From: Candidatus Poriferihabitaceae bacterium
GTDB taxonomy: Bacteria > Pseudomonadota > Gammaproteobacteria > Arenicellales > Poriferihabitantaceae
Direction of reading: 5' to 3'
DNA length: 64,000 nt
NCBI GenBank assembly: GCA_965203365.1
Contig: OZ241878.1
Coordinates: forward strand, 3,495,503-3,559,502
In this document: in pieces, positions 1 through 64,000 of the stretch
Position numbering within the stretch: the stretch's first letter is position 1
Layout: each line of letters starts with the position of its first letter
Program-made: the position numbers and the translations under genes
The notes under the pieces: model-generated
Databases searched by the model: none
What the model was told of the DNA's origin: nothing
What the model saw: only the letters and a program-made list of their open reading frames with translations

Positions 1-1929
1 CTGCCGGATGGCACCCGGCTGGCCGCCCGGATCTGGCTGCCAGAAGATGCCGAGCAGGATCCGGTGCCGGCGATTCTCGAATATCTGCCGTATCGCAAGC
101 GCGATGGGACCGTGGAACGTGACCATCTGACCCATCCCTACTTTGCCGGTTTCGGGTATGCCGGGGTGCGCGTCGACATGCGGGGGACCGGAGACAGCGA
201 AGGCGTGTGCCGAGGCGAGTATCTCCAGCAGGAGCAGGAAGACTGCCTGACTGTCATCCAGTGGCTGGCTGACCAGCCGTGGTGTTCCGGCCGGGTGGGG
301 ATGATCGGGATTTCCTGGGGGGGATTCAATGGACTCCAGGTCGCCGCCCGACAGCCCGAAGCCCTGGGGGCGGTGATATCGCTGTGCTCGACGGACGATC
401 GCTATGCCGATGATATCCATTTCATGGGCGGGGCGATGCTGGTCGATAAGCTGGCTTGGGGGGCCACCGCGCTTTCCATCGCCCATACCCCACCGGATCC
501 GGCCATTGTGGGCGAACGCTGGCGCGAGATGTGGCAGGAGCGACTGGAAGGCAACGGCCTTTGGTTGCTCGACTGGCTCAGACATCAGCACCGGGACAGT
601 TTCTACACCCATGGCTCGATCTGCGAGCAGTACGAAGCAGTCAAGGTCCCGGTGTATCTGGTCGGCGGCTGGGCCGATGGCTACACCAATGCCATCTTTC
701 GCATGCTCGAACATTTGACTTGTCCCCGTAAAGGGCTGATTGGCCCTTGGGGACATAAGTATCCCCATTTCGCCATGCCCGGGCCCCGAATCGGCTTTCT
801 CCAGGAGTGTCTGCGCTGGTGGGATCAACATCTCAAGGGGATCGACACGGGCATCATGGAAGAACCGTCATTGCGCACCTGGATCCAGCATTCGGCGACC
901 CCAGCGCCCTTGTATTCGACCCGCACCGGACATTGGGTGACTGTTCCTCGCTGGCCCCCAAGCGCGGTGACCACGAAAACGCTGTATCCGGGCGGCCCCC
1001 GCCTCGCCGACAAGCCAGGCCCGCCCATCTACCTGGCAACGCCGGAGAACACGGGGCATACAGCCGGCAACTGGTGCGGTTATGGTGTGGTACCGGACGG
1101 TCCCGTCGACCAGAGTGGAGAAACCGGGATGGTGTGCTTTGATACGGCCCCCTTGGAGGACGAACTGGAACTGCTCGGGTTTCCGGTGCTGCAGGGGGAT
1201 GTGATCAGTGAGGTTCCACAGGCCAATCTGGTCGCCGTACTGTCTGATGTAGCCGAAGATGGTCGGGCGGTACGGATCAGTTACGGGGTGTTGAACCTGA
1301 CCCATCGCCACAGTCATGCTGCCCCGGAATCCTTGCCTAGGTCGCCGGTCTCCTTTCGGCTCCAGCTCAATGCCTGTGGACAGCGCATCCGTCAGGGGCA
1401 TCGCCTGCGGCTGGCCCTGTCGAATGCGTACTGGCCGGTCATCTGGCCCTCTCAAACCCGGGCCCGTCTGACCCTGACGGGGACGAAAATGGTGCTCCCC
1501 ATCGGGTCAGGTGAATCCACGCCGGACGGGTTTTCGGATCCCGAGGGGGCTACCCCCCTGGCGACCGACTCGCTGTCCAAGGGCACTTACCAGCGTCGTC
1601 GCTCCATCGATCTGGTCAGCGGGGTCGAAACATGTGAGATCCTTCACGACAGCGGACTGGAACGTCATCGGCACACCGGTATGGAGACCCGGTCGGTGTG
1701 TCATGAACAATTTACCATCCACCCCGACCAACCCAATTCGGCGGAAGGGACCTGTGCCTGGACCCGACATTATGGGCGAGGCGACTGGTGTGCCGACCTG
1801 GATGTCTCGGTGACCGTGCGGGCATTGAAAACCGACTGGCAGGTCGAAGCCACGCTTCGGGCGGTCGATGGGGACAGTGTGGTGACGGAGAAGACATGGG
1901 CCGAGAATATCCCCAGACATCTGGTATGA
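1..1929 (+). CDS. CocE/NonD family hydrolase (S15 X-Pro dipeptidyl-peptidase-like), 5' end cut by window edge
   Basis: The frame is open from nt 1 (LPDGTRLAARIWLPEDAEQDPVPAILEYLPYRKRDG...), so the start at 64 in the ORF track is internal. It has a GxSxG-type nucleophile elbow (GISWGG) and a long C-terminal domain typical of the family. Confidence 0.8.
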   Translation: MPDGTRLAARIWLPEDAEQDPVPAILEYLPYRKRDGTVERDHLTHPYFAGFGYAGVRVDMRGTGDSEGVCRGEYLQQEQEDCLTVIQWLADQPWCSGRVGMIGISWGGFNGLQVAARQPEALGAVISLCSTDDRYADDIHFMGGAMLVDKLAWGATALSIAHTPPDPAIVGERWREMWQERLEGNGLWLLDWLRHQHRDSFYTHGSICEQYEAVKVPVYLVGGWADGYTNAIFRMLEHLTCPRKGLIGPWGHKYPHFAMPGPRIGFLQECLRWWDQHLKGIDTGIMEEPSLRTWIQHSATPAPLYSTRTGHWVTVPRWPPSAVTTKTLYPGGPRLADKPGPPIYLATPENTGHTAGNWCGYGVVPDGPVDQSGETGMVCFDTAPLEDELELLGFPVLQGDVISEVPQANLVAVLSDVAEDGRAVRISYGVLNLTHRHSHAAPESLPRSPVSFRLQLNACGQRIRQGHRLRLALSNAYWPVIWPSQTRARLTLTGTKMVLPIGSGESTPDGFSDPEGATPLATDSLSKGTYQRRRSIDLVSGVETCEILHDSGLERHRHTGMETRSVCHEQFTIHPDQPNSAEGTCAWTRHYGRGDWCADLDVSVTVRALKTDWQVEATLRAVDGDSVVTEKTWAENIPRHLV

Positions 1930-2825
1930 ATGCCTTTCCGGGGTTTGATGACGGGGCCATTATCCACTCATTGACCGCAGAGGGCGTCACGATGCGGGTG
2001 GTGACGCAGGGCGCAGGGCCGGATGTCGTGTTCATTCCGGGGGGAGATCAAACCGCCGAAGCCTATTCCCAGCAGTTTGCCCGGCTCTCGGATTCGTTTC
2101 GCTGTATTGCCTACGACCCGCGGGGGGCGGGGCTGACCACCGCTCCCCCACCGCCATGGACGATGGAAGCCTATGCCCGGGATTGTGCGGCGGTGATTGA
2201 TGCCTTTGGTGGTGGATCGGCCGTGGTGGCCGGGCTGTCGCTGGGCGGACTGGTGACCCAACAGGTCGCCATCGACTTTCCCGACAAGGTTCGACTGGCC
2301 ATCCCGATGGGCACGGCGGCGTATATCGACGGTTTCACCCGGGACTGGATGCAGGCGGAAATCGATTTGCGCAAGGCGGGGATTTCATTGCCCCGCAATT
2401 TTCTGGCACCGCATTATGCCCCCTTTGCCTTTCCGGCCAAGGCCCTGCACGATCCGTCATTTTGGGCGCAAATCAAGCCCAGCTATACGGCCCGCTTTGC
2501 CGAACGAGATCCGGCCGAGTTGGTCGCCCAGTGGGAAGCCTGTCTGGCATTTGATTGTCGTCGGGCACTCACCTCATGTCCGGTTCCATTTCAGGTCATC
2601 AGCTTTTCGGAGGATGTTCAGACTGCTCCGTCCATGTGCAAGGTGGTGGCCGATCTGGTGCCGAACGGGAGCTTGCATGAAATTCCGGGGCTTGGACATG
2701 TCTCGATGGTTCATCACCGACCCGAGGTGGTAGCCGCCAAGCTGCGCGAGATTATCCTGGCGCATGAAGCGACAGAACACGAGGGACGTCTCCCCACCGA
2801 CAGGAAACCGGATCCGGGTCCATGA
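1926..2825 (+). CDS. alpha/beta-fold hydrolase
   Basis: ATG at 1926 overlaps the upstream stop as ATGA (MNAFPGFDDG...). It has the FIPGG oxyanion-type segment, the nucleophile elbow GLSLGG, and a C-terminal GLGH(V) His motif. The upstream part of the 345-aa ORF lies inside the previous gene. Confidence 0.8.
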   Translation: MNAFPGFDDGAIIHSLTAEGVTMRVVTQGAGPDVVFIPGGDQTAEAYSQQFARLSDSFRCIAYDPRGAGLTTAPPPPWTMEAYARDCAAVIDAFGGGSAVVAGLSLGGLVTQQVAIDFPDKVRLAIPMGTAAYIDGFTRDWMQAEIDLRKAGISLPRNFLAPHYAPFAFPAKALHDPSFWAQIKPSYTARFAERDPAELVAQWEACLAFDCRRALTSCPVPFQVISFSEDVQTAPSMCKVVADLVPNGSLHEIPGLGHVSMVHHRPEVVAAKLREIILAHEATEHEGRLPTDRKPDPGP

Positions 2826-3186
2826 AAACCATCCCGGCCCGTTCGGGATTCGGGGGGATGTGGGGGGTGGTTTCGGTGGCGAAATGTCTTCGCACACCCG
2901 GTCTTACTTGAAAGCTGTTGGCTTCCAAGGCTCGAATGACCTCCCTCACGTTCATGGAACAGCGGTTCTTCATCCAACACTCAAGCCCAAATTCCGGGAT
3001 GATGGTATCGTGCGCCGCATAAAGGCCATCAGTTGCTTCTGGGCTGGGCATTGCGTTCTCAGTGAGGTGACATGTGGCCCATGAGGCCTCTTCTGGCCCG
3101 CCGATTCCCCCATTGACCTGCGCACAGTCACGGTCCGCCGACGCTCGGGCCGTCCAGTCGATCACAGACACACCACTTCGCATCAC
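2752..3186 (-). CDS. hypothetical protein; possibly a degenerate HicB-like/HicA-like remnant (tentative)
   Basis: A GAGGGA Shine-Dalgarno-like element lies 4 nt before the ATG at 3186. The C-terminal half, MNVREVIRALEANSFQVRPGVRRHFATETTPHIP, resembles the YcfA/HicA pattern (..vik.Le..GF..vRqkGSHrhf....t.P.H) but lacks the GSH His. The 3' end overlaps the convergent hydrolase gene by 74 nt. Confidence 0.3.
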   Translation of the reverse strand: MMRSGVSVIDWTARASADRDCAQVNGGIGGPEEASWATCHLTENAMPSPEATDGLYAAHDTIIPEFGLECWMKNRCSMNVREVIRALEANSFQVRPGVRRHFATETTPHIPPNPERAGMVFMDPDPVSCRWGDVPRVLSLHAPG

Positions 3187-3446
3187 GTCCCTCTGATAGT
3201 TCCTCCTGGAACTCGAAAAAAATGGTTTCCGTCGGCCGGTTTCCGTCGGCGGAAGTTCTGTGGCAGAATCGCAAAAGAACCAAAACGAGGGACGGTCACA
3301 CTGGCAATCGGGTCCCCGGCAAGTGTACAGTTGTCAGGAGAAACGGACCCACACAGCGAACCATCTTCCGGTCTCTCTGAATTGGGCGTTGTAACGATCT
3401 CAGCACATCATCCATAGACAAGCCGATCAACAGCAAGCATTACATC

Positions 3447-4061
3447 GTGGTGGAGGGCCCCATCGGCGTCGGGAAAACCACCTTGGCCAGACAGATCGCC
3501 ATTTCGCTGGGGGCAGATCTCATTCTGGAGCCATCGAATGAAAATCCGTTCTTGGAACGATTCTACCGTTCACCGCATCGGTATGCCCTTCAGACCCAGT
3601 TATATTTCTTGTTTCAACGGGTTCAGCAGTTGAAGGGGATCAGCCAGGAGGACCTGTTTTCCCCCCTGCGCATTGCGGATTACATGCTCGACAAGGATCC
3701 GATGTTTGCCCGACTGACCCTGGATGAAGATGAACTCTACCTGTACGAACAAATCTATGCGCAATTGATGTGGGAAGTGCCCAGACCCGACCTGGTCATC
3801 TATCTGCAGGCTCCGACCGGCACTTTGGTCAAGCGGATCCGCACTCGCGGCGTCTTGTTCGAACGGAATATGGAACGCAGTTTTCTTGAGGATCTGTCCG
3901 AGTCCTACACGCGCTACTTCCTGAGCTATCATGCCTCGCCATTGCTCATCGTCAATGCCGATACCACCGACTTCCTGAACAACGACGAACACTTCAAACT
4001 GTTGCTGAAGGAGATGGAAAACATCCAGTCTGGACGACATTATTTCAATCCGGATTTCTGA
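3447..4061 (+). CDS. deoxynucleoside kinase family protein
   Basis: P-loop EGPIGVGKTT, followed by the ENPFLERFY and ALQTQLYFL segments typical of dNK/dCK-dGK family kinases. The start is GTG, and the true start is uncertain. Confidence 0.8.
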   Translation: MVEGPIGVGKTTLARQIAISLGADLILEPSNENPFLERFYRSPHRYALQTQLYFLFQRVQQLKGISQEDLFSPLRIADYMLDKDPMFARLTLDEDELYLYEQIYAQLMWEVPRPDLVIYLQAPTGTLVKRIRTRGVLFERNMERSFLEDLSESYTRYFLSYHASPLLIVNADTTDFLNNDEHFKLLLKEMENIQSGRHYFNPDF

Positions 4062-4086
4062 CGCCCTTGACCCGAATTACTGCATC

Positions 4087-4662
4087 ATGCCCCATCACCC
4101 TATCAGTCGTTATCCCGTGCCTGACCTGGCATCCCTTGAAGCGGATATTCGTGCCCGGATCAAGACGGTCCATGAAAAGGCCGGATTCATTCCCAATGTG
4201 TTCTTGACGCTGGCGCATCGGCCGGCCGAATTTCGGGCATTCTTCGATTATCATGATGCCCTGATGCTGAAAGAGGGAAGTCTCAGCAAGGCGGAACGAG
4301 AGATGATTGTCGTGGCGACCAGTGCCGTGAACGATTGTCATTACTGCGTGATCGCCCATGGGGCCTTGTTGAGAATCTATGCCAAGTCCCCCTTGATTGC
4401 CGATCAGGTCTCGGTGAACTACCGAAAGGCGGACATCACGCCCAGACAGTCGGCCATGCTGGAGTTTGCCGTCAAGGTGGCCAGCGCCCCCGGCACCCTC
4501 GGGGATGCGGATTTTGCCACTTTGCATGGTCACGGGTTCGATGATGAGGACATCTGGGATATCGGGGCGATCGCTGCCTTTTTTGGCATGTCCAACCGCA
4601 TGGCCAACCTGATCGACATGCGGCCAAATGACGAGTTCTATTGCATGGGCCGAGGATTCTAG
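4087..4662 (+). CDS. peroxidase-related enzyme, carboxymuconolactone decarboxylase (AhpD-like) family
   Basis: CxxC redox motif in the context SAVNDCHYCVIAHG, with the tandem CMD-like helices typical of this family. Confidence 0.85.
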   Translation: MPHHPISRYPVPDLASLEADIRARIKTVHEKAGFIPNVFLTLAHRPAEFRAFFDYHDALMLKEGSLSKAEREMIVVATSAVNDCHYCVIAHGALLRIYAKSPLIADQVSVNYRKADITPRQSAMLEFAVKVASAPGTLGDADFATLHGHGFDDEDIWDIGAIAAFFGMSNRMANLIDMRPNDEFYCMGRGF

Positions 4663-5070
4663 ATGTCAATGGGAGTGGAGGAGCCGATGGACCTGGCAGG
4701 TCGGGAACCTTCCTTGCGGACCATTGCCATGCCCGCGGATGCCAATCCCGCCGGAGATATTTTCGGGGGCTGGATCATGTCCCAGATGGATCTGGCCGGG
4801 GCCATCTTTGCCAGTTATACCGTCAAGGGTCGACTGGTGACGGTGGCGGTCAACGCCATGACCTTTCATTTGCCCGTCTATGTCGGGGATCAGGTCAGCT
4901 GTTATTGCTCGGTGGAGAAGTGCGGCCGCACCTCCATCTCCATTCATATTGAAACTTGGGTCCGGCGCAAACAACCGGTGGTGAAATTGCTGAAAGTCAC
5001 GGAAGCGACCTTCACCTATGTCTGTATTGACGATTACCGAAACCCGGTCCCGGTCCAATGGCATGGCTGA
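4663..5070 (+). CDS. yciA: acyl-CoA thioesterase, hotdog fold (YciA-like)
   Basis: LRTIAMPADANPAGDIFGGWIMSQMDLAG and VTVAVNAMTFHLPVYVGD closely parallel E. coli YciA as I recall it. The ATG follows the upstream stop directly. An alternative start is the ATG at 4687. Confidence 0.85.
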   Translation: MSMGVEEPMDLAGREPSLRTIAMPADANPAGDIFGGWIMSQMDLAGAIFASYTVKGRLVTVAVNAMTFHLPVYVGDQVSCYCSVEKCGRTSISIHIETWVRRKQPVVKLLKVTEATFTYVCIDDYRNPVPVQWHG

Positions 5071-5313
5071 TCACGGTTGTCGGCAGGATGTCGGCATTTC
5101 GTCTTGAGGTGGGCAGCGCGGTCATGGCTCAACTTTCTCCCATGGTCGCTGCTCTTTGCGCACCCATGACAGATCGTGCTTGCCGAATGTGATGCCATCA
5201 TGCCCTCACCAAGGATTTCATCCGGGCATCGCGGTTTCTGGATCAGACGGAGGATAAAAAGGACATAAAAGAGGACTTTCTGAACTTGAAATATCTCATA
5301 AACCCATGTTATA

Positions 5314-6567
5314 TTGACGCTTATGAAGATGGTCAAAGCGGACAAGAAACCGGTTGCTCAGGCGGACATCAGGCGGCTGGATAAAGGCGAATTGATTCAT
5401 CTGATGGAGCCACTGCTGATCAGTGACCGTTCCATTTATCGTGGAGAGTTGGCTGACCTTGCCATTGATCTGATGGCCAAATCCGTTGGCTTGCGGCGCA
5501 GTCTGCCCAAAGGGGTGTTGATTACCCTTGTCCATTTGGTTCGGTCGATGAACGGTTACTACAGCAACCTGATTGAAGGCCATGATACCCATCCCGTGGA
5601 TATCGAGCGTGCATTGAAAGATGACTTCAGCATCGACCCGCATAAGCGCCATCTCCAGTTGGAGGCCAAGGCCCATGTCCATGTTCAGCAATGGATTGAC
5701 GAAGGGGGACTGATCGGTCGAGCACACACTGTGGAAGGCTTGACCGAAATCCACCGCCGCTTTTATGCCATGCTACCCGAAGAACTGCAGTGGGTGGAAG
5801 GCACAGTCATCGGTGAGCGCCAGAAAGTGTTCCCCGGTATGATGCGTGACCGGGATGTGAAGGTTGGACGACATAGCCCGGTCAGTCCCGGTGCATTATC
5901 CAGATTTTTGGCGCACTTTGAATCGGTCTACGGCCAACTCGGCAAGGCCGACAGTATTCTAGCCGTAGCAGCGGGACATCATCGTTTCTTATGGATTCAC
6001 CCGTTTCTTGATGGCAACGGGCGTGTGGCTCGCCTGATGTCTCATGCGATATGGCTGGAGACACTCGATACCGGTGGGGTCTGGTCGATTGCCAGAGGCC
6101 TCGCACACAGCGAAAATACCTATAAGCGTCACCTCATGGCTTGCGATGCCCAGCGCCGTAACGACCTGGACGGGAGGGGTAATTTGAGTGAGGAAGCCCT
6201 GGTCGCATTTACGCGCTATTTTCTGGAAACGAGCATTGATCAGGTGGATTTCATGGACCGGCTCGTGCAGCCAGACTGTTTGTGCACCCGCATCATGATT
6301 TGGGCTGAAGAGGAAATCCAGGCCGGTGCCTTGCCCCCCAAATCGGCTGCGGTTCTTGAAGCGCTGCTCTATCGGGGCGCACTGCCAAGGGGCGATATCG
6401 CCCGCATCACAGGCACCAGCGTTCGGCAAGCTCGACGGATAGTATCAGCGCTGGTGGCAAGGGAAGTGCTGACGTCGGACAGTTCACGCGCCCCCCTGCA
6501 CCTGGCTTTTCCCGCCAAACTGGCTTCACGCTGGTTGCCGGGACTGTTCCCGGAAAAAGCGGGCTGA
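5314..6567 (+). CDS. Fic family protein (class II, N-terminal inhibitory helix) with C-terminal winged-helix-like region
   Basis: Fic core motif HPFLDGNGRVAR. The inhibitory motif S-x-x-x-E-G (SNLIEG) lies upstream of the core. The promoter region 5220-5313 is visibly AT-rich. Confidence 0.9.
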   Translation: MTLMKMVKADKKPVAQADIRRLDKGELIHLMEPLLISDRSIYRGELADLAIDLMAKSVGLRRSLPKGVLITLVHLVRSMNGYYSNLIEGHDTHPVDIERALKDDFSIDPHKRHLQLEAKAHVHVQQWIDEGGLIGRAHTVEGLTEIHRRFYAMLPEELQWVEGTVIGERQKVFPGMMRDRDVKVGRHSPVSPGALSRFLAHFESVYGQLGKADSILAVAAGHHRFLWIHPFLDGNGRVARLMSHAIWLETLDTGGVWSIARGLAHSENTYKRHLMACDAQRRNDLDGRGNLSEEALVAFTRYFLETSIDQVDFMDRLVQPDCLCTRIMIWAEEEIQAGALPPKSAAVLEALLYRGALPRGDIARITGTSVRQARRIVSALVAREVLTSDSSRAPLHLAFPAKLASRWLPGLFPEKAG

Positions 6568-6804
6568 CACCGTTTCCATCACTGACTTTGCTATCACGGC
6601 GGTTGCCGATATGGGGGGCGGTCATTATGAGCATGGAATGTGGAAACGGGTGCCATCCGTAGAAACATTGGAAGCGCCGGGTCACGAGGATGGCGCTTTC
6701 CAAGCCGAAAAAGGTCGGTGTAGTGGGATGCCCTTCATTTCAGGGTCAGGAGCCTGAATCATTCGGACCGGTTCGATTGTCGGGTGTCCGCACGAAGAAG
6801 CGGG

Positions 6805-9411
6805 TCACCGAGGGAATTCGGGATATCTCCGGCTGTCTGGCGAGATCCATCGGGTCGGGAAATATCGGCGCTGAAAGGCCACCCATACGGCCAGCATGAT
6901 GACCATGGCAGGTGCGCTGATGAGATTGATCAAGATCAAGACCACCTCCAGTTGGTCCACGCTCGTGCGCATTTGTTGGCGAATATTTCGTAGGTCGCGC
7001 TTCATCTCGATAAGTTTTCGTTGCAAGGGAAGTGCCTGTTCACGTAGCGGAGATGGAAGCTCGGCAAGTGAATCGATTTGGGCGGTCTCGCGGATCACAT
7101 CCAGTTTTCGTTCGAATTCCGCCATCCGTTCCAAGGTCAGTTGTTCGCCCACCAGGATATCCTGTTCAACCTCATGGTACATCCGTGCGATGCGTGTAAA
7201 CCGGCGGATGATATTGGAACGGACCGGTACGTCGGCCAACACCGCATTTTGACTATGGGCGATCATATTTGCCAGTAGAGGAATATTGTCGTTCAATGGG
7301 CGGGTCAAAGTGGTACTGCCCATGTGGGTCGTATGTAAGGCAAATGGGTCAAACAACCAGTCGACATCAGCGATCACGAAGACATTGGCTGGTTTTACAG
7401 AAGCTTGAATCCCAGCATGGCCGACAGGAATTTCCCGACCCTGATAGGCACTGATCAGCGGTCTATGGATCAATGCGGCAATCAGTTGGCGTCCTGTTTC
7501 GGGTGAAAACCGGGTGGCATGTTCGAAATGCGAATAATTCCTGTAAGTATCACGGGGTGTGAACCCAGCTTCCTCCGTGGTGCGTAGCAAGGGGACAATA
7601 TGGGCGGTAGTGGGGACGGTTTTCAGGGAACCTGCTTCCACGATCAGAATGTTCTGGAGGGCGGCGGTGACTGGATGGCTGGAATCCAGTGTGTTCCGGG
7701 AAAAACCGAGCCAGTAGGGGTAGTTGAGCGGAGTGTGGGTATCGGTGGTCTGTACCGGGGATGACAGATTTCGGTCACCGACAATGTGGCTTCCCTCATA
7801 TCGAACCCCCCAGGCCAAGATCAAGTCGGAGAGGTCGTTGATCGTCTCCGATGGCTGGAAACGGAGCTCGTTACTGGAACGATCGAACCGTACCATCGGG
7901 TCCATAGCCGCGATGAGTGTGCCACCGGACATGACAAACTGGTCGATGGCCCACAACATTTTACGCTTGAGCACAGTACCTTGCAGCACCAGCAAGACAT
8001 CTAGGTCGGCTGGCAGGGATTCGGCAAAGAACGGGATGATGCTGACATCATGGAGAGGCTTCAGTTCCTCAATGAACGATAAACCTGGTCGAGGGGCATC
8101 CAGGGTTCCCGGTGGCGTTAATGGGCTCAGGATGCCGACACTGATCGGTTGCCGGGATGTAAAACGAAGCAAGGCGGATAGGACATCAGACTCCAGCCAG
8201 CCCGCTCGTTCGACATCCAGATAGGGGATTTGATACCGCTTGCCTGCATACGATATCTCCAGCCCAAGATAAAAGTAGTCGCCTGATGTCATAGGCACGA
8301 CTTTTATTCCGGCTTCCAGTGCCTTCAGTTCTGCGTTGGTATCCGGCACGGGATCGATGTGGGTCACTTTCACGCGTTCGTTCGAATTGCTTGCCACTCG
8401 TTGGAGAAAATGCCTGACGCTGTCTGCATAATTTCGGATGGATTGTGGGACGGTTTTTTCCCGTTGGCTCCAGTAAAGATCGATTTTGACCACTTCTTCT
8501 ACGCCCTGCAGTGCCCTCAAGGTGGCTTGGCTCAGGGTATAGATTTTCTGCTCGGTTAAGTCGGCTTCCAAGGAGATTTGAGAAGAGATCAACTGCCCAA
8601 ACACGCTCACTGCGAGGACACACATCGCTTTGACGAATAGCACGAGCTTCCTTTGGAGAGAGGAACTGCCTTTCCTTCGGTCATGGATTGCCAGTCCACA
8701 ACAGGCCAGCATGGCGGTCATCGCCAGCAGAAACCAGGAGACTGCTCTCCATTCGACGAGGCCAGAGGCCAGGAGTTTGTAATGCGGTCCAGGAAAGATT
8801 TCCTTCAGTCCTTGTATCCAACGAAAGGGAATCCATTCATCCACCAGCGAAGACAGTTCGTCCGCGCCCCCTAGAATCAGGATAAAGAGAAAGACGACAC
8901 TGGCAAGGTAGGAAGAGATACCATCACCCAAGATGGCGGCGACGGCCAAGGCAATCGAAAAATACAGGGCCAGCAAGAGAAAGGCAGCGAGATATCCTGC
9001 CAGCACCACGCCCCAGTCGGGTTCTCCAAGATAGGCGAGCGTGGCGGGAAACGGCAGGGTCAGTATCAGTGTGACGGTTGTCAATGTGACTCCTGACAAA
9101 AACTTGGCGATGACAATTTCTTCAATTGACAGCGGCAGGGTGAGTGACAGTTCGACTGAGTGGTCGGTATGGTCATACGGCCATGCCCGCATGGCCAGGG
9201 CGGGGACGAAAACCAGCCCACACCAAGGCAGGAACAAGGTCCACAGGGTCAGGGAGGTTTCGTCGGTGGAAAAGAACTCGCCAATGAGAAAAATGCACAA
9301 TCCCATGGCGATCAAAAACCCGGAGAGAAAAATTACATTGATCGGGGAATGGATCAACGTCCGCAGTTCATGTCGATAACAAGCGAGCATGCGTCTGCCG
9401 GAAAACACCAT
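6805..9411 (-). CDS. fused ABC-2 type permease / GldG-like auxiliary protein
   Basis: The N-terminal ~260 aa contain multiple hydrophobic spans (ABC-2/GldF-like). A large soluble GldG-like domain follows, then a coiled-coil-like stretch and a final TM segment (VVLILINLISAPAMVIMLAVWVAF). I chose the ATG at 9411, which lies 7 nt after the upstream ATPase stop. Confidence 0.75.
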   Translation of the reverse strand: MVFSGRRMLACYRHELRTLIHSPINVIFLSGFLIAMGLCIFLIGEFFSTDETSLTLWTLFLPWCGLVFVPALAMRAWPYDHTDHSVELSLTLPLSIEEIVIAKFLSGVTLTTVTLILTLPFPATLAYLGEPDWGVVLAGYLAAFLLLALYFSIALAVAAILGDGISSYLASVVFLFILILGGADELSSLVDEWIPFRWIQGLKEIFPGPHYKLLASGLVEWRAVSWFLLAMTAMLACCGLAIHDRRKGSSSLQRKLVLFVKAMCVLAVSVFGQLISSQISLEADLTEQKIYTLSQATLRALQGVEEVVKIDLYWSQREKTVPQSIRNYADSVRHFLQRVASNSNERVKVTHIDPVPDTNAELKALEAGIKVVPMTSGDYFYLGLEISYAGKRYQIPYLDVERAGWLESDVLSALLRFTSRQPISVGILSPLTPPGTLDAPRPGLSFIEELKPLHDVSIIPFFAESLPADLDVLLVLQGTVLKRKMLWAIDQFVMSGGTLIAAMDPMVRFDRSSNELRFQPSETINDLSDLILAWGVRYEGSHIVGDRNLSSPVQTTDTHTPLNYPYWLGFSRNTLDSSHPVTAALQNILIVEAGSLKTVPTTAHIVPLLRTTEEAGFTPRDTYRNYSHFEHATRFSPETGRQLIAALIHRPLISAYQGREIPVGHAGIQASVKPANVFVIADVDWLFDPFALHTTHMGSTTLTRPLNDNIPLLANMIAHSQNAVLADVPVRSNIIRRFTRIARMYHEVEQDILVGEQLTLERMAEFERKLDVIRETAQIDSLAELPSPLREQALPLQRKLIEMKRDLRNIRQQMRTSVDQLEVVLILINLISAPAMVIMLAVWVAFQRRYFPTRWISPDSRRYPEFPR

Positions 9412-9418
9412 CGTCACA

Positions 9419-10171
9419 TCATGAAGGGTTGGTGAGTTGGTAGTACATGGCGTACAGACGTCCATGATCATCCAGCAGTTCTGTCAATGCCGTGTCGGCT
9501 ACGATTCGTCCCTGTTGTAGAATGATCGCCCGCTGGCAGATGGATTCCGCCTCTTCCAGTATATGGGTAGACATCAGGATGGCCTTGTGCACTGCCAGCT
9601 GGGCTATGAGGCCCCGGATGTCCTGTTTTTGCCGGGGGTCGAGTCCATCAGTAGGTTCATCCAGGATCAGAATGTCGGGGTCATGTACGAGGGCCTGTGC
9701 GAGCCAGACCCGTTGTTGCCAACCCTTGGACAGTCGACGCAATGGGGTGTTGAGGTAGCGGTGCAGCCCAAGGATATCCATGATCCAGTACTCGGCCCGT
9801 CTGGAATCGACTTGGACGGACCGGACATCAGTGATAAATCGCAGGAATTCGGCGCAGGTCAATTCACCGTATCCGCTCATCGCCTCGGGCAGATAACCAA
9901 TCTTCCGGCATATCCGTATCGGATCGCTTGACAGGTCACGGCCATGGACGATGACAGCCCCTGTCGAAGGTTGGAGATAGCCCGTCAGCACACGCATCGT
10001 GGTGGACTTCCCAGCGCCATTGGGTCCCAACAATGCGACCAATTCACCAGGACGGATATGGAAGCTGATCCCATTGATCGCCGTGACATTTCCGTAACGC
10101 ATGGTCAGGTTACGGGCTTCAAGAAATCGTCGATGGGTCGGGGGGGTCTGTATTGGGGATGGAACGCTCAT
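9419..10171 (-). CDS. ABC transporter ATP-binding protein (ABC-2/GldA-like)
   Basis: Walker A GPNGAGKST, signature LSKGWQQR, Walker B ILILDEPTDGLD. Confidence 0.9.
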   Translation of the reverse strand: MSVPSPIQTPPTHRRFLEARNLTMRYGNVTAINGISFHIRPGELVALLGPNGAGKSTTMRVLTGYLQPSTGAVIVHGRDLSSDPIRICRKIGYLPEAMSGYGELTCAEFLRFITDVRSVQVDSRRAEYWIMDILGLHRYLNTPLRRLSKGWQQRVWLAQALVHDPDILILDEPTDGLDPRQKQDIRGLIAQLAVHKAILMSTHILEEAESICQRAIILQQGRIVADTALTELLDDHGRLYAMYYQLTNPS

Positions 10172-10180
10172 AGAGCGGAA

Positions 10181-10435
10181 TTAATGGACGATGAATCCCA
10201 CCACGATAAACAGTGCGATACTCAACCCGGTACAGCCATATCCTACAAGATTCAGGAGAGAAGCACCGCGTTGGCTGACAAATCGGGCGGTTCCCATCCA
10301 GTTGGCGGCGGTGATCAAGACGGCTCCGACTATCGCCAGAACGATGATCACTGGCCTTGAATAGGCCAATGCGAGATCGCCTAGCAATCTGATGTCAGTT
10401 CGGGTTCCGGCGAGAAAAGGCCTCGAGAAAATCAC
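10181..10435 (-). CDS. small hydrophobic membrane protein (hypothetical)
   Basis: Two predicted TM spans (VIIVLAIVGAVLITAANW and GYGCTGLSIALFIVVGFIV). It sits 9 nt upstream of the ABC ATPase. The GTG start at 10435 overlaps the preceding gene. An alternative TTG at 10387 lies just after that gene's stop. Confidence 0.35.
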   Translation of the reverse strand: MIFSRPFLAGTRTDIRLLGDLALAYSRPVIIVLAIVGAVLITAANWMGTARFVSQRGASLLNLVGYGCTGLSIALFIVVGFIVH

Positions 10436-11273
10436 TTTGAGTATTGCGACCGCCCTTGAAGCTCTTCATGGCCTCGTCATGCAAGATTTCCAGGGCGGTA
10501 CTTTTGTAGCCGAAGGCTTCTTCCGAGGACAACATCTGAAAGTCGCGCGGCCTCGGGAGGTCAATGTTGAGAATTTGCCGCACTCGCGTCGGGCGATTGG
10601 ACAGAATAATCAGCTTGTCCGCCAGCAAGATCGCCTCTTCAATCTCGGAGGTCACAAACAGGTTGGTTCGCCGGTTCTCTTCGAATAGTCGCAAGAAGAA
10701 TTCCTGCATCAACTCTCTGGTCATGGCATCAAGGCCCCGAAAGGGTTCATCCATGATCAGCAATTGGGGATTGTTGATAATGGCTCTGGCCAGCTCGGCA
10801 CGACGCTGCATTCCACCGGACAATTGCAAGGGATATTTGTCCTTGAAATCATGTAAGCCGACCTTCTCGAGCAGTCGAATGGCTTCTTCATGAAGCAACT
10901 GTCGGTTCATGTCGCCACGGATTTTGGGGCCGAAGATCACATTTTGATAAGTGGTTTGCCAAGGCATGAGTGCGGTCTCCTGGAAGACCACAATCCGGTC
11001 ATGCGATGGCCCCGAGATCTTGCGGCCGTTCAGAAGAATCTCTCCGCGCTCGGGCATCTCGAATCCAGCTACCAAATTGACCAGTGTAGACTTTCCGCAC
11101 CCCGATGGACCGACTACCGCCGTGAGCTTTCCTGGTTCCACTTCCATACTCAGATCAAGCACAACATCTTGCCAGTTCCATTCTTCGCCATAGCCCTTGC
11201 AGACTCCCTTGAAAATGATATGTCCTTCGCTGCTAGCCTCCGACGGGGTGGCCGATTTTGGATTTTGTGCCAT
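10395..11273 (-). CDS. ABC importer ATP-binding protein, nitrate/sulfonate/taurine (NitT/TauT) type, copy 2
   Basis: Walker A GPSGCGKST, signature LSGGMQRR, Walker B LLIMDEP. I chose the ATG at 11273 (MAQNPKS...) because the longer ORF would overlap the upstream permease. Confidence 0.9.
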   Translation of the reverse strand: MAQNPKSATPSEASSEGHIIFKGVCKGYGEEWNWQDVVLDLSMEVEPGKLTAVVGPSGCGKSTLVNLVAGFEMPERGEILLNGRKISGPSHDRIVVFQETALMPWQTTYQNVIFGPKIRGDMNRQLLHEEAIRLLEKVGLHDFKDKYPLQLSGGMQRRAELARAIINNPQLLIMDEPFRGLDAMTRELMQEFFLRLFEENRRTNLFVTSEIEEAILLADKLIILSNRPTRVRQILNIDLPRPRDFQMLSSEEAFGYKSTALEILHDEAMKSFKGGRNTQSDFLEAFSRRNPN

Positions 11274-11304
11274 GATATGGCTTATCGTGTTGGATGTGGA
11301 AGGG

Positions 11305-12162
11305 TTAGAACAATCTTCGCCATGGCATGCTGCGGTCACCAATCCAGCGGATCGCACTGCTGGACAGATATCCTGCGATACCAATGCTGACCATGCCGAC
11401 GACAATCTGTTCCAAGGACCCCCCCATGTAGGAATTCCAGATGAAAAAGCCGAGTCCGCCACCGCCTTGTGTTCCACCCCCGGAAATCATTTCCGCCGCC
11501 AAAACCACCTCCCAAGTGATACCCATGCCGACCGCTGCACCGGTAAAGATGGATGGTAAGGTGGCGGGCAGAACAATGCGCCAGAACATATCCCAGCGTG
11601 TGGCCCCCATTGATTGGGCTGCCCTCAGCAGTCGGATATCGATACTCCGGGCACCCCCGAGGACATTGATCACGATGGTGAAGAATGCCCCGAGAAACGT
11701 CACAAAGGCAATGGACATTTCATTGGTGGGCCAGAATATCAGTGAACCGGGCACCCAAGCCAAGGGTGGGATGGGCCTGAGCACCTCAAAGGGAGGGAAA
11801 AAGATTTCCCGCAGATATCGACTCACCGCCAGCAACAAACCAAATGGAATGCCAATGAGCATGGCGGCCAGAAAGCCCTGCAGTACCCTACGGAAACTCA
11901 AGTACCAACTTTCCCAGTATCCATATTGTGGAATAACTTCAGCCCATGCCACGACCACGGCGGTGGGCGGAGGAATCAGCCCCAGAAACGGCAACTGGTG
12001 GCCGAACCACTCATCCCATCGCGAGCCGATTTCCCAGAGGATCAGGGTGATCATCACGGCGAAGACCCCACGCCAGAACTTGCTGCTTTGTCTGATCTTC
12101 TCCCAGTGTGTCCTTTCAAACGACCCGCTTGTGGCACTGGGACCTTGTGTCGTGGTGGTCAT
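11305..12162 (-). CDS. ABC importer permease (NitT/TauT type), copy 2
   Basis: Multi-span membrane protein. It has an EAA-like loop region (RAAQSMGATRWDMFWRIVLP) typical of binding-protein-dependent permeases. Confidence 0.85.
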   Translation of the reverse strand: MTTTTQGPSATSGSFERTHWEKIRQSSKFWRGVFAVMITLILWEIGSRWDEWFGHQLPFLGLIPPPTAVVVAWAEVIPQYGYWESWYLSFRRVLQGFLAAMLIGIPFGLLLAVSRYLREIFFPPFEVLRPIPPLAWVPGSLIFWPTNEMSIAFVTFLGAFFTIVINVLGGARSIDIRLLRAAQSMGATRWDMFWRIVLPATLPSIFTGAAVGMGITWEVVLAAEMISGGGTQGGGGLGFFIWNSYMGGSLEQIVVGMVSIGIAGYLSSSAIRWIGDRSMPWRRLF

Positions 12163-12194
12163 CTCTTTTCGCTATCTATCGGCAACTTGTTCTG

Positions 12195-13049
12195 TCAGGC
12201 CAATTCGCGTTCACCAGCCTCGAATGCCTTCAGGGCCTCCTCGTGCACCGCTTCGCTGGTTTTATCCATCAGATGTCGGAATGCTTCCGACGACAGGACG
12301 TGGTAATCCCTCGGCCGGGGGATGGACACATTCAGGATCTTCTTGGTTTTGCAGGGCCGTGTGGTCATCACCACGACCCGGTCCCCAAGAAAAATCGCTT
12401 CTTCCAGGTCGTGTGTGATGAAGAACATGGTGACACGGGTGCGGTCGTACATCTCCAGCAGTGCTTCGTGCATGATGGATTTGGTCAATTCATCCATGGC
12501 GCGATACGGTTCATCCAACAACAGGACTTTGGGGTCGTTGATCAGCGCCCGAACGATCTCTGCACGGCGCGCCATGCCGGATGAGACTTCTCCCGGATAC
12601 TTCTCCAGAAAATCCCCCAATCCTGCCTCGTCCAGCATATGGCGGGCTTTCTCGCGAGCTTCGGTCTTTTCCAACTTGCCTTGGACGAGGGGGCCATAGG
12701 CGACATTGTCCGTCAGGGTTTTCCAAGGGAACAGCGCTCCGTTTTGAAATACCACGACCCGGTCTGCACCCTGATTGGCCTGAGGCTTGTTGGGTCCGCA
12801 TAGCAGTTGACTATCCAGAAAGATTTCCCCCATGGTGATGGAGTGAAATCCCGCGATGGCATTCAGTAATGTGGTCTTGCCGCATCCACTGGGCCCTACG
12901 ACCATGCAGACTTCGCCGGCCGCGATTTCAAGGGAGCAATCATCGACCGCCAACACATTCACTCCCTCTGGATCATAGATCTTGGTGACGTTGCGAATGC
13001 TGATCGCACCCTGGGTCTGTACTGGCGGCTCTTCGGAATGACTGCTCAT
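12195..13049 (-). CDS. ABC importer ATP-binding protein (NitT/TauT type), copy 1
   Basis: Walker A GPSGCGKTT, signature VSSGMARR, Walker B VLLLDEP. I chose the ATG at 13049 (MSSHSEEPP), 8 nt downstream of the upstream permease stop. Confidence 0.9.
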   Translation of the reverse strand: MSSHSEEPPVQTQGAISIRNVTKIYDPEGVNVLAVDDCSLEIAAGEVCMVVGPSGCGKTTLLNAIAGFHSITMGEIFLDSQLLCGPNKPQANQGADRVVVFQNGALFPWKTLTDNVAYGPLVQGKLEKTEAREKARHMLDEAGLGDFLEKYPGEVSSGMARRAEIVRALINDPKVLLLDEPYRAMDELTKSIMHEALLEMYDRTRVTMFFITHDLEEAIFLGDRVVVMTTRPCKTKKILNVSIPRPRDYHVLSSEAFRHLMDKTSEAVHEEALKAFEAGERELA

Positions 13050-13057
13050 ATGTCTCG

Positions 13058-13939
13058 CTACCGGTTTTCCATCGCCAGGGCCCGAGTCCGCCATTGCATC
13101 ATTCGACTGCCAACGATTCTCACGATTACGGAAGTCCCCCAGCCGACAAACCCCAATGTCACCATGCCAATGACCATTGGAATGGTCACGTTATTCATAT
13201 AGGCGTCGATAATCAGATAACCCAAGCCGTAATCCCCGGAAACCATTTCGGCCGCCACCAAGGAAAACCAGGCCACTCCCACGCTAATTTGCAGGCCCGT
13301 GAAGATGAAGGGTAGAGCGCCGGGCACCACGACATGAAAGAAGACATGATGTGGCTTGGAGCCTAGGCACCCTGCGGCCCGGAAATAGGCCTCATCAATG
13401 GAATCGACGCCAAGTAGCGTGTTCAGTGTGGTGACGTACAAAGAAGCGAGCGTCGCGAGAAAGATGACCGGTCCTTCGAAACCGCGGAACATCAAGATGG
13501 CCAAGGGCACCCAAGCGAGTATGGGGATTGGCCTCAAGGTCTCCAGCAAGGGGAAGGTATATTCCCGAAAACGCCTGGACCACCCCATGCAAAGTCCCAG
13601 AGGCACACCGACACCGGTTGCGATGCAGAAGGCATAGAAGATGCGTCGACAGCTCACATAGACATGCTGATAAAACTCTTGGGTGAATATGGAGATTCCG
13701 AGAAAGGGCTCGGGTGCAAACAACTCCTTCAGCACCATAACCGGCCCCGGCATTTTTTCAAACCGAGGCGCTTTCAGCACTTCACACAACATCCACCAGA
13801 CGAACAACCACAGCGTAATACCCGCGACCGCCAGATAGGGAGAGGATTTTCTCAGGTTTCGCTTCAGGCGAAACAGGAATACTCGTAGACCGGTGGGATG
13901 CGGGCCACCCTGATTGGTGATTGCCTCGGTATCAGCCAT
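13058..13939 (-). CDS. ABC importer permease (NitT/TauT type), copy 1
   Basis: Multi-span membrane protein with the EAA-like loop FRAAGCLGSKPHHVFFHVVVP. Confidence 0.85.
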   Translation of the reverse strand: MADTEAITNQGGPHPTGLRVFLFRLKRNLRKSSPYLAVAGITLWLFVWWMLCEVLKAPRFEKMPGPVMVLKELFAPEPFLGISIFTQEFYQHVYVSCRRIFYAFCIATGVGVPLGLCMGWSRRFREYTFPLLETLRPIPILAWVPLAILMFRGFEGPVIFLATLASLYVTTLNTLLGVDSIDEAYFRAAGCLGSKPHHVFFHVVVPGALPFIFTGLQISVGVAWFSLVAAEMVSGDYGLGYLIIDAYMNNVTIPMVIGMVTLGFVGWGTSVIVRIVGSRMMQWRTRALAMENR

Positions 13940-14097
13940 GGCCTTTCATCGGAAGGAGGGTGTGAGTCGGGTCGGGCGGCACAATCCAATGCCATTCATC
14001 AGGTGATGAATGGCAGGAATCGCCTGTCGTTTCAAGTGGGGCCGGGTGGCGGAGCATGGATGCTGCCCCCGGCCCCAAGAAATCCGACCGATTAGAG

Positions 14098-15228
14098 TCA
14101 GTCGGACGCTTTGATCACTCCCAGGGGACTGCTCAGTCCCCGGGCTTCCAGAACCTCACGAGCTACCGCATCCGTCACGCCACCAGGTCGAATATTGGGT
14201 TCGGCGGCCGGCTTTTTGGGCAGGCTGTAGAGGAAGGCAGTGGCATCATCCAGCAGGGACTGTACCCGGTCATTCACGATGAAATCCAATTGCACCTTAA
14301 CGTCTCCGCCTCCCTGATTTTTAGGCCAGCCCCCGAACATGGCATGTTTCAGGACCTTCCGGTCAATTTTCTCGGTTTGGGATTCAGCGAGTGCTGCCAC
14401 TTCGTCGGCATTGGCGGGATCCGCCATGAACAGTTGGGCATCCAATTCCGCTTCCAGCCATCCACGATGCACATCCGGCCGCTGGGAGATCAGATCATTC
14501 AGCATGACCATGAAGGCCCCGTCCAAGGCATCAAAGTCTTCCCCACTCGCGGCACGACGGGCAATGCCTGACATCACGATCTTGGAAGCAGTGGGTTCCC
14601 AGATTGCTGCCGCATCCAGCTTTCCAGCACGGAAATTGGTCGTGATGACCTCAATATTCTGGTTGAGATATCGCTTTGGTTCGATACCCGCCTGTTGAAA
14701 CGCTAGCCGAGCGAATCGGTCGGTACAAGCACCATGAGGAGCAGAAGTGGTTTTTCCATCCATCCACTTCACTGCCTCCACCCCGTTAGCGAATTCCGGG
14801 GCATCGTTGCGGACCAGGAAAATGTTGCATTGCTGCTTTGAGGTCCCCAAGGCTGCCACAATACGAATGTCAGTCCCGCCCCTTTCCTGGATGTTGCGGA
14901 AGGTGGAAGCAATGGCTGGCATGTCCCCCATGTAACCAATATGTTGTTTTTCACCGGTCATCGCATTGACGATGACAGAACCTTGGAGGCCAATCTGGAA
15001 TTCGGCGGTGGAGCCTTCTGGCAAATGCTTTTTCCACATCTGCTTGCCGTTATTGACGACACCGGACCAGGATTCGGTATAGTAAGGTTGATAACCGATC
15101 ACCAAATTGACGGGCTCGCCCGGAGAGCCAAAGTCCACGTCAGCGTGTGCGGATTGAGCTAGCCCGAAAGAGATGGCCAACACCGCACCAAGTGCAGCGG
15201 TGATTCGGCAGTAGGTTGTTCTCATCAT
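14098..15228 (-). CDS. periplasmic substrate-binding protein of sulfonate/nitrate (SsuA/TauA/NMT1-like) type
   Basis: GAGGAG Shine-Dalgarno 7 nt before the ATG at 15228. Signal peptide MMRTTYCRITAALGAVLAISFGLAQSAHA. The body is NMT1/SsuA-like (VNLVIGYQPYY...). It lies directly downstream of the msm oxygenase genes. Confidence 0.8.
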   Translation of the reverse strand: MMRTTYCRITAALGAVLAISFGLAQSAHADVDFGSPGEPVNLVIGYQPYYTESWSGVVNNGKQMWKKHLPEGSTAEFQIGLQGSVIVNAMTGEKQHIGYMGDMPAIASTFRNIQERGGTDIRIVAALGTSKQQCNIFLVRNDAPEFANGVEAVKWMDGKTTSAPHGACTDRFARLAFQQAGIEPKRYLNQNIEVITTNFRAGKLDAAAIWEPTASKIVMSGIARRAASGEDFDALDGAFMVMLNDLISQRPDVHRGWLEAELDAQLFMADPANADEVAALAESQTEKIDRKVLKHAMFGGWPKNQGGGDVKVQLDFIVNDRVQSLLDDATAFLYSLPKKPAAEPNIRPGGVTDAVAREVLEARGLSSPLGVIKASD

Positions 15229-15468
15229 GCTGATCTCCTCTTTGATCGTGTTTGTGTATGGTGTTGCTTTTTCCCCATTCCGACGATTCAAAGAATCTGT
15301 ACGCAATGTGGTGACCTTGTAATCTCAAACCATCCAGAGCGATTTGTAAAATGATTCAAGTCAATTAAGCGATTGCCACAAACTATCAACTTGTCCGGTC
15401 GGCATTTCTTCGGTCTGCATAGGTATGTTGCGGGTCGGTCGGGGGGGATTGGTTCAGTCATCATCTGG

Positions 15469-16569
15469 TCAGGAGAACTTGTCGTAACGAATGCGACTGG
15501 GTGGAACCCGGGCTTCGAGAATCAAGGACCGGATCGCGCCATCTACCATTGGGGGCGGTCCGGCTAGATAGACCATCAGGTTGTCCCGAGAAGAGGAATC
15601 TTCATTGAGAGAAGCTATCGCCACTTCGTGCACGAAACCGGTCGACCAATTCAGTTCCGATGGCAAAGCGTTTCGGTCCAGATGGGCTTCGTGGGAAAAG
15701 ACAACGGTCACGGTCAGGTTTCCTGCCAAATCGGATTGCAATTTGCATAGTCGATCCATGAAAAACAGGTCCTTGGTCGTCCGCACGCCAAAAAACAGGT
15801 GGGCCTGTCGATTTTGCAGATGGTTGCTGGTCTGGGCGTGGGATAGGATCGACAGCAGTCCGGCGATCCCTGAACCACCCCCAATCAGCCATAAGGAACA
15901 ACCCTCGTCGGGATGGAAGGTGGCTCGCCCCAAGGGGCCGAATGCGTGGATGCCTTCTACGGATTTATGGCAGTGGAATGCCCATTCGGAAAACCCGCCC
16001 CCAGATAATCGTTTGATGACAAACTCCAGTCGGTGGGTACGGTCGGCGTAATTGACCATGGAGTAGGCGCGAAATCCTGGCAGGTTCGGCGCCTGTAAGA
16101 CAAAATACTGGCCCGCGTGGAAGTGTACCGGTTCGGGGAATTGGGCGAAGAACCTCCGGATGTCTCGTGCGGGTTCACTCCAGTCACCTATCGTGACGAT
16201 CTGGTGATCCGGACTGATGTCATCATGGCGAAACGGGTGCATGTCCCCGGAGATGCCGATCTTGCACCGGGTGGATGCCGTCGCTTGGCACAGCAGGAAT
16301 TCATGCCGTTTTGGCTTGAGGGTTTTCTTTCCGGGCGCATTCTCCCAGCCCGAATGGATCTCGCCTTCTTTCAGTCTTCCCTTGCAGGTTCCACAAGTGC
16401 CGGTTGCGCATTCATACGGCAGGGGAAGTCCGGCGCGCAATCCGGCGTACAAGAGTTTCTCTCCGGGATAGGCCTCAAAAGTGTCGGATTGCGTCTTATT
16501 GCCGATCTCGATCAGCATGGGGATAAGGCAAGAAAGGGGGCTAGGGTCGTCGTGGGTATCCCGTCTCAC
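15469..16569 (-). CDS. msmD: oxygenase reductase component: plant-type 2Fe-2S ferredoxin domain fused to an FNR-like FAD/NAD(P)H domain (MsmD-like)
   Basis: Cys cluster CATGTCGTCKG, the FAD-binding RAYSMV (RxYS) motif, and the NAD-binding GGGSGIAG motif. The GTG start abuts the msmC stop (TGAGTG). An alternative start is the ATG at 16518. Confidence 0.8.
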   Translation of the reverse strand: MRRDTHDDPSPLSCLIPMLIEIGNKTQSDTFEAYPGEKLLYAGLRAGLPLPYECATGTCGTCKGRLKEGEIHSGWENAPGKKTLKPKRHEFLLCQATASTRCKIGISGDMHPFRHDDISPDHQIVTIGDWSEPARDIRRFFAQFPEPVHFHAGQYFVLQAPNLPGFRAYSMVNYADRTHRLEFVIKRLSGGGFSEWAFHCHKSVEGIHAFGPLGRATFHPDEGCSLWLIGGGSGIAGLLSILSHAQTSNHLQNRQAHLFFGVRTTKDLFFMDRLCKLQSDLAGNLTVTVVFSHEAHLDRNALPSELNWSTGFVHEVAIASLNEDSSSRDNLMVYLAGPPPMVDGAIRSLILEARVPPSRIRYDKFS

Positions 16570-16914
16570 TCAGTCGTCATCGTCGTCAAAATCATATTCC
16601 AGCTCCTGGTCCAGATACACCATGACTTGATCCCCCTCTTGCTTCACGTCATACATCAGTAGGGGTTTTTCCGCCGGACCGAGGGTTTCTCCAGTCCCCA
16701 TGTTCCATTGCCAGAGATGTTTGGTACAGGTCATGACGCCATTTTGGCAGATGGCCGATTCGTGCAGCGGTTCTTCCATATGCGGGCACATGGTCGGGTA
16801 GGCACGATAGCCATCATCAATGTGGGCAATCAGGATTCTGATTCCATCCACTTCAAATTGTTTGACCGTATCAATGGCGACATCGGCCGCGGCACAAACT
16901 GCTTTCCAAGTCAT
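16570..16914 (-). CDS. msmC: Rieske-type [2Fe-2S] ferredoxin component (MsmC-like)
   Basis: CPH-X17-CTKH, counted in MCPHMEEPLHESAICQNGVMTCTKHLWQW. Small acidic protein with a DDDDD tail. Confidence 0.85.
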   Translation of the reverse strand: MTWKAVCAAADVAIDTVKQFEVDGIRILIAHIDDGYRAYPTMCPHMEEPLHESAICQNGVMTCTKHLWQWNMGTGETLGPAEKPLLMYDVKQEGDQVMVYLDQELEYDFDDDDD

Positions 16915-16955
16915 AAAGGCAACCGGTTGGCAAATGGTTCGACTGGTGGTGTCAT

Positions 16956-17453
16956 TTAGATAGGGTAATGGGTTCCCTTGTCGAGACGTCGGTTTTGCAA
17001 CCTGACTTCACGTTCGGAAAATTTCACCTCCCCGTCGTCAATGGAAAACCGGTCATGGTAGCGACCAATGAGGAACAGATTCGAACTGCCGGCGTCCACA
17101 TGGGAATTGATGCCGTCCAGAAGGGTTTGATAGACCGCCAGAGAGGTGGTGGCGGTGGCGGATGCGCCGTCTTCAGCCACTTGGACATCGTAAACCGTGC
17201 AATGGCGTGTCAAGGGCGAATGGTCTGAATTGTGCTTGGGCAGCATATCGACCATTGAACGCATATGTTCACGACTTCCGCTGAGATAGGTCATATCCGA
17301 GCTGATTTCCGGGCTGTACACCCGGATCGCATATTCGAATCCGTCATCACAGGCGTCCAGCCATCCATGCCAGTTGAGGTCGTCAAGGTGGAGGCAGGTT
17401 CGATAAATGAGGGATTTGATTTTCTCGATAATTTCGGCATTGTGCGCAGACAT
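16956..17453 (-). CDS. msmB: Rieske oxygenase small (beta) subunit (MsmB-like)
   Basis: Size and sequence are those of a ring-hydroxylating beta subunit (SnoaL-like): LHLDDLNWHGWLDACDDGFEY...FLIGRYHDRF. It lies between the alpha-subunit and ferredoxin genes. Confidence 0.8.
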   Translation of the reverse strand: MSAHNAEIIEKIKSLIYRTCLHLDDLNWHGWLDACDDGFEYAIRVYSPEISSDMTYLSGSREHMRSMVDMLPKHNSDHSPLTRHCTVYDVQVAEDGASATATTSLAVYQTLLDGINSHVDAGSSNLFLIGRYHDRFSIDDGEVKFSEREVRLQNRRLDKGTHYPI

Positions 17454-17543
17454 TTTTTCTCATTCAGGGTTCCACGTGACGGCACAACCAATCGCAGTGC
17501 TTGGGCGCCGCCGGGTGGGATGCATTCAGTTGGAAGCTTCGAA

Positions 17544-18818
17544 TCAGGCGTGGGCTCTTTGGTCAACTGCGATGGACTGGGGGATCTGGTAGGCCTCGAA
17601 CACCTCGTCCGGATTGCTGGGCGAACGGTCCAGCCAGCGGCCCCATTCCTCATAGTAATGACGCATTCCGTTTTCATCATGAATGGTTTCGTTTTCATGG
17701 CGGCCATGCAGGATCAGTCGACTTTCGGCGGTCGGATGCATGCAGGCCCCTTGTGCGGTGACCGCCAACAGGTCTTCATGCAGATTGCGCCCGAATGGTC
17801 CCCATATGCTGTTGTGGTGTTCAATCCGGCTTTGGCGTTCCTCCGGTGTGTCACTGGCCAGACCGAGGCCACGGAATTCGATCAGCACCTTGTCTGGTCC
17901 CAGCGGGGTCATCAGGTCACATCTGAGGGCGGAACCACGAAGGTTGAAATTGACCCCGGGAAACATGTCGATCATATACCAGTGATTGGGTGGTAGATGA
18001 GGGAAAGACAGGGTTTCGCGGGACTCGAATCCCTGATACTTGTCGTACTGAACCTCAAAGCTGCCAACATTGATGTGGCCATTTCGAAACCCTGAGTTCT
18101 TGCGGGCGAAATACGCATCGTTGAAGCCCGTAATTCGATTGTGATAGTGCAGGAAGTCGTGATAGAACTCGCAGTTGGTGTCGTGCCATAACTTGTAGTT
18201 GCAAGGAATGATGGCCTTGTGATAGTGGAATATTTCCAACGGCTCCTCATCCAGCGAAGGCCGCAGGCAGTCCAAGGCCCCCGCCGCCCACTCTTTCACA
18301 CTCATGGGATTCTCGTCATCCAGTGTGACCCACACAAAACCACCAAAATGGATTTCCGTATTGAGTTCTCTGAGCCCCACATCCTGTCGCTTGAGACGGT
18401 CTTGATACCCTTCCTGCTGCCGGGAGATATAGACACAGCGCCCCTTCATGTCGAATTGCCAGGCATGGAACATGCAGGTCATATGCCGGGGGGTGCCAGA
18501 GGGTGAACCCTCCAGAAAACTACCGGAGGGCCGACGTTCGATCATGTTGCCGCGGTGCGGACAGACATTCAGGAAGGAGCGTACCTTCATGTCCTTGCCG
18601 CGGACCACAATGATTGGTTCGCGGGCCAAGGTCACCGTCCGAAAATCATAGGCATTTTTCAGTTCGGATTCGTGGCAGACGGGAATCCAAGCCTTTTTCC
18701 AGATCTTATCGAGTTCTTCCTCGAAGATGGCGTGATCGGAATAGATCCTGCTGTCCACCCACTCACCCTTGGCGAGTTTGGGCGGTGCAGTCCATTGTGC
18801 GTGATTTCTTGAAGTCAT
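17544..18818 (-). CDS. msmA: methanesulfonate monooxygenase hydroxylase large subunit (Rieske oxygenase alpha)
   Basis: Rieske ligands CPH and CMFH are separated by 26 residues (RGNMIERRPSGSFLEGSPSGTPRHMT), the spacing reported as the MsmA hallmark. Ordinary Rieske oxygenases have about 16-18. A mononuclear-iron region, WHDTNCEFYHDFLHYH, follows. Confidence 0.85.
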   Translation of the reverse strand: MTSRNHAQWTAPPKLAKGEWVDSRIYSDHAIFEEELDKIWKKAWIPVCHESELKNAYDFRTVTLAREPIIVVRGKDMKVRSFLNVCPHRGNMIERRPSGSFLEGSPSGTPRHMTCMFHAWQFDMKGRCVYISRQQEGYQDRLKRQDVGLRELNTEIHFGGFVWVTLDDENPMSVKEWAAGALDCLRPSLDEEPLEIFHYHKAIIPCNYKLWHDTNCEFYHDFLHYHNRITGFNDAYFARKNSGFRNGHINVGSFEVQYDKYQGFESRETLSFPHLPPNHWYMIDMFPGVNFNLRGSALRCDLMTPLGPDKVLIEFRGLGLASDTPEERQSRIEHHNSIWGPFGRNLHEDLLAVTAQGACMHPTAESRLILHGRHENETIHDENGMRHYYEEWGRWLDRSPSNPDEVFEAYQIPQSIAVDQRAHA

Positions 18819-18870
18819 GACAGGGTTCGTTGTTGAATTTCGAATGTGCCGCCGACAGTGGATATCGCAC

Positions 18871-19758
18871 TCAACGGATCTCGTCGAGCTTGGATGTCCA
18901 TTGCACGGCTTCGGCGAACTTCTTGAGTTCGTCGGGTTTCATGTAGACCGTGTGTTCCGGCCCGGGATATGCCCGGGATTTGACCTCATCCCGGTAGCGG
19001 ACAAACACATCCTCCATGATCGGAATCAGGTCAGTGTAGATCTTTGAGTGCCGGGGTACATGTTCCTCGTACAGATGGAACAGGTCGGAAGTGATGATGT
19101 GCACGCCATCCGCCTTGTTGCCCGCTCCCAAACTGATGACTGGCACAGGCAGGGTTTCAGTCAGGTACTGACAGACTTCTTCACTGGTCACCTCACACAG
19201 AATGGAAAAGCAGCCTGCATCCACCATGGCCCAGGCATCGTCAACCAACTGTCGGGCCCGGTCAGCCGTTTTACCTTGGGCAAAGAAACCGCCAAGTTGT
19301 GGCATGCGCATGGGGGTGATACCAATGTGCCCCTGCACCGGTATACCAGCCTTCACGATCGCTTCGATGTTTTTCGCGTGATGCTGGTTGCCTTCGCATT
19401 TCATGACTTCGGCATTGGCCTCGTGAACGAAACGACCGGCATTCTCCACGGCCTGTTCCGGGGAAACATGGAAGCTCCAATAGGGCATGTCGACCATCCT
19501 CAAACCGTACTGGCTCCCTCGATCAATGGCCTTAGCCATCATCATCACTTCATCGAATGTTACTGTGACAGTGGATTTGTGCCCAAACAACACCATGCCA
19601 CCGGTATCTGAGACACAGAGAATATCAATGCCCAAACGGTCCGCAATGACAGCACTGCGATAGTCATAGATCGCCATCTGGACGATCTGTTCACCTTCCT
19701 GCATTTTCTTGCGCAGTTGATTGATGCCGATTTTTCTTCGCTTGGCAGGTTCCGTCAT
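18871..19758 (-). CDS. 3-methyl-2-oxobutanoate hydroxymethyltransferase (PanB) family paralog
   Basis: GGAG Shine-Dalgarno before the ATG at 19758. It is collinear with E. coli PanB as recalled: AIYDYRSAVIADRLGIDILCVSD, PVQGHIGITP, ILCEVTS (conserved Glu retained), VPVISLGAG, and a YPGPEH tail. It is the first gene of the msm array. Confidence 0.85.
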   Translation of the reverse strand: MTEPAKRRKIGINQLRKKMQEGEQIVQMAIYDYRSAVIADRLGIDILCVSDTGGMVLFGHKSTVTVTFDEVMMMAKAIDRGSQYGLRMVDMPYWSFHVSPEQAVENAGRFVHEANAEVMKCEGNQHHAKNIEAIVKAGIPVQGHIGITPMRMPQLGGFFAQGKTADRARQLVDDAWAMVDAGCFSILCEVTSEEVCQYLTETLPVPVISLGAGNKADGVHIITSDLFHLYEEHVPRHSKIYTDLIPIMEDVFVRYRDEVKSRAYPGPEHTVYMKPDELKKFAEAVQWTSKLDEIR

Positions 19759-20181
19759 GGGATTCTCCGGGGTGGCTTGTCCAGTGGCCAAATTGTTCTG
19801 ATACAGTAGCGTGACGATTTTCAACTCTATGAGTGCGAGCACCAGTCGTCAAAGTGATCTTTTCTATGATTCAATAGATGACACCTAAATGATGCGGGTA
19901 GAGGGTGTCCTGTGACATAGGCGCAGTGACCAATCCCCCACCCCTCACTAATGTGCTTGCTCGGGCCGAAAGGGAGGGGGCTGAGTGGGGGCGATGCATC
20001 CGAGTCCCGTGATGTCTCCGTGAAGATGGTCCTGGGTCAGCCTGATGCCAGCATCAGTCCCATACCCACCGTTCTTTCGGATAGGGCACTGCGAGGATGC
20101 CGCGGCTATCTGACCTGCAGTGGGGGCAGGATGACGGGTGTCGCCCATAGGTCATTTCATCGCCTTGATGGTGGCGGACGA

Positions 20182-20508
20182 TCAGCCTGTGATACCAAGA
20201 TCGATCAGGTCGTGTGCAATCGAATCAGTCGAGCCCCAATTCATTACGGTGGCACCCGAGAGGCAGTCATTGCCGAACAGCAGATAACTGGTATCAGGGT
20301 ACAGCATATCCGCAGCGAATCATCCGACAAGAGGGATTTTTTCGGTAAGTGCTGTATGGAGAGTCCAGTCGTTTTGGTCGTTGTAAGCGCTGATCTCAAA
20401 CCCCTTTTCACCGACATCCGAGACGGCCAACGTAACAGGGAACGCCAGTGAGGAAATATTGTGTGTGGCCAAAATACAACGGTTTCCCAAGTGTGGGATA
20501 GTGGCCAA
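20182..20508 (-). pseudogene. 109-codon reading frame interrupted by one in-frame TGA (20320-20322); unknown family
   Basis: TTG start preceded by AGAGGGA. MATIPHLGNRCILATHNISSLAFPVTLAVSDVGEKGFEISAYNDQNDWTLHTALTEKIPLVG, then TGA, then FAADMLYPDTSYLLFGNDCLSGATVMNWGSTDSIAHDLIDLGITG, all in one frame. Confidence 0.25.
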
Positions 20509-20888
20509 ATCCCTCTAGGAGCTGGAAACTCGTCGGTCCTTGAGCAGCAAATATAAATATTTCGTTAGAAAGATCCACAGGGCCTGTCGTGCCGACGCGA
20601 TGGGTGCAGATGCACTCGAATATCGTCCAGATGTCCGGGGCCAGACATCAGACCGTGACATCGGATACGCCATTGATTCATCCAGGCAAACACCATAGCG
20701 AATGTCACCCGGCTGCCTGATCACCCATCCAGCGGGACAGGCCAGCCTCCAAACAACTCGCGCTTCCCGGTCCTGACATGCGCACCTTCTCGGCTATGAT
20801 GTTGCCATCATCCGGTTGCCGAAATCAGCGAGGCCACCTATTTTGCCGTCGGAGAGATGGCATGTCGGAGCATTTGCCTCGGGATTGA

Positions 20889-20909
20889 TTGATAGGCTAG
20901 AATTATCAA
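20889..20909. promoter_or_regulatory. candidate LysR-type operator: perfect inverted repeat TTGATA-N9-TATCAA
   Basis: The site lies 45-65 nt upstream of the LysR gene ATG and fits the T-N11-A architecture. A second imperfect dyad (GATAATC ... GATTATTC) follows at about 20914-20941. Confidence 0.4.
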
Positions 20910-20953
20910 AATCGATAATCACTTGGCCTTTTTGATTATTCTCGCATGATTCC

Positions 20954-21868
20954 ATGTATCTCAGGCAGTTTCAATATCTGGTAGCGCTGGAACAGGAGGG
21001 ACATTTTGGGCGGGCGGCGGAGAAATGCCATGTGTCCCAGCCGAGCTTGTCCAGTTCACTGAAGAGTCTGGAAGAGGAGCTCGGATTCCCCATTATTCTG
21101 CGGCAACAGAAATTCCAGGGGTTCTCGAAGGAGGGGGAGGTGGTGATCAGCTGGGCGAAGAGGCTGCTGGCTGATCGTTCAGCGATGCTGGACGAACTCG
21201 CTGTGATGCGAGAAAACCTGAATGGTCAACTCCGTATTGGGGCGAGTCCCATGAGTTCACCCCTGTTTCCGGCCGTCAGTCAACTGGTGCAGCAACGATA
21301 CCCTCACGTACAGCTCGACATCCAATTTATGGGATTGGACCAGCTCGTGCACGGCCTGAATAATTTTGAGTTGGATGTGGGGTTCACCGACCTGGATGAC
21401 CCGCAGCTGGAAAAATTTGTGACCTTGCCGTTATACGACGATCCCCTCTATCTGCTGCTGCCTGAAAATGACTGGCTGGGGGATGCTCCCACCAGTTCCT
21501 GGAAAGAGGCGGCGACCCTGCCGTTGTCCCTGTTGTCGGACACCACCCGCGAACGCCAGATCATGGATGCGGCTTTTCGCCAAGTGGGATGTCACCCGAC
21601 ACCGAGACTGGAGTCGAATTCCATTTTCCAGTTGGCGTTCCACGCCATGGCTGGCGACTTGGCGACCATCGTCCCCAAGCGCTTTGCTCATTTGCCGAAT
21701 ACCCGGCAGAAATTGCTGGAATCACCCAATATATCGCAGTGCATGGGGTTGGTCTGGGTTCCGGGGGATCCGGTATTTCCCATGACAACGGCGATTGAAT
21801 CCCTGATGCGGACGGCACTGAAATCCGGATTGCTGGACGAATCCTCGTTTCTGGATAGTGGAGCCTGA
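20954..21868 (+). CDS. LysR family transcriptional regulator
   Basis: N-terminal HTH FGRAAEKCHVSQPSLSSSLKSLEEELG and a typical LysR substrate-binding domain length. It is divergent from the msm array. Confidence 0.9.
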   Translation: MYLRQFQYLVALEQEGHFGRAAEKCHVSQPSLSSSLKSLEEELGFPIILRQQKFQGFSKEGEVVISWAKRLLADRSAMLDELAVMRENLNGQLRIGASPMSSPLFPAVSQLVQQRYPHVQLDIQFMGLDQLVHGLNNFELDVGFTDLDDPQLEKFVTLPLYDDPLYLLLPENDWLGDAPTSSWKEAATLPLSLLSDTTRERQIMDAAFRQVGCHPTPRLESNSIFQLAFHAMAGDLATIVPKRFAHLPNTRQKLLESPNISQCMGLVWVPGDPVFPMTTAIESLMRTALKSGLLDESSFLDSGA

Positions 21869-21901
21869 TGGCCGGGAAAACCGGTTCGATGGCTTCTGTG
21901 G

Positions 21902-22720
21902 CTACAGGTGCGTTCCAGTTGCGAGTTGTCGGACGAACTGGTGGACTTCCTCACAGATAGCCCCTTGGGTCTGGCCTTGGTCCACCCCGTCGGCAATGCG
22001 GTCCACAATGGCAGAACCCACCACGACGCCATCTGCGACCCGGGCGGTCGCACGGACTTGTTCCGCGGTCTTGATGCCAAAGCCCACCGCGACAGGCAGG
22101 GTCGTATGACGCCGGATCCGGACCACCGCGTCAGCGACGGATTGTTGTTCCGCTGAACGGGTTCCGGTGATCCCGGCGATTGCTACATAATAGACAAAGC
22201 CCGAGCTGTTCTTCAATACCACCTCCAATCGGGAATCGTGCGAGGTGGGTGTGGTCAGACGGATCCAGTGCAGTCCGGCTGCCAAACAAGGATGGGCCAT
22301 TTCCACATCCTCTTCGGGCGGCAGGTCCACGACGATGACGCCATCCACGCCAACGGACAGGGCTTTGTCAATGAAGGCCGGGACGCCATAACGGTAGATG
22401 GGATTGTAGTAACCCATCAGGATGATCGGGGTATCGTCATCCTGCTGACGGAAACGCTCCACCATGGCCAGTGTGTTCACCAAGGTCATGCCATTGTTCA
22501 GTGCCCGCTGGCTGGCCAGCTGGATGGCGGGACCGTCCGCCATGGGGTCGGAAAAGGGCATGCCGAGTTCAATGATGTCGGCCCCCGCTGCCGGTAGTCC
22601 GTCGAGAATGGCCTGGGAGGTTTCCAAGTTGGGGTCTCCGGCGGTCACAAAAGTGACCAGGGCGGCCCGCTGTTGCTCCCGGGTCAAGGCAAAGCGTTCC
22701 TTCAGGCGGTCCCGGTTCAT
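21902..22720 (-). CDS. trpA: tryptophan synthase alpha chain
   Basis: [28 protein letters not shown] and GFGI motifs. The ATG at 22720 overlaps the trpB stop as ATGA. Confidence 0.95.
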
Positions 22721-23934
22721 AGTTCCACTCCCAGGGCCTTGGCCACGGTAAAGACATCCTTGTCTCCGCGGCCGCACAGATTCATGATGATGGTTTGATC
22801 ACGCCCCATTGTCGGTGCGATCTTGGCGACATAGGCAAGGGCATGCGCCGGTTCCAGGGCCGGGATGATGCCTTCGCTTCGACAGCACAGTTGAAATGCC
22901 TCCAGTGCTTCGTGATCGGTGATGGAAACGTATTCGATGCGTCCGGTCTCATGCAACCAGGCATGTTCGGGACCGATTCCGGGATAGTCCAGGCCAGCAG
23001 AGATGGAGTGTGCATCCCGAATCTGTCCGTCCTCGTTCTGTAACAAATAGGTTCGATTGCCATGCAAGACACCGGGCTCCCCCCCGGCCAGAGAGGCGGC
23101 ATGCGCTCCGGTGTCAAGACCATGTCCAGCCGCTTCCACCCCAATCATGCGGACTTCCTCGTCACTCAGGAAAGGATGAAACAGACCGATGGCATTGGAG
23201 CCCCCCCCGATGCAGGCCATGACGACATCCGGCAGTTTTCCGGTGCGTTCGGTGAACTGTTCCCGCGCCTCACGTCCAATCACGCTCTGGAAGTCACGGA
23301 CCATTTCCGGGTAGGGATGCGGCCCAGCGGCGGTGCCGATGATATAGAAAGTGTCTTCAACGTTCGCCACCCAATCCCGCAGTGCATCGTTCATGGCATC
23401 CTTCAATGTGGCGGTACCACTGGTCACGGGGACGATTTGGGCCCCGAGAAGCCGCATCCGGAACACATTCGGGGCCTGTCGCTCAATGTCCTTTTCGCCC
23501 ATGTAGACCACACAGGGCAGGTTGAACAGGGCACAGACGGTTGCTGTGGCAACCCCATGTTGTCCAGCGCCCGTCTCGGCGATGATGCGCCGCTTGCCCA
23601 TCCGCCGGGCCAGCAGGATCTGCCCCAGGGTATTGTTGATCTTGTGAGCGCCGGTATGATTCAGTTCGTCCCGCTTGAAGTAGACTCTTGCCCCGCCGAG
23701 CTCGTCACTGAGGCGTTCCGCCAGATACAGGGGGCTTGGCCGTCCGACATAGTCCCGAGCGTAGTAGGCCAATTCCCGGAGGAATTCAGGATCGTCCCGA
23801 AATGTGTAATAGGCCTGCTCGACTTCGAGGATCAGTGGCATCAGGGTTTCGGCGACAAAGCGTCCTCCGAATATGCCGAAGTGCCCCTCGGCATCAGGGC
23901 CGCTACCATAGGATTCGGGTGTGTTCACTTGCAT
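22717..23934 (-). CDS. trpB: tryptophan synthase beta chain
   Basis: PLP-lysine motif [19 protein letters not shown], and full-length collinearity with TrpB. Confidence 0.95.
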
Positions 23935-23988
23935 GGGGTTTGTCGAGGACTGTTATCAGGGTGGCATTATACTGCCCCCGCGGCCATG

Positions 23989-24017
23989 TTGACATTCTCG
24001 TCATGGCTCCCTAGTAT
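23989..24017 (+). promoter_or_regulatory. candidate sigma70 promoter for metZ (TTGACA-17 nt-TAGTAT)
   Basis: Consensus -35 at 23989-23994 and a -10-like TAGTAT at 24012-24017. It lies in the divergent trpB/metZ intergenic region. A TATAAT on the opposite strand (23966-23971) may serve trpB. Confidence 0.4.
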
Positions 24018-24075
24018 CGTTCCAGCGCCGATTTGAGTTTCAGCTTGCGGGCGCTTTACAAATCCGGCTAAAGAG

Positions 24076-24130
24076 AAGCCCGCCAACCCGCTTGACGCCG
24101 CTTCCCCAGCCGGCTAAAGGCGGGTTTTTT
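24076..24130 (+). terminator. terminator-like hairpin plus T6 inside the metZ 5' leader (possible attenuator/riboswitch expression platform)
   Basis: AAGCCCGCC ... GGCGGGTTT stem followed by TTTTTT. The loop is long (34 nt) and contains the palindrome AGCCGGCT. The 10-mer CCGGCTAAAG occurs twice (24064-24073 and 24110-24119). Confidence 0.3.
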
Positions 24131-24218
24131 GATGCCCGCATTTTCCTGTCCAGCCAGCTTCTGATTAGGCGGTTGGACACCGACTAGTCGCACAAATCTC
24201 GACCAGAGGGTATCCGTG

Positions 24219-25427
24219 ATGAGCAAGGTGGACGCAGCAGATTTTACTGGGGAGGCATTTCGACCGGAAACACTGGCGGTCCGGGCAGGCCAGAATCGCA
24301 GCCCGGAGCGGGAACACAGTGAGCCCATCTTCGCGACGTCAAGCTTCGTGTTTGACAGCGCGGCCCAGGCCGCTTCGCTGTTTTCCGAGCAGGAGGAAGG
24401 CAATATCTACTCCCGCTTCACCAATCCGACGGTGAGGACCTTCGAATCCCGTCTGGGCATGTTGGAAGGAGGGACCTACTGCATTGCCACTGCATCCGGT
24501 ATGGCCGCCATTTCCGGTTTGTTGATCAGTCAGTTGCGACCCGGTGACCATGTGGTGGTGGCGCGAGAATTGTTCGGCTCGACCCTCTCGCTGTTTGGAA
24601 AAATTTTTCGGCGCTATCAGATCGATTTCACTCCAGTCGCCGTTTCCGACGTGGAGGGCTGGCGCTCGGCAGTCCGGGACAATACCCGAATGCTTTTTCT
24701 GGAAACACCCAGCAATCCGCTTTGCGACATCGCCGACATGCAGGCCCTCGCCACTCTCGCCCGCGAGGCGGGGTCGCTGTTGGTAGTGGATAATTGCTTC
24801 TGCACGCCGGCTTTGCAGCGTCCTTTGGAGCACGGCGCGGATGTCGTGATTCACACGGCCACCAAATATCTGGATGGACAGGGACGATGCGTCGGAGGCG
24901 CCATGGTCACCGGCAATCCGGATGTGCATGACGCATTCTTCGGCATGATGCGTACCACGGGGCCGAGCATGAGCCCGTTCAATGCCTGGGTGTTCTTGAA
25001 GGGTCTGGAAACGTTGCCTCTTCGAATGAGTCGCCATTGTGAAAACGCGGACCGATTGGCCAGCTGGTTGGGAGAGCATCCGGCCGTCGAACAGGTATTC
25101 TATCCCGGGAATGAGGATCATCCGGGACATGCCTTGGCATCCCGTCAGCAAAGTGGGTATGGGGGTATCGTTTCATTTCGGGTGCTGGGCGGTCGGCCAG
25201 AAGCCTGGTCTGTGATCGACCGGACCCGACTGCTGTCCATTACCGCCAATCTGGGCGATGTCAGGACCACCATCACGCATCCTGCCAGCACGACGCATGT
25301 GCGGATTTCCCAACAAGAGCGGGATGTGGCGGGCATCACCGAAAACCTGGTCCGGATTTCGGTGGGATTGGAAAACACAGAGGACGTTTGCAGGGATCTG
25401 GCTCGGGGATTGGATGCTTTGCTGTAG
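24219..25427 (+). CDS. metZ: O-succinylhomoserine sulfhydrylase / Cys-Met metabolism PLP enzyme
   Basis: AGAGGG Shine-Dalgarno 8 nt before the ATG at 24219 (a GTG at 24216 is also possible). N-terminus RPETLAVRAGQNRSPEREHSEPIFATSSFVF, PLP-lysine context HTATKYLDGQGR. Confidence 0.85.
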   Translation: MSKVDAADFTGEAFRPETLAVRAGQNRSPEREHSEPIFATSSFVFDSAAQAASLFSEQEEGNIYSRFTNPTVRTFESRLGMLEGGTYCIATASGMAAISGLLISQLRPGDHVVVARELFGSTLSLFGKIFRRYQIDFTPVAVSDVEGWRSAVRDNTRMLFLETPSNPLCDIADMQALATLAREAGSLLVVDNCFCTPALQRPLEHGADVVIHTATKYLDGQGRCVGGAMVTGNPDVHDAFFGMMRTTGPSMSPFNAWVFLKGLETLPLRMSRHCENADRLASWLGEHPAVEQVFYPGNEDHPGHALASRQQSGYGGIVSFRVLGGRPEAWSVIDRTRLLSITANLGDVRTTITHPASTTHVRISQQERDVAGITENLVRISVGLENTEDVCRDLARGLDALL

Positions 25428-25503
25428 TGAGAGGAGCTATAACAATACCTTGACCCCACGATGACCGATATCCCATCGGACAAGGCAAAGTGGCTGAAAA
25501 GAG

Positions 25504-25902
25504 TTGTCTCCATCCGGTCGGATGACTTCGTGGACCGGGTTCCCGGAAGGGAAATTCTGCGCCGTTTCCGAGTGGGATATCGGGATGGTGGAGAGCACCG
25601 GATCCCAAGACGACGACACCCCTGAGGCTGGCAAGGGCAATGACCCCCTCTGGGATGCCGCCGCCGACCGGTCCGTGCTCGACGGGGAGTCCGAAACCGA
25701 TACCATCCACGATGTCGAGGTCGGGCAGGACACCCTCGTCCTCAAAATCGATCTGAAGTTTGCCGACCTTGACATCAAGCAGCGCGGCGAGTGTTGCATT
25801 TCGGGGTGGAAGTGGGGATGGATGATGTTGCATCTCAATGTTCAATGGGCGATAGTTATCATCTGCCGATGTACACATCAGTGCCTCATCCGACCCAGTT
25901 GA
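25504..25902 (+). CDS. hypothetical acidic protein (frame uncertain, possibly frameshifted with an ATG at 25461)
   Basis: The centre (about 25600-25790) has strong third-position G/C bias in this frame (DDDTPEAGKGNDPLWDAAADRSVLDGESETDTIHDVEVGQDTLVLKIDLKFADLDIKQRGE). The ends look non-coding. I recognised no family. Confidence 0.25.
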   Translation: MSPSGRMTSWTGFPEGKFCAVSEWDIGMVESTGSQDDDTPEAGKGNDPLWDAAADRSVLDGESETDTIHDVEVGQDTLVLKIDLKFADLDIKQRGECCISGWKWGWMMLHLNVQWAIVIICRCTHQCLIRPS

Positions 25903-27114
25903 GTGGACCAAGTGTCAAGGGTGCCAGAGCCCAAAAAATTCACGATTTCCAGTGCCAGCGCCATTCTGACGCCTGACACCCCCGGGCTGAAGCCACTGGT
26001 TCGAAGCGTTTGTGAAGGAAGATCAATTCGTGCACGACAGTCTGCAGACCGACCGGTTGCCAGTGGTACCGATCAGGAGCAGTATCTTTATGGTGAAAGC
26101 TCGGGGACCAGTGGAGCCCCCAAAAGGATCCGCAGACGCCCCTCGACCTGGATACAGAGTTTTGAGATCAATCGTGAACGATTCGGCCTGAACTCATCCG
26201 ACACCTATGCAATCTTCGGCAGCCTGGGACATTCATTGTCCCTGTATGCGGTACTGGAAGCGTTGCATGTCGGCGCGGATTTGGCTTCTTTATCTGGTCT
26301 GGGACTGAGAAATCAGGTGCGCCATGTTGTGAGCGGTCGGATCAGTGTGATCTATGCCACTCCGACCCAGATGCGACGGTTTTCAATCGCGGCCAGACAA
26401 CTTGGCCATGTTCACATGACGGGTGTGCGTCGGTTGTTTGTCGGTGGGGGAAAACTGGACTGTGCCGTTCGTCAGGCATTGGGTGAATGCTTCCCGAACG
26501 CCGAGATTCGGGAATTTTACGGGACCAGTGAAACCAGTTTCATCGCGCTGTCCGATGAACGAACTCCAGATGGCTCGGTGGGACAACCCTATCCCCAGGT
26601 GACCCTACGGATTGCGCCCGCGAATCAGGCCGATTCGGGTCCCACCGGTGAGATCCAGGTGTCGAGTCCGTATCTGTTTGACGGATACGAATCGGGGGAC
26701 GGCCAGATCATCCGAACTCGTGCGGAGCATTTCTGGCGTGTGGGTGATATCGGGTGGGTGGACGAGGATGGTTACCTGTTCCTGAAGGGAAGACGAGACC
26801 GGATGGTCACAGTGGCGGACGTCAATGTCTATCCGGAAGAGATCGAAAGCATCATTTCGGGCGAGCCTGGGATCAAAGTCTGTGCCGTGATGCCGATGGT
26901 GGATGATCGACGCGGTCACCGGATCCTGGCGATTCTCGAAGGAACCCCCGACTGGCAGCAGGAATACAGGATTCGACAACAGTGCCGCGAAAAGCTCCAT
27001 GCGTTGGCCGTCCCCTCCCGGTTCGAATATTGGCACCACATTCCCGTACTGCCGACGGGCAAGCCTGACCTGCAAGCCATCCAGAAACGGTTGGATACTC
27101 ACCGTGAAGCCTAG
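25903..27114 (+). CDS. AMP-dependent (ANL superfamily) acyl-activating enzyme, N-terminally short form
   Basis: P-loop SSGTSGAPK already at residues 66-74, YGTSETS (A5), SSPYLFDGY, WRVGDIGWVDEDGYLFLKGRRDRMV (A8) and PTGKPD (A10 Lys). The start codon is uncertain (GTG at 25903). Confidence 0.8.
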   Translation: MDQVSRVPEPKKFTISSASAILTPDTPGLKPLVRSVCEGRSIRARQSADRPVASGTDQEQYLYGESSGTSGAPKRIRRRPSTWIQSFEINRERFGLNSSDTYAIFGSLGHSLSLYAVLEALHVGADLASLSGLGLRNQVRHVVSGRISVIYATPTQMRRFSIAARQLGHVHMTGVRRLFVGGGKLDCAVRQALGECFPNAEIREFYGTSETSFIALSDERTPDGSVGQPYPQVTLRIAPANQADSGPTGEIQVSSPYLFDGYESGDGQIIRTRAEHFWRVGDIGWVDEDGYLFLKGRRDRMVTVADVNVYPEEIESIISGEPGIKVCAVMPMVDDRRGHRILAILEGTPDWQQEYRIRQQCREKLHALAVPSRFEYWHHIPVLPTGKPDLQAIQKRLDTHREA

Positions 27115-28219
27115 TGGAGTCGTGGCGGCTCGACGGTCGGCCGTTGTCCCCCGAAACGGACGCTTTGCGGCGTTTTCACTGCATGAGATGGCCGTTCCCG
27201 TGGTGAGACAGGTACTGGCGGATGCGGGCATATCCCCCCAGCAGGTGGGGGAACTGATCGTCTCCAATTCGCTCGGCGAGGGAGGCAATCCCGCCCGAGT
27301 GGTCAGTCTGGCCAGTGGCTTGCCGTTGTCAGTGGCCGGATTGACGATAGACCGGCAGTGTGTCGGGGGACTGGATGCCCTTCTTCAGGCGGATGCCATG
27401 ATCCGGGCGGGCCGGCATGAGGTTGTGGTGGCGGGGGGGGTGGAAAGCTATTCCCGACGCCCCCTTCGCTATCGAACTTTTGTCGACGGGTCGCAGCCGG
27501 AACCCTATGAGCAGGCTCCCTTCACCCCCTGGCCGGACCAGGATCCGGACATGGCACAGGCAGCGAACCGCCTGGCTCGACAGTTTGGCATCAGTCGAGC
27601 GGAACAGGACAGTTGGGCGATTGACAGCCATCACAAGGCGCTTTCGGTATCGAACAGCCGCCGACGAGAACAAGTCGTCGAGCTCAATGGAGTGCTGGAA
27701 GATCCGTTCACACGCCCTCTCAGCCCTGCTGTCTGCCAACGGGCGACCGTCGTTCATGGCGAGATCACGATGGCCAACATGGCGGTGGCGGCCGATGCGG
27801 CGGCCTTCACTGTTCTGACCGCGAAAGAACTCGCCGACGAGCTTCAAACGCCCTGGATGGAGCTGGTGTCAGGGGTCACCTTGGGAGGGGACCCCGTGCT
27901 ACCCGGATTGGCCCCGGTCCGGGCCATCGGTCACACCCTTCACATGGCAGGATGTTCCACGAACGACCTTCGGATCGCGGAAATTATGGAAGCCTTTGCC
28001 GTGCAGGCGATGGTCTGTCAACGGGAGGCCAATCTGCCTTATGGGATTGTCAACCCCCATGGTGGATCACTGGCCCGAGGGCATCCGATTGGGGCTTCAG
28101 GAGCGGTGCTGGCGGTGAATCTGTTTCATGCCTTGGTTCAATGTGGCGGCATCGGACTGGCGGCGATCGCGGCCGCTGGTGGACTGGGCACCGCATTGGT
28201 GGCCCACCTCGACCACTGA
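27104..28219 (+). CDS. thiolase-family protein lacking the second catalytic cysteine
   Basis: The GTG at 27104 overlaps the ligase stop by 11 nt. The nucleophile Cys is present (TIDRQCVGGLDAL) and the GHP His is present (GGSLARGHPIGASG). The usual C(I/A)GGG Cys position reads AAIAAAGGLG. Confidence 0.85.
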   Translation: MKPSGVVAARRSAVVPRNGRFAAFSLHEMAVPVVRQVLADAGISPQQVGELIVSNSLGEGGNPARVVSLASGLPLSVAGLTIDRQCVGGLDALLQADAMIRAGRHEVVVAGGVESYSRRPLRYRTFVDGSQPEPYEQAPFTPWPDQDPDMAQAANRLARQFGISRAEQDSWAIDSHHKALSVSNSRRREQVVELNGVLEDPFTRPLSPAVCQRATVVHGEITMANMAVAADAAAFTVLTAKELADELQTPWMELVSGVTLGGDPVLPGLAPVRAIGHTLHMAGCSTNDLRIAEIMEAFAVQAMVCQREANLPYGIVNPHGGSLARGHPIGASGAVLAVNLFHALVQCGGIGLAAIAAAGGLGTALVAHLDH

Positions 28220-28405
28220 AAGGATATGTCCCGGATCGCAAGTCGGCCCGGGATATGTGATGGATTCGTCGAGGACGGATAACGACCCCCATGTGGTCGG
28301 GAAATCCAGCAAACGGAACATCATGGCCTCTGTGCCATCCGGCCGACCGTAGTTGGGTTTGACGCGAGGCTGCGCCCGATCCCATTTCGGTGAGACAGAG
28401 GGACG

Positions 28406-28960
28406 TCAGTGTGATGGTTTCCGCGACAGGATGCTGGTCGGTCGGGCTTTGGCCAGCGAGGACGTCAGGATGCCGGCGATCAGGGCTTTCAGCAGGTCAC
28501 CGGGAAGAAATGCCATCACCAGTACGGAAGCTTCCAGAAAGGGCTTTTGTAAGACGACCGCCAGACCGGCGATGCCGAAGGGATACAGCACCAGGATGCC
28601 ACCGACGACGGAAGCGGCGCTAGCCGCCAGACCCAGGGGGGCCGAAGACCATTTTTCCACAATGAGGCCGGTCACGAAAGCGGCGACAGGCCACCCGATG
28701 AGGAATCCGGCCGACGGCGAGACAAACAGACCCAGCCCTCCCCGACCCCCGGAAAGGATAGGCAACCCCATGGCGACCAACCACAGGAACAGCATCACGG
28801 CCAGGCTTCCTCGTCGGGCCCCCAGGATGCTCCCACACAGCATCACACCCAGACTCTGGGCCGTAATCGGAACGCCGAATCCCAGGGTGATTTTCGGGAT
28901 CAGTCCCAAGGCGGCAATCAGGGCGGCAAACAGGGATATGGTGGCGATGTTTCTTTCCAT
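28406..28960 (-). CDS. bioY: biotin transporter S component BioY
   Basis: BioY-typical sequence GVPITAQSLGVMLCGSILG...SGGRGGLGLFVSPSAGFLIGWP. Confidence 0.9.
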   Translation of the reverse strand: MERNIATISLFAALIAALGLIPKITLGFGVPITAQSLGVMLCGSILGARRGSLAVMLFLWLVAMGLPILSGGRGGLGLFVSPSAGFLIGWPVAAFVTGLIVEKWSSAPLGLAASAASVVGGILVLYPFGIAGLAVVLQKPFLEASVLVMAFLPGDLLKALIAGILTSSLAKARPTSILSRKPSH

Positions 28961-29575
28961 TCAATGGTCCTCCGGTGAGAGCAGGCCACCCCGTGCCTTG
29001 AGGGCATCAGCCACCTGGTCCGCATCATCCAAGGCCAATAGGGTGAGTGGCAGGAGGATACGCCAAGTGGCTTTTCGTCGGGACCGGGCATGCCAGGATT
29101 CAGACATCATTTGTCCCTTGTGCAACAGCACCGGTGTCATGCGTACCACGAGCGCAATGGCAATTTCCAGGGCGCGGGAATGACCACCCAACGCTCTGAT
29201 GGGGGTCGACAAGACCCGAATCACCCCGATCAGGTCGGTCAGGCGGGTGGTCATGGTGACCAGATTGGCCAGCGCTACGGCCGATATCAGTCGCATGATG
29301 ATCACGCCGCCTGCCATGTAGGTGCCAGAAAGACCGTGCCATAAACCCACAATCAGTATGAAGGGCCAGAGAATTCGAAGCCGGGACAATCCATACGAAA
29401 AAAATCGCCATCCCGGCGCCGCATACACGCCCAGGACGGCGATCAGGATCGCCAGATGAGTCCCAGGGTGAGCGACCAGGAACAAGCCCGCCGTCGAAAG
29501 GCACAAAAGGCCCAGCTTGACGCCGGCTGGCCAAGCATGGGCACGGGTTTTAACGGGTGAGGTCAGTGATATCAA
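28961..29575 (-). CDS. bioN: ECF transporter transmembrane (T) component, BioN/CbiQ-like
   Basis: Polytopic membrane protein abutting bioY (stop and start adjacent) and overlapping bioM. Its position and size fit BioN. Confidence 0.75.
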   Translation of the reverse strand: MISLTSPVKTRAHAWPAGVKLGLLCLSTAGLFLVAHPGTHLAILIAVLGVYAAPGWRFFSYGLSRLRILWPFILIVGLWHGLSGTYMAGGVIIMRLISAVALANLVTMTTRLTDLIGVIRVLSTPIRALGGHSRALEIAIALVVRMTPVLLHKGQMMSESWHARSRRKATWRILLPLTLLALDDADQVADALKARGGLLSPEDH

Positions 29576-30320
29576 GGCTCTTGCCCAAGGCGGTCATCTG
29601 GGTGACGTAGGCCGGCAGGACTTCCTCGACCGGGCCGATGGCCCGAACTCGGCCACTGTCCAGCCAGACAACCTGCTGATATCCAGTGAGTTCTTCCGGC
29701 CGGTGGGTGATGTGCACCAGACAGCCTTCGTACCGATCCAGATAGCGCCCGAGTTGTGCCCGGGTGGGAATGTCGAAACCGGCGAATGGCTCATCCAGTA
29801 TCAGAATGCGGGGTTGCATGGCCATGACCGCCATAATGCAGACCAGATGTTTTTGCCCTTGGGATAGATGGTGGATGTCGACCTCTTCCCAATGAGGTAC
29901 TTGGAACTTTTGCAGAATATCCTTCGCGATGTCTGTGGCTTCGGACTTCGTATGACCCTGCTGGATGACACCAAAGGCAATCTCCTCCACGACGGTCGGA
30001 AAGATGATCTGGTGGTCGGGATTCTGAAAGAGAATACCCACTTCCCGAAGCGCCAAACGCCGTTTGCGTGCCGGGTCCAGCCCATTGATCCGTACACGGC
30101 CAGAGTCCGGTGCAATGATTCCTGCGAGAAGCCGGGCGAGGGTGGATTTTCCCGAACCGTTTCGACCCACCACGCCGAGACGGGTACCATGCGAGGTGAA
30201 CAAAACCTGCTGCAGGATCTCCCGTCCATGAAGCGAATAGCAGACATCAGTCAACTCGATATCGCTACCGGCCACCACCTGACCGCTCGCTGTCGTCAAG
30301 CGGTTGTCCTTGGACTCCAT
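29550..30320 (-). CDS. bioM: ECF transporter ATPase (A) component, BioM/CbiO-like
   Basis: Walker A GRNGSGKST, signature LSQGQKH, Walker B ILILDEPFAGFD. Confidence 0.85.
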   Translation of the reverse strand: MESKDNRLTTASGQVVAGSDIELTDVCYSLHGREILQQVLFTSHGTRLGVVGRNGSGKSTLARLLAGIIAPDSGRVRINGLDPARKRRLALREVGILFQNPDHQIIFPTVVEEIAFGVIQQGHTKSEATDIAKDILQKFQVPHWEEVDIHHLSQGQKHLVCIMAVMAMQPRILILDEPFAGFDIPTRAQLGRYLDRYEGCLVHITHRPEELTGYQQVVWLDSGRVRAIGPVEEVLPAYVTQMTALGKSLDITDLTR

Positions 30321-30759
30321 CTGATTTCCCCATCAAGTGGGTCGTCGATCCAAGCGGCCATGGGTCAGGTCAGTCACTGATCGGGATCAAGTCGAGGTGA
30401 CCCGCCGGATCCGCCGCCCCATGTCCCTTGTTGGGCTTCAGTCCGGTCAAGTGTCAGTCGCCCAACTGGCAGGAGGGCTCATACCGAGGCGTTCATCGTG
30501 ACCAGGTCCGATCAGACGGATTTGATCCATCGCTGAAACCGACCCGCTCATCCGATGGGGATGGGCCAAGTGACCTGGTGGGTCCTGCTGTGTCTCTCAA
30601 TAGAGCCGGACATCATGATGGGTATCTGGCGTTTCCACGAGACCATCGGATCTCGGGGATTCCCCGGGCCTTGAAGGAGGGTACAACGAGCGATCCTGGG
30701 GCCGGGAGTCCTGTGGCATAGGGTGTCGATGTTGGTGCGCCGGATTGGTCGGGATGTGG

Positions 30760-31419
30760 CTACCAAGGGAGCGGATCACCTTCCGCATGCCAAAAGGTCC
30801 CGCTGTCGGCCAAGGACAGTTGGTCCAGTCGGTCAATCAGCCCTCGGGCGGCATCCGCTGGATCAATGCCGGTCCAATGGGTCATCTCGGTCGCCACCAG
30901 ACCGGGATGGAGCAAGAACACGGCGATGTTCCGTCGGCGAAGGTCATGGGCGAGATTTTTCCCCATCATGTTTGCGGCCACCTTGGACATTCGGTAGCCG
31001 TAATTGCCCCCGGACGCATTGTCGCCAATGGAGCCCACCCGACTGGTGACGATGCCCACCTTGGCGCCGGCCCCCAAGTGGTGGCGCAGGGTGGAGACGA
31101 CCCGAAGTGGCCCCAATGCATTGACCTCGAACTGACACCGGATCCGGTCAAGGTCCAGATCGTCCCAGGTTTCCCGCGTCAGGATGCCGGCGCAGTGCAC
31201 CAGACGATCAATCCGGACCCCGGACAGGCGGGTGGCCAGATGGTCGACCGAGGCATCATCGGTGACATCCACATCGGGGAGGATGTTCAGGTCCAGGGGT
31301 TCCAGTTCGGTGGCGGGCCGACGGGTGGTGGCGTACACCTGGTCCCCTCGGAGCGACATCTGACGGCACAGTTCCAGTCCGATGCCACGGTTCCCCCCTA
31401 CAACTAGGACAGTGTGCAT
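30760..31419 (-). CDS. short-chain dehydrogenase/reductase (SDR), about 219 aa
   Basis: I start at the ATG at 31419 (MHTVLVVGGNRGIGLE, a TGxxxGIG-type motif). Catalytic YRMSK (YxxxK). The 174 codons further upstream in the 394-aa ORF are Pro-rich or run through an AT-rich segment and look non-coding. Confidence 0.85.
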   Translation of the reverse strand: MHTVLVVGGNRGIGLELCRQMSLRGDQVYATTRRPATELEPLDLNILPDVDVTDDASVDHLATRLSGVRIDRLVHCAGILTRETWDDLDLDRIRCQFEVNALGPLRVVSTLRHHLGAGAKVGIVTSRVGSIGDNASGGNYGYRMSKVAANMMGKNLAHDLRRRNIAVFLLHPGLVATEMTHWTGIDPADAARGLIDRLDQLSLADSGTFWHAEGDPLPW

Positions 31420-32253
31420 GCTGCTTGCCAATAGTGTGACCAAGGGTGAATTGTAAGCCAACGGCGCCTTGAGAAAAAACGTTTCGTGGCGCGGGTCTGC
31501 ACTTTCCGTCAGCGAATCGGGAGTGGAGAGTCGGTCGGCATCTGTCTGGGGAAGGGCGGCGAACGGACCGGGATGGAGTGGGGGACCGGACGGATCTGGT
31601 GGCCTCGGTGGGTGTGGCAGCGGTGATGCCTGATCGGGTGATGGACTGGGCAGATAGCAATAAATTGGCATAAATAGCTGAATTGAAACTATAAAAATAT
31701 TCACCGTCAGCAAATGGCAAGCGGGAATTAATGACAATCTGCGTATCTGCTCCATGCCTTGTCGGTCAGCGTTCGGTTTAAGCCGTGATGGATGATGTCC
31801 CAAGAAAACGGGATTTCTCCGTCGACCTCTCCCGGAACTCCCTCCGGCCCGCTCCCTCCTGACGGGGGGACCGGCGCCGCAATGAAACGGAGTCCGCACG
31901 GTAGCGGGTTCTAGGACCAAGGGGAAACCATGCCCATTGCACAAATTTTCTCACCATATCGAATGAGAGAGAGCACGGATGGGGGGTTGTCATGGCAGGG
32001 AGTGGCAGATCATTGCCTCTGGAACGGCTGGATGAGGGAAAGGCCCCGCCCGTTCGAGCGGAACGTGAGGAATCGATGAGTCGGCTGCATGGTACCTCGT
32101 CAGAAAAACCGCCCCAGCCCCTCGACGGCCCCATGGTAATGCGGTACATTCAACCTTCTTGAAAACGCTCCCCGTCCGGTCGAGAACCAATCCGAAGCGG
32201 CAATTGACCTGTCTTGGCCAGCCAGTTATGATCCGAACCCTGATTCAGGAGCC

Positions 32254-32481
32254 GTGGTGAAACCGACCCTTGATACCCTTGAGCAACGTGTGGCCGACCT
32301 GATCGGGTTGGTGGAGACGATCCATCGGGACCACGAGATTCTGCAGCAGGACCATCGCCTGTTGCGCCAGGAATTTCAGTCCCTGCAGGAGAAAAGCAAG
32401 ATGGCCCGGAGACGGATTGAGCAGATGGTCTCTCGACTGGAATCGTTGAGTCCTGACCTGTCGGTGGATTCTGGGCCATAG
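32254..32481 (+). CDS. coiled-coil cell-division protein, ZapB-like (TIGR02449-like)
   Basis: Heptad-rich sequence LEQRVADLIGLVETIHRDHEILQQDHRLLRQEFQSLQEKSKMARRRIEQMVSRLE. It lies immediately upstream of zapA. AGGAG Shine-Dalgarno; start is GTG at 32254 or 32257. Confidence 0.6.
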   Translation: MVKPTLDTLEQRVADLIGLVETIHRDHEILQQDHRLLRQEFQSLQEKSKMARRRIEQMVSRLESLSPDLSVDSGP

Positions 32482-32496
32482 GCGTTGGGGTAGAGG

Positions 32497-32805
32497 ATGG
32501 AAAGCGGTAAACACACAGTCAAGGTCCAGATCATGCAGCGGGAACTCACCGTGGTCTGCCATGACGGGGAAGACAAGGGACTCATTGAGGCGGCCCGTTA
32601 TCTGGACGGACAGATGCAGACCATGTCCCGAAAACACCAAGCCTTGGGACTGGATCGTTGCGCCATCATGGTGGCCTTGAATATTAGCCATGAACTGCTG
32701 CAGATGCGACGCGATCAGAACGATGATGACGAGTTGTCAAAACGCTTGGGGAAACTCCAAGACCAGATTGACCAGACGTTGGACAGTCTACGGCCACAAG
32801 GATAG
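32497..32805 (+). CDS. zapA: cell division protein ZapA
   Basis: VKVQIMQRELTVVCHDGEDKGLIEAARYLDGQM...RCAIMVALNISHELL matches the ZapA pattern. The zapA-ssrS-5-FCL gene order is conserved. Confidence 0.85.
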   Translation: MESGKHTVKVQIMQRELTVVCHDGEDKGLIEAARYLDGQMQTMSRKHQALGLDRCAIMVALNISHELLQMRRDQNDDDELSKRLGKLQDQIDQTLDSLRPQG

Positions 32806-32874
32806 CCACGATGGTTGCAGCACATTGTGCTGATGTGGGAAAACACATGGGCTGAACCACCGATCAATCTCTGC

Positions 32875-32880
32875 TAGAAT
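32875..32880 (+). promoter_or_regulatory. -10 element TAGAAT for the 6S RNA gene
   Basis: TAGAAT lies about 6-8 nt upstream of the start of the long terminal helix of the predicted 6S RNA. Confidence 0.35.
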
Positions 32881-32885
32881 GCCCT

Positions 32886-33080
32886 CGGCGTTGCCTGCCG
32901 TGTTCGAGGTGTTCTCCGAATCCCTTAGAACCTAATTCATTTTTTCGGGTACACGCAATGGGCAGTGGGCGTGCATGAACACGACGCAAGTCGGCGGGAA
33001 TCCCGAAGCTGTCTTTTGTACCCACTTGGACCTCCCGGTTCAAGGTAAAGTGAACGCACGGCACGGGCGGGTAACGCTGT
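32886..33080 (+). ncRNA. ssrS: 6S RNA (approximate ends)
   Basis: The ORF-free interval between zapA and the 5-formyl-THF cyclo-ligase gene is the classical ssrS position. The 5' segment GGCGTTGCCTGCCGTGTTC pairs, with bulges, to the 3' segment GAACGCACGGCACGGGCGGGTAACGC, giving a long closing helix. An internal GGTTCAAGG element resembles the E. coli 6S 3' arm. Confidence 0.75.
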
Positions 33081-33120
33081 TTCCTTTTTTCCTGTTCTTG
33101 CCCGTGGGGTTGGGATTTCA

Positions 33121-33747
33121 TTGAATGCCGGTGTGCTGAATACGTCCGTGTCGATCAGCAACAAGAAGCCATTGCGCGCCACGTTGCGGGCGGCCCGTCG
33201 GGATCTGGGTGAGCAAGAGCAGGCATCGGCGGCTCAGGGACTGCTGGCACAGTTGCTTTCTTTGGATATCTTTTTGCATGCTCGTCGGATTGGCCTGTAT
33301 TGGGCCAATGATGGCGAGATCTGTCCCAGCGAAGTGGTAAGTTGGTGTCGGCACCACGACCGGCAGGTCTATCTCCCGATGGTGCAACGACAGGCAACCC
33401 GCAACTGGCTGTTGTTTGGCGAATGGCGCGAGGGGGCTGTCCTGTCCCCCAACCGTCTGGGGATTTTGGAACCCGTCTTGGACTCATCGGAAGGGATGAC
33501 CGCAAAGGACCTGGATCTCGTCATGTTGCCGCTGGTGGGATTCGATCTCCATGGAAATCGGCTGGGGATGGGGGGCGGCTTTTATGACACCACCTTGGCG
33601 GATCTGCGCACAACGGGTCTGCCAAAGCCGGCCTTGGTGGGCATTGCCCATGACATCCAACGGGTGCCCCACATTGATGCCGAACCTTGGGATATCCCGC
33701 TTCCCATGGTGGTGACTGACTGCCACGTGTACCGGTTTGGGGGATGA
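33121..33747 (+). CDS. ygfA: 5-formyltetrahydrofolate cyclo-ligase
   Basis: LRATLRAARRDL..., IGLYWANDGEI, LGILEP, LVMLPLVGFDLHGNRLGMGGGFYD. The start is uncertain (TTG at 33121, or GTG at 33133/33148). Confidence 0.85.
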   Translation: MNAGVLNTSVSISNKKPLRATLRAARRDLGEQEQASAAQGLLAQLLSLDIFLHARRIGLYWANDGEICPSEVVSWCRHHDRQVYLPMVQRQATRNWLLFGEWREGAVLSPNRLGILEPVLDSSEGMTAKDLDLVMLPLVGFDLHGNRLGMGGGFYDTTLADLRTTGLPKPALVGIAHDIQRVPHIDAEPWDIPLPMVVTDCHVYRFGG

Positions 33748-34529
33748 AGATTCTGTTGATCGGTGATGTGGTGTCCCGCCCGGGAAGACGGGTCCTGCGA
33801 GACAGGTTGGCCACCGTCCAGGCGCAGCACGGAATTGATTTCACGGTCGTGAATGTCGAAAATGCGGCCGGCGGCTCCGGTATGACCCACAAGGTGCTGG
33901 GAGAATTTCGCCGTCTGCGCGTGGATGTGATGACCTCCGGGAACCATATCTGGGACAAGCGGGAAGTCCTGGACTTCATCGATGACTGCCCGAATCTGTT
34001 GCGACCGCATAATTATCCTCCGGGGACGCCCGGGACCGGCTGGTATGCCGTCGAACTGGTCGGAGGCATCAGGGTCGGCGTGCTGAACTTGATGGGGCAG
34101 ACGTTCATGAACCCGCTGCTGGATTCCCCTTTTGTCTGTGCGGACCGGGTGATCGAGGGTAACGCCGGGGATGTGGACATCCTATTGGTGGATTTTCATG
34201 CGGAAACGACCAGTGAAAAAGTCGCCATGGGCTGGTACCTGGATGGGCGGGCCTCTGTTGTCGTGGGCACACACACCCATATCCCGACCGCCGATGAACG
34301 AATACTCCCGGGCGGGACCGCCTATCTGACCGATCTGGGCATGACTGGTTGTTATGATTCCGTGATCGGGAGTGACGTCGACACCGTCTTGCAGCGGATG
34401 GTCGGGAAAATGCCCATCCGGCTTGAGCCAGCCAATGGCATCGGGACACTGTGTGGCGTGGTCGTGGATGTGGACGAATCCACGGGACATTCACGAGACA
34501 TCAGCCGCATCCGGGTGGATGCGTCATAA
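33744..34529 (+). CDS. YmdB-like metallophosphoesterase (TIGR00282 family)
   Basis: MKILLIGDVVSRPGRR...VVNVENAAGGSGMT...MTSGNHIWDK...VDFHAETTSEK motifs. The start overlaps the upstream stop. Confidence 0.9.
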   Translation: MKILLIGDVVSRPGRRVLRDRLATVQAQHGIDFTVVNVENAAGGSGMTHKVLGEFRRLRVDVMTSGNHIWDKREVLDFIDDCPNLLRPHNYPPGTPGTGWYAVELVGGIRVGVLNLMGQTFMNPLLDSPFVCADRVIEGNAGDVDILLVDFHAETTSEKVAMGWYLDGRASVVVGTHTHIPTADERILPGGTAYLTDLGMTGCYDSVIGSDVDTVLQRMVGKMPIRLEPANGIGTLCGVVVDVDESTGHSRDISRIRVDAS

Positions 34530-34547
34530 CTCAGCGGGGACAACAGC

Positions 34548-35012
34548 ATGGGATATTGGATTTTGAAAAGTGAACCGGAGGCTTTTTCCATCAATGATCT
34601 GCAGCGGGTGACGGTGGAACCGTGGGATGGCATCCGGAATTATCAGGCCAGAAATTTCATGCGGGACGAGATGACCATCGGGGATCAAGGGTTCTTTTAT
34701 CACAGCAATTGTGCGGAACCGGGGATCGTGGGCATCCTGACGGTGGAGAGCCAGCCCTATCCTGATCCCACCCAATTTGATCCGCACAGTCAGTACCATG
34801 ACCCTAAGAGCGATCCCGACCAGCCGCGCTGGATCCTGGTGGATGTGCGTTTTGTCCAGAAGTTCCGGCGTACGGTGACCTTGGCGGAGATGAAACGCGA
34901 ACCGGCGCTTGAAGGGATGCGGCTGCTACAGCGGGGAAACCGGTTATCCATCCTGCCGGTGGAAAAATCACATTGGGCGCATATCCTGGAGATGGCGTCA
35001 TCCTCTCCATGA
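34548..35012 (+). CDS. EVE domain-containing protein
   Basis: YWILKSEPEAFSINDL...WDGIRNYQARNFMRDEMTIGDQGFFYHSN is the typical EVE/PUA-like N-terminus. Confidence 0.85.
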   Translation: MGYWILKSEPEAFSINDLQRVTVEPWDGIRNYQARNFMRDEMTIGDQGFFYHSNCAEPGIVGILTVESQPYPDPTQFDPHSQYHDPKSDPDQPRWILVDVRFVQKFRRTVTLAEMKREPALEGMRLLQRGNRLSILPVEKSHWAHILEMASSSP

Positions 35013-35053
35013 CGTCAGAAACGGTTTTCGGACTTTCAGCGCGAGGTTGCCAC

Positions 35054-35662
35054 ATGCATCGAAATCCGGGGGCGACGTTACGGTCGTCCATCGTTGCCGT
35101 TCTCATTCTCTTGTCAGGCGGGATCGGCCTGCCCCTCCATTCTCATGCCAACCAGTCCCCTCCCATGATCATTCTTGAAACCAGCTTGGGCCCCATCACC
35201 TTGGAGATGTATCCCGAAGAGGCCCCGATGACAGTCCAGAACTTTATCGAGTACGTGGAATCCGGATTTTTTGACGGCATCGTGTTTCACCGAGTGATCC
35301 GGAATTTCATGATTCAGAGTGGGGGACATACCCCGGATATGCGGGAAAAGTTGACCGGGAAGCCGATTCTCAATGAAGCGGACAACGGGCTGAAGAACGC
35401 GGCTGGGACTATTGCGATGGCAAGGACCGCCGACCCGCATTCGGCCACGGCGCAGTTCTTCATCAACTTGGTCGATAATGACTTTCTCAATCACACCGCC
35501 AAGACTCCCCGCGGTTGGGGATATGCCGTTTTTGGTCAGGTCACCGAGGGGATGGACGTTGTTCGGGCCATCGGGGAAGTGGCCACCGGTCAGGTGGGCC
35601 CCCATGGGGATGTCCCGATCAAGCCGGTCGTGATTCAAAAGGCCCGGGTATTGACACCATAG
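35054..35662 (+). CDS. ppiA: periplasmic peptidyl-prolyl cis-trans isomerase, cyclophilin type
   Basis: Signal-like N-terminus from the ATG at 35054 (MHRNPGATLRSSIVAVLILLSGGIGLPLHSHA). Cyclophilin signature FHRVIRNFMIQSGG and YAVFGQV. Confidence 0.9.
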   Translation: MHRNPGATLRSSIVAVLILLSGGIGLPLHSHANQSPPMIILETSLGPITLEMYPEEAPMTVQNFIEYVESGFFDGIVFHRVIRNFMIQSGGHTPDMREKLTGKPILNEADNGLKNAAGTIAMARTADPHSATAQFFINLVDNDFLNHTAKTPRGWGYAVFGQVTEGMDVVRAIGEVATGQVGPHGDVPIKPVVIQKARVLTP

Positions 35663-35681
35663 CATTTCAGGAGGCGAATCC

Positions 35682-36074
35682 ATGTACAGTTTCCAGATGA
35701 CCTTTGCGGGTCCTTACGAAGCAGCCATCCGGCGGGTGACCGAAGAGCTGGCCAAGGAAGGGTTCGGTGTGCTGACTGAAATTGATGTCCAGGCGACCCT
35801 CAAGAAGAAGCTGGACATTGACCGCAGGCCTTATCTCATTCTGGGCGCCTGCCATCCGATGCTGGCCAATCAGGCACTGAATGCGGAACCGGATATTGGC
35901 ATCCTGCTGCCGTGCAACGTGGTGGTGCGCGAAGAGGAGGATGAGAGCATCTCGATTGTCTTCATGGACCCACAGTCCGTGCTCAAGCTGGTGGACCGAG
36001 AAGAAGTCCAGGCGTTGGCGGTGGACGTCAAGGGACGTCTGCAACGGGTCCGCGATGCGCTTTTGGGATCCTGA
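35682..36074 (+). CDS. DUF302 domain-containing protein
   Basis: GFGVLTEIDVQATLKKKLD...YLILGACHP...LLPCNVVV is the characteristic DUF302 pattern. Confidence 0.8.
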   Translation: MYSFQMTFAGPYEAAIRRVTEELAKEGFGVLTEIDVQATLKKKLDIDRRPYLILGACHPMLANQALNAEPDIGILLPCNVVVREEEDESISIVFMDPQSVLKLVDREEVQALAVDVKGRLQRVRDALLGS

Positions 36075-36096
36075 CCATGAGTGGATGACGTGGGAA

Positions 36097-37104
36097 TCAA
36101 GGCATCAGGTCCAGGATATCCTGATGCAGTTGGGATGGAATGTCGATCCCGGTTTGCTTACTGTTGGCTCGGTGTTGGAGTCGGCGGGATCCCGGCAGGC
36201 GGGTCCCTTCTTGTGCCAGGATCGCACTGAAGAGCTTTTCGGCCTGCTCCTGGTACCCCGAGTAATTGCCGAACAGTCTCGGGTCCAGGGCCACGATGAG
36301 TTCGCCCCCCTTGGGCGGCCCCTTCCGACCCCCGTCGTCTTCCTGTGATTCGATGCTGAGGAATTCACCAATCAAGGGACCGGCTATCAGTTCAATCATC
36401 AGTGCCAGTGAGGCCCCCTTGTATCCCCCGAACCCGAGTTGGGCCCCTTGCAGGACGACATTGGGATCTGTCGTGGACTCACCATCGGGGCCGATACCGG
36501 CGGTTTCCGGCACCCGATGGCCGTCACGGGCCGCAAGCTGGATCTCGCCTCTGGCCATGGCGGCCGAAGCCTGGTCGAATACCAATGGTGGTTGACCTTC
36601 TCGCGGCCAGGCGAAGCTCATCGGGTTGGTCCCAAAAAGCGGTCGGGTCCCGCCGGCCGGGGCCACATAAGGATACGAGGAAGTGAATGCCAAGGCACAG
36701 TAACCTTTTTCCGCCAATGCTTCGACTTCCGGCCACAGCGCCGCAATGTGAAACATGTTGACATAGGCCAGTGCCGCCATCCCTTGCTGTCGGGTGAGAT
36801 CGATCAGGGATTTGTGACTCACCCGATGACCATAGGGGGCGTAACCCCCGTCTCCATCCAGTTGAAGGATAGAGGGCCCCAGACGTTTCATCTTCGGGTA
36901 CGCCTTGCCGTTGACCCGTCCGCTCTGAACGCCCGCCACATACCACGGGAGACGGAAAAGGCCATGTGAGGGACATCGATCGGCTTCTGCCTGGATCATC
37001 CGGTGGGCGATGGCGGCGGCGTTTTGTGGGTCGCAGCCATTATGCTGCAGGCACTCAATGGCCAAGTCAGTCGCCTCGGACAAGGATAAGTGGACGGTGG
37101 TCAT
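36097..37104 (-). CDS. Ldh family oxidoreductase (malate/L-lactate dehydrogenase family 2)
   Basis: SHGLFRLPWYV, FGTNPMSFAWP and GGYKGASLALMIE are motifs of the Ldh_2 family. Confidence 0.85.
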   Translation of the reverse strand: MTTVHLSLSEATDLAIECLQHNGCDPQNAAAIAHRMIQAEADRCPSHGLFRLPWYVAGVQSGRVNGKAYPKMKRLGPSILQLDGDGGYAPYGHRVSHKSLIDLTRQQGMAALAYVNMFHIAALWPEVEALAEKGYCALAFTSSYPYVAPAGGTRPLFGTNPMSFAWPREGQPPLVFDQASAAMARGEIQLAARDGHRVPETAGIGPDGESTTDPNVVLQGAQLGFGGYKGASLALMIELIAGPLIGEFLSIESQEDDGGRKGPPKGGELIVALDPRLFGNYSGYQEQAEKLFSAILAQEGTRLPGSRRLQHRANSKQTGIDIPSQLHQDILDLMP

Positions 37105-37278
37105 GGGGCAGTGTCAGGATGGCTGGGCCTCGGACTGAGGGAAATGAGGCGGTTGAACAAGGATTCCCGGATCAGGATGGTCCCTTCGGGGACGATCAGG
37201 AGAAAATCCGATGGGAATCCATTGGGAATTATGTATCATCGGGTGGATCATCACAATCGATCGATTGCCAATTTTTTC

Positions 37279-40200
37279 ATGGGAGCTGGTTTGCCCAACA
37301 CCGCTTCCCCGGCTGATCGACGTGAGTTGTTGTCTCAACTCAGTCAGTGCATGCGGGAAGATCGCTCGACGCTGCGAAACGCCATTCAACGGGCGGTTCG
37401 GACCGGGAAAGGGATGGACCGTCTGGCCCAGCGTCTGGCGGCTTCCCGACAGCGGGTGGACTGGCGCATACAGAATCGACCGTCGATCGATGTTCCACCC
37501 GACCTGCCGATCAGTGTCCATGCGGACCGATTGAAAGAGCTGATCTCGGAGCACCCGGTCTTGGTGGTCTGTGGCGAAACCGGATGCGGTAAAAGCACAC
37601 AGATTCCCAAGATGTGTCTGGCGGCGGGATATGGTATCCACGGCATGATCGGCCAGACACAGCCCAGACGGCTGGCGGTCCGTTCGGTGGTGGAACGTCT
37701 CTGCCAGGAATTGTCTTCCCCCTTGGGCGAGGCCGTTGGCTATCGGGTTCGTTTCGAGGAGCAGATCAGCGAACGCAACTATATCCGTGTACTGACGGAC
37801 GGCATGCTGCTGAACGAATGCGCTTTGGACCAGCGGTTGGAACGCTACGATGTACTGATCATTGACGAGGCTCATGAACGGTCACTGAACATTGATTTTC
37901 TGCTGGGCCTCAGCCGGCGGATACTCGCTCAACGGCCGGATTTTCGGTTGATCATCACCTCCGCCACCCTCGACAGCAGCAAGCTCAGCGACTATTTCGA
38001 TGACGCACCGGTCGTGCCGGTGTCGGGACGGCTGTATCCCGTCGAGGTGCGTTACCGTCCGTTGACTGATGATCTGGACCGCCTAGAAGTAATGTCCAGC
38101 GGGATCCTCGAGGCGATTGACGAGTTGCACTGCGAGGCGCTGGGCGATATCCTGGTATTTCTGCCGGGAGAAAGGGAAATCCGGGATGCGGTGAACGACT
38201 TGCAACGAAGACTCAAGCCCGGAATCGAATTGCTGCCCCTCTATGCCCGCCTGACTCCTGCCGAGCAGCAGCGGATTTTCCGGCCTGGGCAGGCCACTCG
38301 CATCATTCTGGCCACCAATGTTGCCGAAACTTCGCTGACTGTGCCAGGGATCCGGCATGTTATCGACAGTGGTCTCGCCCGGATCAGCCGGTACAGCCCG
38401 CAGCGCAAACTCCAGCGACTGCCGGTGGAAAAAGTGTCCCAGGCGGCGGCCAATCAACGGGCGGGCCGTTGTGGACGGGTGGCGAACGGAATTTGCATCC
38501 GCCTATATGATGAGGATGACTTCGCGTCCAGGGCGGCGTTCACCGACCCGGAAATTCTCCGGACCTCCCTGGCCGATGTCATCCTGCGGATGAAGACGAT
38601 GGGCATCGGCGATCTGGATACGTTCCCACTGATTGACCATCCGGGCCGTCGACGGATCCAGGATGGATTGCAGCACCTGTTGGAACTGGGGGCGCTGAAT
38701 GCCCACCGACAGGTGACTGATCTCGGCCACCGGATGGCCCGAATTCCGCTTGATCCCCGGATCGCCCGCATGCTGCTGGCGGCGGAGCAGGAAGGTTGTC
38801 TTGAAGAAATGGTGATCATTTCGGCCGCTCTGTCGTTACCGGACCCCCGTCAGAGTCCCGCCGATCAGATCGACCAGGCCCGGCAAAAACATCAGGCGCT
38901 CAGTCACCACTCTTCGGACTTCCTGGTCCTTCTGGATATCTGGGCGCAGTTCCGGCGTATCCAGAAGGCCGAGTCCAGGCGGCAGGCCGACCGTTGGTGC
39001 CGGAAGAACTTTCTGTCCGTGTTCCGGATGCGGGAATGGGCGGCGCTGCAAGCTCGCATCAAGCAATCCCTGAAACAACTCGGCATCCGTCCCGACGGAA
39101 AAGCGGCCGACCCGGCCCACATTCACCGGGCGTTGATCTCCGGTCTTTTGTCGAATGTGGCTCGATTGGCTACGCCGGCTCAGGATGTGACGAGTCGCAG
39201 GAAGGCGAATCGAAGCCTGGCCCGACGGGCGGAATATGAAGGCACCTTCGGCAAGTCGTTGAGAATCTTCCCCGGATCCGTTCTGCACGGACGGGCACCT
39301 CAGTGGATCATTTGCGCCGAGTTGGTGGAAACCGGCCGGATATTTGCCCGCACGATCGCGCAAGTGGAACCCGGTTGGATCGAGGCGGCCGCAGGCCACC
39401 TGTTGCAACCACACATTAGCGAACCGCACTGGGATCCCCGTCAGGAACGGGTGGTCGCCTACCGGCGGGCGACCTTGTACGGTCTGACGATCTACCGAGC
39501 CAGAATGTGTGATTACAGTCAGGTCAATCCCGAAGCGTGTCGGATGATCTTCATTCGCTCCGCGCTGGTGGATGGCGGTCTGGATACGAGGTTGCCATTC
39601 TATGTCCATAACCGTGCCTTGGTGAGCGAAATCGAATCACTGGAACATCGGACCCGGCGGCGGGACATCCTGGCCGATGAGGCCGAAATCCAGGTGTTTT
39701 ACGAGGAACGTCTCCCCGCTTTTGTGAATAGTGCCAGCTCGCTCAGGAAATGGTACCGCTCACTTGGGGATCAAGAGAAACCCACATTGCGGATTCCCAG
39801 AGAAAGGCTGTTGTTGCATGATCCGCAAGAGGCACTTCGCCTATACCCGGACGAAGTGGAAGTCGATGGAATCCCCTTGAAGCTGAGTTATTTGTACGAT
39901 CCGACCTCGGAACGCGACGGCGTGACGGTAAGGATCCCGCTGCCTCTTCTGAACCAGATCCGCGAATCCTCCTTGGAACGTTCGGTGCCGGGCCTGCTGT
40001 CGGTGAAGTTGACCGCCCTGATTCGCACCTTGTCCAAACCCGTTCGACGCCAACTGATCCCGGTGCCGGACACGGTTGCCGAGTTACAGGATATCGTGGT
40101 GCAGGATTCCGATCCATTACCAGTGGCATTGTCCAGAGCAATCTTGGCTGTCCGTCGGATCGAGGTATGCCCCGAGGATTTTGCCCTGCAGGATCTACCC

Positions 40201-41277
40201 CCCCATCTGCAAATGGGGCTGGAACTCGTGGATAATCAAAACCGCCCCTTGGCGTTCCATCGCGATCTTGAGACCCTGCAGTCCCAGTTCGGCCAACGGG
40301 CCCATGCGAGCTTTGTGGCGTGTGCTGAGACCGACATCATACGGCATGGCATTCGACGCTGGGATTTCGACGAGTTGCCACGCACCTTATCGATCCGAGT
40401 GGGGGACTATCACACCCGGGGATGGCCAGCGGTGGTGGATTGTGAAGACAGTGTTTCCATTGAGGTGTTCGATCACGAAGAGATTGCCCGGATGGCCCAT
40501 CGGGACGGTGTTCGGCGGTTATTGTGGCTGAGCATGCCCATTCATCGTAAACTGTTGAAGCAGCCCCTATTGGACTGGCAATGGATCCGGTTGAGGTACT
40601 CTGCCATCGGCAATACCAATCGCCTGCCACTTGCCGTATTGCACAAGGCCCAGGATCGGGTGTTTTTTGAAGAGCGACCAGAAGTCCGCCACCGGCAGGA
40701 TTTTATCAACCTGATGATCCATCAGGGGCCGTTGCTACCGGCAGCGGTGGAAACCATTGCCCGGCAAGTCGCCCGGATCCTTGCAAGCTGGAGCGAGCTA
40801 CGGGAGTTTGTTCGGGAGCATGAAGCCGAACTGCCGCAAGCGACTTTGAAGGACGTGATGGAACAGTTGTCGCATCTGGTCTATGATGGTTTCGTGGAGG
40901 ATACCCCGGTTGGTTGGTTGCCGGAGCTGAAACGATATCTCCAGGGCATTCGGGTTCGACTCGAACAAGCGTGGCAGGACCCACCCACCGATTCGACCCG
41001 AGCCCGCCGGGTGAGTCCGTGGTGGCAGTTGTATCTGAAGGATGATGGATGTCATGGTCCGGCCCGGGAACGGTTCCGCTGGTTGCTGGAGGAGTTCAGA
41101 GTCTCCATCTTCGCCCAGAGATTGGGTACCTCGGTACGCATTTCCGCCCCACGGCTGGAAGCGGCCTGGCAGGATGTCCTGACAGAGCGGGCGACCCATC
41201 GACGGGATGTCCGCCGAAGCGCTGGACTTTCCGATCGTGAATCTTCCCCGATTGAACACGGGTTGCCCCGGAGTTGA
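37279..41277 (+). CDS. hrpA: ATP-dependent RNA helicase HrpA (DEAH box)
   Basis: Walker A GETGCGKSTQIPK, DEAHER box, TNVAETSLTVPGI, QRAGRCGR, and a long HrpA-type C-terminal region. The ATG at 37279 places the Walker A near residue 100. An alternative start is the ATG at 37231. Confidence 0.9.
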   Translation: MGAGLPNTASPADRRELLSQLSQCMREDRSTLRNAIQRAVRTGKGMDRLAQRLAASRQRVDWRIQNRPSIDVPPDLPISVHADRLKELISEHPVLVVCGETGCGKSTQIPKMCLAAGYGIHGMIGQTQPRRLAVRSVVERLCQELSSPLGEAVGYRVRFEEQISERNYIRVLTDGMLLNECALDQRLERYDVLIIDEAHERSLNIDFLLGLSRRILAQRPDFRLIITSATLDSSKLSDYFDDAPVVPVSGRLYPVEVRYRPLTDDLDRLEVMSSGILEAIDELHCEALGDILVFLPGEREIRDAVNDLQRRLKPGIELLPLYARLTPAEQQRIFRPGQATRIILATNVAETSLTVPGIRHVIDSGLARISRYSPQRKLQRLPVEKVSQAAANQRAGRCGRVANGICIRLYDEDDFASRAAFTDPEILRTSLADVILRMKTMGIGDLDTFPLIDHPGRRRIQDGLQHLLELGALNAHRQVTDLGHRMARIPLDPRIARMLLAAEQEGCLEEMVIISAALSLPDPRQSPADQIDQARQKHQALSHHSSDFLVLLDIWAQFRRIQKAESRRQADRWCRKNFLSVFRMREWAALQARIKQSLKQLGIRPDGKAADPAHIHRALISGLLSNVARLATPAQDVTSRRKANRSLARRAEYEGTFGKSLRIFPGSVLHGRAPQWIICAELVETGRIFARTIAQVEPGWIEAAAGHLLQPHISEPHWDPRQERVVAYRRATLYGLTIYRARMCDYSQVNPEACRMIFIRSALVDGGLDTRLPFYVHNRALVSEIESLEHRTRRRDILADEAEIQVFYEERLPAFVNSASSLRKWYRSLGDQEKPTLRIPRERLLLHDPQEALRLYPDEVEVDGIPLKLSYLYDPTSERDGVTVRIPLPLLNQIRESSLERSVPGLLSVKLTALIRTLSKPVRRQLIPVPDTVAELQDIVVQDSDPLPVALSRAILAVRRIEVCPEDFALQDLPPHLQMGLELVDNQNRPLAFHRDLETLQSQFGQRAHASFVACAETDIIRHGIRRWDFDELPRTLSIRVGDYHTRGWPAVVDCEDSVSIEVFDHEEIARMAHRDGVRRLLWLSMPIHRKLLKQPLLDWQWIRLRYSAIGNTNRLPLAVLHKAQDRVFFEERPEVRHRQDFINLMIHQGPLLPAAVETIARQVARILASWSELREFVREHEAELPQATLKDVMEQLSHLVYDGFVEDTPVGWLPELKRYLQGIRVRLEQAWQDPPTDSTRARRVSPWWQLYLKDDGCHGPARERFRWLLEEFRVSIFAQRLGTSVRISAPRLEAAWQDVLTERATHRRDVRRSAGLSDRESSPIEHGLPRS

Positions 41278-41902
41278 CCTGGACAGGTACTGTCGACATA
41301 TCGGCGTGTCTTCCCTGGGGTCGTCGTTGATCCAACCGCACAGGAAAAGCGGAAGACGAGATGATGGAAGGGTTGATCGGGGAGAGAAAAGAGAAGGGGA
41401 GAAGTGGGTCGAAAGAGGCAGTTGCCACGCACGTATTTTGACCTTGCCGGCAAAGATTCAGAAGTGGAATTTCGCCCATCATTTGAATTGACCCATATAG
41501 AGTCTGCTTCGACATCTTCCGGTGGATTGATGTCGTTGTCGGGAAAACAGGACAGGGGGTCGCCAGCGCTACCCGTCCAAGGCCTGCCCCTATCCTGACC
41601 CAGGAGCACCCAGGTCGGGGACCCGCCAGGCAGCCCCGCGTCGATTGGCATGGAACCTGTATCTGGAAGGGGGTGGGCTTTCATTCCATCGGGCGGTGTG
41701 GTTCTGCCTGGCGGCTGACGGTCAAATGGAATGGCACGCTTCAAGATAGGTTAAATTAACAATGCCCATGATCTGAAAACGACCTTGGCATACCGCTTTT
41801 CGATGAAAGGTCTGCGAACAGATTCTTGGACAGTCCCTTGAAAGCCCTGAATTGACTGATCCGGCTAACTTGGCGGGAATGGCTGATGTGCGAATCATTG
41901 TC

Positions 41903-41931
41903 TTGTTCTGCATACCCCAATGGACTATACT
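41903..41931 (+). promoter_or_regulatory. candidate promoter for the RTX-repeat gene (TTGTTC-17 nt-TATACT)
   Basis: Read directly; it lies about 120 nt upstream of the ATG at 42052. Confidence 0.25.
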
Positions 41932-42051
41932 TTGTCGCAGACAGACCGTCGCCGAGACCGGGGTTTCGCCCGGCAGGTAGACAAACTTACACCGCGTCGA
42001 AACGAAGCAGTTTCGTCAGATTGCCATACGTTATGAGAAGATGAAGAAGCG

Positions 42052-42834
42052 ATGAAGAAAAAAAACTTTTTTGAGGGCTCCTGGAGCACCTATGATGGCT
42101 TGAACGGATCGTTGACCTCTAGTAGCCAGTGGCCTTATTTGTTGGCTACTGATAAGAATGATCGGTTTCTTGGCTCGGATGGTGCTGACCGACTCTGGGG
42201 TGGAAAGGGTAACGATTTGATTCACGGGGGCAGTGGCAACGACAAGATCTGGGGAGATGAGGGTAACGATACTCTCCGAGGAGGTGGAGGCGACGATGTG
42301 GTACAGGGTGGGTCTGGCGATGACCGTGTTTATGGAAATGATGGGAACGATATCGTCGTTGGGGGATGGGATAATGATTTCGTCTATGGTGGCGACGGCA
42401 AAGACAGGGTCTACGGAGGCCACGGAAATGACCGTGTTGGGGGTGGCAAGGGCGATGACAAGGTCATGGGCGGCACTGGAAATGATACTGTCATAGGCGG
42501 CTTGGGGGATGATGTACTTTGGGGTTGCGGATACCATTACTATGACGCTACGGGCGCAGGAGGGCAGGAGTGGTACGTGGGAGACTGGCTCTACTTGAAC
42601 GGACGTGGAGATGATGTATTTGTCTTTCAGAACCGGGAAGGGGAGGGTAATGATGTCATCAAGGATTGGGGCGATGGGGATAATGATCGGATTGAGATCA
42701 AGGGAACCACCTATTCGGAACTGAACATCTACCAGGATGGAGCACACACTGTGATCAAATATGGCGAAGATAACAGCATTACACTGGAGAACACGCTTGC
42801 TACCAGTATCGACGAAACGGACTTCATCTTTTGA
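42052..42834 (+). CDS. calcium-binding RTX (hemolysin-type nonapeptide repeat) protein, probable T1SS substrate
   Basis: About 13 consecutive GGxGxDxUx repeats (GGKGNDLIHGGSGNDKIWGDEGNDTLRGGGGDDVVQGGSGDDRVYG...). There is no N-terminal signal peptide. The C-terminus is acidic and hydrophobic (SIDETDFIF). The gene is visibly AT-richer than its neighbours. Confidence 0.85.
   Translation: MKKKNFFEGSWSTYDGLNGSLTSSSQWPYLLATDKNDRFLGSDGADRLWGGKGNDLIHGGSGNDKIWGDEGNDTLRGGGGDDVVQGGSGDDRVYGNDGNDIVVGGWDNDFVYGGDGKDRVYGGHGNDRVGGGKGDDKVMGGTGNDTVIGGLGDDVLWGCGYHYYDATGAGGQEWYVGDWLYLNGRGDDVFVFQNREGEGNDVIKDWGDGDNDRIEIKGTTYSELNIYQDGAHTVIKYGEDNSITLENTLATSIDETDFIF
42172..42525 (+). repeat. tandem 27-nt (nonapeptide) RTX repeat array inside the CDS
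   Basis: Periodic GGnGGnAAnGAT-type units that translate to GGxGxD. Confidence 0.8.
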
Positions 42835-43425
42835 TCCATTCACTGGACAGAGGGGGTTGGATGCCTGAAATGACCGCAGGAACCCAAGTTCAGGAGTGCG
42901 GCTTCCCCGTGACTCGGTGAAACTCGGCTGGTTCGGGCGGTGGAATGCCTCCACTGATTCGAGCAGCGCTTGGCGGAATCGGGTAGCGGACTGGGGGAAG
43001 GCGGGCTGGACGAACGGCTTTCCCGCCCGTGTTCCTTGGGGGGCTGGACGAGCTGTCCCAAGCCCGAGTCATGGGGCATCGGATGAGTCGGGACGAATCG
43101 ACCGGTGCCGTTCGTGGCGGCACCGATGACTGCCACGACGTCACCAGAATGGGGTGCTGACCTCCGGCCAGCCGGACGACGCGGGCCCTAGGCCAGTGTG
43201 AGCCCCGGTGATCGTTCACGACCTGATTGAAGCATGCAAAACTCAGATCGGAGGAGGATTCCACCTAGGTGGCGACCAAGCGATGGATTGGGATGGCCCC
43301 AAAGGCCAAGCGCCAGCGTGAGAATCTGGCCTAAGGTCAAGACTCGATTCATGATCCCATGCACTTCGAGGTCGGCGAGATAATCAGGTTACCCCGGTGC
43401 GCATTCCATCCCGGGCCAAGGGCGC

Positions 43426-43458
43426 AAAAAGCCCCATCCATCGGTCGGATAGGGGGCT
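43426..43458 (-). terminator. rho-independent terminator candidate downstream of the cfa-like operon
   Basis: On the minus strand: AGCCCC-CT-ATCC-gaccgat-GGAT-GGGGCT followed by TTTTG. That is a 10-bp stem with a 2-nt bulge and a 7-nt loop. It lies about 265 nt after the stop at 43724. Confidence 0.45.
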
Positions 43459-43723
43459 GGCAACCCCCTTCTTCCGACACAAAAAATGACTCTGGCAGAC
43501 CGGGACGTGTCATAGTATGTCCCCGGAATCATCTTGTGTCGATCACGAAGCGGATGACAGAGTCGTCCTATCTGTGGAACCCCACTGACCATGCTGCCCC
43601 AAGCCCGATAGCAGAGACAGGAGGTGAACCCCATCTCCATCCGTACGAGGGTCAACACAGGCCTCCATTCCCTCGAACTCGAAAACAAAATGGTCCGGCT
43701 ACCCCAGAAGGCTGACGGGACTT

Positions 43724-44935
43724 CTACTGTTCCTTGCGGTAGGCCACTTGGACGACGTCAGTTGTTCGGGACGCGAAACCCGCCGCACAAGCGGCAAGGT
43801 AAAAATTCCACATCCGATAAAAGCAATCATCAAAACCCAACTGGGCGATCTGGTTCCATTGGTCATTGAATCGGTAACGCCATTCACGAAGTGTACGTGA
43901 ATAGCTGTCGGCGAATGTCTCGGTGCCAATCCATTCGAGACCGACAGCTTTCGGTTGGTCTTGCAGAACCTTGGTGCTGGGCAACATGCCACCTGGGAAA
44001 ATATGCTTCTGGATAAAGTCGACCCCGGTTCGGTATCGAGGGAACAGGCGGTCCGCAATGGTGATGGCCTGAAGCACCGCGATGCCGCCGGGCCGCAACC
44101 GGTCGACCAGGCTCTGGAAATAGACCGGCCAGTAATTCTCGCCCACCGCTTCGATCATCTCGATGGAGGCCACCTTGCTGTAGGTCCCCCGCTCGTCACG
44201 ATAATCGCGTAGCTGGATCGTCACCTTGTCCGATAACCCCGCACGAAAGATTCTTTGTCGGGCAAATTCGTACTGTTCCCGTGAAATGGTCAGGCCCGTG
44301 ACCTTTACACCGCACTCGCGGGCGACATATTCGGCAAACCCTCCCCAGCCGCAACCGACCTCAAGAAGTCGGTCGCCATCGGTCAGCGCCAGACGATCAC
44401 GGATGGCCGCATACTTGTTCTGTTGTGCCTGCGTCAGTGTTTCTTGCTCACTGCGAAACAGGGCGGAAGAGTACGTCATGGTGCCGTCAAGCCATAAACT
44501 GTAGAACGCATTGCCCAGATCATAGTGCGAGGCGATATTTCGTCTCGACCCGCTGGGGCTGTTGAAATTCAGCAAATGGCGCAAGCGTGCCACTAGGCGG
44601 AATAGTCGGCTGCCAAGGAAATGTTGCACCAGGGTCTCGTTGTTGAGCATGATGACATCCATCAGGTCCTGCAGATCGGGTGTGGTCCACCAGCCTTCCA
44701 TGAACATTTCGCCAAATCCCAAGTCACTTTCGCGCAGTAGCCGCCGAAAGAAATTCGGATGATGCACATCGACCCGTCCGCTGGGTCCGGGTTGTGTGCC
44801 GGTGGCCCGGAACTGCCGGCCATTGGGCAGGACAATCTCAATCACTCCCCGTTCCACCCGACTGAGGATGGCCTCGATCAATTGGGGTTGCTTGAGCACG
44901 GCCCAATTGTGGAATATCCGGCCAAGAGGAGTCAT
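43724..44935 (-). CDS. SAM-dependent cyclopropane-fatty-acyl-phospholipid synthase family methyltransferase
   Basis: SAM motif LLEVGCGWGGFAEY, NIASHYDLGNAFY, and a CFA-synthase-like length. The ATG at 44935 overlaps the upstream stop as ATGA. Confidence 0.9.
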   Translation of the reverse strand: MTPLGRIFHNWAVLKQPQLIEAILSRVERGVIEIVLPNGRQFRATGTQPGPSGRVDVHHPNFFRRLLRESDLGFGEMFMEGWWTTPDLQDLMDVIMLNNETLVQHFLGSRLFRLVARLRHLLNFNSPSGSRRNIASHYDLGNAFYSLWLDGTMTYSSALFRSEQETLTQAQQNKYAAIRDRLALTDGDRLLEVGCGWGGFAEYVARECGVKVTGLTISREQYEFARQRIFRAGLSDKVTIQLRDYRDERGTYSKVASIEMIEAVGENYWPVYFQSLVDRLRPGGIAVLQAITIADRLFPRYRTGVDFIQKHIFPGGMLPSTKVLQDQPKAVGLEWIGTETFADSYSRTLREWRYRFNDQWNQIAQLGFDDCFYRMWNFYLAACAAGFASRTTDVVQVAYRKEQ

Positions 44936-45711
44936 GATGTGTGGTCCGATTTTGCGTTGGCCATGGCCAGCAATGAAAAATAAAGTGGCCGGGGCAAGGC
45001 GGCCAGCCACTTCAGGGCGACTGTCATCGCCCACGGAAAAGCGATCTCGAACCGGCCTTGCGTCATCCCGCGCACAATCCGTTCGGCGGCAGCGGTCGGA
45101 GTCATCAACAACGGCATGCGAAAGTGGTTCTTGTCGGTAAGACGGGTCGACACAAAACCGGGATTGCAGATCTGGACGGCGACCCCCGACCCGCGCAGGT
45201 CACAACGCAGATTCTCGGCCAGATGCATCAGGGCCGCCTTGGTCGCCCCATATCCCCAAGCGTTGGGTAATCCCCGGTAGCCGGACAGGGAACCGATCAA
45301 CATCACATGGCCCGACCCTTGCTGACAAAAGGCCGGTACACAGGCCGCCAGAACCCGCAAGGCCCCCGTCAGATTGATGTCCACCATGGTCTCCAGTGCG
45401 GACAGGTTGGGTGATTGCGCCGACATCGGCTCGTAAGCCCCAGCGCAGTAGATCACCCCATCAAGTGGGCGAAGGTGATCAAACACCCGCATCGTGCCGA
45501 CGCGGCTGGTGACATCCACCGGTACTGCGGCATGCCCGCCACGGGTGGTCTGCACGGGGACCATTTCGTCCACCAGGGTCGACAGGGCCTTTTCGTCACG
45601 GGCGGAAGCCGTGACCACCACCCCCGCTTGCGCCAAACGCAGGGCCAGATGACGACCGATCCCGCTGCTCGCACCGACCAGCCAGTAATGTCTGCCCGCC
45701 AGTGGGATCAT
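44932..45711 (-). CDS. SDR family oxidoreductase
   Basis: LVGASSGIGRHLA cofactor motif and catalytic YGATK. ATGA overlaps at both ends. Confidence 0.85.
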   Translation of the reverse strand: MIPLAGRHYWLVGASSGIGRHLALRLAQAGVVVTASARDEKALSTLVDEMVPVQTTRGGHAAVPVDVTSRVGTMRVFDHLRPLDGVIYCAGAYEPMSAQSPNLSALETMVDINLTGALRVLAACVPAFCQQGSGHVMLIGSLSGYRGLPNAWGYGATKAALMHLAENLRCDLRGSGVAVQICNPGFVSTRLTDKNHFRMPLLMTPTAAAERIVRGMTQGRFEIAFPWAMTVALKWLAALPRPLYFSLLAMANAKSDHTS

Positions 45712-46265
45712 GAGGAGTCGTTGGGCCGTACCGGAGCGGTTCCGGAATGTCGTTGGGTGAAAGAGGCCACGATCTCGCCGACCTTGAGACCGAATTTGGT
45801 CATGCGGGCTCGGTTGATCAAGGTGCCGTCTTCCATCAGGTAGAACCAGTCTTCCATCCCTACGGTGATCGGGCCTTGAGGTCGGGCAATCTGCAGTCGA
45901 TAGCGCAGGGTGGCGGCATTGCCTCTTTGGGTGCCTTGCGCTTTTCCGGGAACATCGTGCGCAGTCGCGGTGAAGTTTGCGTCATCCAGAAACTTAAGGT
46001 TCCAGCATCGGGTCCCCACCTCGCCGTCGTCGTAACGAAAGTGCTCGTCCAGCGTGCCCTGATTGCCCGTCCAGTGGCCCATCATGTCCACCGTAAAGCG
46101 CCTTTTCAGATGACCCGAGCGACCGAAAAATGCGCATGACGCGGTCAGTGAACCGTTCAGGAAATGTCGCAGGTCCAAAGTCGGCTTCTGGTTCGCATAG
46201 GCGTCAATATGCTGCGAGCCCCATCCGAACGGTAGGGCAGTGTGTGGCAAAGGTCGTGTCTTCAC
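45708..46265 (-). CDS. DUF3833 family protein
   Basis: LDLRHFLNGSL.A...F.GRSGHLKRRFTVDMMGHW...LDEHFRYDDGE...RCWNL matches my recollection of DUF3833. The GTG start overlaps the MFS stop. I saw no lipoprotein signal. Confidence 0.7.
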   Translation of the reverse strand: MKTRPLPHTALPFGWGSQHIDAYANQKPTLDLRHFLNGSLTASCAFFGRSGHLKRRFTVDMMGHWTGNQGTLDEHFRYDDGEVGTRCWNLKFLDDANFTATAHDVPGKAQGTQRGNAATLRYRLQIARPQGPITVGMEDWFYLMEDGTLINRARMTKFGLKVGEIVASFTQRHSGTAPVRPNDSS

Positions 46266-47512
46266 TGTGAGTCTCTTGAGTCGTGAACGAAATACAGCAG
46301 CAGTGGAATGGCGGCCAGCTTCAATGCACAGGGCACCAGCGCATAGGCGGTCGACAGCGCACGAGCGCCATCACCCTGAGGGATTCCCGGATCATAACCG
46401 GCCAAGGACAGCATGGGCAACGCGGTGCCCGCGGCGACCGCAAGGGCCGTCTTTTGCAGAAAGGTCCACAGGGAAAACACCTGTCCACCACCCCCTCGAA
46501 TCCGGGCGGCCAGGATGGCGGGGACCAAGGTCATATCGGCGCCCAGCGCGGCCCCCGAAGCGGCCGAAATCGCGTAGAACGCGATCACATCGCCCGGACC
46601 CAGCGCATAGGCCCAGACAAAAACCGGCACCGACAAGGTCATGCCGATGATCAGGGTGGTTTTGCAACCGATTCGATCAGCCAGGCGGACCCAGCCCGGG
46701 GCGGCCACCGCCGCTGAGGTGAAAAAAACCAGCAACAATGCCCCGGCATGTGCCGGCGCCATCAGGATATCCGACACGAAGAACAGGAACAACGTCGAGG
46801 TCACCGCCGTCGGCAGGACATTCACCACCCCAAAGCCCAGGACCGACGCGAGACCCGGTGCCCCCAAGGCCTGGATGAAGCCCCGCTCGGGAAAGGACTG
46901 GCCGGATGCCATCCAGCGCCCACGCATCCACCCCAGCGATAAAAAAGCCAACACCAGGAAGGCTACGGCATAGTACAGATAGGCGTGGGCCGGGCCCAAA
47001 GCCGATGCCAGGGCGGCCGGCGCAACGGCGGCGATACAGACACCGATGACGCCCCCCACTTCACGCCACAGTGCAATTTGTGTGTAGCCTTGGCCGGCTG
47101 CTTCCGCCTGGGCCAGACCATGGTCATACAAAACGATCTGCAACGCACTGAAGCCGGTAAAGGCCGCCAGCAGCCCCCCCATCAATCGGGGCAGCGGGGC
47201 CCCCCAGCTTGATGGAGCGAAGAGCAGCCCCAGACCGATGGCAAGCAGCAGGCCCGACCCCAGGACCCACAGTTCGCGATGAGTCTTCAGCCGATCAGCC
47301 AGCTGTCCGATGATGGGATCCTGAACGCTGTCGACCAAGCGGGCGAGCAGTAGCAGCCCGCCCAGGACCGAGAGACCGACTCCCATCTCTTGCGCATAAT
47401 AGTGCGGCACATGGATGTACAAGGGAAGTCCGGCAAAGGCGAGGATCGTCGCGACCGAGCCGGGAGGCAGCAAGTCACGTCGGGACAGGAGGTGAGTGTT
47501 GGGATCAGTCAT
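46262..47512 (-). CDS. MFS transporter (GPH-like)
   Basis: About 12 hydrophobic spans. I chose the ATG at 47512 (MTDPNTHLLSRRDLLP) because the longer ORF overlaps the upstream gene. Confidence 0.8.
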   Translation of the reverse strand: MTDPNTHLLSRRDLLPPGSVATILAFAGLPLYIHVPHYYAQEMGVGLSVLGGLLLLARLVDSVQDPIIGQLADRLKTHRELWVLGSGLLLAIGLGLLFAPSSWGAPLPRLMGGLLAAFTGFSALQIVLYDHGLAQAEAAGQGYTQIALWREVGGVIGVCIAAVAPAALASALGPAHAYLYYAVAFLVLAFLSLGWMRGRWMASGQSFPERGFIQALGAPGLASVLGFGVVNVLPTAVTSTLFLFFVSDILMAPAHAGALLLVFFTSAAVAAPGWVRLADRIGCKTTLIIGMTLSVPVFVWAYALGPGDVIAFYAISAASGAALGADMTLVPAILAARIRGGGGQVFSLWTFLQKTALAVAAGTALPMLSLAGYDPGIPQGDGARALSTAYALVPCALKLAAIPLLLYFVHDSRDSQ

Positions 47513-48026
47513 CACAACGGCCAGAGAGCAACTGCATGCGCTGGGTCGGTTTTCGGGTCTTGGGGCCGAGCCAGATGTCGAGAAAAAGGTCCGCATGATG
47601 AGTCAGGGTCCCGACGGCCACGCCGTTATGGTAGAGCTCGACTTGATTGGGACCTTCGCGCCAGGCGGTGTAATGGTCCCCCTTGGACACACTGCGCATG
47701 CCCTGTTCCAGCTGGATACGGGTTGAATCGAAGACGGTGGCGGGTTCGCCGGACATGCGGGCCATCTCGGCCAGCGAAACGGACACGAGCTCTTCCCGAC
47801 TGAAGCTTCGATGATACCGCAGTGTGAGGCCGAAGCGTTCGCCGGGGAGCGTGTCGGCGTCCGTCCACAGTTCCGCCCGATACAGGCTGAAGAACAAAAT
47901 CCGGTACTCGGCACAGCTGGCCGCGCGTTCTGTCGCCACCCGCTGTAGGAGTTCGGCGGGAACCGCGGCTCCCACACTGCTGGCGTGGAGCAATGTCCAC
48001 CAGACGGCGGCGACTCGACACATCAT
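47505..48026 (-). CDS. chalcone isomerase-like domain protein, secreted
   Basis: Signal-like N-terminus MMCRVAAVWWTLLHASSVGAA. FFSLYRAELW...LTLRYHRSFSREELV is typical of the bacterial CHI-like proteins found in this cluster type. The ATG at 48026 overlaps the upstream stop as ATGA. Confidence 0.65.
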   Translation of the reverse strand: MMCRVAAVWWTLLHASSVGAAVPAELLQRVATERAASCAEYRILFFSLYRAELWTDADTLPGERFGLTLRYHRSFSREELVSVSLAEMARMSGEPATVFDSTRIQLEQGMRSVSKGDHYTAWREGPNQVELYHNGVAVGTLTHHADLFLDIWLGPKTRKPTQRMQLLSGRCDD

Positions 48027-48787
48027 GACGTGATGCGACTGTTCGGCGGCGGGGGGTGAGGTCGATAACGCACGCCCTTGCACCGCAGACGCAGTGCCTG
48101 CCAGTGAATCAGGGCGGTGGTCCGCGCCGCACCCCAAGGCCGGCGCAGGAGGGCGCGAATCAGTTCCTGGTTGTTGAAAGGCCAACGGATGCCGACGATG
48201 GCCGTGTTCAGACCGCCACCGGTCCCGTCGTCGTAGATGATCCGCACCGCCACTCGGGTGTCATCCAGAAGAAACTGGAACCGATATTCGCCCTGCAGAT
48301 CAAAATAAGGAGAGACATGGAAACACTTGCTCAAGACCGTCCAGTGGTGTCGGCTGATGTCGGTTCCATCGACTCCGGTGCACAGATAGCCGTGCCGCTC
48401 GCCAAACGTATTGTGCACTTCCGCCAAGACGGCGCGCAACCGGCCATCGGAAGCCAGCATGAACCAGAAGCTGACTGGGTTGAAAGTGTAGCCCCAATAG
48501 CGGGGATGGGTGAGCAGCAGCACCTGTTCGATATCGTCGATACCCGCTGCGCATCCCAGGCGACGAACCCCTTCCGGGCCTTGGTACTCGGAAATGCCGT
48601 GATCGGACGGATGCAGGGATACCAGATTCGGTCGGCCGAAAGAAAACAGGCTGGGCCCCTCTTGACCTTCCAGAACCGCCTGATCCAGCAGGACATAGTC
48701 GATCCCGTAGACGAACCGGTTGGGCACCGGCACCCGCCGGTGGTGAATGACCTTGGCCCGGACGACTGAGGAGTTCATCAGTGCCAT
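48023..48787 (-). CDS. DUF1365 domain-containing protein
   Basis: VIHHRRVPVPNRFVYGIDYVLLD...LLTHPRYWGYTFNPVSFWF matches the DUF1365 pattern. The start is the ATG at 48787 or 48778; both overlap the upstream gene end. Confidence 0.8.
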   Translation of the reverse strand: MALMNSSVVRAKVIHHRRVPVPNRFVYGIDYVLLDQAVLEGQEGPSLFSFGRPNLVSLHPSDHGISEYQGPEGVRRLGCAAGIDDIEQVLLLTHPRYWGYTFNPVSFWFMLASDGRLRAVLAEVHNTFGERHGYLCTGVDGTDISRHHWTVLSKCFHVSPYFDLQGEYRFQFLLDDTRVAVRIIYDDGTGGGLNTAIVGIRWPFNNQELIRALLRRPWGAARTTALIHWQALRLRCKGVRYRPHPPPPNSRITS

Positions 48788-50061
48788 GGTGGCCTCACCC
48801 CAAGGTGCTGGGCCACCTGGACGGCGCTGGCCAGACCATCTTCGTGAAACCCCATCCCGGTCCAGGCTCCGCAATGCCAGGTATTCCGGTCACCCTGCAA
48901 GGAGGGCAACGCCGACTGAGCCGCGATGGTCCCGAAATCGTACTGGGGGTGGTCAAAGTCGTGTTCGTCCAGAATCTGTGCTTCATCAATCCGAGTCGGT
49001 GGATTGAGTGTCGCAAATACAGGATATTCAGGCGGGATCCCTTGCAGCGAGTTCAACCAATAGGTGACTGAGGCGCTGCCCTCGTCCGGCTTGGACGGCG
49101 CCAGATACACCCAGCTCGACCAGCAGGCCTTGCGTCGCGGCATCAGCCGTGAGTCGGTATGGACGACGAGTCGATTTCGTCGGAATGGGATCCCACCAAG
49201 AATCGACCGTTCCTGGGCACTGGCATCTTTCAGGATCGACCGGGTGACGTCCGCATGACAGGCGAAGATGACCTGATCAAACGGTCGGGGTGCCTGTCCC
49301 ACCACCTTGACTTTGACCCCACTGGGTCCGCGCGTGACCGCCTCCACCTCCGCTCCCAGCCTGACCTGTGCGTCCATGCTGTGCGCCATCTGGGTTACGT
49401 AATGCCGGGAACCACCCGTCACCGTCCACCACTGATGCTGGCCGGTCAGGGACAGTAGCCCATGGTTCTCGAAGAAACGGGCCAGTACCCCGGCCGGGAA
49501 ATCCTGCATCGTGGTTCGCGGGGTCGACCAGATCGCCCCGCTCATTGGCAACAGGTAATACTGCACGAACCATGTCCCCAAACGATGGCGGTCGATGAGT
49601 TCCCCCAGGGTCAGCCCGGAATCATGCTGTGATTCCCGTCGGGCCAGACGGTTGAACACCGCGATGTCTCGGAGCATGCGCCAAAAGGCCGGTCGGACCC
49701 CATTTCCTGGTTGCGCGAACAGGGCGCCGAGATGACGGCCCCCGTACTCGATCGAGCCATTGCCGACGGAGACGGCGAAGGACATATCACTGGGTTGTAC
49801 CGGCACCTGCAAATGCTCGAACAACCGACACAGATGGGGATAGTTCACCCGGTTGAAGACGATGAAGCCGGTATCCACCGACACGGGCCGGCCACGAATC
49901 ATGACCGTGATGGTTCGGGCATGGCCCCCCAACCGGTCGGCCGCTTCGAACAGTTCGATCTGGTGGGTACGGGACAACAACCACGCGACACCAAGCCCCG
50001 AAATCCCCGAGCCGATCACCGCAATGTGACTGCCAGCCCCCGTCTGTTGTCCCTGAATCAA
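48778..50061 (-). CDS. NAD(P)/FAD-dependent oxidoreductase (amine-oxidase/phytoene-desaturase-like)
   Basis: Rossmann dinucleotide motif IAVIGSGISGLGVAWLL...ELFEA. It is the first gene of the seven-gene cluster. Confidence 0.85.
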   Translation of the reverse strand: MIQGQQTGAGSHIAVIGSGISGLGVAWLLSRTHQIELFEAADRLGGHARTITVMIRGRPVSVDTGFIVFNRVNYPHLCRLFEHLQVPVQPSDMSFAVSVGNGSIEYGGRHLGALFAQPGNGVRPAFWRMLRDIAVFNRLARRESQHDSGLTLGELIDRHRLGTWFVQYYLLPMSGAIWSTPRTTMQDFPAGVLARFFENHGLLSLTGQHQWWTVTGGSRHYVTQMAHSMDAQVRLGAEVEAVTRGPSGVKVKVVGQAPRPFDQVIFACHADVTRSILKDASAQERSILGGIPFRRNRLVVHTDSRLMPRRKACWSSWVYLAPSKPDEGSASVTYWLNSLQGIPPEYPVFATLNPPTRIDEAQILDEHDFDHPQYDFGTIAAQSALPSLQGDRNTWHCGAWTGMGFHEDGLASAVQVAQHLGVRPPWH

Positions 50062-50172
50062 TGCGTTCGATTGCCGGTCAGTTGAATTCGTGCCGCCTCA
50101 TGCGGTGGGATTGGATGCTTATGGTCGATCAATGTGGCCTCGCGCCGTTCGTGAGATCAAGCCACGGGGCGC

Positions 50173-50200
50173 ATTATACTCCAGCCACCGATTCAGGTCA
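50173..50200 (-). promoter_or_regulatory. candidate sigma70 promoter for the lipid-modification cluster (TGACCT-16 nt-TATAAT on the minus strand)
   Basis: Perfect -10 hexamer about 110 nt upstream of the ATG at 50061. Confidence 0.3.
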
Positions 50201-50351
50201 GATCGATGGATTGAATTCTTTGCGCAGAAATGTCCCCTTTTCATGGCGCCGAAAATCCCATCTGTTCGCCAGCCGGGGTGTCAACAGGGGGTAGGGGAGG
50301 TTCCTTGGTTTCGGTCTCGGACCCCGGCGGATGATCTCAATGGAATGGCCG

Positions 50352-52424
50352 TTATTCGATCTGCACCGAGGCCCGAGCGGACAAGCCTTGGGCATCCACC
50401 ACCACCAGCGAGGCATAACCTCGTCCTGGATTGGGGATCGAGAATGTCCGTTGATGCTGACCGGTCAGGACCGGGGCCCCGTCCGCCAGCACCGAAAAAG
50501 GTCCGACGCCGCCGCGCAGTTTCATGATCAAGGGTTCGCCATGCGTCTCCAGGACGGCATGGTCTGGTGGAAACAGCAGATCCGGAGCCGACGGGTGGCG
50601 GACAAAAGCGGCCGCGCGGGATCGAAACCGCTGCAAGGGAGGAGGCAGTTGTGCCGTGCTCGCGAGCCGGATCTCCGGTGGGGGTGGGCGCAAGGGGAGG
50701 AATGTCGGTTTCAGGTGCCCAAAGGCTTCGACCAGCAGCGGCGCGGCAAGGGCTGCACCGAATGCTCCCGGAATCGGCGTCCCGTCCGCCCGACCCAGCC
50801 AGACGCCGATCACGTGCTGTCCGTCAAACCCCACGGCCCAGGCATCTCGGTGTCCATAGGACGTGCCGGTCTTATAGGCCAGCTGACTGGATGGGCCCCC
50901 GGGGGGCTGGCGGCCCGCCAGGATGTCGCCGACCTGCCAAGCGGCGGCGGACGACAAGATACGTGGGGTATGTCCGGAGGTCTCCAACGGACTGTGGTGC
51001 AGGACCGGGCCTTGTCCGCCAGCCGCCAGGGTGGCATACAACTGGACCAGACCCCGCAGGCTCACCCCGAGACCGCCCAGCGAGATCGCGAGTCCCGGCG
51101 GGCCGCTGGTGAGATGCGGATCGGCCCCGGCGGACTGCAGGGCGGCCCACACCCGCGTGGGGCCCAATTCGTGGGTCAGTTGGACCACCGGCGTGTTCAA
51201 CGACCATTGCAATGCGTCGCGAATCCTCACATCGCCCCGAAAGGTCCCGTCGAAATTCTTCGGCGCATAGTGCCCGAACTTCACCGGGCGGTCACTGATC
51301 AGGGTTTCGGGATGGACGAGTCCCTGGTCAAAAGCCAGCCCATATACCAGGGGCTTGAGGGCCGATCCGGGGGACCGAAGCGCTCGGGTCATGTCCACAA
51401 ACCCCTGACGGGCGTGTTGGTATCCGGCCGACCCGACGGATGCCAGGATCTCGCCACTATGATGGTCCGCGACCACCATCGCCCCTGAGACGCGCGACCC
51501 GGCGCGAGCCGCCGCTTGGGCGACCAGCGATTCCAACCGGGCCTGCAAGCCCCCATCCAGGGTCAAATCATGGGATGAGACATCAGGGCGCTGGTGACGC
51601 AGGTGGTCGGTCAGATGGGGGGCCAACCGGGGAAATGGCCGCATCTGCGCAGGAACCGCTTCGGTCAGGGCGCTGTGCACCTCCGGTTCCGACAATACCC
51701 CATAACGCTGCATTCGGTGCAAGACGCGGTCGCGGGCCTGTTGGGCGGCTTCGGGGTGCCGATCCGGTCGTCGGGTTTCGGGCGACTGCGGCAAGGCGAC
51801 GAGCAGTGCGATCTGAGCGGATGTCAGCCGCTTCGGGTCCTTGCCGAACCAGGCCCGAGCGCCGGCGCGGATCCCTTCGAGGCGGCCGCCATATGGGGCA
51901 TGGGTCAGATAAAGGCGCAGAATCTGCGCCTTGCTCAGTTGTCGTTCCAGCGCCAGTGCGACCCGGATCTGGCGCAGCTTGCCCTGCCATCGTCCCGTGG
52001 GCCCGTCTTCGATCAGTCGCGCGACCTGCATGGTCAGGGTGGACCCACCCGACACCCTGTGTCCGGTGAGGAGGGTTTGGGCCACGGCGCGGCCCATCGC
52101 TATCGGATCGACGCCAGCATGGGTCCAGAACCGCTTGTCTTCATAGCGGATCAGCATCTGGGTGAAGCGGGGGTCGACCTCGCCAGGCGACAGGCGCCAG
52201 AGCCCGTCTTCGACCGGGAAGGTGCGCAGCAACGCTCCATTTCGATCCTGCATCTCGACCGAGGTCTCTGCCAGCACCGGCGGCAGGACCGTGGCCTGGA
52301 TCCAGTCCTCGATCCATTCGCGGGCCAGTGCCGTCAGGCAGATCACTCCTGCCAGGGTCAGGACCACCTGATGCATCCTTGCCCAGCCGTCACCCAGGCC
52401 GCCGATCCGGGACGGAGTCATCAT
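50352..52424 (-). CDS. pbpC: penicillin-binding protein 1C (bifunctional transglycosylase/transpeptidase)
   Basis: Glycosyltransferase motif EDKRFWTHAGVD. Transpeptidase motifs SALK (SxxK), SLN (SxN) and KTGTS. The start overlaps the upstream alpha-2-macroglobulin stop. Confidence 0.9.
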   Translation of the reverse strand: MMTPSRIGGLGDGWARMHQVVLTLAGVICLTALAREWIEDWIQATVLPPVLAETSVEMQDRNGALLRTFPVEDGLWRLSPGEVDPRFTQMLIRYEDKRFWTHAGVDPIAMGRAVAQTLLTGHRVSGGSTLTMQVARLIEDGPTGRWQGKLRQIRVALALERQLSKAQILRLYLTHAPYGGRLEGIRAGARAWFGKDPKRLTSAQIALLVALPQSPETRRPDRHPEAAQQARDRVLHRMQRYGVLSEPEVHSALTEAVPAQMRPFPRLAPHLTDHLRHQRPDVSSHDLTLDGGLQARLESLVAQAAARAGSRVSGAMVVADHHSGEILASVGSAGYQHARQGFVDMTRALRSPGSALKPLVYGLAFDQGLVHPETLISDRPVKFGHYAPKNFDGTFRGDVRIRDALQWSLNTPVVQLTHELGPTRVWAALQSAGADPHLTSGPPGLAISLGGLGVSLRGLVQLYATLAAGGQGPVLHHSPLETSGHTPRILSSAAAWQVGDILAGRQPPGGPSSQLAYKTGTSYGHRDAWAVGFDGQHVIGVWLGRADGTPIPGAFGAALAAPLLVEAFGHLKPTFLPLRPPPPEIRLASTAQLPPPLQRFRSRAAAFVRHPSAPDLLFPPDHAVLETHGEPLIMKLRGGVGPFSVLADGAPVLTGQHQRTFSIPNPGRGYASLVVVDAQGLSARASVQIE

Positions 52425-55400
52425 CGGATGGTCACATGACTCGTTTCGGTATTGGCGCGGTTAAGAGGGCGGTACATATCTTCCACCGAGGCGGCCGGGT
52501 GGTGGAACTGCCCGGGACTGACCGCCCGCGCCACATAGGCCAATGTGATGGTTCTGACCATCTGGCTTTCGCTCCGTCGAGGGAGATCCACTGCGGCCAG
52601 GAATCGGTCCGAGCGAAACTCGGTATGGGTGGCTTTGGACAGGTCCAGCCATTTCAGCGATTGCACATCGCCCGAGCGCAGCAAGTGGGGGTTGTCGATC
52701 TCGATGCCAGCAGGCAGCGGATCATCCACCATCAGTCGAGCTCCCATGTCTTGATGCGGAGTGACCTCTAGAACAGTCACAAACCGGTCGCCGAGGAGGA
52801 AGTCGAAAGGGGCGAGCGGATCACCTTCCATGGAGTAGTACCGGCGTTCGATGATGTATCCGAAGCCTCTGGCGGGCGGTGCGATCTTGGGGATGCCGAT
52901 CACGGTCAGGACCCCATCAATGGATCGTCCCGGGTCTACCGTCAGGTTCAGCTCTTCGGGTTGTCCATCTTTCAGCGTCCGGACGAACTGTCCGGTCACC
53001 GGCCTACCATTCACGCGCAGGCCCGAGCTCACTGAATCTGAGATGAGTGCATGGGCCGCCAACAAGGTCCAGGTGAGTTCTTGCGGTGACCACCGTTCTG
53101 GGTGGTTGCTACTAACTTGCTGGATCAGTGCCTCGCGATCAATGGCCTCGGTGCCGGCTTCCAGGGCCAATGTCAGCAAGGCAGCGGCATCGCGCGGTTG
53201 GGTGCCGTAATCCGGGCGCCAGCTGTTGCGTTGATGCTGCTCTTGTTTCGCCAGCCTGTTCTCGGCCAGGCGGAACATGTGATCGGACCGAGTCCGATCT
53301 CCATATAGCGCCAGTGCTGCCCCCAGTTGGGCGGCGGCTAGCGGGGTACCAAAGGCCTCTCCCTTGGCGTCTGCGTAATAGCGTAGATCCCCCACCAGTG
53401 CGGCCCTTTCGCGGGCCAACACCAACAAGGCATAGGCGATTGTGTGCCCATCGAGATCAAATTCCGTTGCCGAATTGACCCGATTGCGCAGATTTTCCAT
53501 GGCCAAGGCAAAGGCATGATCCGGCACCGGGTGCCCCAGCGCCCGAGCGCGTGACAGGAAGTCAGTGACATAGGCGTCCAGCCAGAAATCCCCCCCCGCT
53601 GGGTACCACAAGCCAAAAGCACCGTTGCGGGACTGACGAGTCAGTATCCTCTGGATCGAGTCCTGAACGCGTTGCTTCACCTTGGGTTTGTCTCCCAGCC
53701 CCGAAGCCTGCGCCACTGAGGACAGGTACAGCAACGGCAGCGTCATGCTGGTGAGCTGTTCGGTACAGCCGTAGGGATAGCGATCAAGTTTGTGCAGCAG
53801 GCCGGCCGTGTTGAATTGGGCGAGCGGTCCGGCAGACAAGACGGCGCTGGCCGAGCGGGGGAGGAAATCCTCGAAGATATCTGAAGAGAATACGAAACGG
53901 TCTTCGTGGCTCAGGTTAAATCGCCGCGTTTGAGCCACCAAGGGGTCATTGGCCCGGACCGGCAGGCGGAAGCGGTGGGCAAGAATCTGGTCATCGGGCG
54001 TGGTAATGGTCACTTGGATTTCGGGATCGCCGAGCGCCTTGGCGCGGACCGGGACGCTGAAGACGGCCTTGCCACCGGATCTCAAGGCGAAACGGGTGGG
54101 TCTGATGCCCAGTTCCAGTTCGGATGGTACGGACAGATCAAGCCCCATGACGCCGACCGGTCCCGCAGTATGAACGATTTCCAGCAACATCCGGCTGCGA
54201 TCGCCCGGGGCCAGAAAACGCGGCAGGCTGGCAGTGACCACCACCGGGTCGCGGATGATCATGTCCGCCTCGGCTTGGCCAACGGCCTTGGATGACCAAG
54301 CCATGGCCATCAGACGCACGGTCCCATTGAAGGCGGGCAGGGCAATGTCGAGTTCGACCTCCCCTTGGGAACTCACCGGTATTGGACCCAGGAACACCGC
54401 CATCAGATCCTGCGTCGGGGGCGGCGACAGACGCCGCATTCCGTCATCGTTGTCGTCACCGCCAGATCGAATCGTTCCCATCGCGCCATTGCGGTTGTCG
54501 ATCAGACGGCCGTAGACATCGCGTAGATCCACCCCCAAGCGACGTTGCCCGAAGAAATGCCCTTGCGGGTCCGGGCTGGCGAACCCGGTCAGGTTCAAAA
54601 TGCCGACATCCACCATGGCCAGGGTCAGCCAGACCGGATCATCCGCCTGGGCGTGGTCGACCCGGATCCGGACCGATTGCGTCTGGCGGGGAATACTGAC
54701 CTCGGGGACATCAATCGTCACGTCCAGTTTCTGGTCAACGGGTTCCACCGTGGCATAGGCGACCCCCAGGGCGCGTGCCGGATTGCGTCCGGTCGACACC
54801 TCCATGGGACGGACCACGGTCGCGGTCACATACGCCCCCACCCCCCAATCCTGTGTGACCTGGAGAGGGATCACGGTCTCTCCCTGGGGGACTTCAATCA
54901 TCTGGCGGTGGATCAGCCGATCGGACAGTACCTCGATTTGCGCTCCACCGGCGATATGCGAGACGATCCGCAACTGAGCGGTGTCGCCCGGATGATAGTG
55001 GTCGCGATCCAGCGAGATGTCCAGACCATCCGGCGTGGTCGAGGTGTCGGCAGCTTGGTACCAGCCCGATTGGAAGTCGATGGCCGACTCGGCATAGGTC
55101 CGGTCAATGCGTTGCACCACCAGCTCATAGTGACCCCAGTCGACCGGTGGGTTCAGCTTCAGCGGCGCCGAGGTAAAGTCCAACTCCCCCGAAGCCACCG
55201 GTGTCCGATGCTGGGTGGGCTCCCAATTCCACTCCCAACGGTTGGAGAGGCGATACCACTGATACCGGGTCTTGATCCGGTTCAACGTCCAGCGCAGTCG
55301 CATTGGACTGGGAGTCAGGTCGGGGGACAAGCCAATTATCTCGAATGCCGCCTCCGTCCCCCTGGGGATCACACCCTCAAACAGGGGATTGATCCCAATC

Positions 55401-57217
55401 ACAGGTCGTGATAACCGCGCTGGTGCGGTCAAGTGCCGTTCGACCGGCCGTCCGGATTGATCGGTCAGCCGCGTGATCACTGTGACCTCAATGGGTTTGT
55501 CAACATTCTTGGGTGTCGGGATTTCAATCTCCACTTGAGCCTGTCCCGACTCATCGGTCCGGGCATCACCAAAACGGGTGCTTTTGGAGGACGCCTCCGC
55601 ATCATAGCGACCAAAATGGTAGCGTTCGAAGCCCGGCATTTTCTCGGTGGAACGAGCGACGACCTGTCCTTCAATGGTCAAATCAGCCCCCGGTGCGCCA
55701 AACAGATAGCGGGCATTGATCCGCAAGGAAGTGTCATCCCCCAGACGAAGCGGTGTCTCGGGCAGGGCCAGATCGAAATCAATGCGCTCGGGCATAAAGT
55801 CCTCAATCAGCACGGACTGGCTGGCCAGTGCGATGCCATCGGGATCGGATTTGACGGCGATTTTCCAGACCCCCCGCGGTACATCGGCCGCCACGGGGAA
55901 GGAGAAGACATGACCGCCAGCCACGCCACCATCCGAGACCTCCCGACGATATTCGACCCCGTCGGGGCGGGATAAGATGGCCGTCAGCGGTAGTCCATCA
56001 ATCGCCAGTGCCTTGTCGTTGCGGGACAAGGCGGTGACATGGATCACCTCACCAGCCCGATAGACTCCCCGGTCAGTGGTCAGATAGACATCCACCGGCC
56101 CAGGCATCATCCGACCCTCGACGCCACGGTCCGACAAGTCGAAGGCCGGATCGGTGAGTAACAAGAAGCTGAAGTCCCGGTCGCCCTCCGAAGCGATCAA
56201 CAGGGCGGGGGCACTGCTCCCGGTGCCGCGCGTCAGGCCAGCTTCGAAATGTACATATCCTTCGGTGTCCGTCTGTTGGTCGGCAATCACCGAGTTGGCT
56301 TTCGAGATCAGCGAGACCCGGATCCCGGGGCGTGGCTTCGCATCCTGCAACCCGCGCACCGTGGCGTGCAGTCCGTCCGTCCCGAGGACCGTGCTGATGC
56401 CCAGATCCGACAACACAAACCACTGTGTGGCCCCACGATCAGCAAAAGGTTTGGCGTTCGGGATACGTGCGGTCAAGGCATAGATTCCCGTGGGCTGATC
56501 CGCAATCGCCTCGGCCATCGGCAGTCGAGTGGTCACGGTCTGATTCGGCTGGTGGGCGATTTCCGCGGTTCCAGTCCAGATGTCCTCGGCAATCTCGCTG
56601 GAGAAGTGCTTTTCCCGCCATGATTGGCCAATGAATGAACCAAAGAAATCGCCATACAAGGCGCGCAGCAGGTTGCGATCACTCACCCGACGCAAGATCA
56701 GATTCAGTGTGGGGACATTGACGGTCTCCACGGACAGGGCCGCCTCGGCCGATTTGGGCAGCACATAGCCCCGTCCTGGAAACCGGACGGAGGGCTTCAG
56801 GTTCGGGACAAAGTGGTTCAGTCTGATATCGCGGCTCAGAACATTGCCGGAAGCGGCCGGCAGACCTTGGCGCAGGGTCAGGCGGTAGCGTTTTCCGTGC
56901 GCAATCCCGGTGACGCACAGTCGGCGGGTATCATGGACTTGGACCAGCAGGCCTTCGTCCTTGCGCCGCACGAACGGGTCATAGTCCACGCCGGTTTGGG
57001 CCAGAGGCTCGAAAAACTCGACGCAGATGCTCGGCGTCGCGACATTGCCTGCGATGACCTCGCTGCCTATGACGCGCAGGGGGGGGGACTTGAAACGATG
57101 GAGACTCTCGGGTTGGACTATGCCATCCTTGACGCGCAGACCGCTGGCCTGGGCTGCTGTGGACAGCCAGAAAAGTGAAAGAAGGCAGGAGATGACAATG
57201 AATGAATGGCGGTGCAT
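52421..57217 (-). CDS. yfhM: bacterial alpha-2-macroglobulin family protein with thioester motif (YfhM-like)
   Basis: Thioester motif YPYGCTEQL. About 1600 aa. AGAGGGG Shine-Dalgarno before the ATG at 57217, and a signal-like N-terminus MHRHSFIVISCLLSLFWLSTAAQA. It pairs with pbpC as in many proteobacteria. Confidence 0.9.
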   Translation of the reverse strand: MHRHSFIVISCLLSLFWLSTAAQASGLRVKDGIVQPESLHRFKSPPLRVIGSEVIAGNVATPSICVEFFEPLAQTGVDYDPFVRRKDEGLLVQVHDTRRLCVTGIAHGKRYRLTLRQGLPAASGNVLSRDIRLNHFVPNLKPSVRFPGRGYVLPKSAEAALSVETVNVPTLNLILRRVSDRNLLRALYGDFFGSFIGQSWREKHFSSEIAEDIWTGTAEIAHQPNQTVTTRLPMAEAIADQPTGIYALTARIPNAKPFADRGATQWFVLSDLGISTVLGTDGLHATVRGLQDAKPRPGIRVSLISKANSVIADQQTDTEGYVHFEAGLTRGTGSSAPALLIASEGDRDFSFLLLTDPAFDLSDRGVEGRMMPGPVDVYLTTDRGVYRAGEVIHVTALSRNDKALAIDGLPLTAILSRPDGVEYRREVSDGGVAGGHVFSFPVAADVPRGVWKIAVKSDPDGIALASQSVLIEDFMPERIDFDLALPETPLRLGDDTSLRINARYLFGAPGADLTIEGQVVARSTEKMPGFERYHFGRYDAEASSKSTRFGDARTDESGQAQVEIEIPTPKNVDKPIEVTVITRLTDQSGRPVERHLTAPARLSRPVIGINPLFEGVIPRGTEAAFEIIGLSPDLTPSPMRLRWTLNRIKTRYQWYRLSNRWEWNWEPTQHRTPVASGELDFTSAPLKLNPPVDWGHYELVVQRIDRTYAESAIDFQSGWYQAADTSTTPDGLDISLDRDHYHPGDTAQLRIVSHIAGGAQIEVLSDRLIHRQMIEVPQGETVIPLQVTQDWGVGAYVTATVVRPMEVSTGRNPARALGVAYATVEPVDQKLDVTIDVPEVSIPRQTQSVRIRVDHAQADDPVWLTLAMVDVGILNLTGFASPDPQGHFFGQRRLGVDLRDVYGRLIDNRNGAMGTIRSGGDDNDDGMRRLSPPPTQDLMAVFLGPIPVSSQGEVELDIALPAFNGTVRLMAMAWSSKAVGQAEADMIIRDPVVVTASLPRFLAPGDRSRMLLEIVHTAGPVGVMGLDLSVPSELELGIRPTRFALRSGGKAVFSVPVRAKALGDPEIQVTITTPDDQILAHRFRLPVRANDPLVAQTRRFNLSHEDRFVFSSDIFEDFLPRSASAVLSAGPLAQFNTAGLLHKLDRYPYGCTEQLTSMTLPLLYLSSVAQASGLGDKPKVKQRVQDSIQRILTRQSRNGAFGLWYPAGGDFWLDAYVTDFLSRARALGHPVPDHAFALAMENLRNRVNSATEFDLDGHTIAYALLVLARERAALVGDLRYYADAKGEAFGTPLAAAQLGAALALYGDRTRSDHMFRLAENRLAKQEQHQRNSWRPDYGTQPRDAAALLTLALEAGTEAIDREALIQQVSSNHPERWSPQELTWTLLAAHALISDSVSSGLRVNGRPVTGQFVRTLKDGQPEELNLTVDPGRSIDGVLTVIGIPKIAPPARGFGYIIERRYYSMEGDPLAPFDFLLGDRFVTVLEVTPHQDMGARLMVDDPLPAGIEIDNPHLLRSGDVQSLKWLDLSKATHTEFRSDRFLAAVDLPRRSESQMVRTITLAYVARAVSPGQFHHPAASVEDMYRPLNRANTETSHVTIR

Positions 57218-57808
57218 GAGCCCCTCTTCTGGGTGGTAAGGTTCGAAGTTGTCGAATGGAATCGATGGAAGGCGCACAGTGTACTCAAGGCCCGGTGACG
57301 GCAAATTGGTATCCGATGACAATGTGTGAGCGATCTGGCAGGTGAAATTCCTGCGAAAAGATGCCAAGCGGGTCTCCGGGGGATCGTTTCGGGCCGGTGT
57401 TCGGTTTCTTGACCCACCGGCACAGCAGGTGACTGTCATGCGCGAGACGATCGACTCTGTACCCGCCATACCGCCCGATCTCACGGGAGCATCTGTCTTG
57501 GAAAATGCTTTGGCTTGCCGCATCGGGGTGGACATGATAGGCTGTTGCCCTCATCAAGCCCGCTGGCTGTGGGAATTTTGGGGGCGGTATCGACCGCCAA
57601 TCATTGCCCCTTGGACCATGATGCGGGTGATGCGGCCCCCTCGGGTATCGAGTGACTTTGGAAGAATTCATACATCGTGGACATGACGCCCCAATTTATC
57701 TTTAGCCGGAAAGTCCATCTCATGGGATGGTCATGCCCACCGCCATGAATCGGACCATTGGTCGGGCTGACTTGAAATTCGACTTTCTGTCCCGACAAAG
57801 GAGGTGGC

Positions 57809-58099
57809 ATGAATCCGGCAACTCATGACCACTCGGCCGGCGAGGGGTCATCTGGGGTGGTGGGGGCGCGGTCTGGCGGGAGTCGGGACGCCCGCTGCCG
57901 ACATGGTAGCGATGGTGATCCCCGTTTTCAGCGGAAGAACCCACTTGGCCTGCGGCCCGATGATGAGGGCAATGTCTGGTGTGCGATGGGGCCCGTTCCG
58001 TTGCCGTCAGCCGAGCCCACCGGAAAACCCAGCGTCAGAGCCGAAGTTGAATGCAATCCGGCCAATGCCATGTCACCGTTGATCGGCATGGAGCGCTGA
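57809..58099 (+). CDS. hypothetical 96-aa ORF with a strong Shine-Dalgarno (doubtful)
   Basis: AAGGAGGTGGC precedes the ATG at 57809. The product is Gly/Arg-rich with no recognisable family. The opposite strand shows more protein-like but frame-broken stretches. Confidence 0.2.
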   Translation: MNPATHDHSAGEGSSGVVGARSGGSRDARCRHGSDGDPRFQRKNPLGLRPDDEGNVWCAMGPVPLPSAEPTGKPSVRAEVECNPANAMSPLIGMER

Positions 58100-58124
58100 T
58101 TGGCCTGCTGCCTAAAACCCTGTC

Positions 58125-59507
58125 GTGTCGCACAAACTCTACATCCACACCTTCGGCTGCCAGATGAACGAATATGATTCATCGCGCATGGCCGACCTGT
58201 TGTCCGAATCCCATGGGTTTGAACGGATCGATCACCCGGAAGAGGCGGACATGGTCCTGCTGAACACCTGCTCCGTGCGGGAAAAGGCCCAGGAAAAGGT
58301 CTTTTCGACCCTCGGGCGCTGGCGCCAGATCAAGACGCGGAAACCGGGTTTGGTGATTGGCGTGGGCGGATGTGTGGCCAGCCAGGAAGGGCAGTTGATC
58401 CTGCAGCGGGCCCCCTATGTGGACCTGGTGTTCGGTCCCCAGACATTGCACCGACTGCCGCAAATGCTGGAGGAAGTGTGGCAGGAGCAGCGCCAGGCGG
58501 TCGATGTCCGTTTCCCGGAAATCGAGAAATTCGATCATCTGCCCCTTCCCCGGGTCGATGGGGTCAAGGCCTTCGTGTCCATCATGGAAGGGTGCAGCAA
58601 GTACTGCTCGTTCTGCATCGTTCCCTATACTCGTGGAACGGAATTCAGCCGACCGCTGGATGATGTGATTGAGGAAGTGGTGATTCTGGCCGAACAAGGG
58701 GTGCGGGAAATCAACCTGTTGGGACAGAATGTCAATGGCTACCGGGGACAGACACACGATCATCGCGTGGTGGGATTGGCCGACCTGCTGCACTATGTGG
58801 CGGCGGTCGACGGGATCGACCGGATCCGGTACACCACCTCTCATCCGGTGGAATTTACCGACGCGCTCGTCGACTGCTATGCGACGATTCCCGAGCTGGT
58901 GAGTCATCTGCACCTGCCGGTACAAAGCGGATCGGACCGGATCCTGGCCCGGATGAAGCGCGGGTATACGGCCGCAGACTATCTGGTTTGGATTGACCGG
59001 GTTCGGACCCACCGTCCGGACATCTCCCTGTCGTCCGATTTCATCGTCGGTTTTCCGGGCGAGACGGAAGCGGATTTTGACGCCACCCTGGCGTTGATCG
59101 AGCGGGTGCAATATGATCACAGCTTCAGCTTCATCTACAGTCCGAGACCCGGCACGCCCGCCGAGCGACTGACGGATGACGTGTCCATGGAAGTCAAGAA
59201 AGCCCGACTGGACCGATTGCAGCGGACCGTGCTGGAATCGGCGAACCGGATCAGTGCCGCCATGGTGGGAAGTGTGCAGTCGGTGCTGGTGGAAGGTCCA
59301 TCGCGCAAGGATCCCGCACAGTATTGTGGCCGCACCGAAAACAACCGGGTGGTGAACTTTGACGGGGATGAACGTCTGGTAGGACAGTTTGTGAAGGTCA
59401 CCATCACTGAAGCACTGCCCAACTCGTTGCGGGGACAGCGGCCGGGTGAAGGCCCAACGGAGGCACGGTCTATTGGCCATTTCGTGCCGGAAATCAAGTT
59501 TGTCTAG
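58125..59507 (+). CDS. miaB: tRNA-2-methylthio-N6-dimethylallyladenosine synthase
   Basis: N-terminal [10 protein letters not shown], radical-SAM cluster CSKYCSFC, and a TRAM-like C-terminus. Confidence 0.95.
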
Positions 59508-60477
59508 ACCACGCACCTTCGAATTGCATCCGGCGGAAACCGAGCGCCTGGCGCTACTCTGTGGTCGGCAAAATGCTAATCTGGAGCAGATCGAATCCTA
59601 CTTGGGGGTCAAGATCACGCAACGCCACAATGTCTTCAGTGTGGTCGGCAGCCACCATCGGAGCGTGCGGGCAGAAACGGTCTTGCGTCGATTGTTCGAA
59701 TTGACCGAAAACCCCGGTGAACCCATTCAGCACCGCCAAGTCAATCTGGCCCTGTCCCGGGTGGAAAAAGGCGAGGCGGGGGAAGGGGACCGGGAGCTCG
59801 ATGATGACGAGGTCATCATCCGCCTGCGCAAGCAGGTGATCCGGGGGCAGAACCCTCGACAGCGGGATTATCTGCGCCGAATTGCCGCCCATGATATCAA
59901 TTTCAGCATTGGCCCGGCGGGTACTGGCAAAACCTACCTCGCGGTTGCCTGCGCCGTAGCGGCCTTGGCGGATCATCAAATCGAGCGTATTCTCCTGGTG
60001 CGCCCGGCCGTGGAGGCGGGGGAGAAACTGGGCTTTCTGCCCGGCGACATCGGTCAGAAAATCGACCCCTACCTGCGCCCCTTGTTCGATGCACTGTACG
60101 AAATGCTTGGCTTCGAGCGAGTCGGCAAGCTGATTACCCGGGGCACCATCGAACTGGCCCCGCTGGCCTACATGCGTGGACGCACACTGAACGAATCCTT
60201 CGTGATTCTGGACGAAGCCCAGAACACGACCGTGGAGCAGATGAAGATGTTCCTGACCCGAGTGGGGTTCGGCTCCAAGGCCATTATCACCGGGGACATC
60301 ACCCAGGTCGACCTGCCCCGGGGACAACATTCCGGGCTTAAGCATGCTGGGCGAGTGCTGGCCGACATCGAGGGCATCAGTTTCACCCGGTTTCTGCCCC
60401 GAGATGTGGTCCGTCACCCGCTGGTCCAGCGGATCGTGCAGGCCTATGAACAGGCCGAAGGATCCATCAGCCAGTGA
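59500..60477 (+). CDS. ybeZ: PhoH-like ATPase (YbeZ)
   Basis: Walker [13 protein letters not shown] and ILDEAQN. It follows miaB as in E. coli. There is no ATG downstream of the miaB stop, so I propose the TTG at 59500. The listed start at 59446 lies inside miaB. Confidence 0.85.
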
Positions 60478-60986
60478 CTCCGGTCTCCCGATTCGGTCCA
60501 CTGGCGCTGGATCTGCAACTGATGACCGGTGCCAAACACCTGCCGGAGGCTGCCGCATTTTCCCAGTGGTGTGAAGCCACTTTGAATGCAGTGGGATCGC
60601 CGAGGCGCTCACTGGTCATCCGCCTCGTCGAGGCGGCGGAAATCCGGCAGTTGAATCGGGATTTCCGGGGCATGGATCGCGTGACCAACGTGCTGTCGTT
60701 CCCTTTTGATCCGATTCCGCAAGTGGAGGAGCATTGGCTGGGGGATGTGGTGGTCTGTGCTTCGGTCGTGGCGGATGAGGCCCAGGCACAGGGTAGGCCT
60801 CTGCGTGACCACTGGATGCATATCGTGGTTCACGGTCTGCTGCATTTATGTGGTTTCGACCATGTAGGAGAGGCCGAGGCCAAGGTGATGGAAACGCTGG
60901 AAGATCAGATTCTGAAGACGCTGGGCTGTCCGGATCCCTACCGGATAGCCGGTTTGGCCAAGGCTCGCACGAAAGGGGGCGCATGA
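60474..60986 (+). CDS. ybeY: rRNA maturation endoribonuclease YbeY
   Basis: Zinc motif HGLLHLCGFDH. The start overlaps the ybeZ stop. Confidence 0.9.
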   Translation: MTPVSRFGPLALDLQLMTGAKHLPEAAAFSQWCEATLNAVGSPRRSLVIRLVEAAEIRQLNRDFRGMDRVTNVLSFPFDPIPQVEEHWLGDVVVCASVVADEAQAQGRPLRDHWMHIVVHGLLHLCGFDHVGEAEAKVMETLEDQILKTLGCPDPYRIAGLAKARTKGGA

Positions 60987-62455
60987 GTTACCTGTTGGCT
61001 GGTCTTGCCGGGGCGCTGTCGGTGGGGGCCTTTGCACCTTTACAGTGGTGGGGTCTGTTCTTCCCGGCCCTGGGTGCCTTGGTTTGTCTGTGGGAGCAAG
61101 CGGGTCGCGCCAAGGCGTTCCGGTTGGGCTTTTGCTTCGGCCTGGGGCAGTTCGGTGTCGGGGTGTCCTGGGTCTATCTCAGCATTCAGACCTTCGGGGG
61201 GATGCCGCCAGTGCTGGCGGGCCTTTGCGTGCTCGGATTTGTCGGTTTCCTCTCCTTGTATCCCGCCTTGGCGGGCTGGCTGCACGGCAGACTAGACAAG
61301 GTGGAACCCGCCATCCGATTGGGGCTGATCCTGCCCGTGATCTGGGTGACGATGGAGTGGTTCCGGGGCTGGTTGTTAAGTGGTCTGCCTTGGCTCAATG
61401 CCGGGTATGCTTTTCTGGAGACGCCGTTGGCCGGTCTAGCCCCGATCGGCGGAGTGTATTTTGTCGGCCTGCTGGCGGTGTCGAGTGTGGGGATCCTGGT
61501 CGCATTGATTCGACATCGCGGGACCACCATCATTCCGGTCGCATTGATGGCTCTGATCGGCTGGGGGGCGGGTGGACTTCTGGATGGGCATGCATGGACC
61601 GTTCCTCAGGGTCGTCCCATCTCTGTGGCCCTGATTCAGAACAATGTGCCGTTGCAGGAAAAGTGGGAAGCGGACAACCGGGATGCCATCATTGACGAGT
61701 ATCTGGCCCGGAGCGCGGAACATCGCGACAAGGACCTCGTGGTCTGGCCGGAAGGGGCGATTCCCGACTATCTGCAGAATCTCGCCCCTGAATTCTGGGA
61801 GATGCTTGTCGATCATCCGGCCGATATTGCGTTCGGTACGCTTCATCGACCGCCACCGGGACGGTACTACAACAGTCTGGTCGCCGTATCCGATGAGGTC
61901 AGGCTCTACAACAAGCAGCATCTGGTGCCGTTCGGGGAATTCTTCCCCCTGCAGGGACTGCTGCATCCCATCTTGCGTCATCTGACCATTCCGATGGCGG
62001 ATTTTGCGTCTTGGGAAGCTCCGCAGCCACCGTTGCCCTTGGCGGAGAACCTGGCGGCGGCTTCCATATGCTATGAGGATGCCTTCCCCGAAGTCTGGCG
62101 TCACCAGGTTCCGGATTCCGGATTTTTGCTCAATGTCAGTGAAGATATGTGGTTTGGGGACTCCCTGGCCCCGCATCAACGGTTGCAGATGGCCCGGTTC
62201 CGGGCCCGCGAAACCGAGCGTCCCATGGTCCGTTCCTCCAACAATGGCCTGTCGTCCTTGATCAACTGGCGTGGCCGCATTACCGATATCGCGCCCCAAT
62301 TTGAACAGGCGGTGGTCACGGGGACCATTCAGCCAAGAACCGGCATTACCCCTTATGTTCGTTATGGCGATCGGGTGGCGCAGATCACGGCCATTCTGAT
62401 GGTGATGGCGGGCTGGTGTATGGGGCAGCTTTTGTCCCGCCGTCGAACCCGGTAA
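60983..62455 (+). CDS. lnt: apolipoprotein N-acyltransferase
   Basis: The ATG at 60983 overlaps the ybeY stop as ATGA. Multi-span N-terminus followed by a nitrilase-like domain with WPE, K and SICYED (catalytic Cys). Confidence 0.9.
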   Translation: MSYLLAGLAGALSVGAFAPLQWWGLFFPALGALVCLWEQAGRAKAFRLGFCFGLGQFGVGVSWVYLSIQTFGGMPPVLAGLCVLGFVGFLSLYPALAGWLHGRLDKVEPAIRLGLILPVIWVTMEWFRGWLLSGLPWLNAGYAFLETPLAGLAPIGGVYFVGLLAVSSVGILVALIRHRGTTIIPVALMALIGWGAGGLLDGHAWTVPQGRPISVALIQNNVPLQEKWEADNRDAIIDEYLARSAEHRDKDLVVWPEGAIPDYLQNLAPEFWEMLVDHPADIAFGTLHRPPPGRYYNSLVAVSDEVRLYNKQHLVPFGEFFPLQGLLHPILRHLTIPMADFASWEAPQPPLPLAENLAAASICYEDAFPEVWRHQVPDSGFLLNVSEDMWFGDSLAPHQRLQMARFRARETERPMVRSSNNGLSSLINWRGRITDIAPQFEQAVVTGTIQPRTGITPYVRYGDRVAQITAILMVMAGWCMGQLLSRRRTR

Positions 62456-62900
62456 ATGCCTTGTTCCGTTTCAGTCATCGCCTGCAAGACACCGATCACG
62501 GCTTTGTCCCATGGTGGCTGAAATTCAGTTGGTCAAACGGGCTTTCGGAAGTGTCTGTCTGACGGTCGGCTCATGCCATTGATGTGTGGATATGTGACTT
62601 GGGCAGGCTGGTGCCGGGAGACGCCAACCTGCAGCACCATGGCAAGTTTATTCCTTTCCGGGATGACGACAGGGTTCTCGTCGATCATCTGTTGGCAAAA
62701 CATTCACCGAGACGATGACATTTCATGGATCCTCCCAAGGGCGTCATCCGGGTATACGACCGGATGAAGATTGATCAGGGAGATACATTGTCCCAGAGGG
62801 AATGCATCCGAATGGCCGTGCGCTCTCACGCCCGTAGCTTGCCTGGCATCGGCGCGGCCTGATAAAATCCCGATCAAATGGGAAACAGGAGTTGGGGAAT

Positions 62901-63368
62901 ATGAAAGTACTTCTCTTTATCGTGGTGGCAGGTCTCATGGTGCTGGTCCCCGTCGGCACCTTCGCTCAGGCCGTGGTGCCCGAAGCAGAAAGGCAGGCTG
63001 CTCTGGACGAACTGACGGCTGGCGCACCGACAGAATCCTCGGGCATCAAGGCAGTCAGGACCTTCGGCCCCGTATCGCTGGCTGGCGAATTCAACGACCC
63101 CACGGACCGCATGCTGCGGACCCGCGAAATCGTGTTCGAACCTGACGCCGTCGTCGCACTTCATCGGCACCAAGGGCGTCCCGGAGTCGCCTACATTATC
63201 GAGGGCGAGATCACGGAGTATCGCGTTGGTGCCGATGGCCGGGCCACCACCGTCGTCAAGAAGGCGGGAGACACGGCCCTGGAGCAAACCGGCGTCGTTC
63301 ACTGGTGGAAGAACGAAAGCGGTAAGATCGTGCGGGCGCTTGTCGTCGATATCATTCCGGCAAAGTAG
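62901..63368 (+). CDS. secreted cupin domain protein
   Basis: AGGAG Shine-Dalgarno 9 nt before the ATG at 62901. Signal peptide MKVLLFIVVAGLMVLVPVGTFAQA. Cupin-like HRHQGRPGVAYIIEGEI ... GVVHWWKN. Confidence 0.7.
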   Translation: MKVLLFIVVAGLMVLVPVGTFAQAVVPEAERQAALDELTAGAPTESSGIKAVRTFGPVSLAGEFNDPTDRMLRTREIVFEPDAVVALHRHQGRPGVAYIIEGEITEYRVGADGRATTVVKKAGDTALEQTGVVHWWKNESGKIVRALVVDIIPAK

Positions 63369-63552
63369 TCAGAACGGGCAGGCACACGTGGCCTGTTGAT
63401 CGTCTTCGGGTGCCGCCGACGGGTCGTCTAGGTCTGTTACCCGGGAAATTGATCCTTCATGACCGTGCCCACTTCGAGGCCCCAACATCAGCGGCGAAGC
63501 ATCATGGACCTTCAACTTTTCCCGATCGGCTCGGAAAATGATCCACTGTCAC

Positions 63553-64000
63553 TCATGATTTTCCATGCTTTGGCTTTGGCGCAGTGGATTTGAGTCCATC
63601 AATGTGCTCGTAGAGCCCATCGCTGATGTCAGTTGACCAGATAGGATCCAGAACCACATCCATCCCTTCATGGCGGGCGAGTTTAGCGGCCGGAATGAAA
63701 TCCCCGTCACCGGATATCAGGATGATTTTACGAACCATCCTTTTTAGCGTCAGGGAAGCCATATCCAGGCCAATCTTCATGTCGACCCCTTTCTGGTTCA
63801 AGTCGAATATCACGTCGTCTCTGGTCAGTTCGCCGACTGTCATCTTCCGATCCAGCAGTTTCCTGGTGACCTGGGGCTTGATCTGCCAAGAGTTGCCTAC
63901 CAGATGTCCGAGCCGGAGGGCCACCTTCCTTTGCTTCTTCAGAAAGTCCTATCGCGGCACACGAAACAAGGCCCCCTTGATCTTGGAAAAAATCAAGGGT
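63553..64000 (-). pseudogene. NYN (LabA-like/PIN-like) domain protein, interrupted by an in-frame TAG and running off the window
   Basis: The C-terminal part has the NYN motif KGVDMKIGLDM...IILISGDGDFIPA. Upstream in the same frame ...PLIFSKIKGALFRVPR-TAG(63949-63951)-DFLKKQRKVALRLGHLVG continues to the window edge. Confidence 0.55.

Follow-up and report, generated by a model that had tools for sequence, protein, structure and literature searches.

The window (the whole 64-kb stretch of DNA analysed here) carries on its minus strand an operon for methanesulfonate (MSA) monooxygenase, msmABCD, together with genes for a sulfonate importer. Immediately upstream of msmA lies a gene of the PanB family, which is the subject of this analysis. 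The features of the region are as follows.

6805..10171, minus strand: ABC-2 / ABC_transp_aux pair, matched by gene order and sizes alone to the ABC genes of the Filomicrobium msm fragment (PMC4433239, Table 1)
10395..15306, minus strand: msmEFGH-type sulfonate ABC importer and a second ATPase (SsuA-family binding protein, two BPD_transp_1, ABC ATPases)
15469..16569, minus strand: msmD, reductase (Fer2, FAD_binding_6, NAD_binding_1)
16570..16914, minus strand: msmC, Rieske ferredoxin (PF00355)
16956..17453, minus strand: msmB, small hydroxylase subunit (SnoaL_4 / Ring_hydroxyl_B), syntenic in all loci
17544..18818, minus strand: msmA, Rieske large subunit of methanesulfonate monooxygenase (Rieske and Ring_hydroxyl_A; 424 aa)
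18871..19758, minus strand: PanB-like gene, member of the msm-linked PanB subfamily (295 aa; PF02548)
19765..19768, minus strand: GGAG ribosome-binding site of the PanB-like gene, 6 nt 5′ of its ATG, invariant across the alignment with loci L001, L002, L003 and L010
19824..19852, minus strand: promoter-like site TTGACG-17 nt-TAGAGT, from a consensus scan
19864..19877, minus strand: conserved dyad CTATTGAATCATAG, unique in the window (0 expected by chance)
19941..20785, minus strand: GcvT-like pseudogene (folate-binding aminomethyltransferase fold), located by tblastn with the L001 orthologue
20954..21868, plus strand: divergent LysR-family regulator (PF00126, PF03466), its position kept in most gammaproteobacterial msm loci

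The identity of msmA is well defined. Its Rieske motif, CPH followed by 26 residues and CMFH, has the CXH-X26-CXXH spacer that serves as an MsmA-specific criterion (PMC4433239), and the protein is 70-90% identical to MsmA in 80 genomes, including Filomicrobium and Methylocella.

The PanB-like ORF is intact on the minus strand (ATG 19758-19756, TGA 18873-18871, 295 aa on translation) and is separated by a 52-nt spacer (18819-18870) from the msmA ATG at 18818. A longer form using a GTG start at 19842 is improbable, since the homologues, of 292-296 aa, begin at the ATG. An earlier note made from the sequence alone had placed here a PanB-family gene with a GGAG ribosome-binding site, 52 nt 5′ of msmA and on the same strand. 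This assignment is borne out by the sequence and by the match to Pfam PF02548 (Pantoate_transf; E = 3.9e-82, 276 bits, profile positions 2-258 of 259), and the three peptides it had cited, ILCEVTS, PVQGHIGITP and VISLGAG, all occur in the translation. It was silent on the strand (minus), on altered pocket residues and on the decayed partner gene upstream. The AlphaFold model, built on a diverse alignment, reaches a pLDDT of 95.3. The top 28 Foldseek matches of this model are all PanB (1OY0_A: TMt 0.96, rmsd 1.5 Å), and those beyond PanB are superfamily lyases and phosphonopyruvate hydrolase. Sequence and predicted structure together confirm a real, intact gene for a PanB-family enzyme, with the (beta/alpha)8 PanB fold in the model.

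The curated NCBIfam profiles for the functional family give divided results. It scores 212.1 bits against TIGR00222, 4.5 bits above the cutoff of 207.55, so a residual or dual ketopantoate activity is possible judging from the profile score, and it falls below the cutoff of NF001452 (253.9 bits against 272). The alphaproteobacterial clade member at L046 is under both cutoffs (206.9 and 245.1, respectively).

Total counts in the promoter and terminator consensus scans of the window were at chance level, and these scans were therefore used only alongside cross-species conservation. The four closest relatives share TTGACG and the -10 CATAG without change, and an extended 18-mer of the dyad CTATTGAATCATAG is found at the equivalent place in L001, L002, L003 and L010. 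This conservation in the nearest relatives agrees with the previous proposal that the PanB-like gene is the first of the msm transcription unit. The gene would then be transcribed first in the operon under control of the divergent LysR regulator, for which the dyad is a candidate operator.

Between the dyad and the regulator gene, the GcvT-like remnant aligns with the intact L001 orthologue over 217 aa (31% identity, E = 3e-18, tblastn). It carries several in-frame stops and one frame change, and the longest minus-strand ORF inside it has 69 aa (20515..20724). The orthologue is intact in L001, L002, L003 and L010; in the window it has decayed beside an intact PanB-like gene. An ORF antisense to the remnant (19951-20451, plus strand, 166 aa) is blank in Pfam and was rejected as a gene. 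A search of the whole window with Rfam at gathering thresholds found no riboswitch (THF, ZTP or other) before the PanB-like gene. The sole Rfam match in the window is a 6S RNA, located away from that gene. As for the observation that no other pantothenate genes are nearby, it holds for panC, panD and panE within a Pfam scan of window ORFs that start at ATG and reach 90 aa or more, picked greedily so as not to overlap and leaving out four short ones, together with 25903-27114.

The PanB-like gene accompanies msmA well beyond this genome. Of the msmA loci taken at species level, 62 out of 80 contain a clade member no farther than 10 kb away: 42 have it immediately 5′ of msmA in the same orientation (median gap, 73 nt), and 20 have it in a neighbouring TauE-GcvT-PanB operon. 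Where a metagenomic clade member has 400 nt or more of downstream sequence, msmA follows it in 54 of 67 cases. One PanB-like protein, P0101, is present on 24 contigs and shows the layout PanB-like-msmABCD-msmEFGH in four of the four places shown, these being near-duplicate contigs from a single sample. In twelve msmA loci whose 10-kb flanks are complete (Hansschlegelia, Methylocella, Ancylobacter, Chelatococcus and others), no PanB-like gene is nearby, and the gene is therefore either encoded farther off, as in Filomicrobium Y (PMC4433239), or not universally required. Linkage to msmA, on which the earlier note had staked its own idea, thus holds in two proteobacterial classes. Taken together, this is strong evidence that the PanB-like gene is a conserved member of the msm cluster.

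The proteins encoded by these genes form a distinct subfamily. The 63 alpha- and gammaproteobacterial members of the msm-linked clade share 68-100% mutual identity, compared with 26-42% to 62 canonical PanB representatives, and in a library clustered at 50% the identity steps down from 80% to 47%, after which it is 41% or lower. Orthologues in the same position at L001-L003 are 93% identical to the window protein. Alphaproteobacterial clade members share about 75% identity with gammaproteobacterial ones, whereas canonical representatives have a median of 42%; the PanB-like gene therefore departs from the species tree. Its pairwise identities follow those of MsmA (r = 0.92, Mantel p ~0.001), and in 91% of pairs it is the more conserved of the two proteins. 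The gene is under purifying selection: its dN is the lowest of the seven cluster genes compared (LysR regulator included), with a dN/dS of about 0.03, and across 227 unique clade sequences conservation reaches 98% or more at 146 of the 295 positions. One locus, L048, contains two copies. A tblastn search of the PLSDB plasmids gave 396 PanB matches, all below 60% identity, and no clade member among them, so that plasmids provide no easy proof of accessory status.

We compared the clade with the six active-site residues of PanB and its four pocket motifs, the latter named from structure 1M3U (PMC13488298). All six charged catalytic and metal residues are kept and invariant in the clade: D51, D90, K120, E122, H144 and E189, corresponding to D45, D84, K112, E114, H136 and E181 in E. 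coli numbering. The pocket is different. The published motifs LVGDS, HLGLTPQS, IPVIGIGAG and DGQILVMHD (PMC13488298) read CVSDT, HIGITPMR, VPVISLGAG and (H/D)GVHIITSD in the clade consensus, and clade-fixed substitutions affect all four (L42C, G44S, S46T, Q142M, S143R, G201S, I202L, Q211V, I212H and G220H). More generally, 21 positions at least 75% conserved in canonical PanB carry other, clade-fixed residues, including Q142M and Q211V: conservation of these two glutamines among canonical PanB is 94% and 90%, and every member of the msm-linked clade has M and V in their place. Arg151 and His220 are new in the clade, and most members also have His217.

The gene neighbourhood points to folate and sulfite metabolism. 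In 160 related loci, the neighbours of the PanB-like gene are msm genes, TauE, a GcvT-like gene, FolD and LysR; a sulfite dehydrogenase is a further recurrent neighbour, and linkage to panC or panD was never seen in the loci examined. The TauE sulfite exporter is present in 46 of the 62 loci that contain both the PanB-like gene and msmA. The GcvT-like gene is present in 30 of these 62 and is the usual upstream neighbour; its product matches the folate-binding domain only, as do the THF domains of TMAO demethylase and sarcosine oxidase. FolD occurs at 14 of the 80 genome loci; three of 80 metagenomic loci (L085, L088 and L117) have it too, just 3′ of the PanB-like gene. At L163 a methylenetetrahydrofolate reductase gene (MTHFR) is divergent from the GcvT-like-PanB-like pair, with msmA elsewhere in that genome. 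This clade member, 89% identical and 1.9 Mb from msmA, lies beside aldehyde dehydrogenase and DAO-type oxidoreductase genes as well as MTHFR and the GcvT-like gene, with no sulfite gene in view around it. As far as gene content can tell, the GcvT-like, FolD and MTHFR neighbours fit the idea, raised in the earlier note, that the PanB-like protein may act in C1/THF metabolism.

A distinct and highly conserved subfamily that travels with the msm genes in most carriers makes an additional C1-handling step likely. Judging from the sequences, the PanB-like protein is probably not a vitamin B5 enzyme and would perform a so far undescribed step for the C1 product of MSA breakdown. The reading that we favour, with moderate confidence, is that of a neofunctionalised PanB-fold enzyme, a dedicated and co-inherited part of the MSA module, which would transfer the C1 unit released by MsmABCD to THF. 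Such an enzyme would retain the PanB machinery, with Mg2+ on Asp51, Asp90 and Glu122, together with Lys120, His144 and the general base Glu189. Its substrate would be the C1 product of MsmABCD, either as free formaldehyde or as the stable bisulfite adduct hydroxymethanesulfonate. Acting as a hydroxymethyl transferase/lyase, it would pass the hydroxymethyl unit to THF, yielding 5,10-methylene-THF and free sulfite; the former could then be taken by FolD or MTHFR, the latter by TauE or sulfite dehydrogenase. Substrate, THF acceptor and reaction direction are inferred here, and no PanB structure with bound folate that would reveal the binding residues is known to us. Formaldehyde and THF also condense spontaneously, and the GcvT-like protein alone could do the formaldehyde-THF job; the need for a second enzyme beside it is argued, not observed.

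A narrower form of this proposal, which we hold only tentatively, sees in the protein a lyase acting on hydroxymethanesulfonate, or else a hydroxymethanesulfonate:THF hydroxymethyltransferase, which would make it a missing second enzyme of MSA catabolism. Hydroxylation of MSA would give HOCH2SO3-, the formaldehyde-bisulfite adduct, whose hydroxyl has a pKa near 11.7. Thermodynamically the adduct is stable, with a Kd of ~2e-4 M at pH values above the bisulfite pKa, and it breaks down only via its alkoxide, at a rate of 43 s-1 for the latter (PMC6459274). From this rate and the pKa we estimate a half-life of minutes at cytoplasmic pH. In the reaction envisaged, sulfonate and hydroxyl would be chelated on Mg2+ and Glu189 would deprotonate the hydroxyl, as PanB does in the retro-aldol direction; sulfite would be expelled and the C1 unit passed to THF. 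The clade-specific Arg151 and His220, with His217 in most members, could bind the sulfonate. A role restricted to hydroxymethanesulfonate is weakened by the 89%-identical member far from msmA, around which no sulfite gene is in view. A search for literature pairing hydroxymethanesulfonate with MSA monooxygenase found none.

The C1 unit might instead be placed on a 2-oxoacid other than alpha-ketoisovalerate, the protein being a 2-oxoacid hydroxymethylase/aldolase. The donor would be either formaldehyde in free form or methylene-THF supplied by the GcvT-like protein, and conversion of pyruvate to 4-hydroxy-2-oxobutanoate, for assimilation or detoxification, would be an example. The earlier note had this as the second branch of its idea. 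The enolisation and metal machinery of PanB is complete, and the residues of the alkyl pocket are altered (L42C, I202L, I212H) as expected if the oxoacid differs. In addition, canonical KPHMT adds free formaldehyde to many 2-oxoacids independently of THF (PMC7611260). We nevertheless consider this rather unlikely. No recurrent aminotransferase, reductase or aldolase was present among the neighbours examined, leaving a hydroxymethylated oxoacid without a conserved user; GcvT-like, FolD and MTHFR genes suggest that methylene-THF is produced and then oxidised or reduced, not consumed; and many hosts are not known as methylotrophs.

Less probable still is an action away from the C1 product, on another organosulfonate or an oxoacid intermediate, for example by the lyase or hydrolase chemistry typical of the wider isocitrate-lyase/PEP-mutase superfamily, or a role as a non-catalytic partner of the monooxygenase. 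The structural neighbours that follow PanB are indeed superfamily lyases and phosphonopyruvate hydrolase, and a minority of clade members occur without msmA, near aldehyde dehydrogenase, DAO-type/GMC oxidoreductase or TRAP transporter genes. However, msmABCD is the dominant and most conserved partner, we know of no oxoacid intermediate in MSA catabolism, and the full set of catalytic residues speaks against a structural role. Very improbable is an ordinary housekeeping pantothenate PanB found beside msmA by chance: the full-length PF02548 match, the TIGR00222 equivalog cutoff exceeded, the six of six catalytic residues and the source names shown, all ‘3-methyl-2-oxobutanoate hydroxymethyltransferase’, speak for it, but against it stand the departure from the species tree, the NF001452 score (and an alphaproteobacterial TIGR00222 score) under the cutoff, the 21 swapped positions, the linkage to msmA or TauE and never to panC/panD in the loci examined, and the two copies at L048.

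MSA is a major product of the atmospheric oxidation of dimethylsulfide, and its bacterial breakdown as so far described needs a single enzyme, MsmABCD, after which formaldehyde and sulfite enter generic metabolism. That most clusters pair msmABCD with a protein even more conserved than MsmA implies another step dedicated to the pathway, which could separate formaldehyde and sulfite, both toxic and mutually reactive, and route the C1 unit into the folate pool. If true, this would be a natural repurposing of the PanB scaffold, relevant to C1 biocatalysis. The names given to these proteins, as the ketopantoate enzyme, would lead to pantothenate prototrophy being over-inferred in marine and sponge-symbiont genomes. 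The gene could also provide a second metagenomic marker for MSA degradation.

Among known systems, PanB/KPHMT itself (EC 2.1.2.11; E. coli 1M3U, M. tuberculosis 1OY0) has in common with the PanB-like protein the Pfam family, the fold, the six charged residues and a similar length, save for a C-terminal extension of about 25 aa. It differs by the low identity (26-42%), the four altered pocket motifs and the NF001452 cutoff missed; linkage to panC/panD is replaced by msmABCD and TauE, and inheritance with the msm genes crosses classes. The KPHMT used as a carboligase in biocatalysis likewise shows that the PanB scaffold accepts free formaldehyde (PMC7611260). Its engineered I202A and I212A variants of the E. 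coli enzyme, chosen for differing 2-oxoacid preferences, enlarge the hydrophobic pocket, while the natural clade, changed at both positions too, has Leu and an invariant His there.

A close genomic parallel is ‘Candidatus Filomicrobium marinum’ Y. Its msm region likewise comprises LysR, TauE, GcvT-like, PanB-like and SoxCD genes, two extra ABC genes, msmEFGH and msmABCD (Henriques & De Marco 2015; PMC4433239, Table 1). There the PanB-like gene is in a separate operon more than 10 kb from msmA, whereas in the window it heads the msmABCD operon itself. That table lists the GcvT-like gene and the ‘3-methyl-2-oxobutanoate hydroxymethyltransferase’ (‘C1-moiety transfer’) without analysis. The previous statement that a PanB component had not been described for msm clusters therefore calls for a reservation as to this listing: beyond the table entry, we found no literature linking panB with msmA and no functional study. 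The subfamily, its altered pocket and its conservation are absent from earlier work.

The proposed logic resembles that of the GcvT-fold formaldehyde traps (Tdm, SoxA, dimethylglycine oxidase, DmdA). In systems of the Tdm/SoxA type, an oxygenase or oxidase frees formaldehyde and a folate-dependent protein encoded next to it traps it as methylene-THF. The PanB-like protein differs from these by an unrelated fold and by a predicted Mg2+-dependent chemistry, and it is retained where the GcvT-like partner is missing (about half of the loci) or has become a pseudogene, as in the window. In H4MPT-dependent methylotrophy, Fae accelerates the otherwise spontaneous condensation of formaldehyde with its pterin carrier; the role proposed for the PanB-like protein would be analogous, with an unrelated fold and a carrier other than the tetrahydromethanopterin used by Fae.

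The PanB-like gene runs on the minus strand from an ATG at 19758 to a TGA stop ending at 18871 (295 aa). A GGAG ribosome-binding site lies 6 nt 5′ of the ATG, and a 52-nt spacer separates the gene from the msmA start codon (18818). The earlier note had placed this gene, its spacer and its GGAG correctly, and the three peptide segments it cited were all found in the translation. Its assignment to the PanB family at full length was also borne out: Pfam Pantoate_transf covers the entire product (E = 3.9e-82), and the top structural matches of a confident AlphaFold model obtained with a diverse alignment (pLDDT 95.3) are solved PanB structures (1OY0, TM 0.96). The surrounding features are:

20954-21868, divergent from the PanB-like gene: LysR gene
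19941-20785 (-): GcvT-like folate-binding pseudogene between the PanB-like and LysR genes, with several in-frame stops and a frameshift
19877..19864 (-): dyad CTATTGAATCATAG, directly 5′ of the PanB-like gene, conserved in the four closest relatives
19852..19824 (-): promoter-like site TTGACG-17-TAGAGT, conserved in the four closest relatives
3′ of the PanB-like gene (-): msmA, encoding a Rieske domain, a ring-hydroxylase alpha domain and, from CXH to CXXH, the 26-residue spacing specific to MsmA
3′, same strand: msmB, msmC and msmD
3′, same strand: SsuA-type ABC importer (msmEFGH), a further ATPase and an ABC-2 pair

As the earlier note had stated, no other pantothenate genes are nearby: a Pfam scan of selected other long ORFs of the window gave no panC, panD or panE. 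TauE is also absent from the window.

In the four closest relatives (L001, L002, L003 and L010), the GcvT-like gene is intact at the matching place, 5′ of the dyad and promoter-like element, which argues that the PanB-like gene has a conserved, predicted transcription signal of its own in front of it. The terminator scan listed no minus-strand terminator-like site in the PanB-like/msmA spacer, and the two genes form a candidate operon. In the window the GcvT-like gene has decayed while the PanB-like gene is intact and strongly constrained, with the lowest dN among the seven cluster genes compared (dN/dS 0.03, to be read with a dS saturated at about 1.6 versus the nearest relatives). This points to the PanB-like protein as the indispensable member of the pair.

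Linkage to msmA was followed in one genome per species, anchored on MsmA, using the best 80 of 226 MsmA relatives, a sample that leans to MsmA at least 70% identical to that of the window. A clade member lies within 10 kb of msmA in 62 of these 80 loci. It is directly upstream on the same strand in 42 of the 62 (median gap 73 nt), nearly all Gammaproteobacteria; in the other 20, from Xanthobacteraceae, Pseudolabrys and other Alphaproteobacteria, it belongs to a divergent TauE - GcvT-like - PanB-like operon some 6 kb downstream. No PanB-like gene is nearby in 12 msmA loci of this sample with full flanks; such loci come from Hansschlegelia, Methylocella, Ancylobacter, Chelatococcus, Filomicrobium insigne and others. 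Filomicrobium marinum Y has its copy just past 10 kb from msmA (PMC4433239, Table 1). Among metagenome contigs anchored on the PanB-like protein and counted with at least 400 nt downstream, msmA comes next in 54 of 67 loci, so that the co-occurrence the earlier note proposed to look for was found in both sets. For one further protein, which occurs on 24 contigs, all four places shown read PanB-like-msmABCD-msmEFGH and are near-duplicate contigs from one sample; LysR, TauE and GcvT-like genes are all missing upstream. Pairwise identities of PanB-like and MsmA proteins are correlated (r = 0.92, Mantel p about 0.001), the PanB-like protein being the more conserved in 91% of pairs.

The alphaproteobacterial msm locus L048 carries two PanB-like copies (910-1794 and 18348-19232) flanking msmABCD, each sharing 76% identity with the window protein. 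Seven loci (L081, L086, L087, L091, L095, L096 and L101) hold a second, more divergent MsmA-like group (66-67% to MsmA, MsmB 45%), which may act on a substrate different from MSA. Here too a PanB-like gene is upstream, mostly preceded by TauE and GcvT-like genes (L086 has no TauE, L095 no GcvT-like gene).

In a 50%-clustered protein library, a single full-length representative reached 80% identity; next came two at 46-47% and, after these, canonical PanBs at 31-41%. When aligned, 63 msm-linked sequences from Alpha- and Gammaproteobacteria were 68-100% identical to each other and just 26-42% identical to 62 canonical PanB representatives, whose own median identity is 42%. The two nearest outgroup proteins (46-47%) differ in setting. 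P0126 (L161; 47%), in which Thr and Glu replace D84 and K112, also has TauE next on its 3′ side. P0128 (L162) is flanked by an MFS transporter and a Crp regulator; GlcD/GlcF-like genes are close by, and a gene of the methanethiol-oxidase family (SBP56) is 4.5 kb away.

A recent KPHMT study described charged residues strictly conserved around the ligand (D45/46, D84, K112, E114, H136 and E181) and named four pocket motifs (PMC13488298). All six residues are invariant in the clade, and all four motifs are altered, the changes being fixed across 227 unique clade sequences:

Pocket motif 1: canonical LVGDS, clade CVSDT
Pocket motif 2: canonical HLGLTPQS, clade HIGITPMR
Pocket motif 3: canonical IPVIGIGAG, clade VPVISLGAG
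Pocket motif 4: canonical DGQILVMHD, clade (H/D)GVHIITSD

In 100% of the clade Met replaces Q142 and Val replaces Q211, two positions that canonical PanB conserves at 94% and 90%; residue 143 is an invariant Arg. I202 and I212, changed to Ala in biocatalysis variants picked for differing 2-oxoacid preferences (PMC7611260), are Leu and an invariant His in the clade. This pattern argues that metal and general-base chemistry is retained and the substrate pocket remodelled. After PanB, the model's distant structural matches are lyases of the isocitrate-lyase/PEP-mutase superfamily. The window protein passes the TIGR00222 equivalog narrowly (212.1, cutoff 207.55) and falls below NF001452 (253.9, cutoff 272; both NCBIfam), and one alphaproteobacterial clade member is under both cutoffs. 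Among alternative functions, hydroxymethylation of another 2-oxoacid is doubtful, a structural role or a different superfamily-type reaction is improbable, and an ordinary PanB is least probable.

The neighbours are folate and sulfite genes. The usual upstream partner, the GcvT-like protein (~333 aa), matches the GcvT folate-binding domain only, far under every GcvT cutoff, and also matches the THF domains of TMAO demethylase and sarcosine oxidase, which trap nascent formaldehyde as methylene-THF. TauE sulfite exporters occur in 46 of the 62 PanB-like-bearing loci (best 80 of 226 MsmA relatives), and a SorA/SoxC-type sulfite dehydrogenase is a recurrent neighbour. FolD is present in 14 of the same 80 loci and directly 3′ of the PanB-like gene in three metagenome loci. 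FolD (methylene-THF dehydrogenase/cyclohydrolase) lies on the msmEFGH side, 1.8-8.3 kb upstream of msmA, in mostly Xanthobacteraceae-type loci (L042, L048, L060, L066, L078 and L080 among them).

The GcvT-like-PanB-like pair can also occupy a general folate-C1 setting, in an MTHFR/DAO context without sulfite genes. In an Arenicellales genome (contig OZ244194.1), the msm locus (L032, 32-54 kb) reads LysR || TauE - msmABCD without a PanB-like gene; 1.9 Mb from msmA (L163, 1.89-1.92 Mb), the pair, with clade member P0024 (89% identical), is divergent from MTHFR, and genes for a DAO-type FAD oxidoreductase and an aldehyde dehydrogenase adjoin it. This arrangement recurs in part in L082, where the aldehyde dehydrogenase gene is convergent and comes after the GcvT-like and PanB-like genes. 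In L145 and L157 (about 3900-11300), TauE - GcvT-like - PanB-like leads not into msmA but into genes for a 573-aa protein unmatched in Pfam and NCBIfam, a GMC oxidoreductase and an SDR; these genes may be a different source of substrate for the module.

Hydroxylation of the MSA methyl carbon by MsmABCD first gives hydroxymethanesulfonate, the adduct of formaldehyde with bisulfite, whose hydroxyl pKa is near 11.7; formaldehyde and sulfite are the products. In reverse, PanB uses Glu181 to deprotonate the hydroxymethyl group, expels an Mg2+-stabilised leaving group and passes the C1 unit to THF. The adduct is reversible yet stable (Kd about 2e-4 M above the bisulfite pKa) and is cleaved via its alkoxide at 43 s-1 at high pH (PMC6459274). 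From this rate and the pKa we estimate about 3e-3 s-1 at pH 7.5, which is slow for catabolic flux. A PanB scaffold could accelerate release and transfer of the C1 unit from the MsmABCD product. The activity we predict, with somewhat better than even confidence, is a pathway-dedicated hydroxymethyl transfer to THF, from formaldehyde or hydroxymethanesulfonate; a version specific for hydroxymethanesulfonate is unlikely.

Other features of the window are:

32889-33077 (+): 6S RNA (Rfam RF00013, 62.7 bits)
33121-33747 (+): 5-formyl-THF cyclo-ligase gene, TTG start, directly after the 6S RNA
25504-27114 (+): AMP-binding (acyl-CoA synthetase-like) gene, interrupted at 25900-25902 by an in-frame TGA that leaves ORFs of 132 and 403 aa
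26903-28219: thiolase ORF, next after the AMP-binding gene, overlap about 210 nt
50352-57535 (-): bacterial alpha-2-macroglobulin (1704 aa) and PBP1C-type transglycosylase pair
42052-42834 (+): RTX calcium-binding repeat protein
5323-6567 (+): Fic-domain protein

The first two (32889-33747) we take to be the classical ssrS-ygfA arrangement. The TGA within the AMP-binding gene may mark a pseudogene, stem from a sequencing error or be recoded. The alpha-2-macroglobulin/PBP1C, RTX and Fic genes are ordinary accessory genes, unrelated to the PanB-like finding.

The earlier note knew of no such component in msm clusters. This holds except that Henriques & De Marco 2015, in one table row and a single sentence, give the Filomicrobium gene a 'C1-moiety transfer' function (PMC4433239); we found no other earlier mention in the literature, and later msm surveys are silent on the gene. 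Compared with canonical PanB, the protein is alike in fold and catalytic residues but departs from the family in pocket motifs, genomic context and inheritance pattern. We therefore class it, by predicted function, as a new functional variant (subfamily) within the PanB family and not as PanB.
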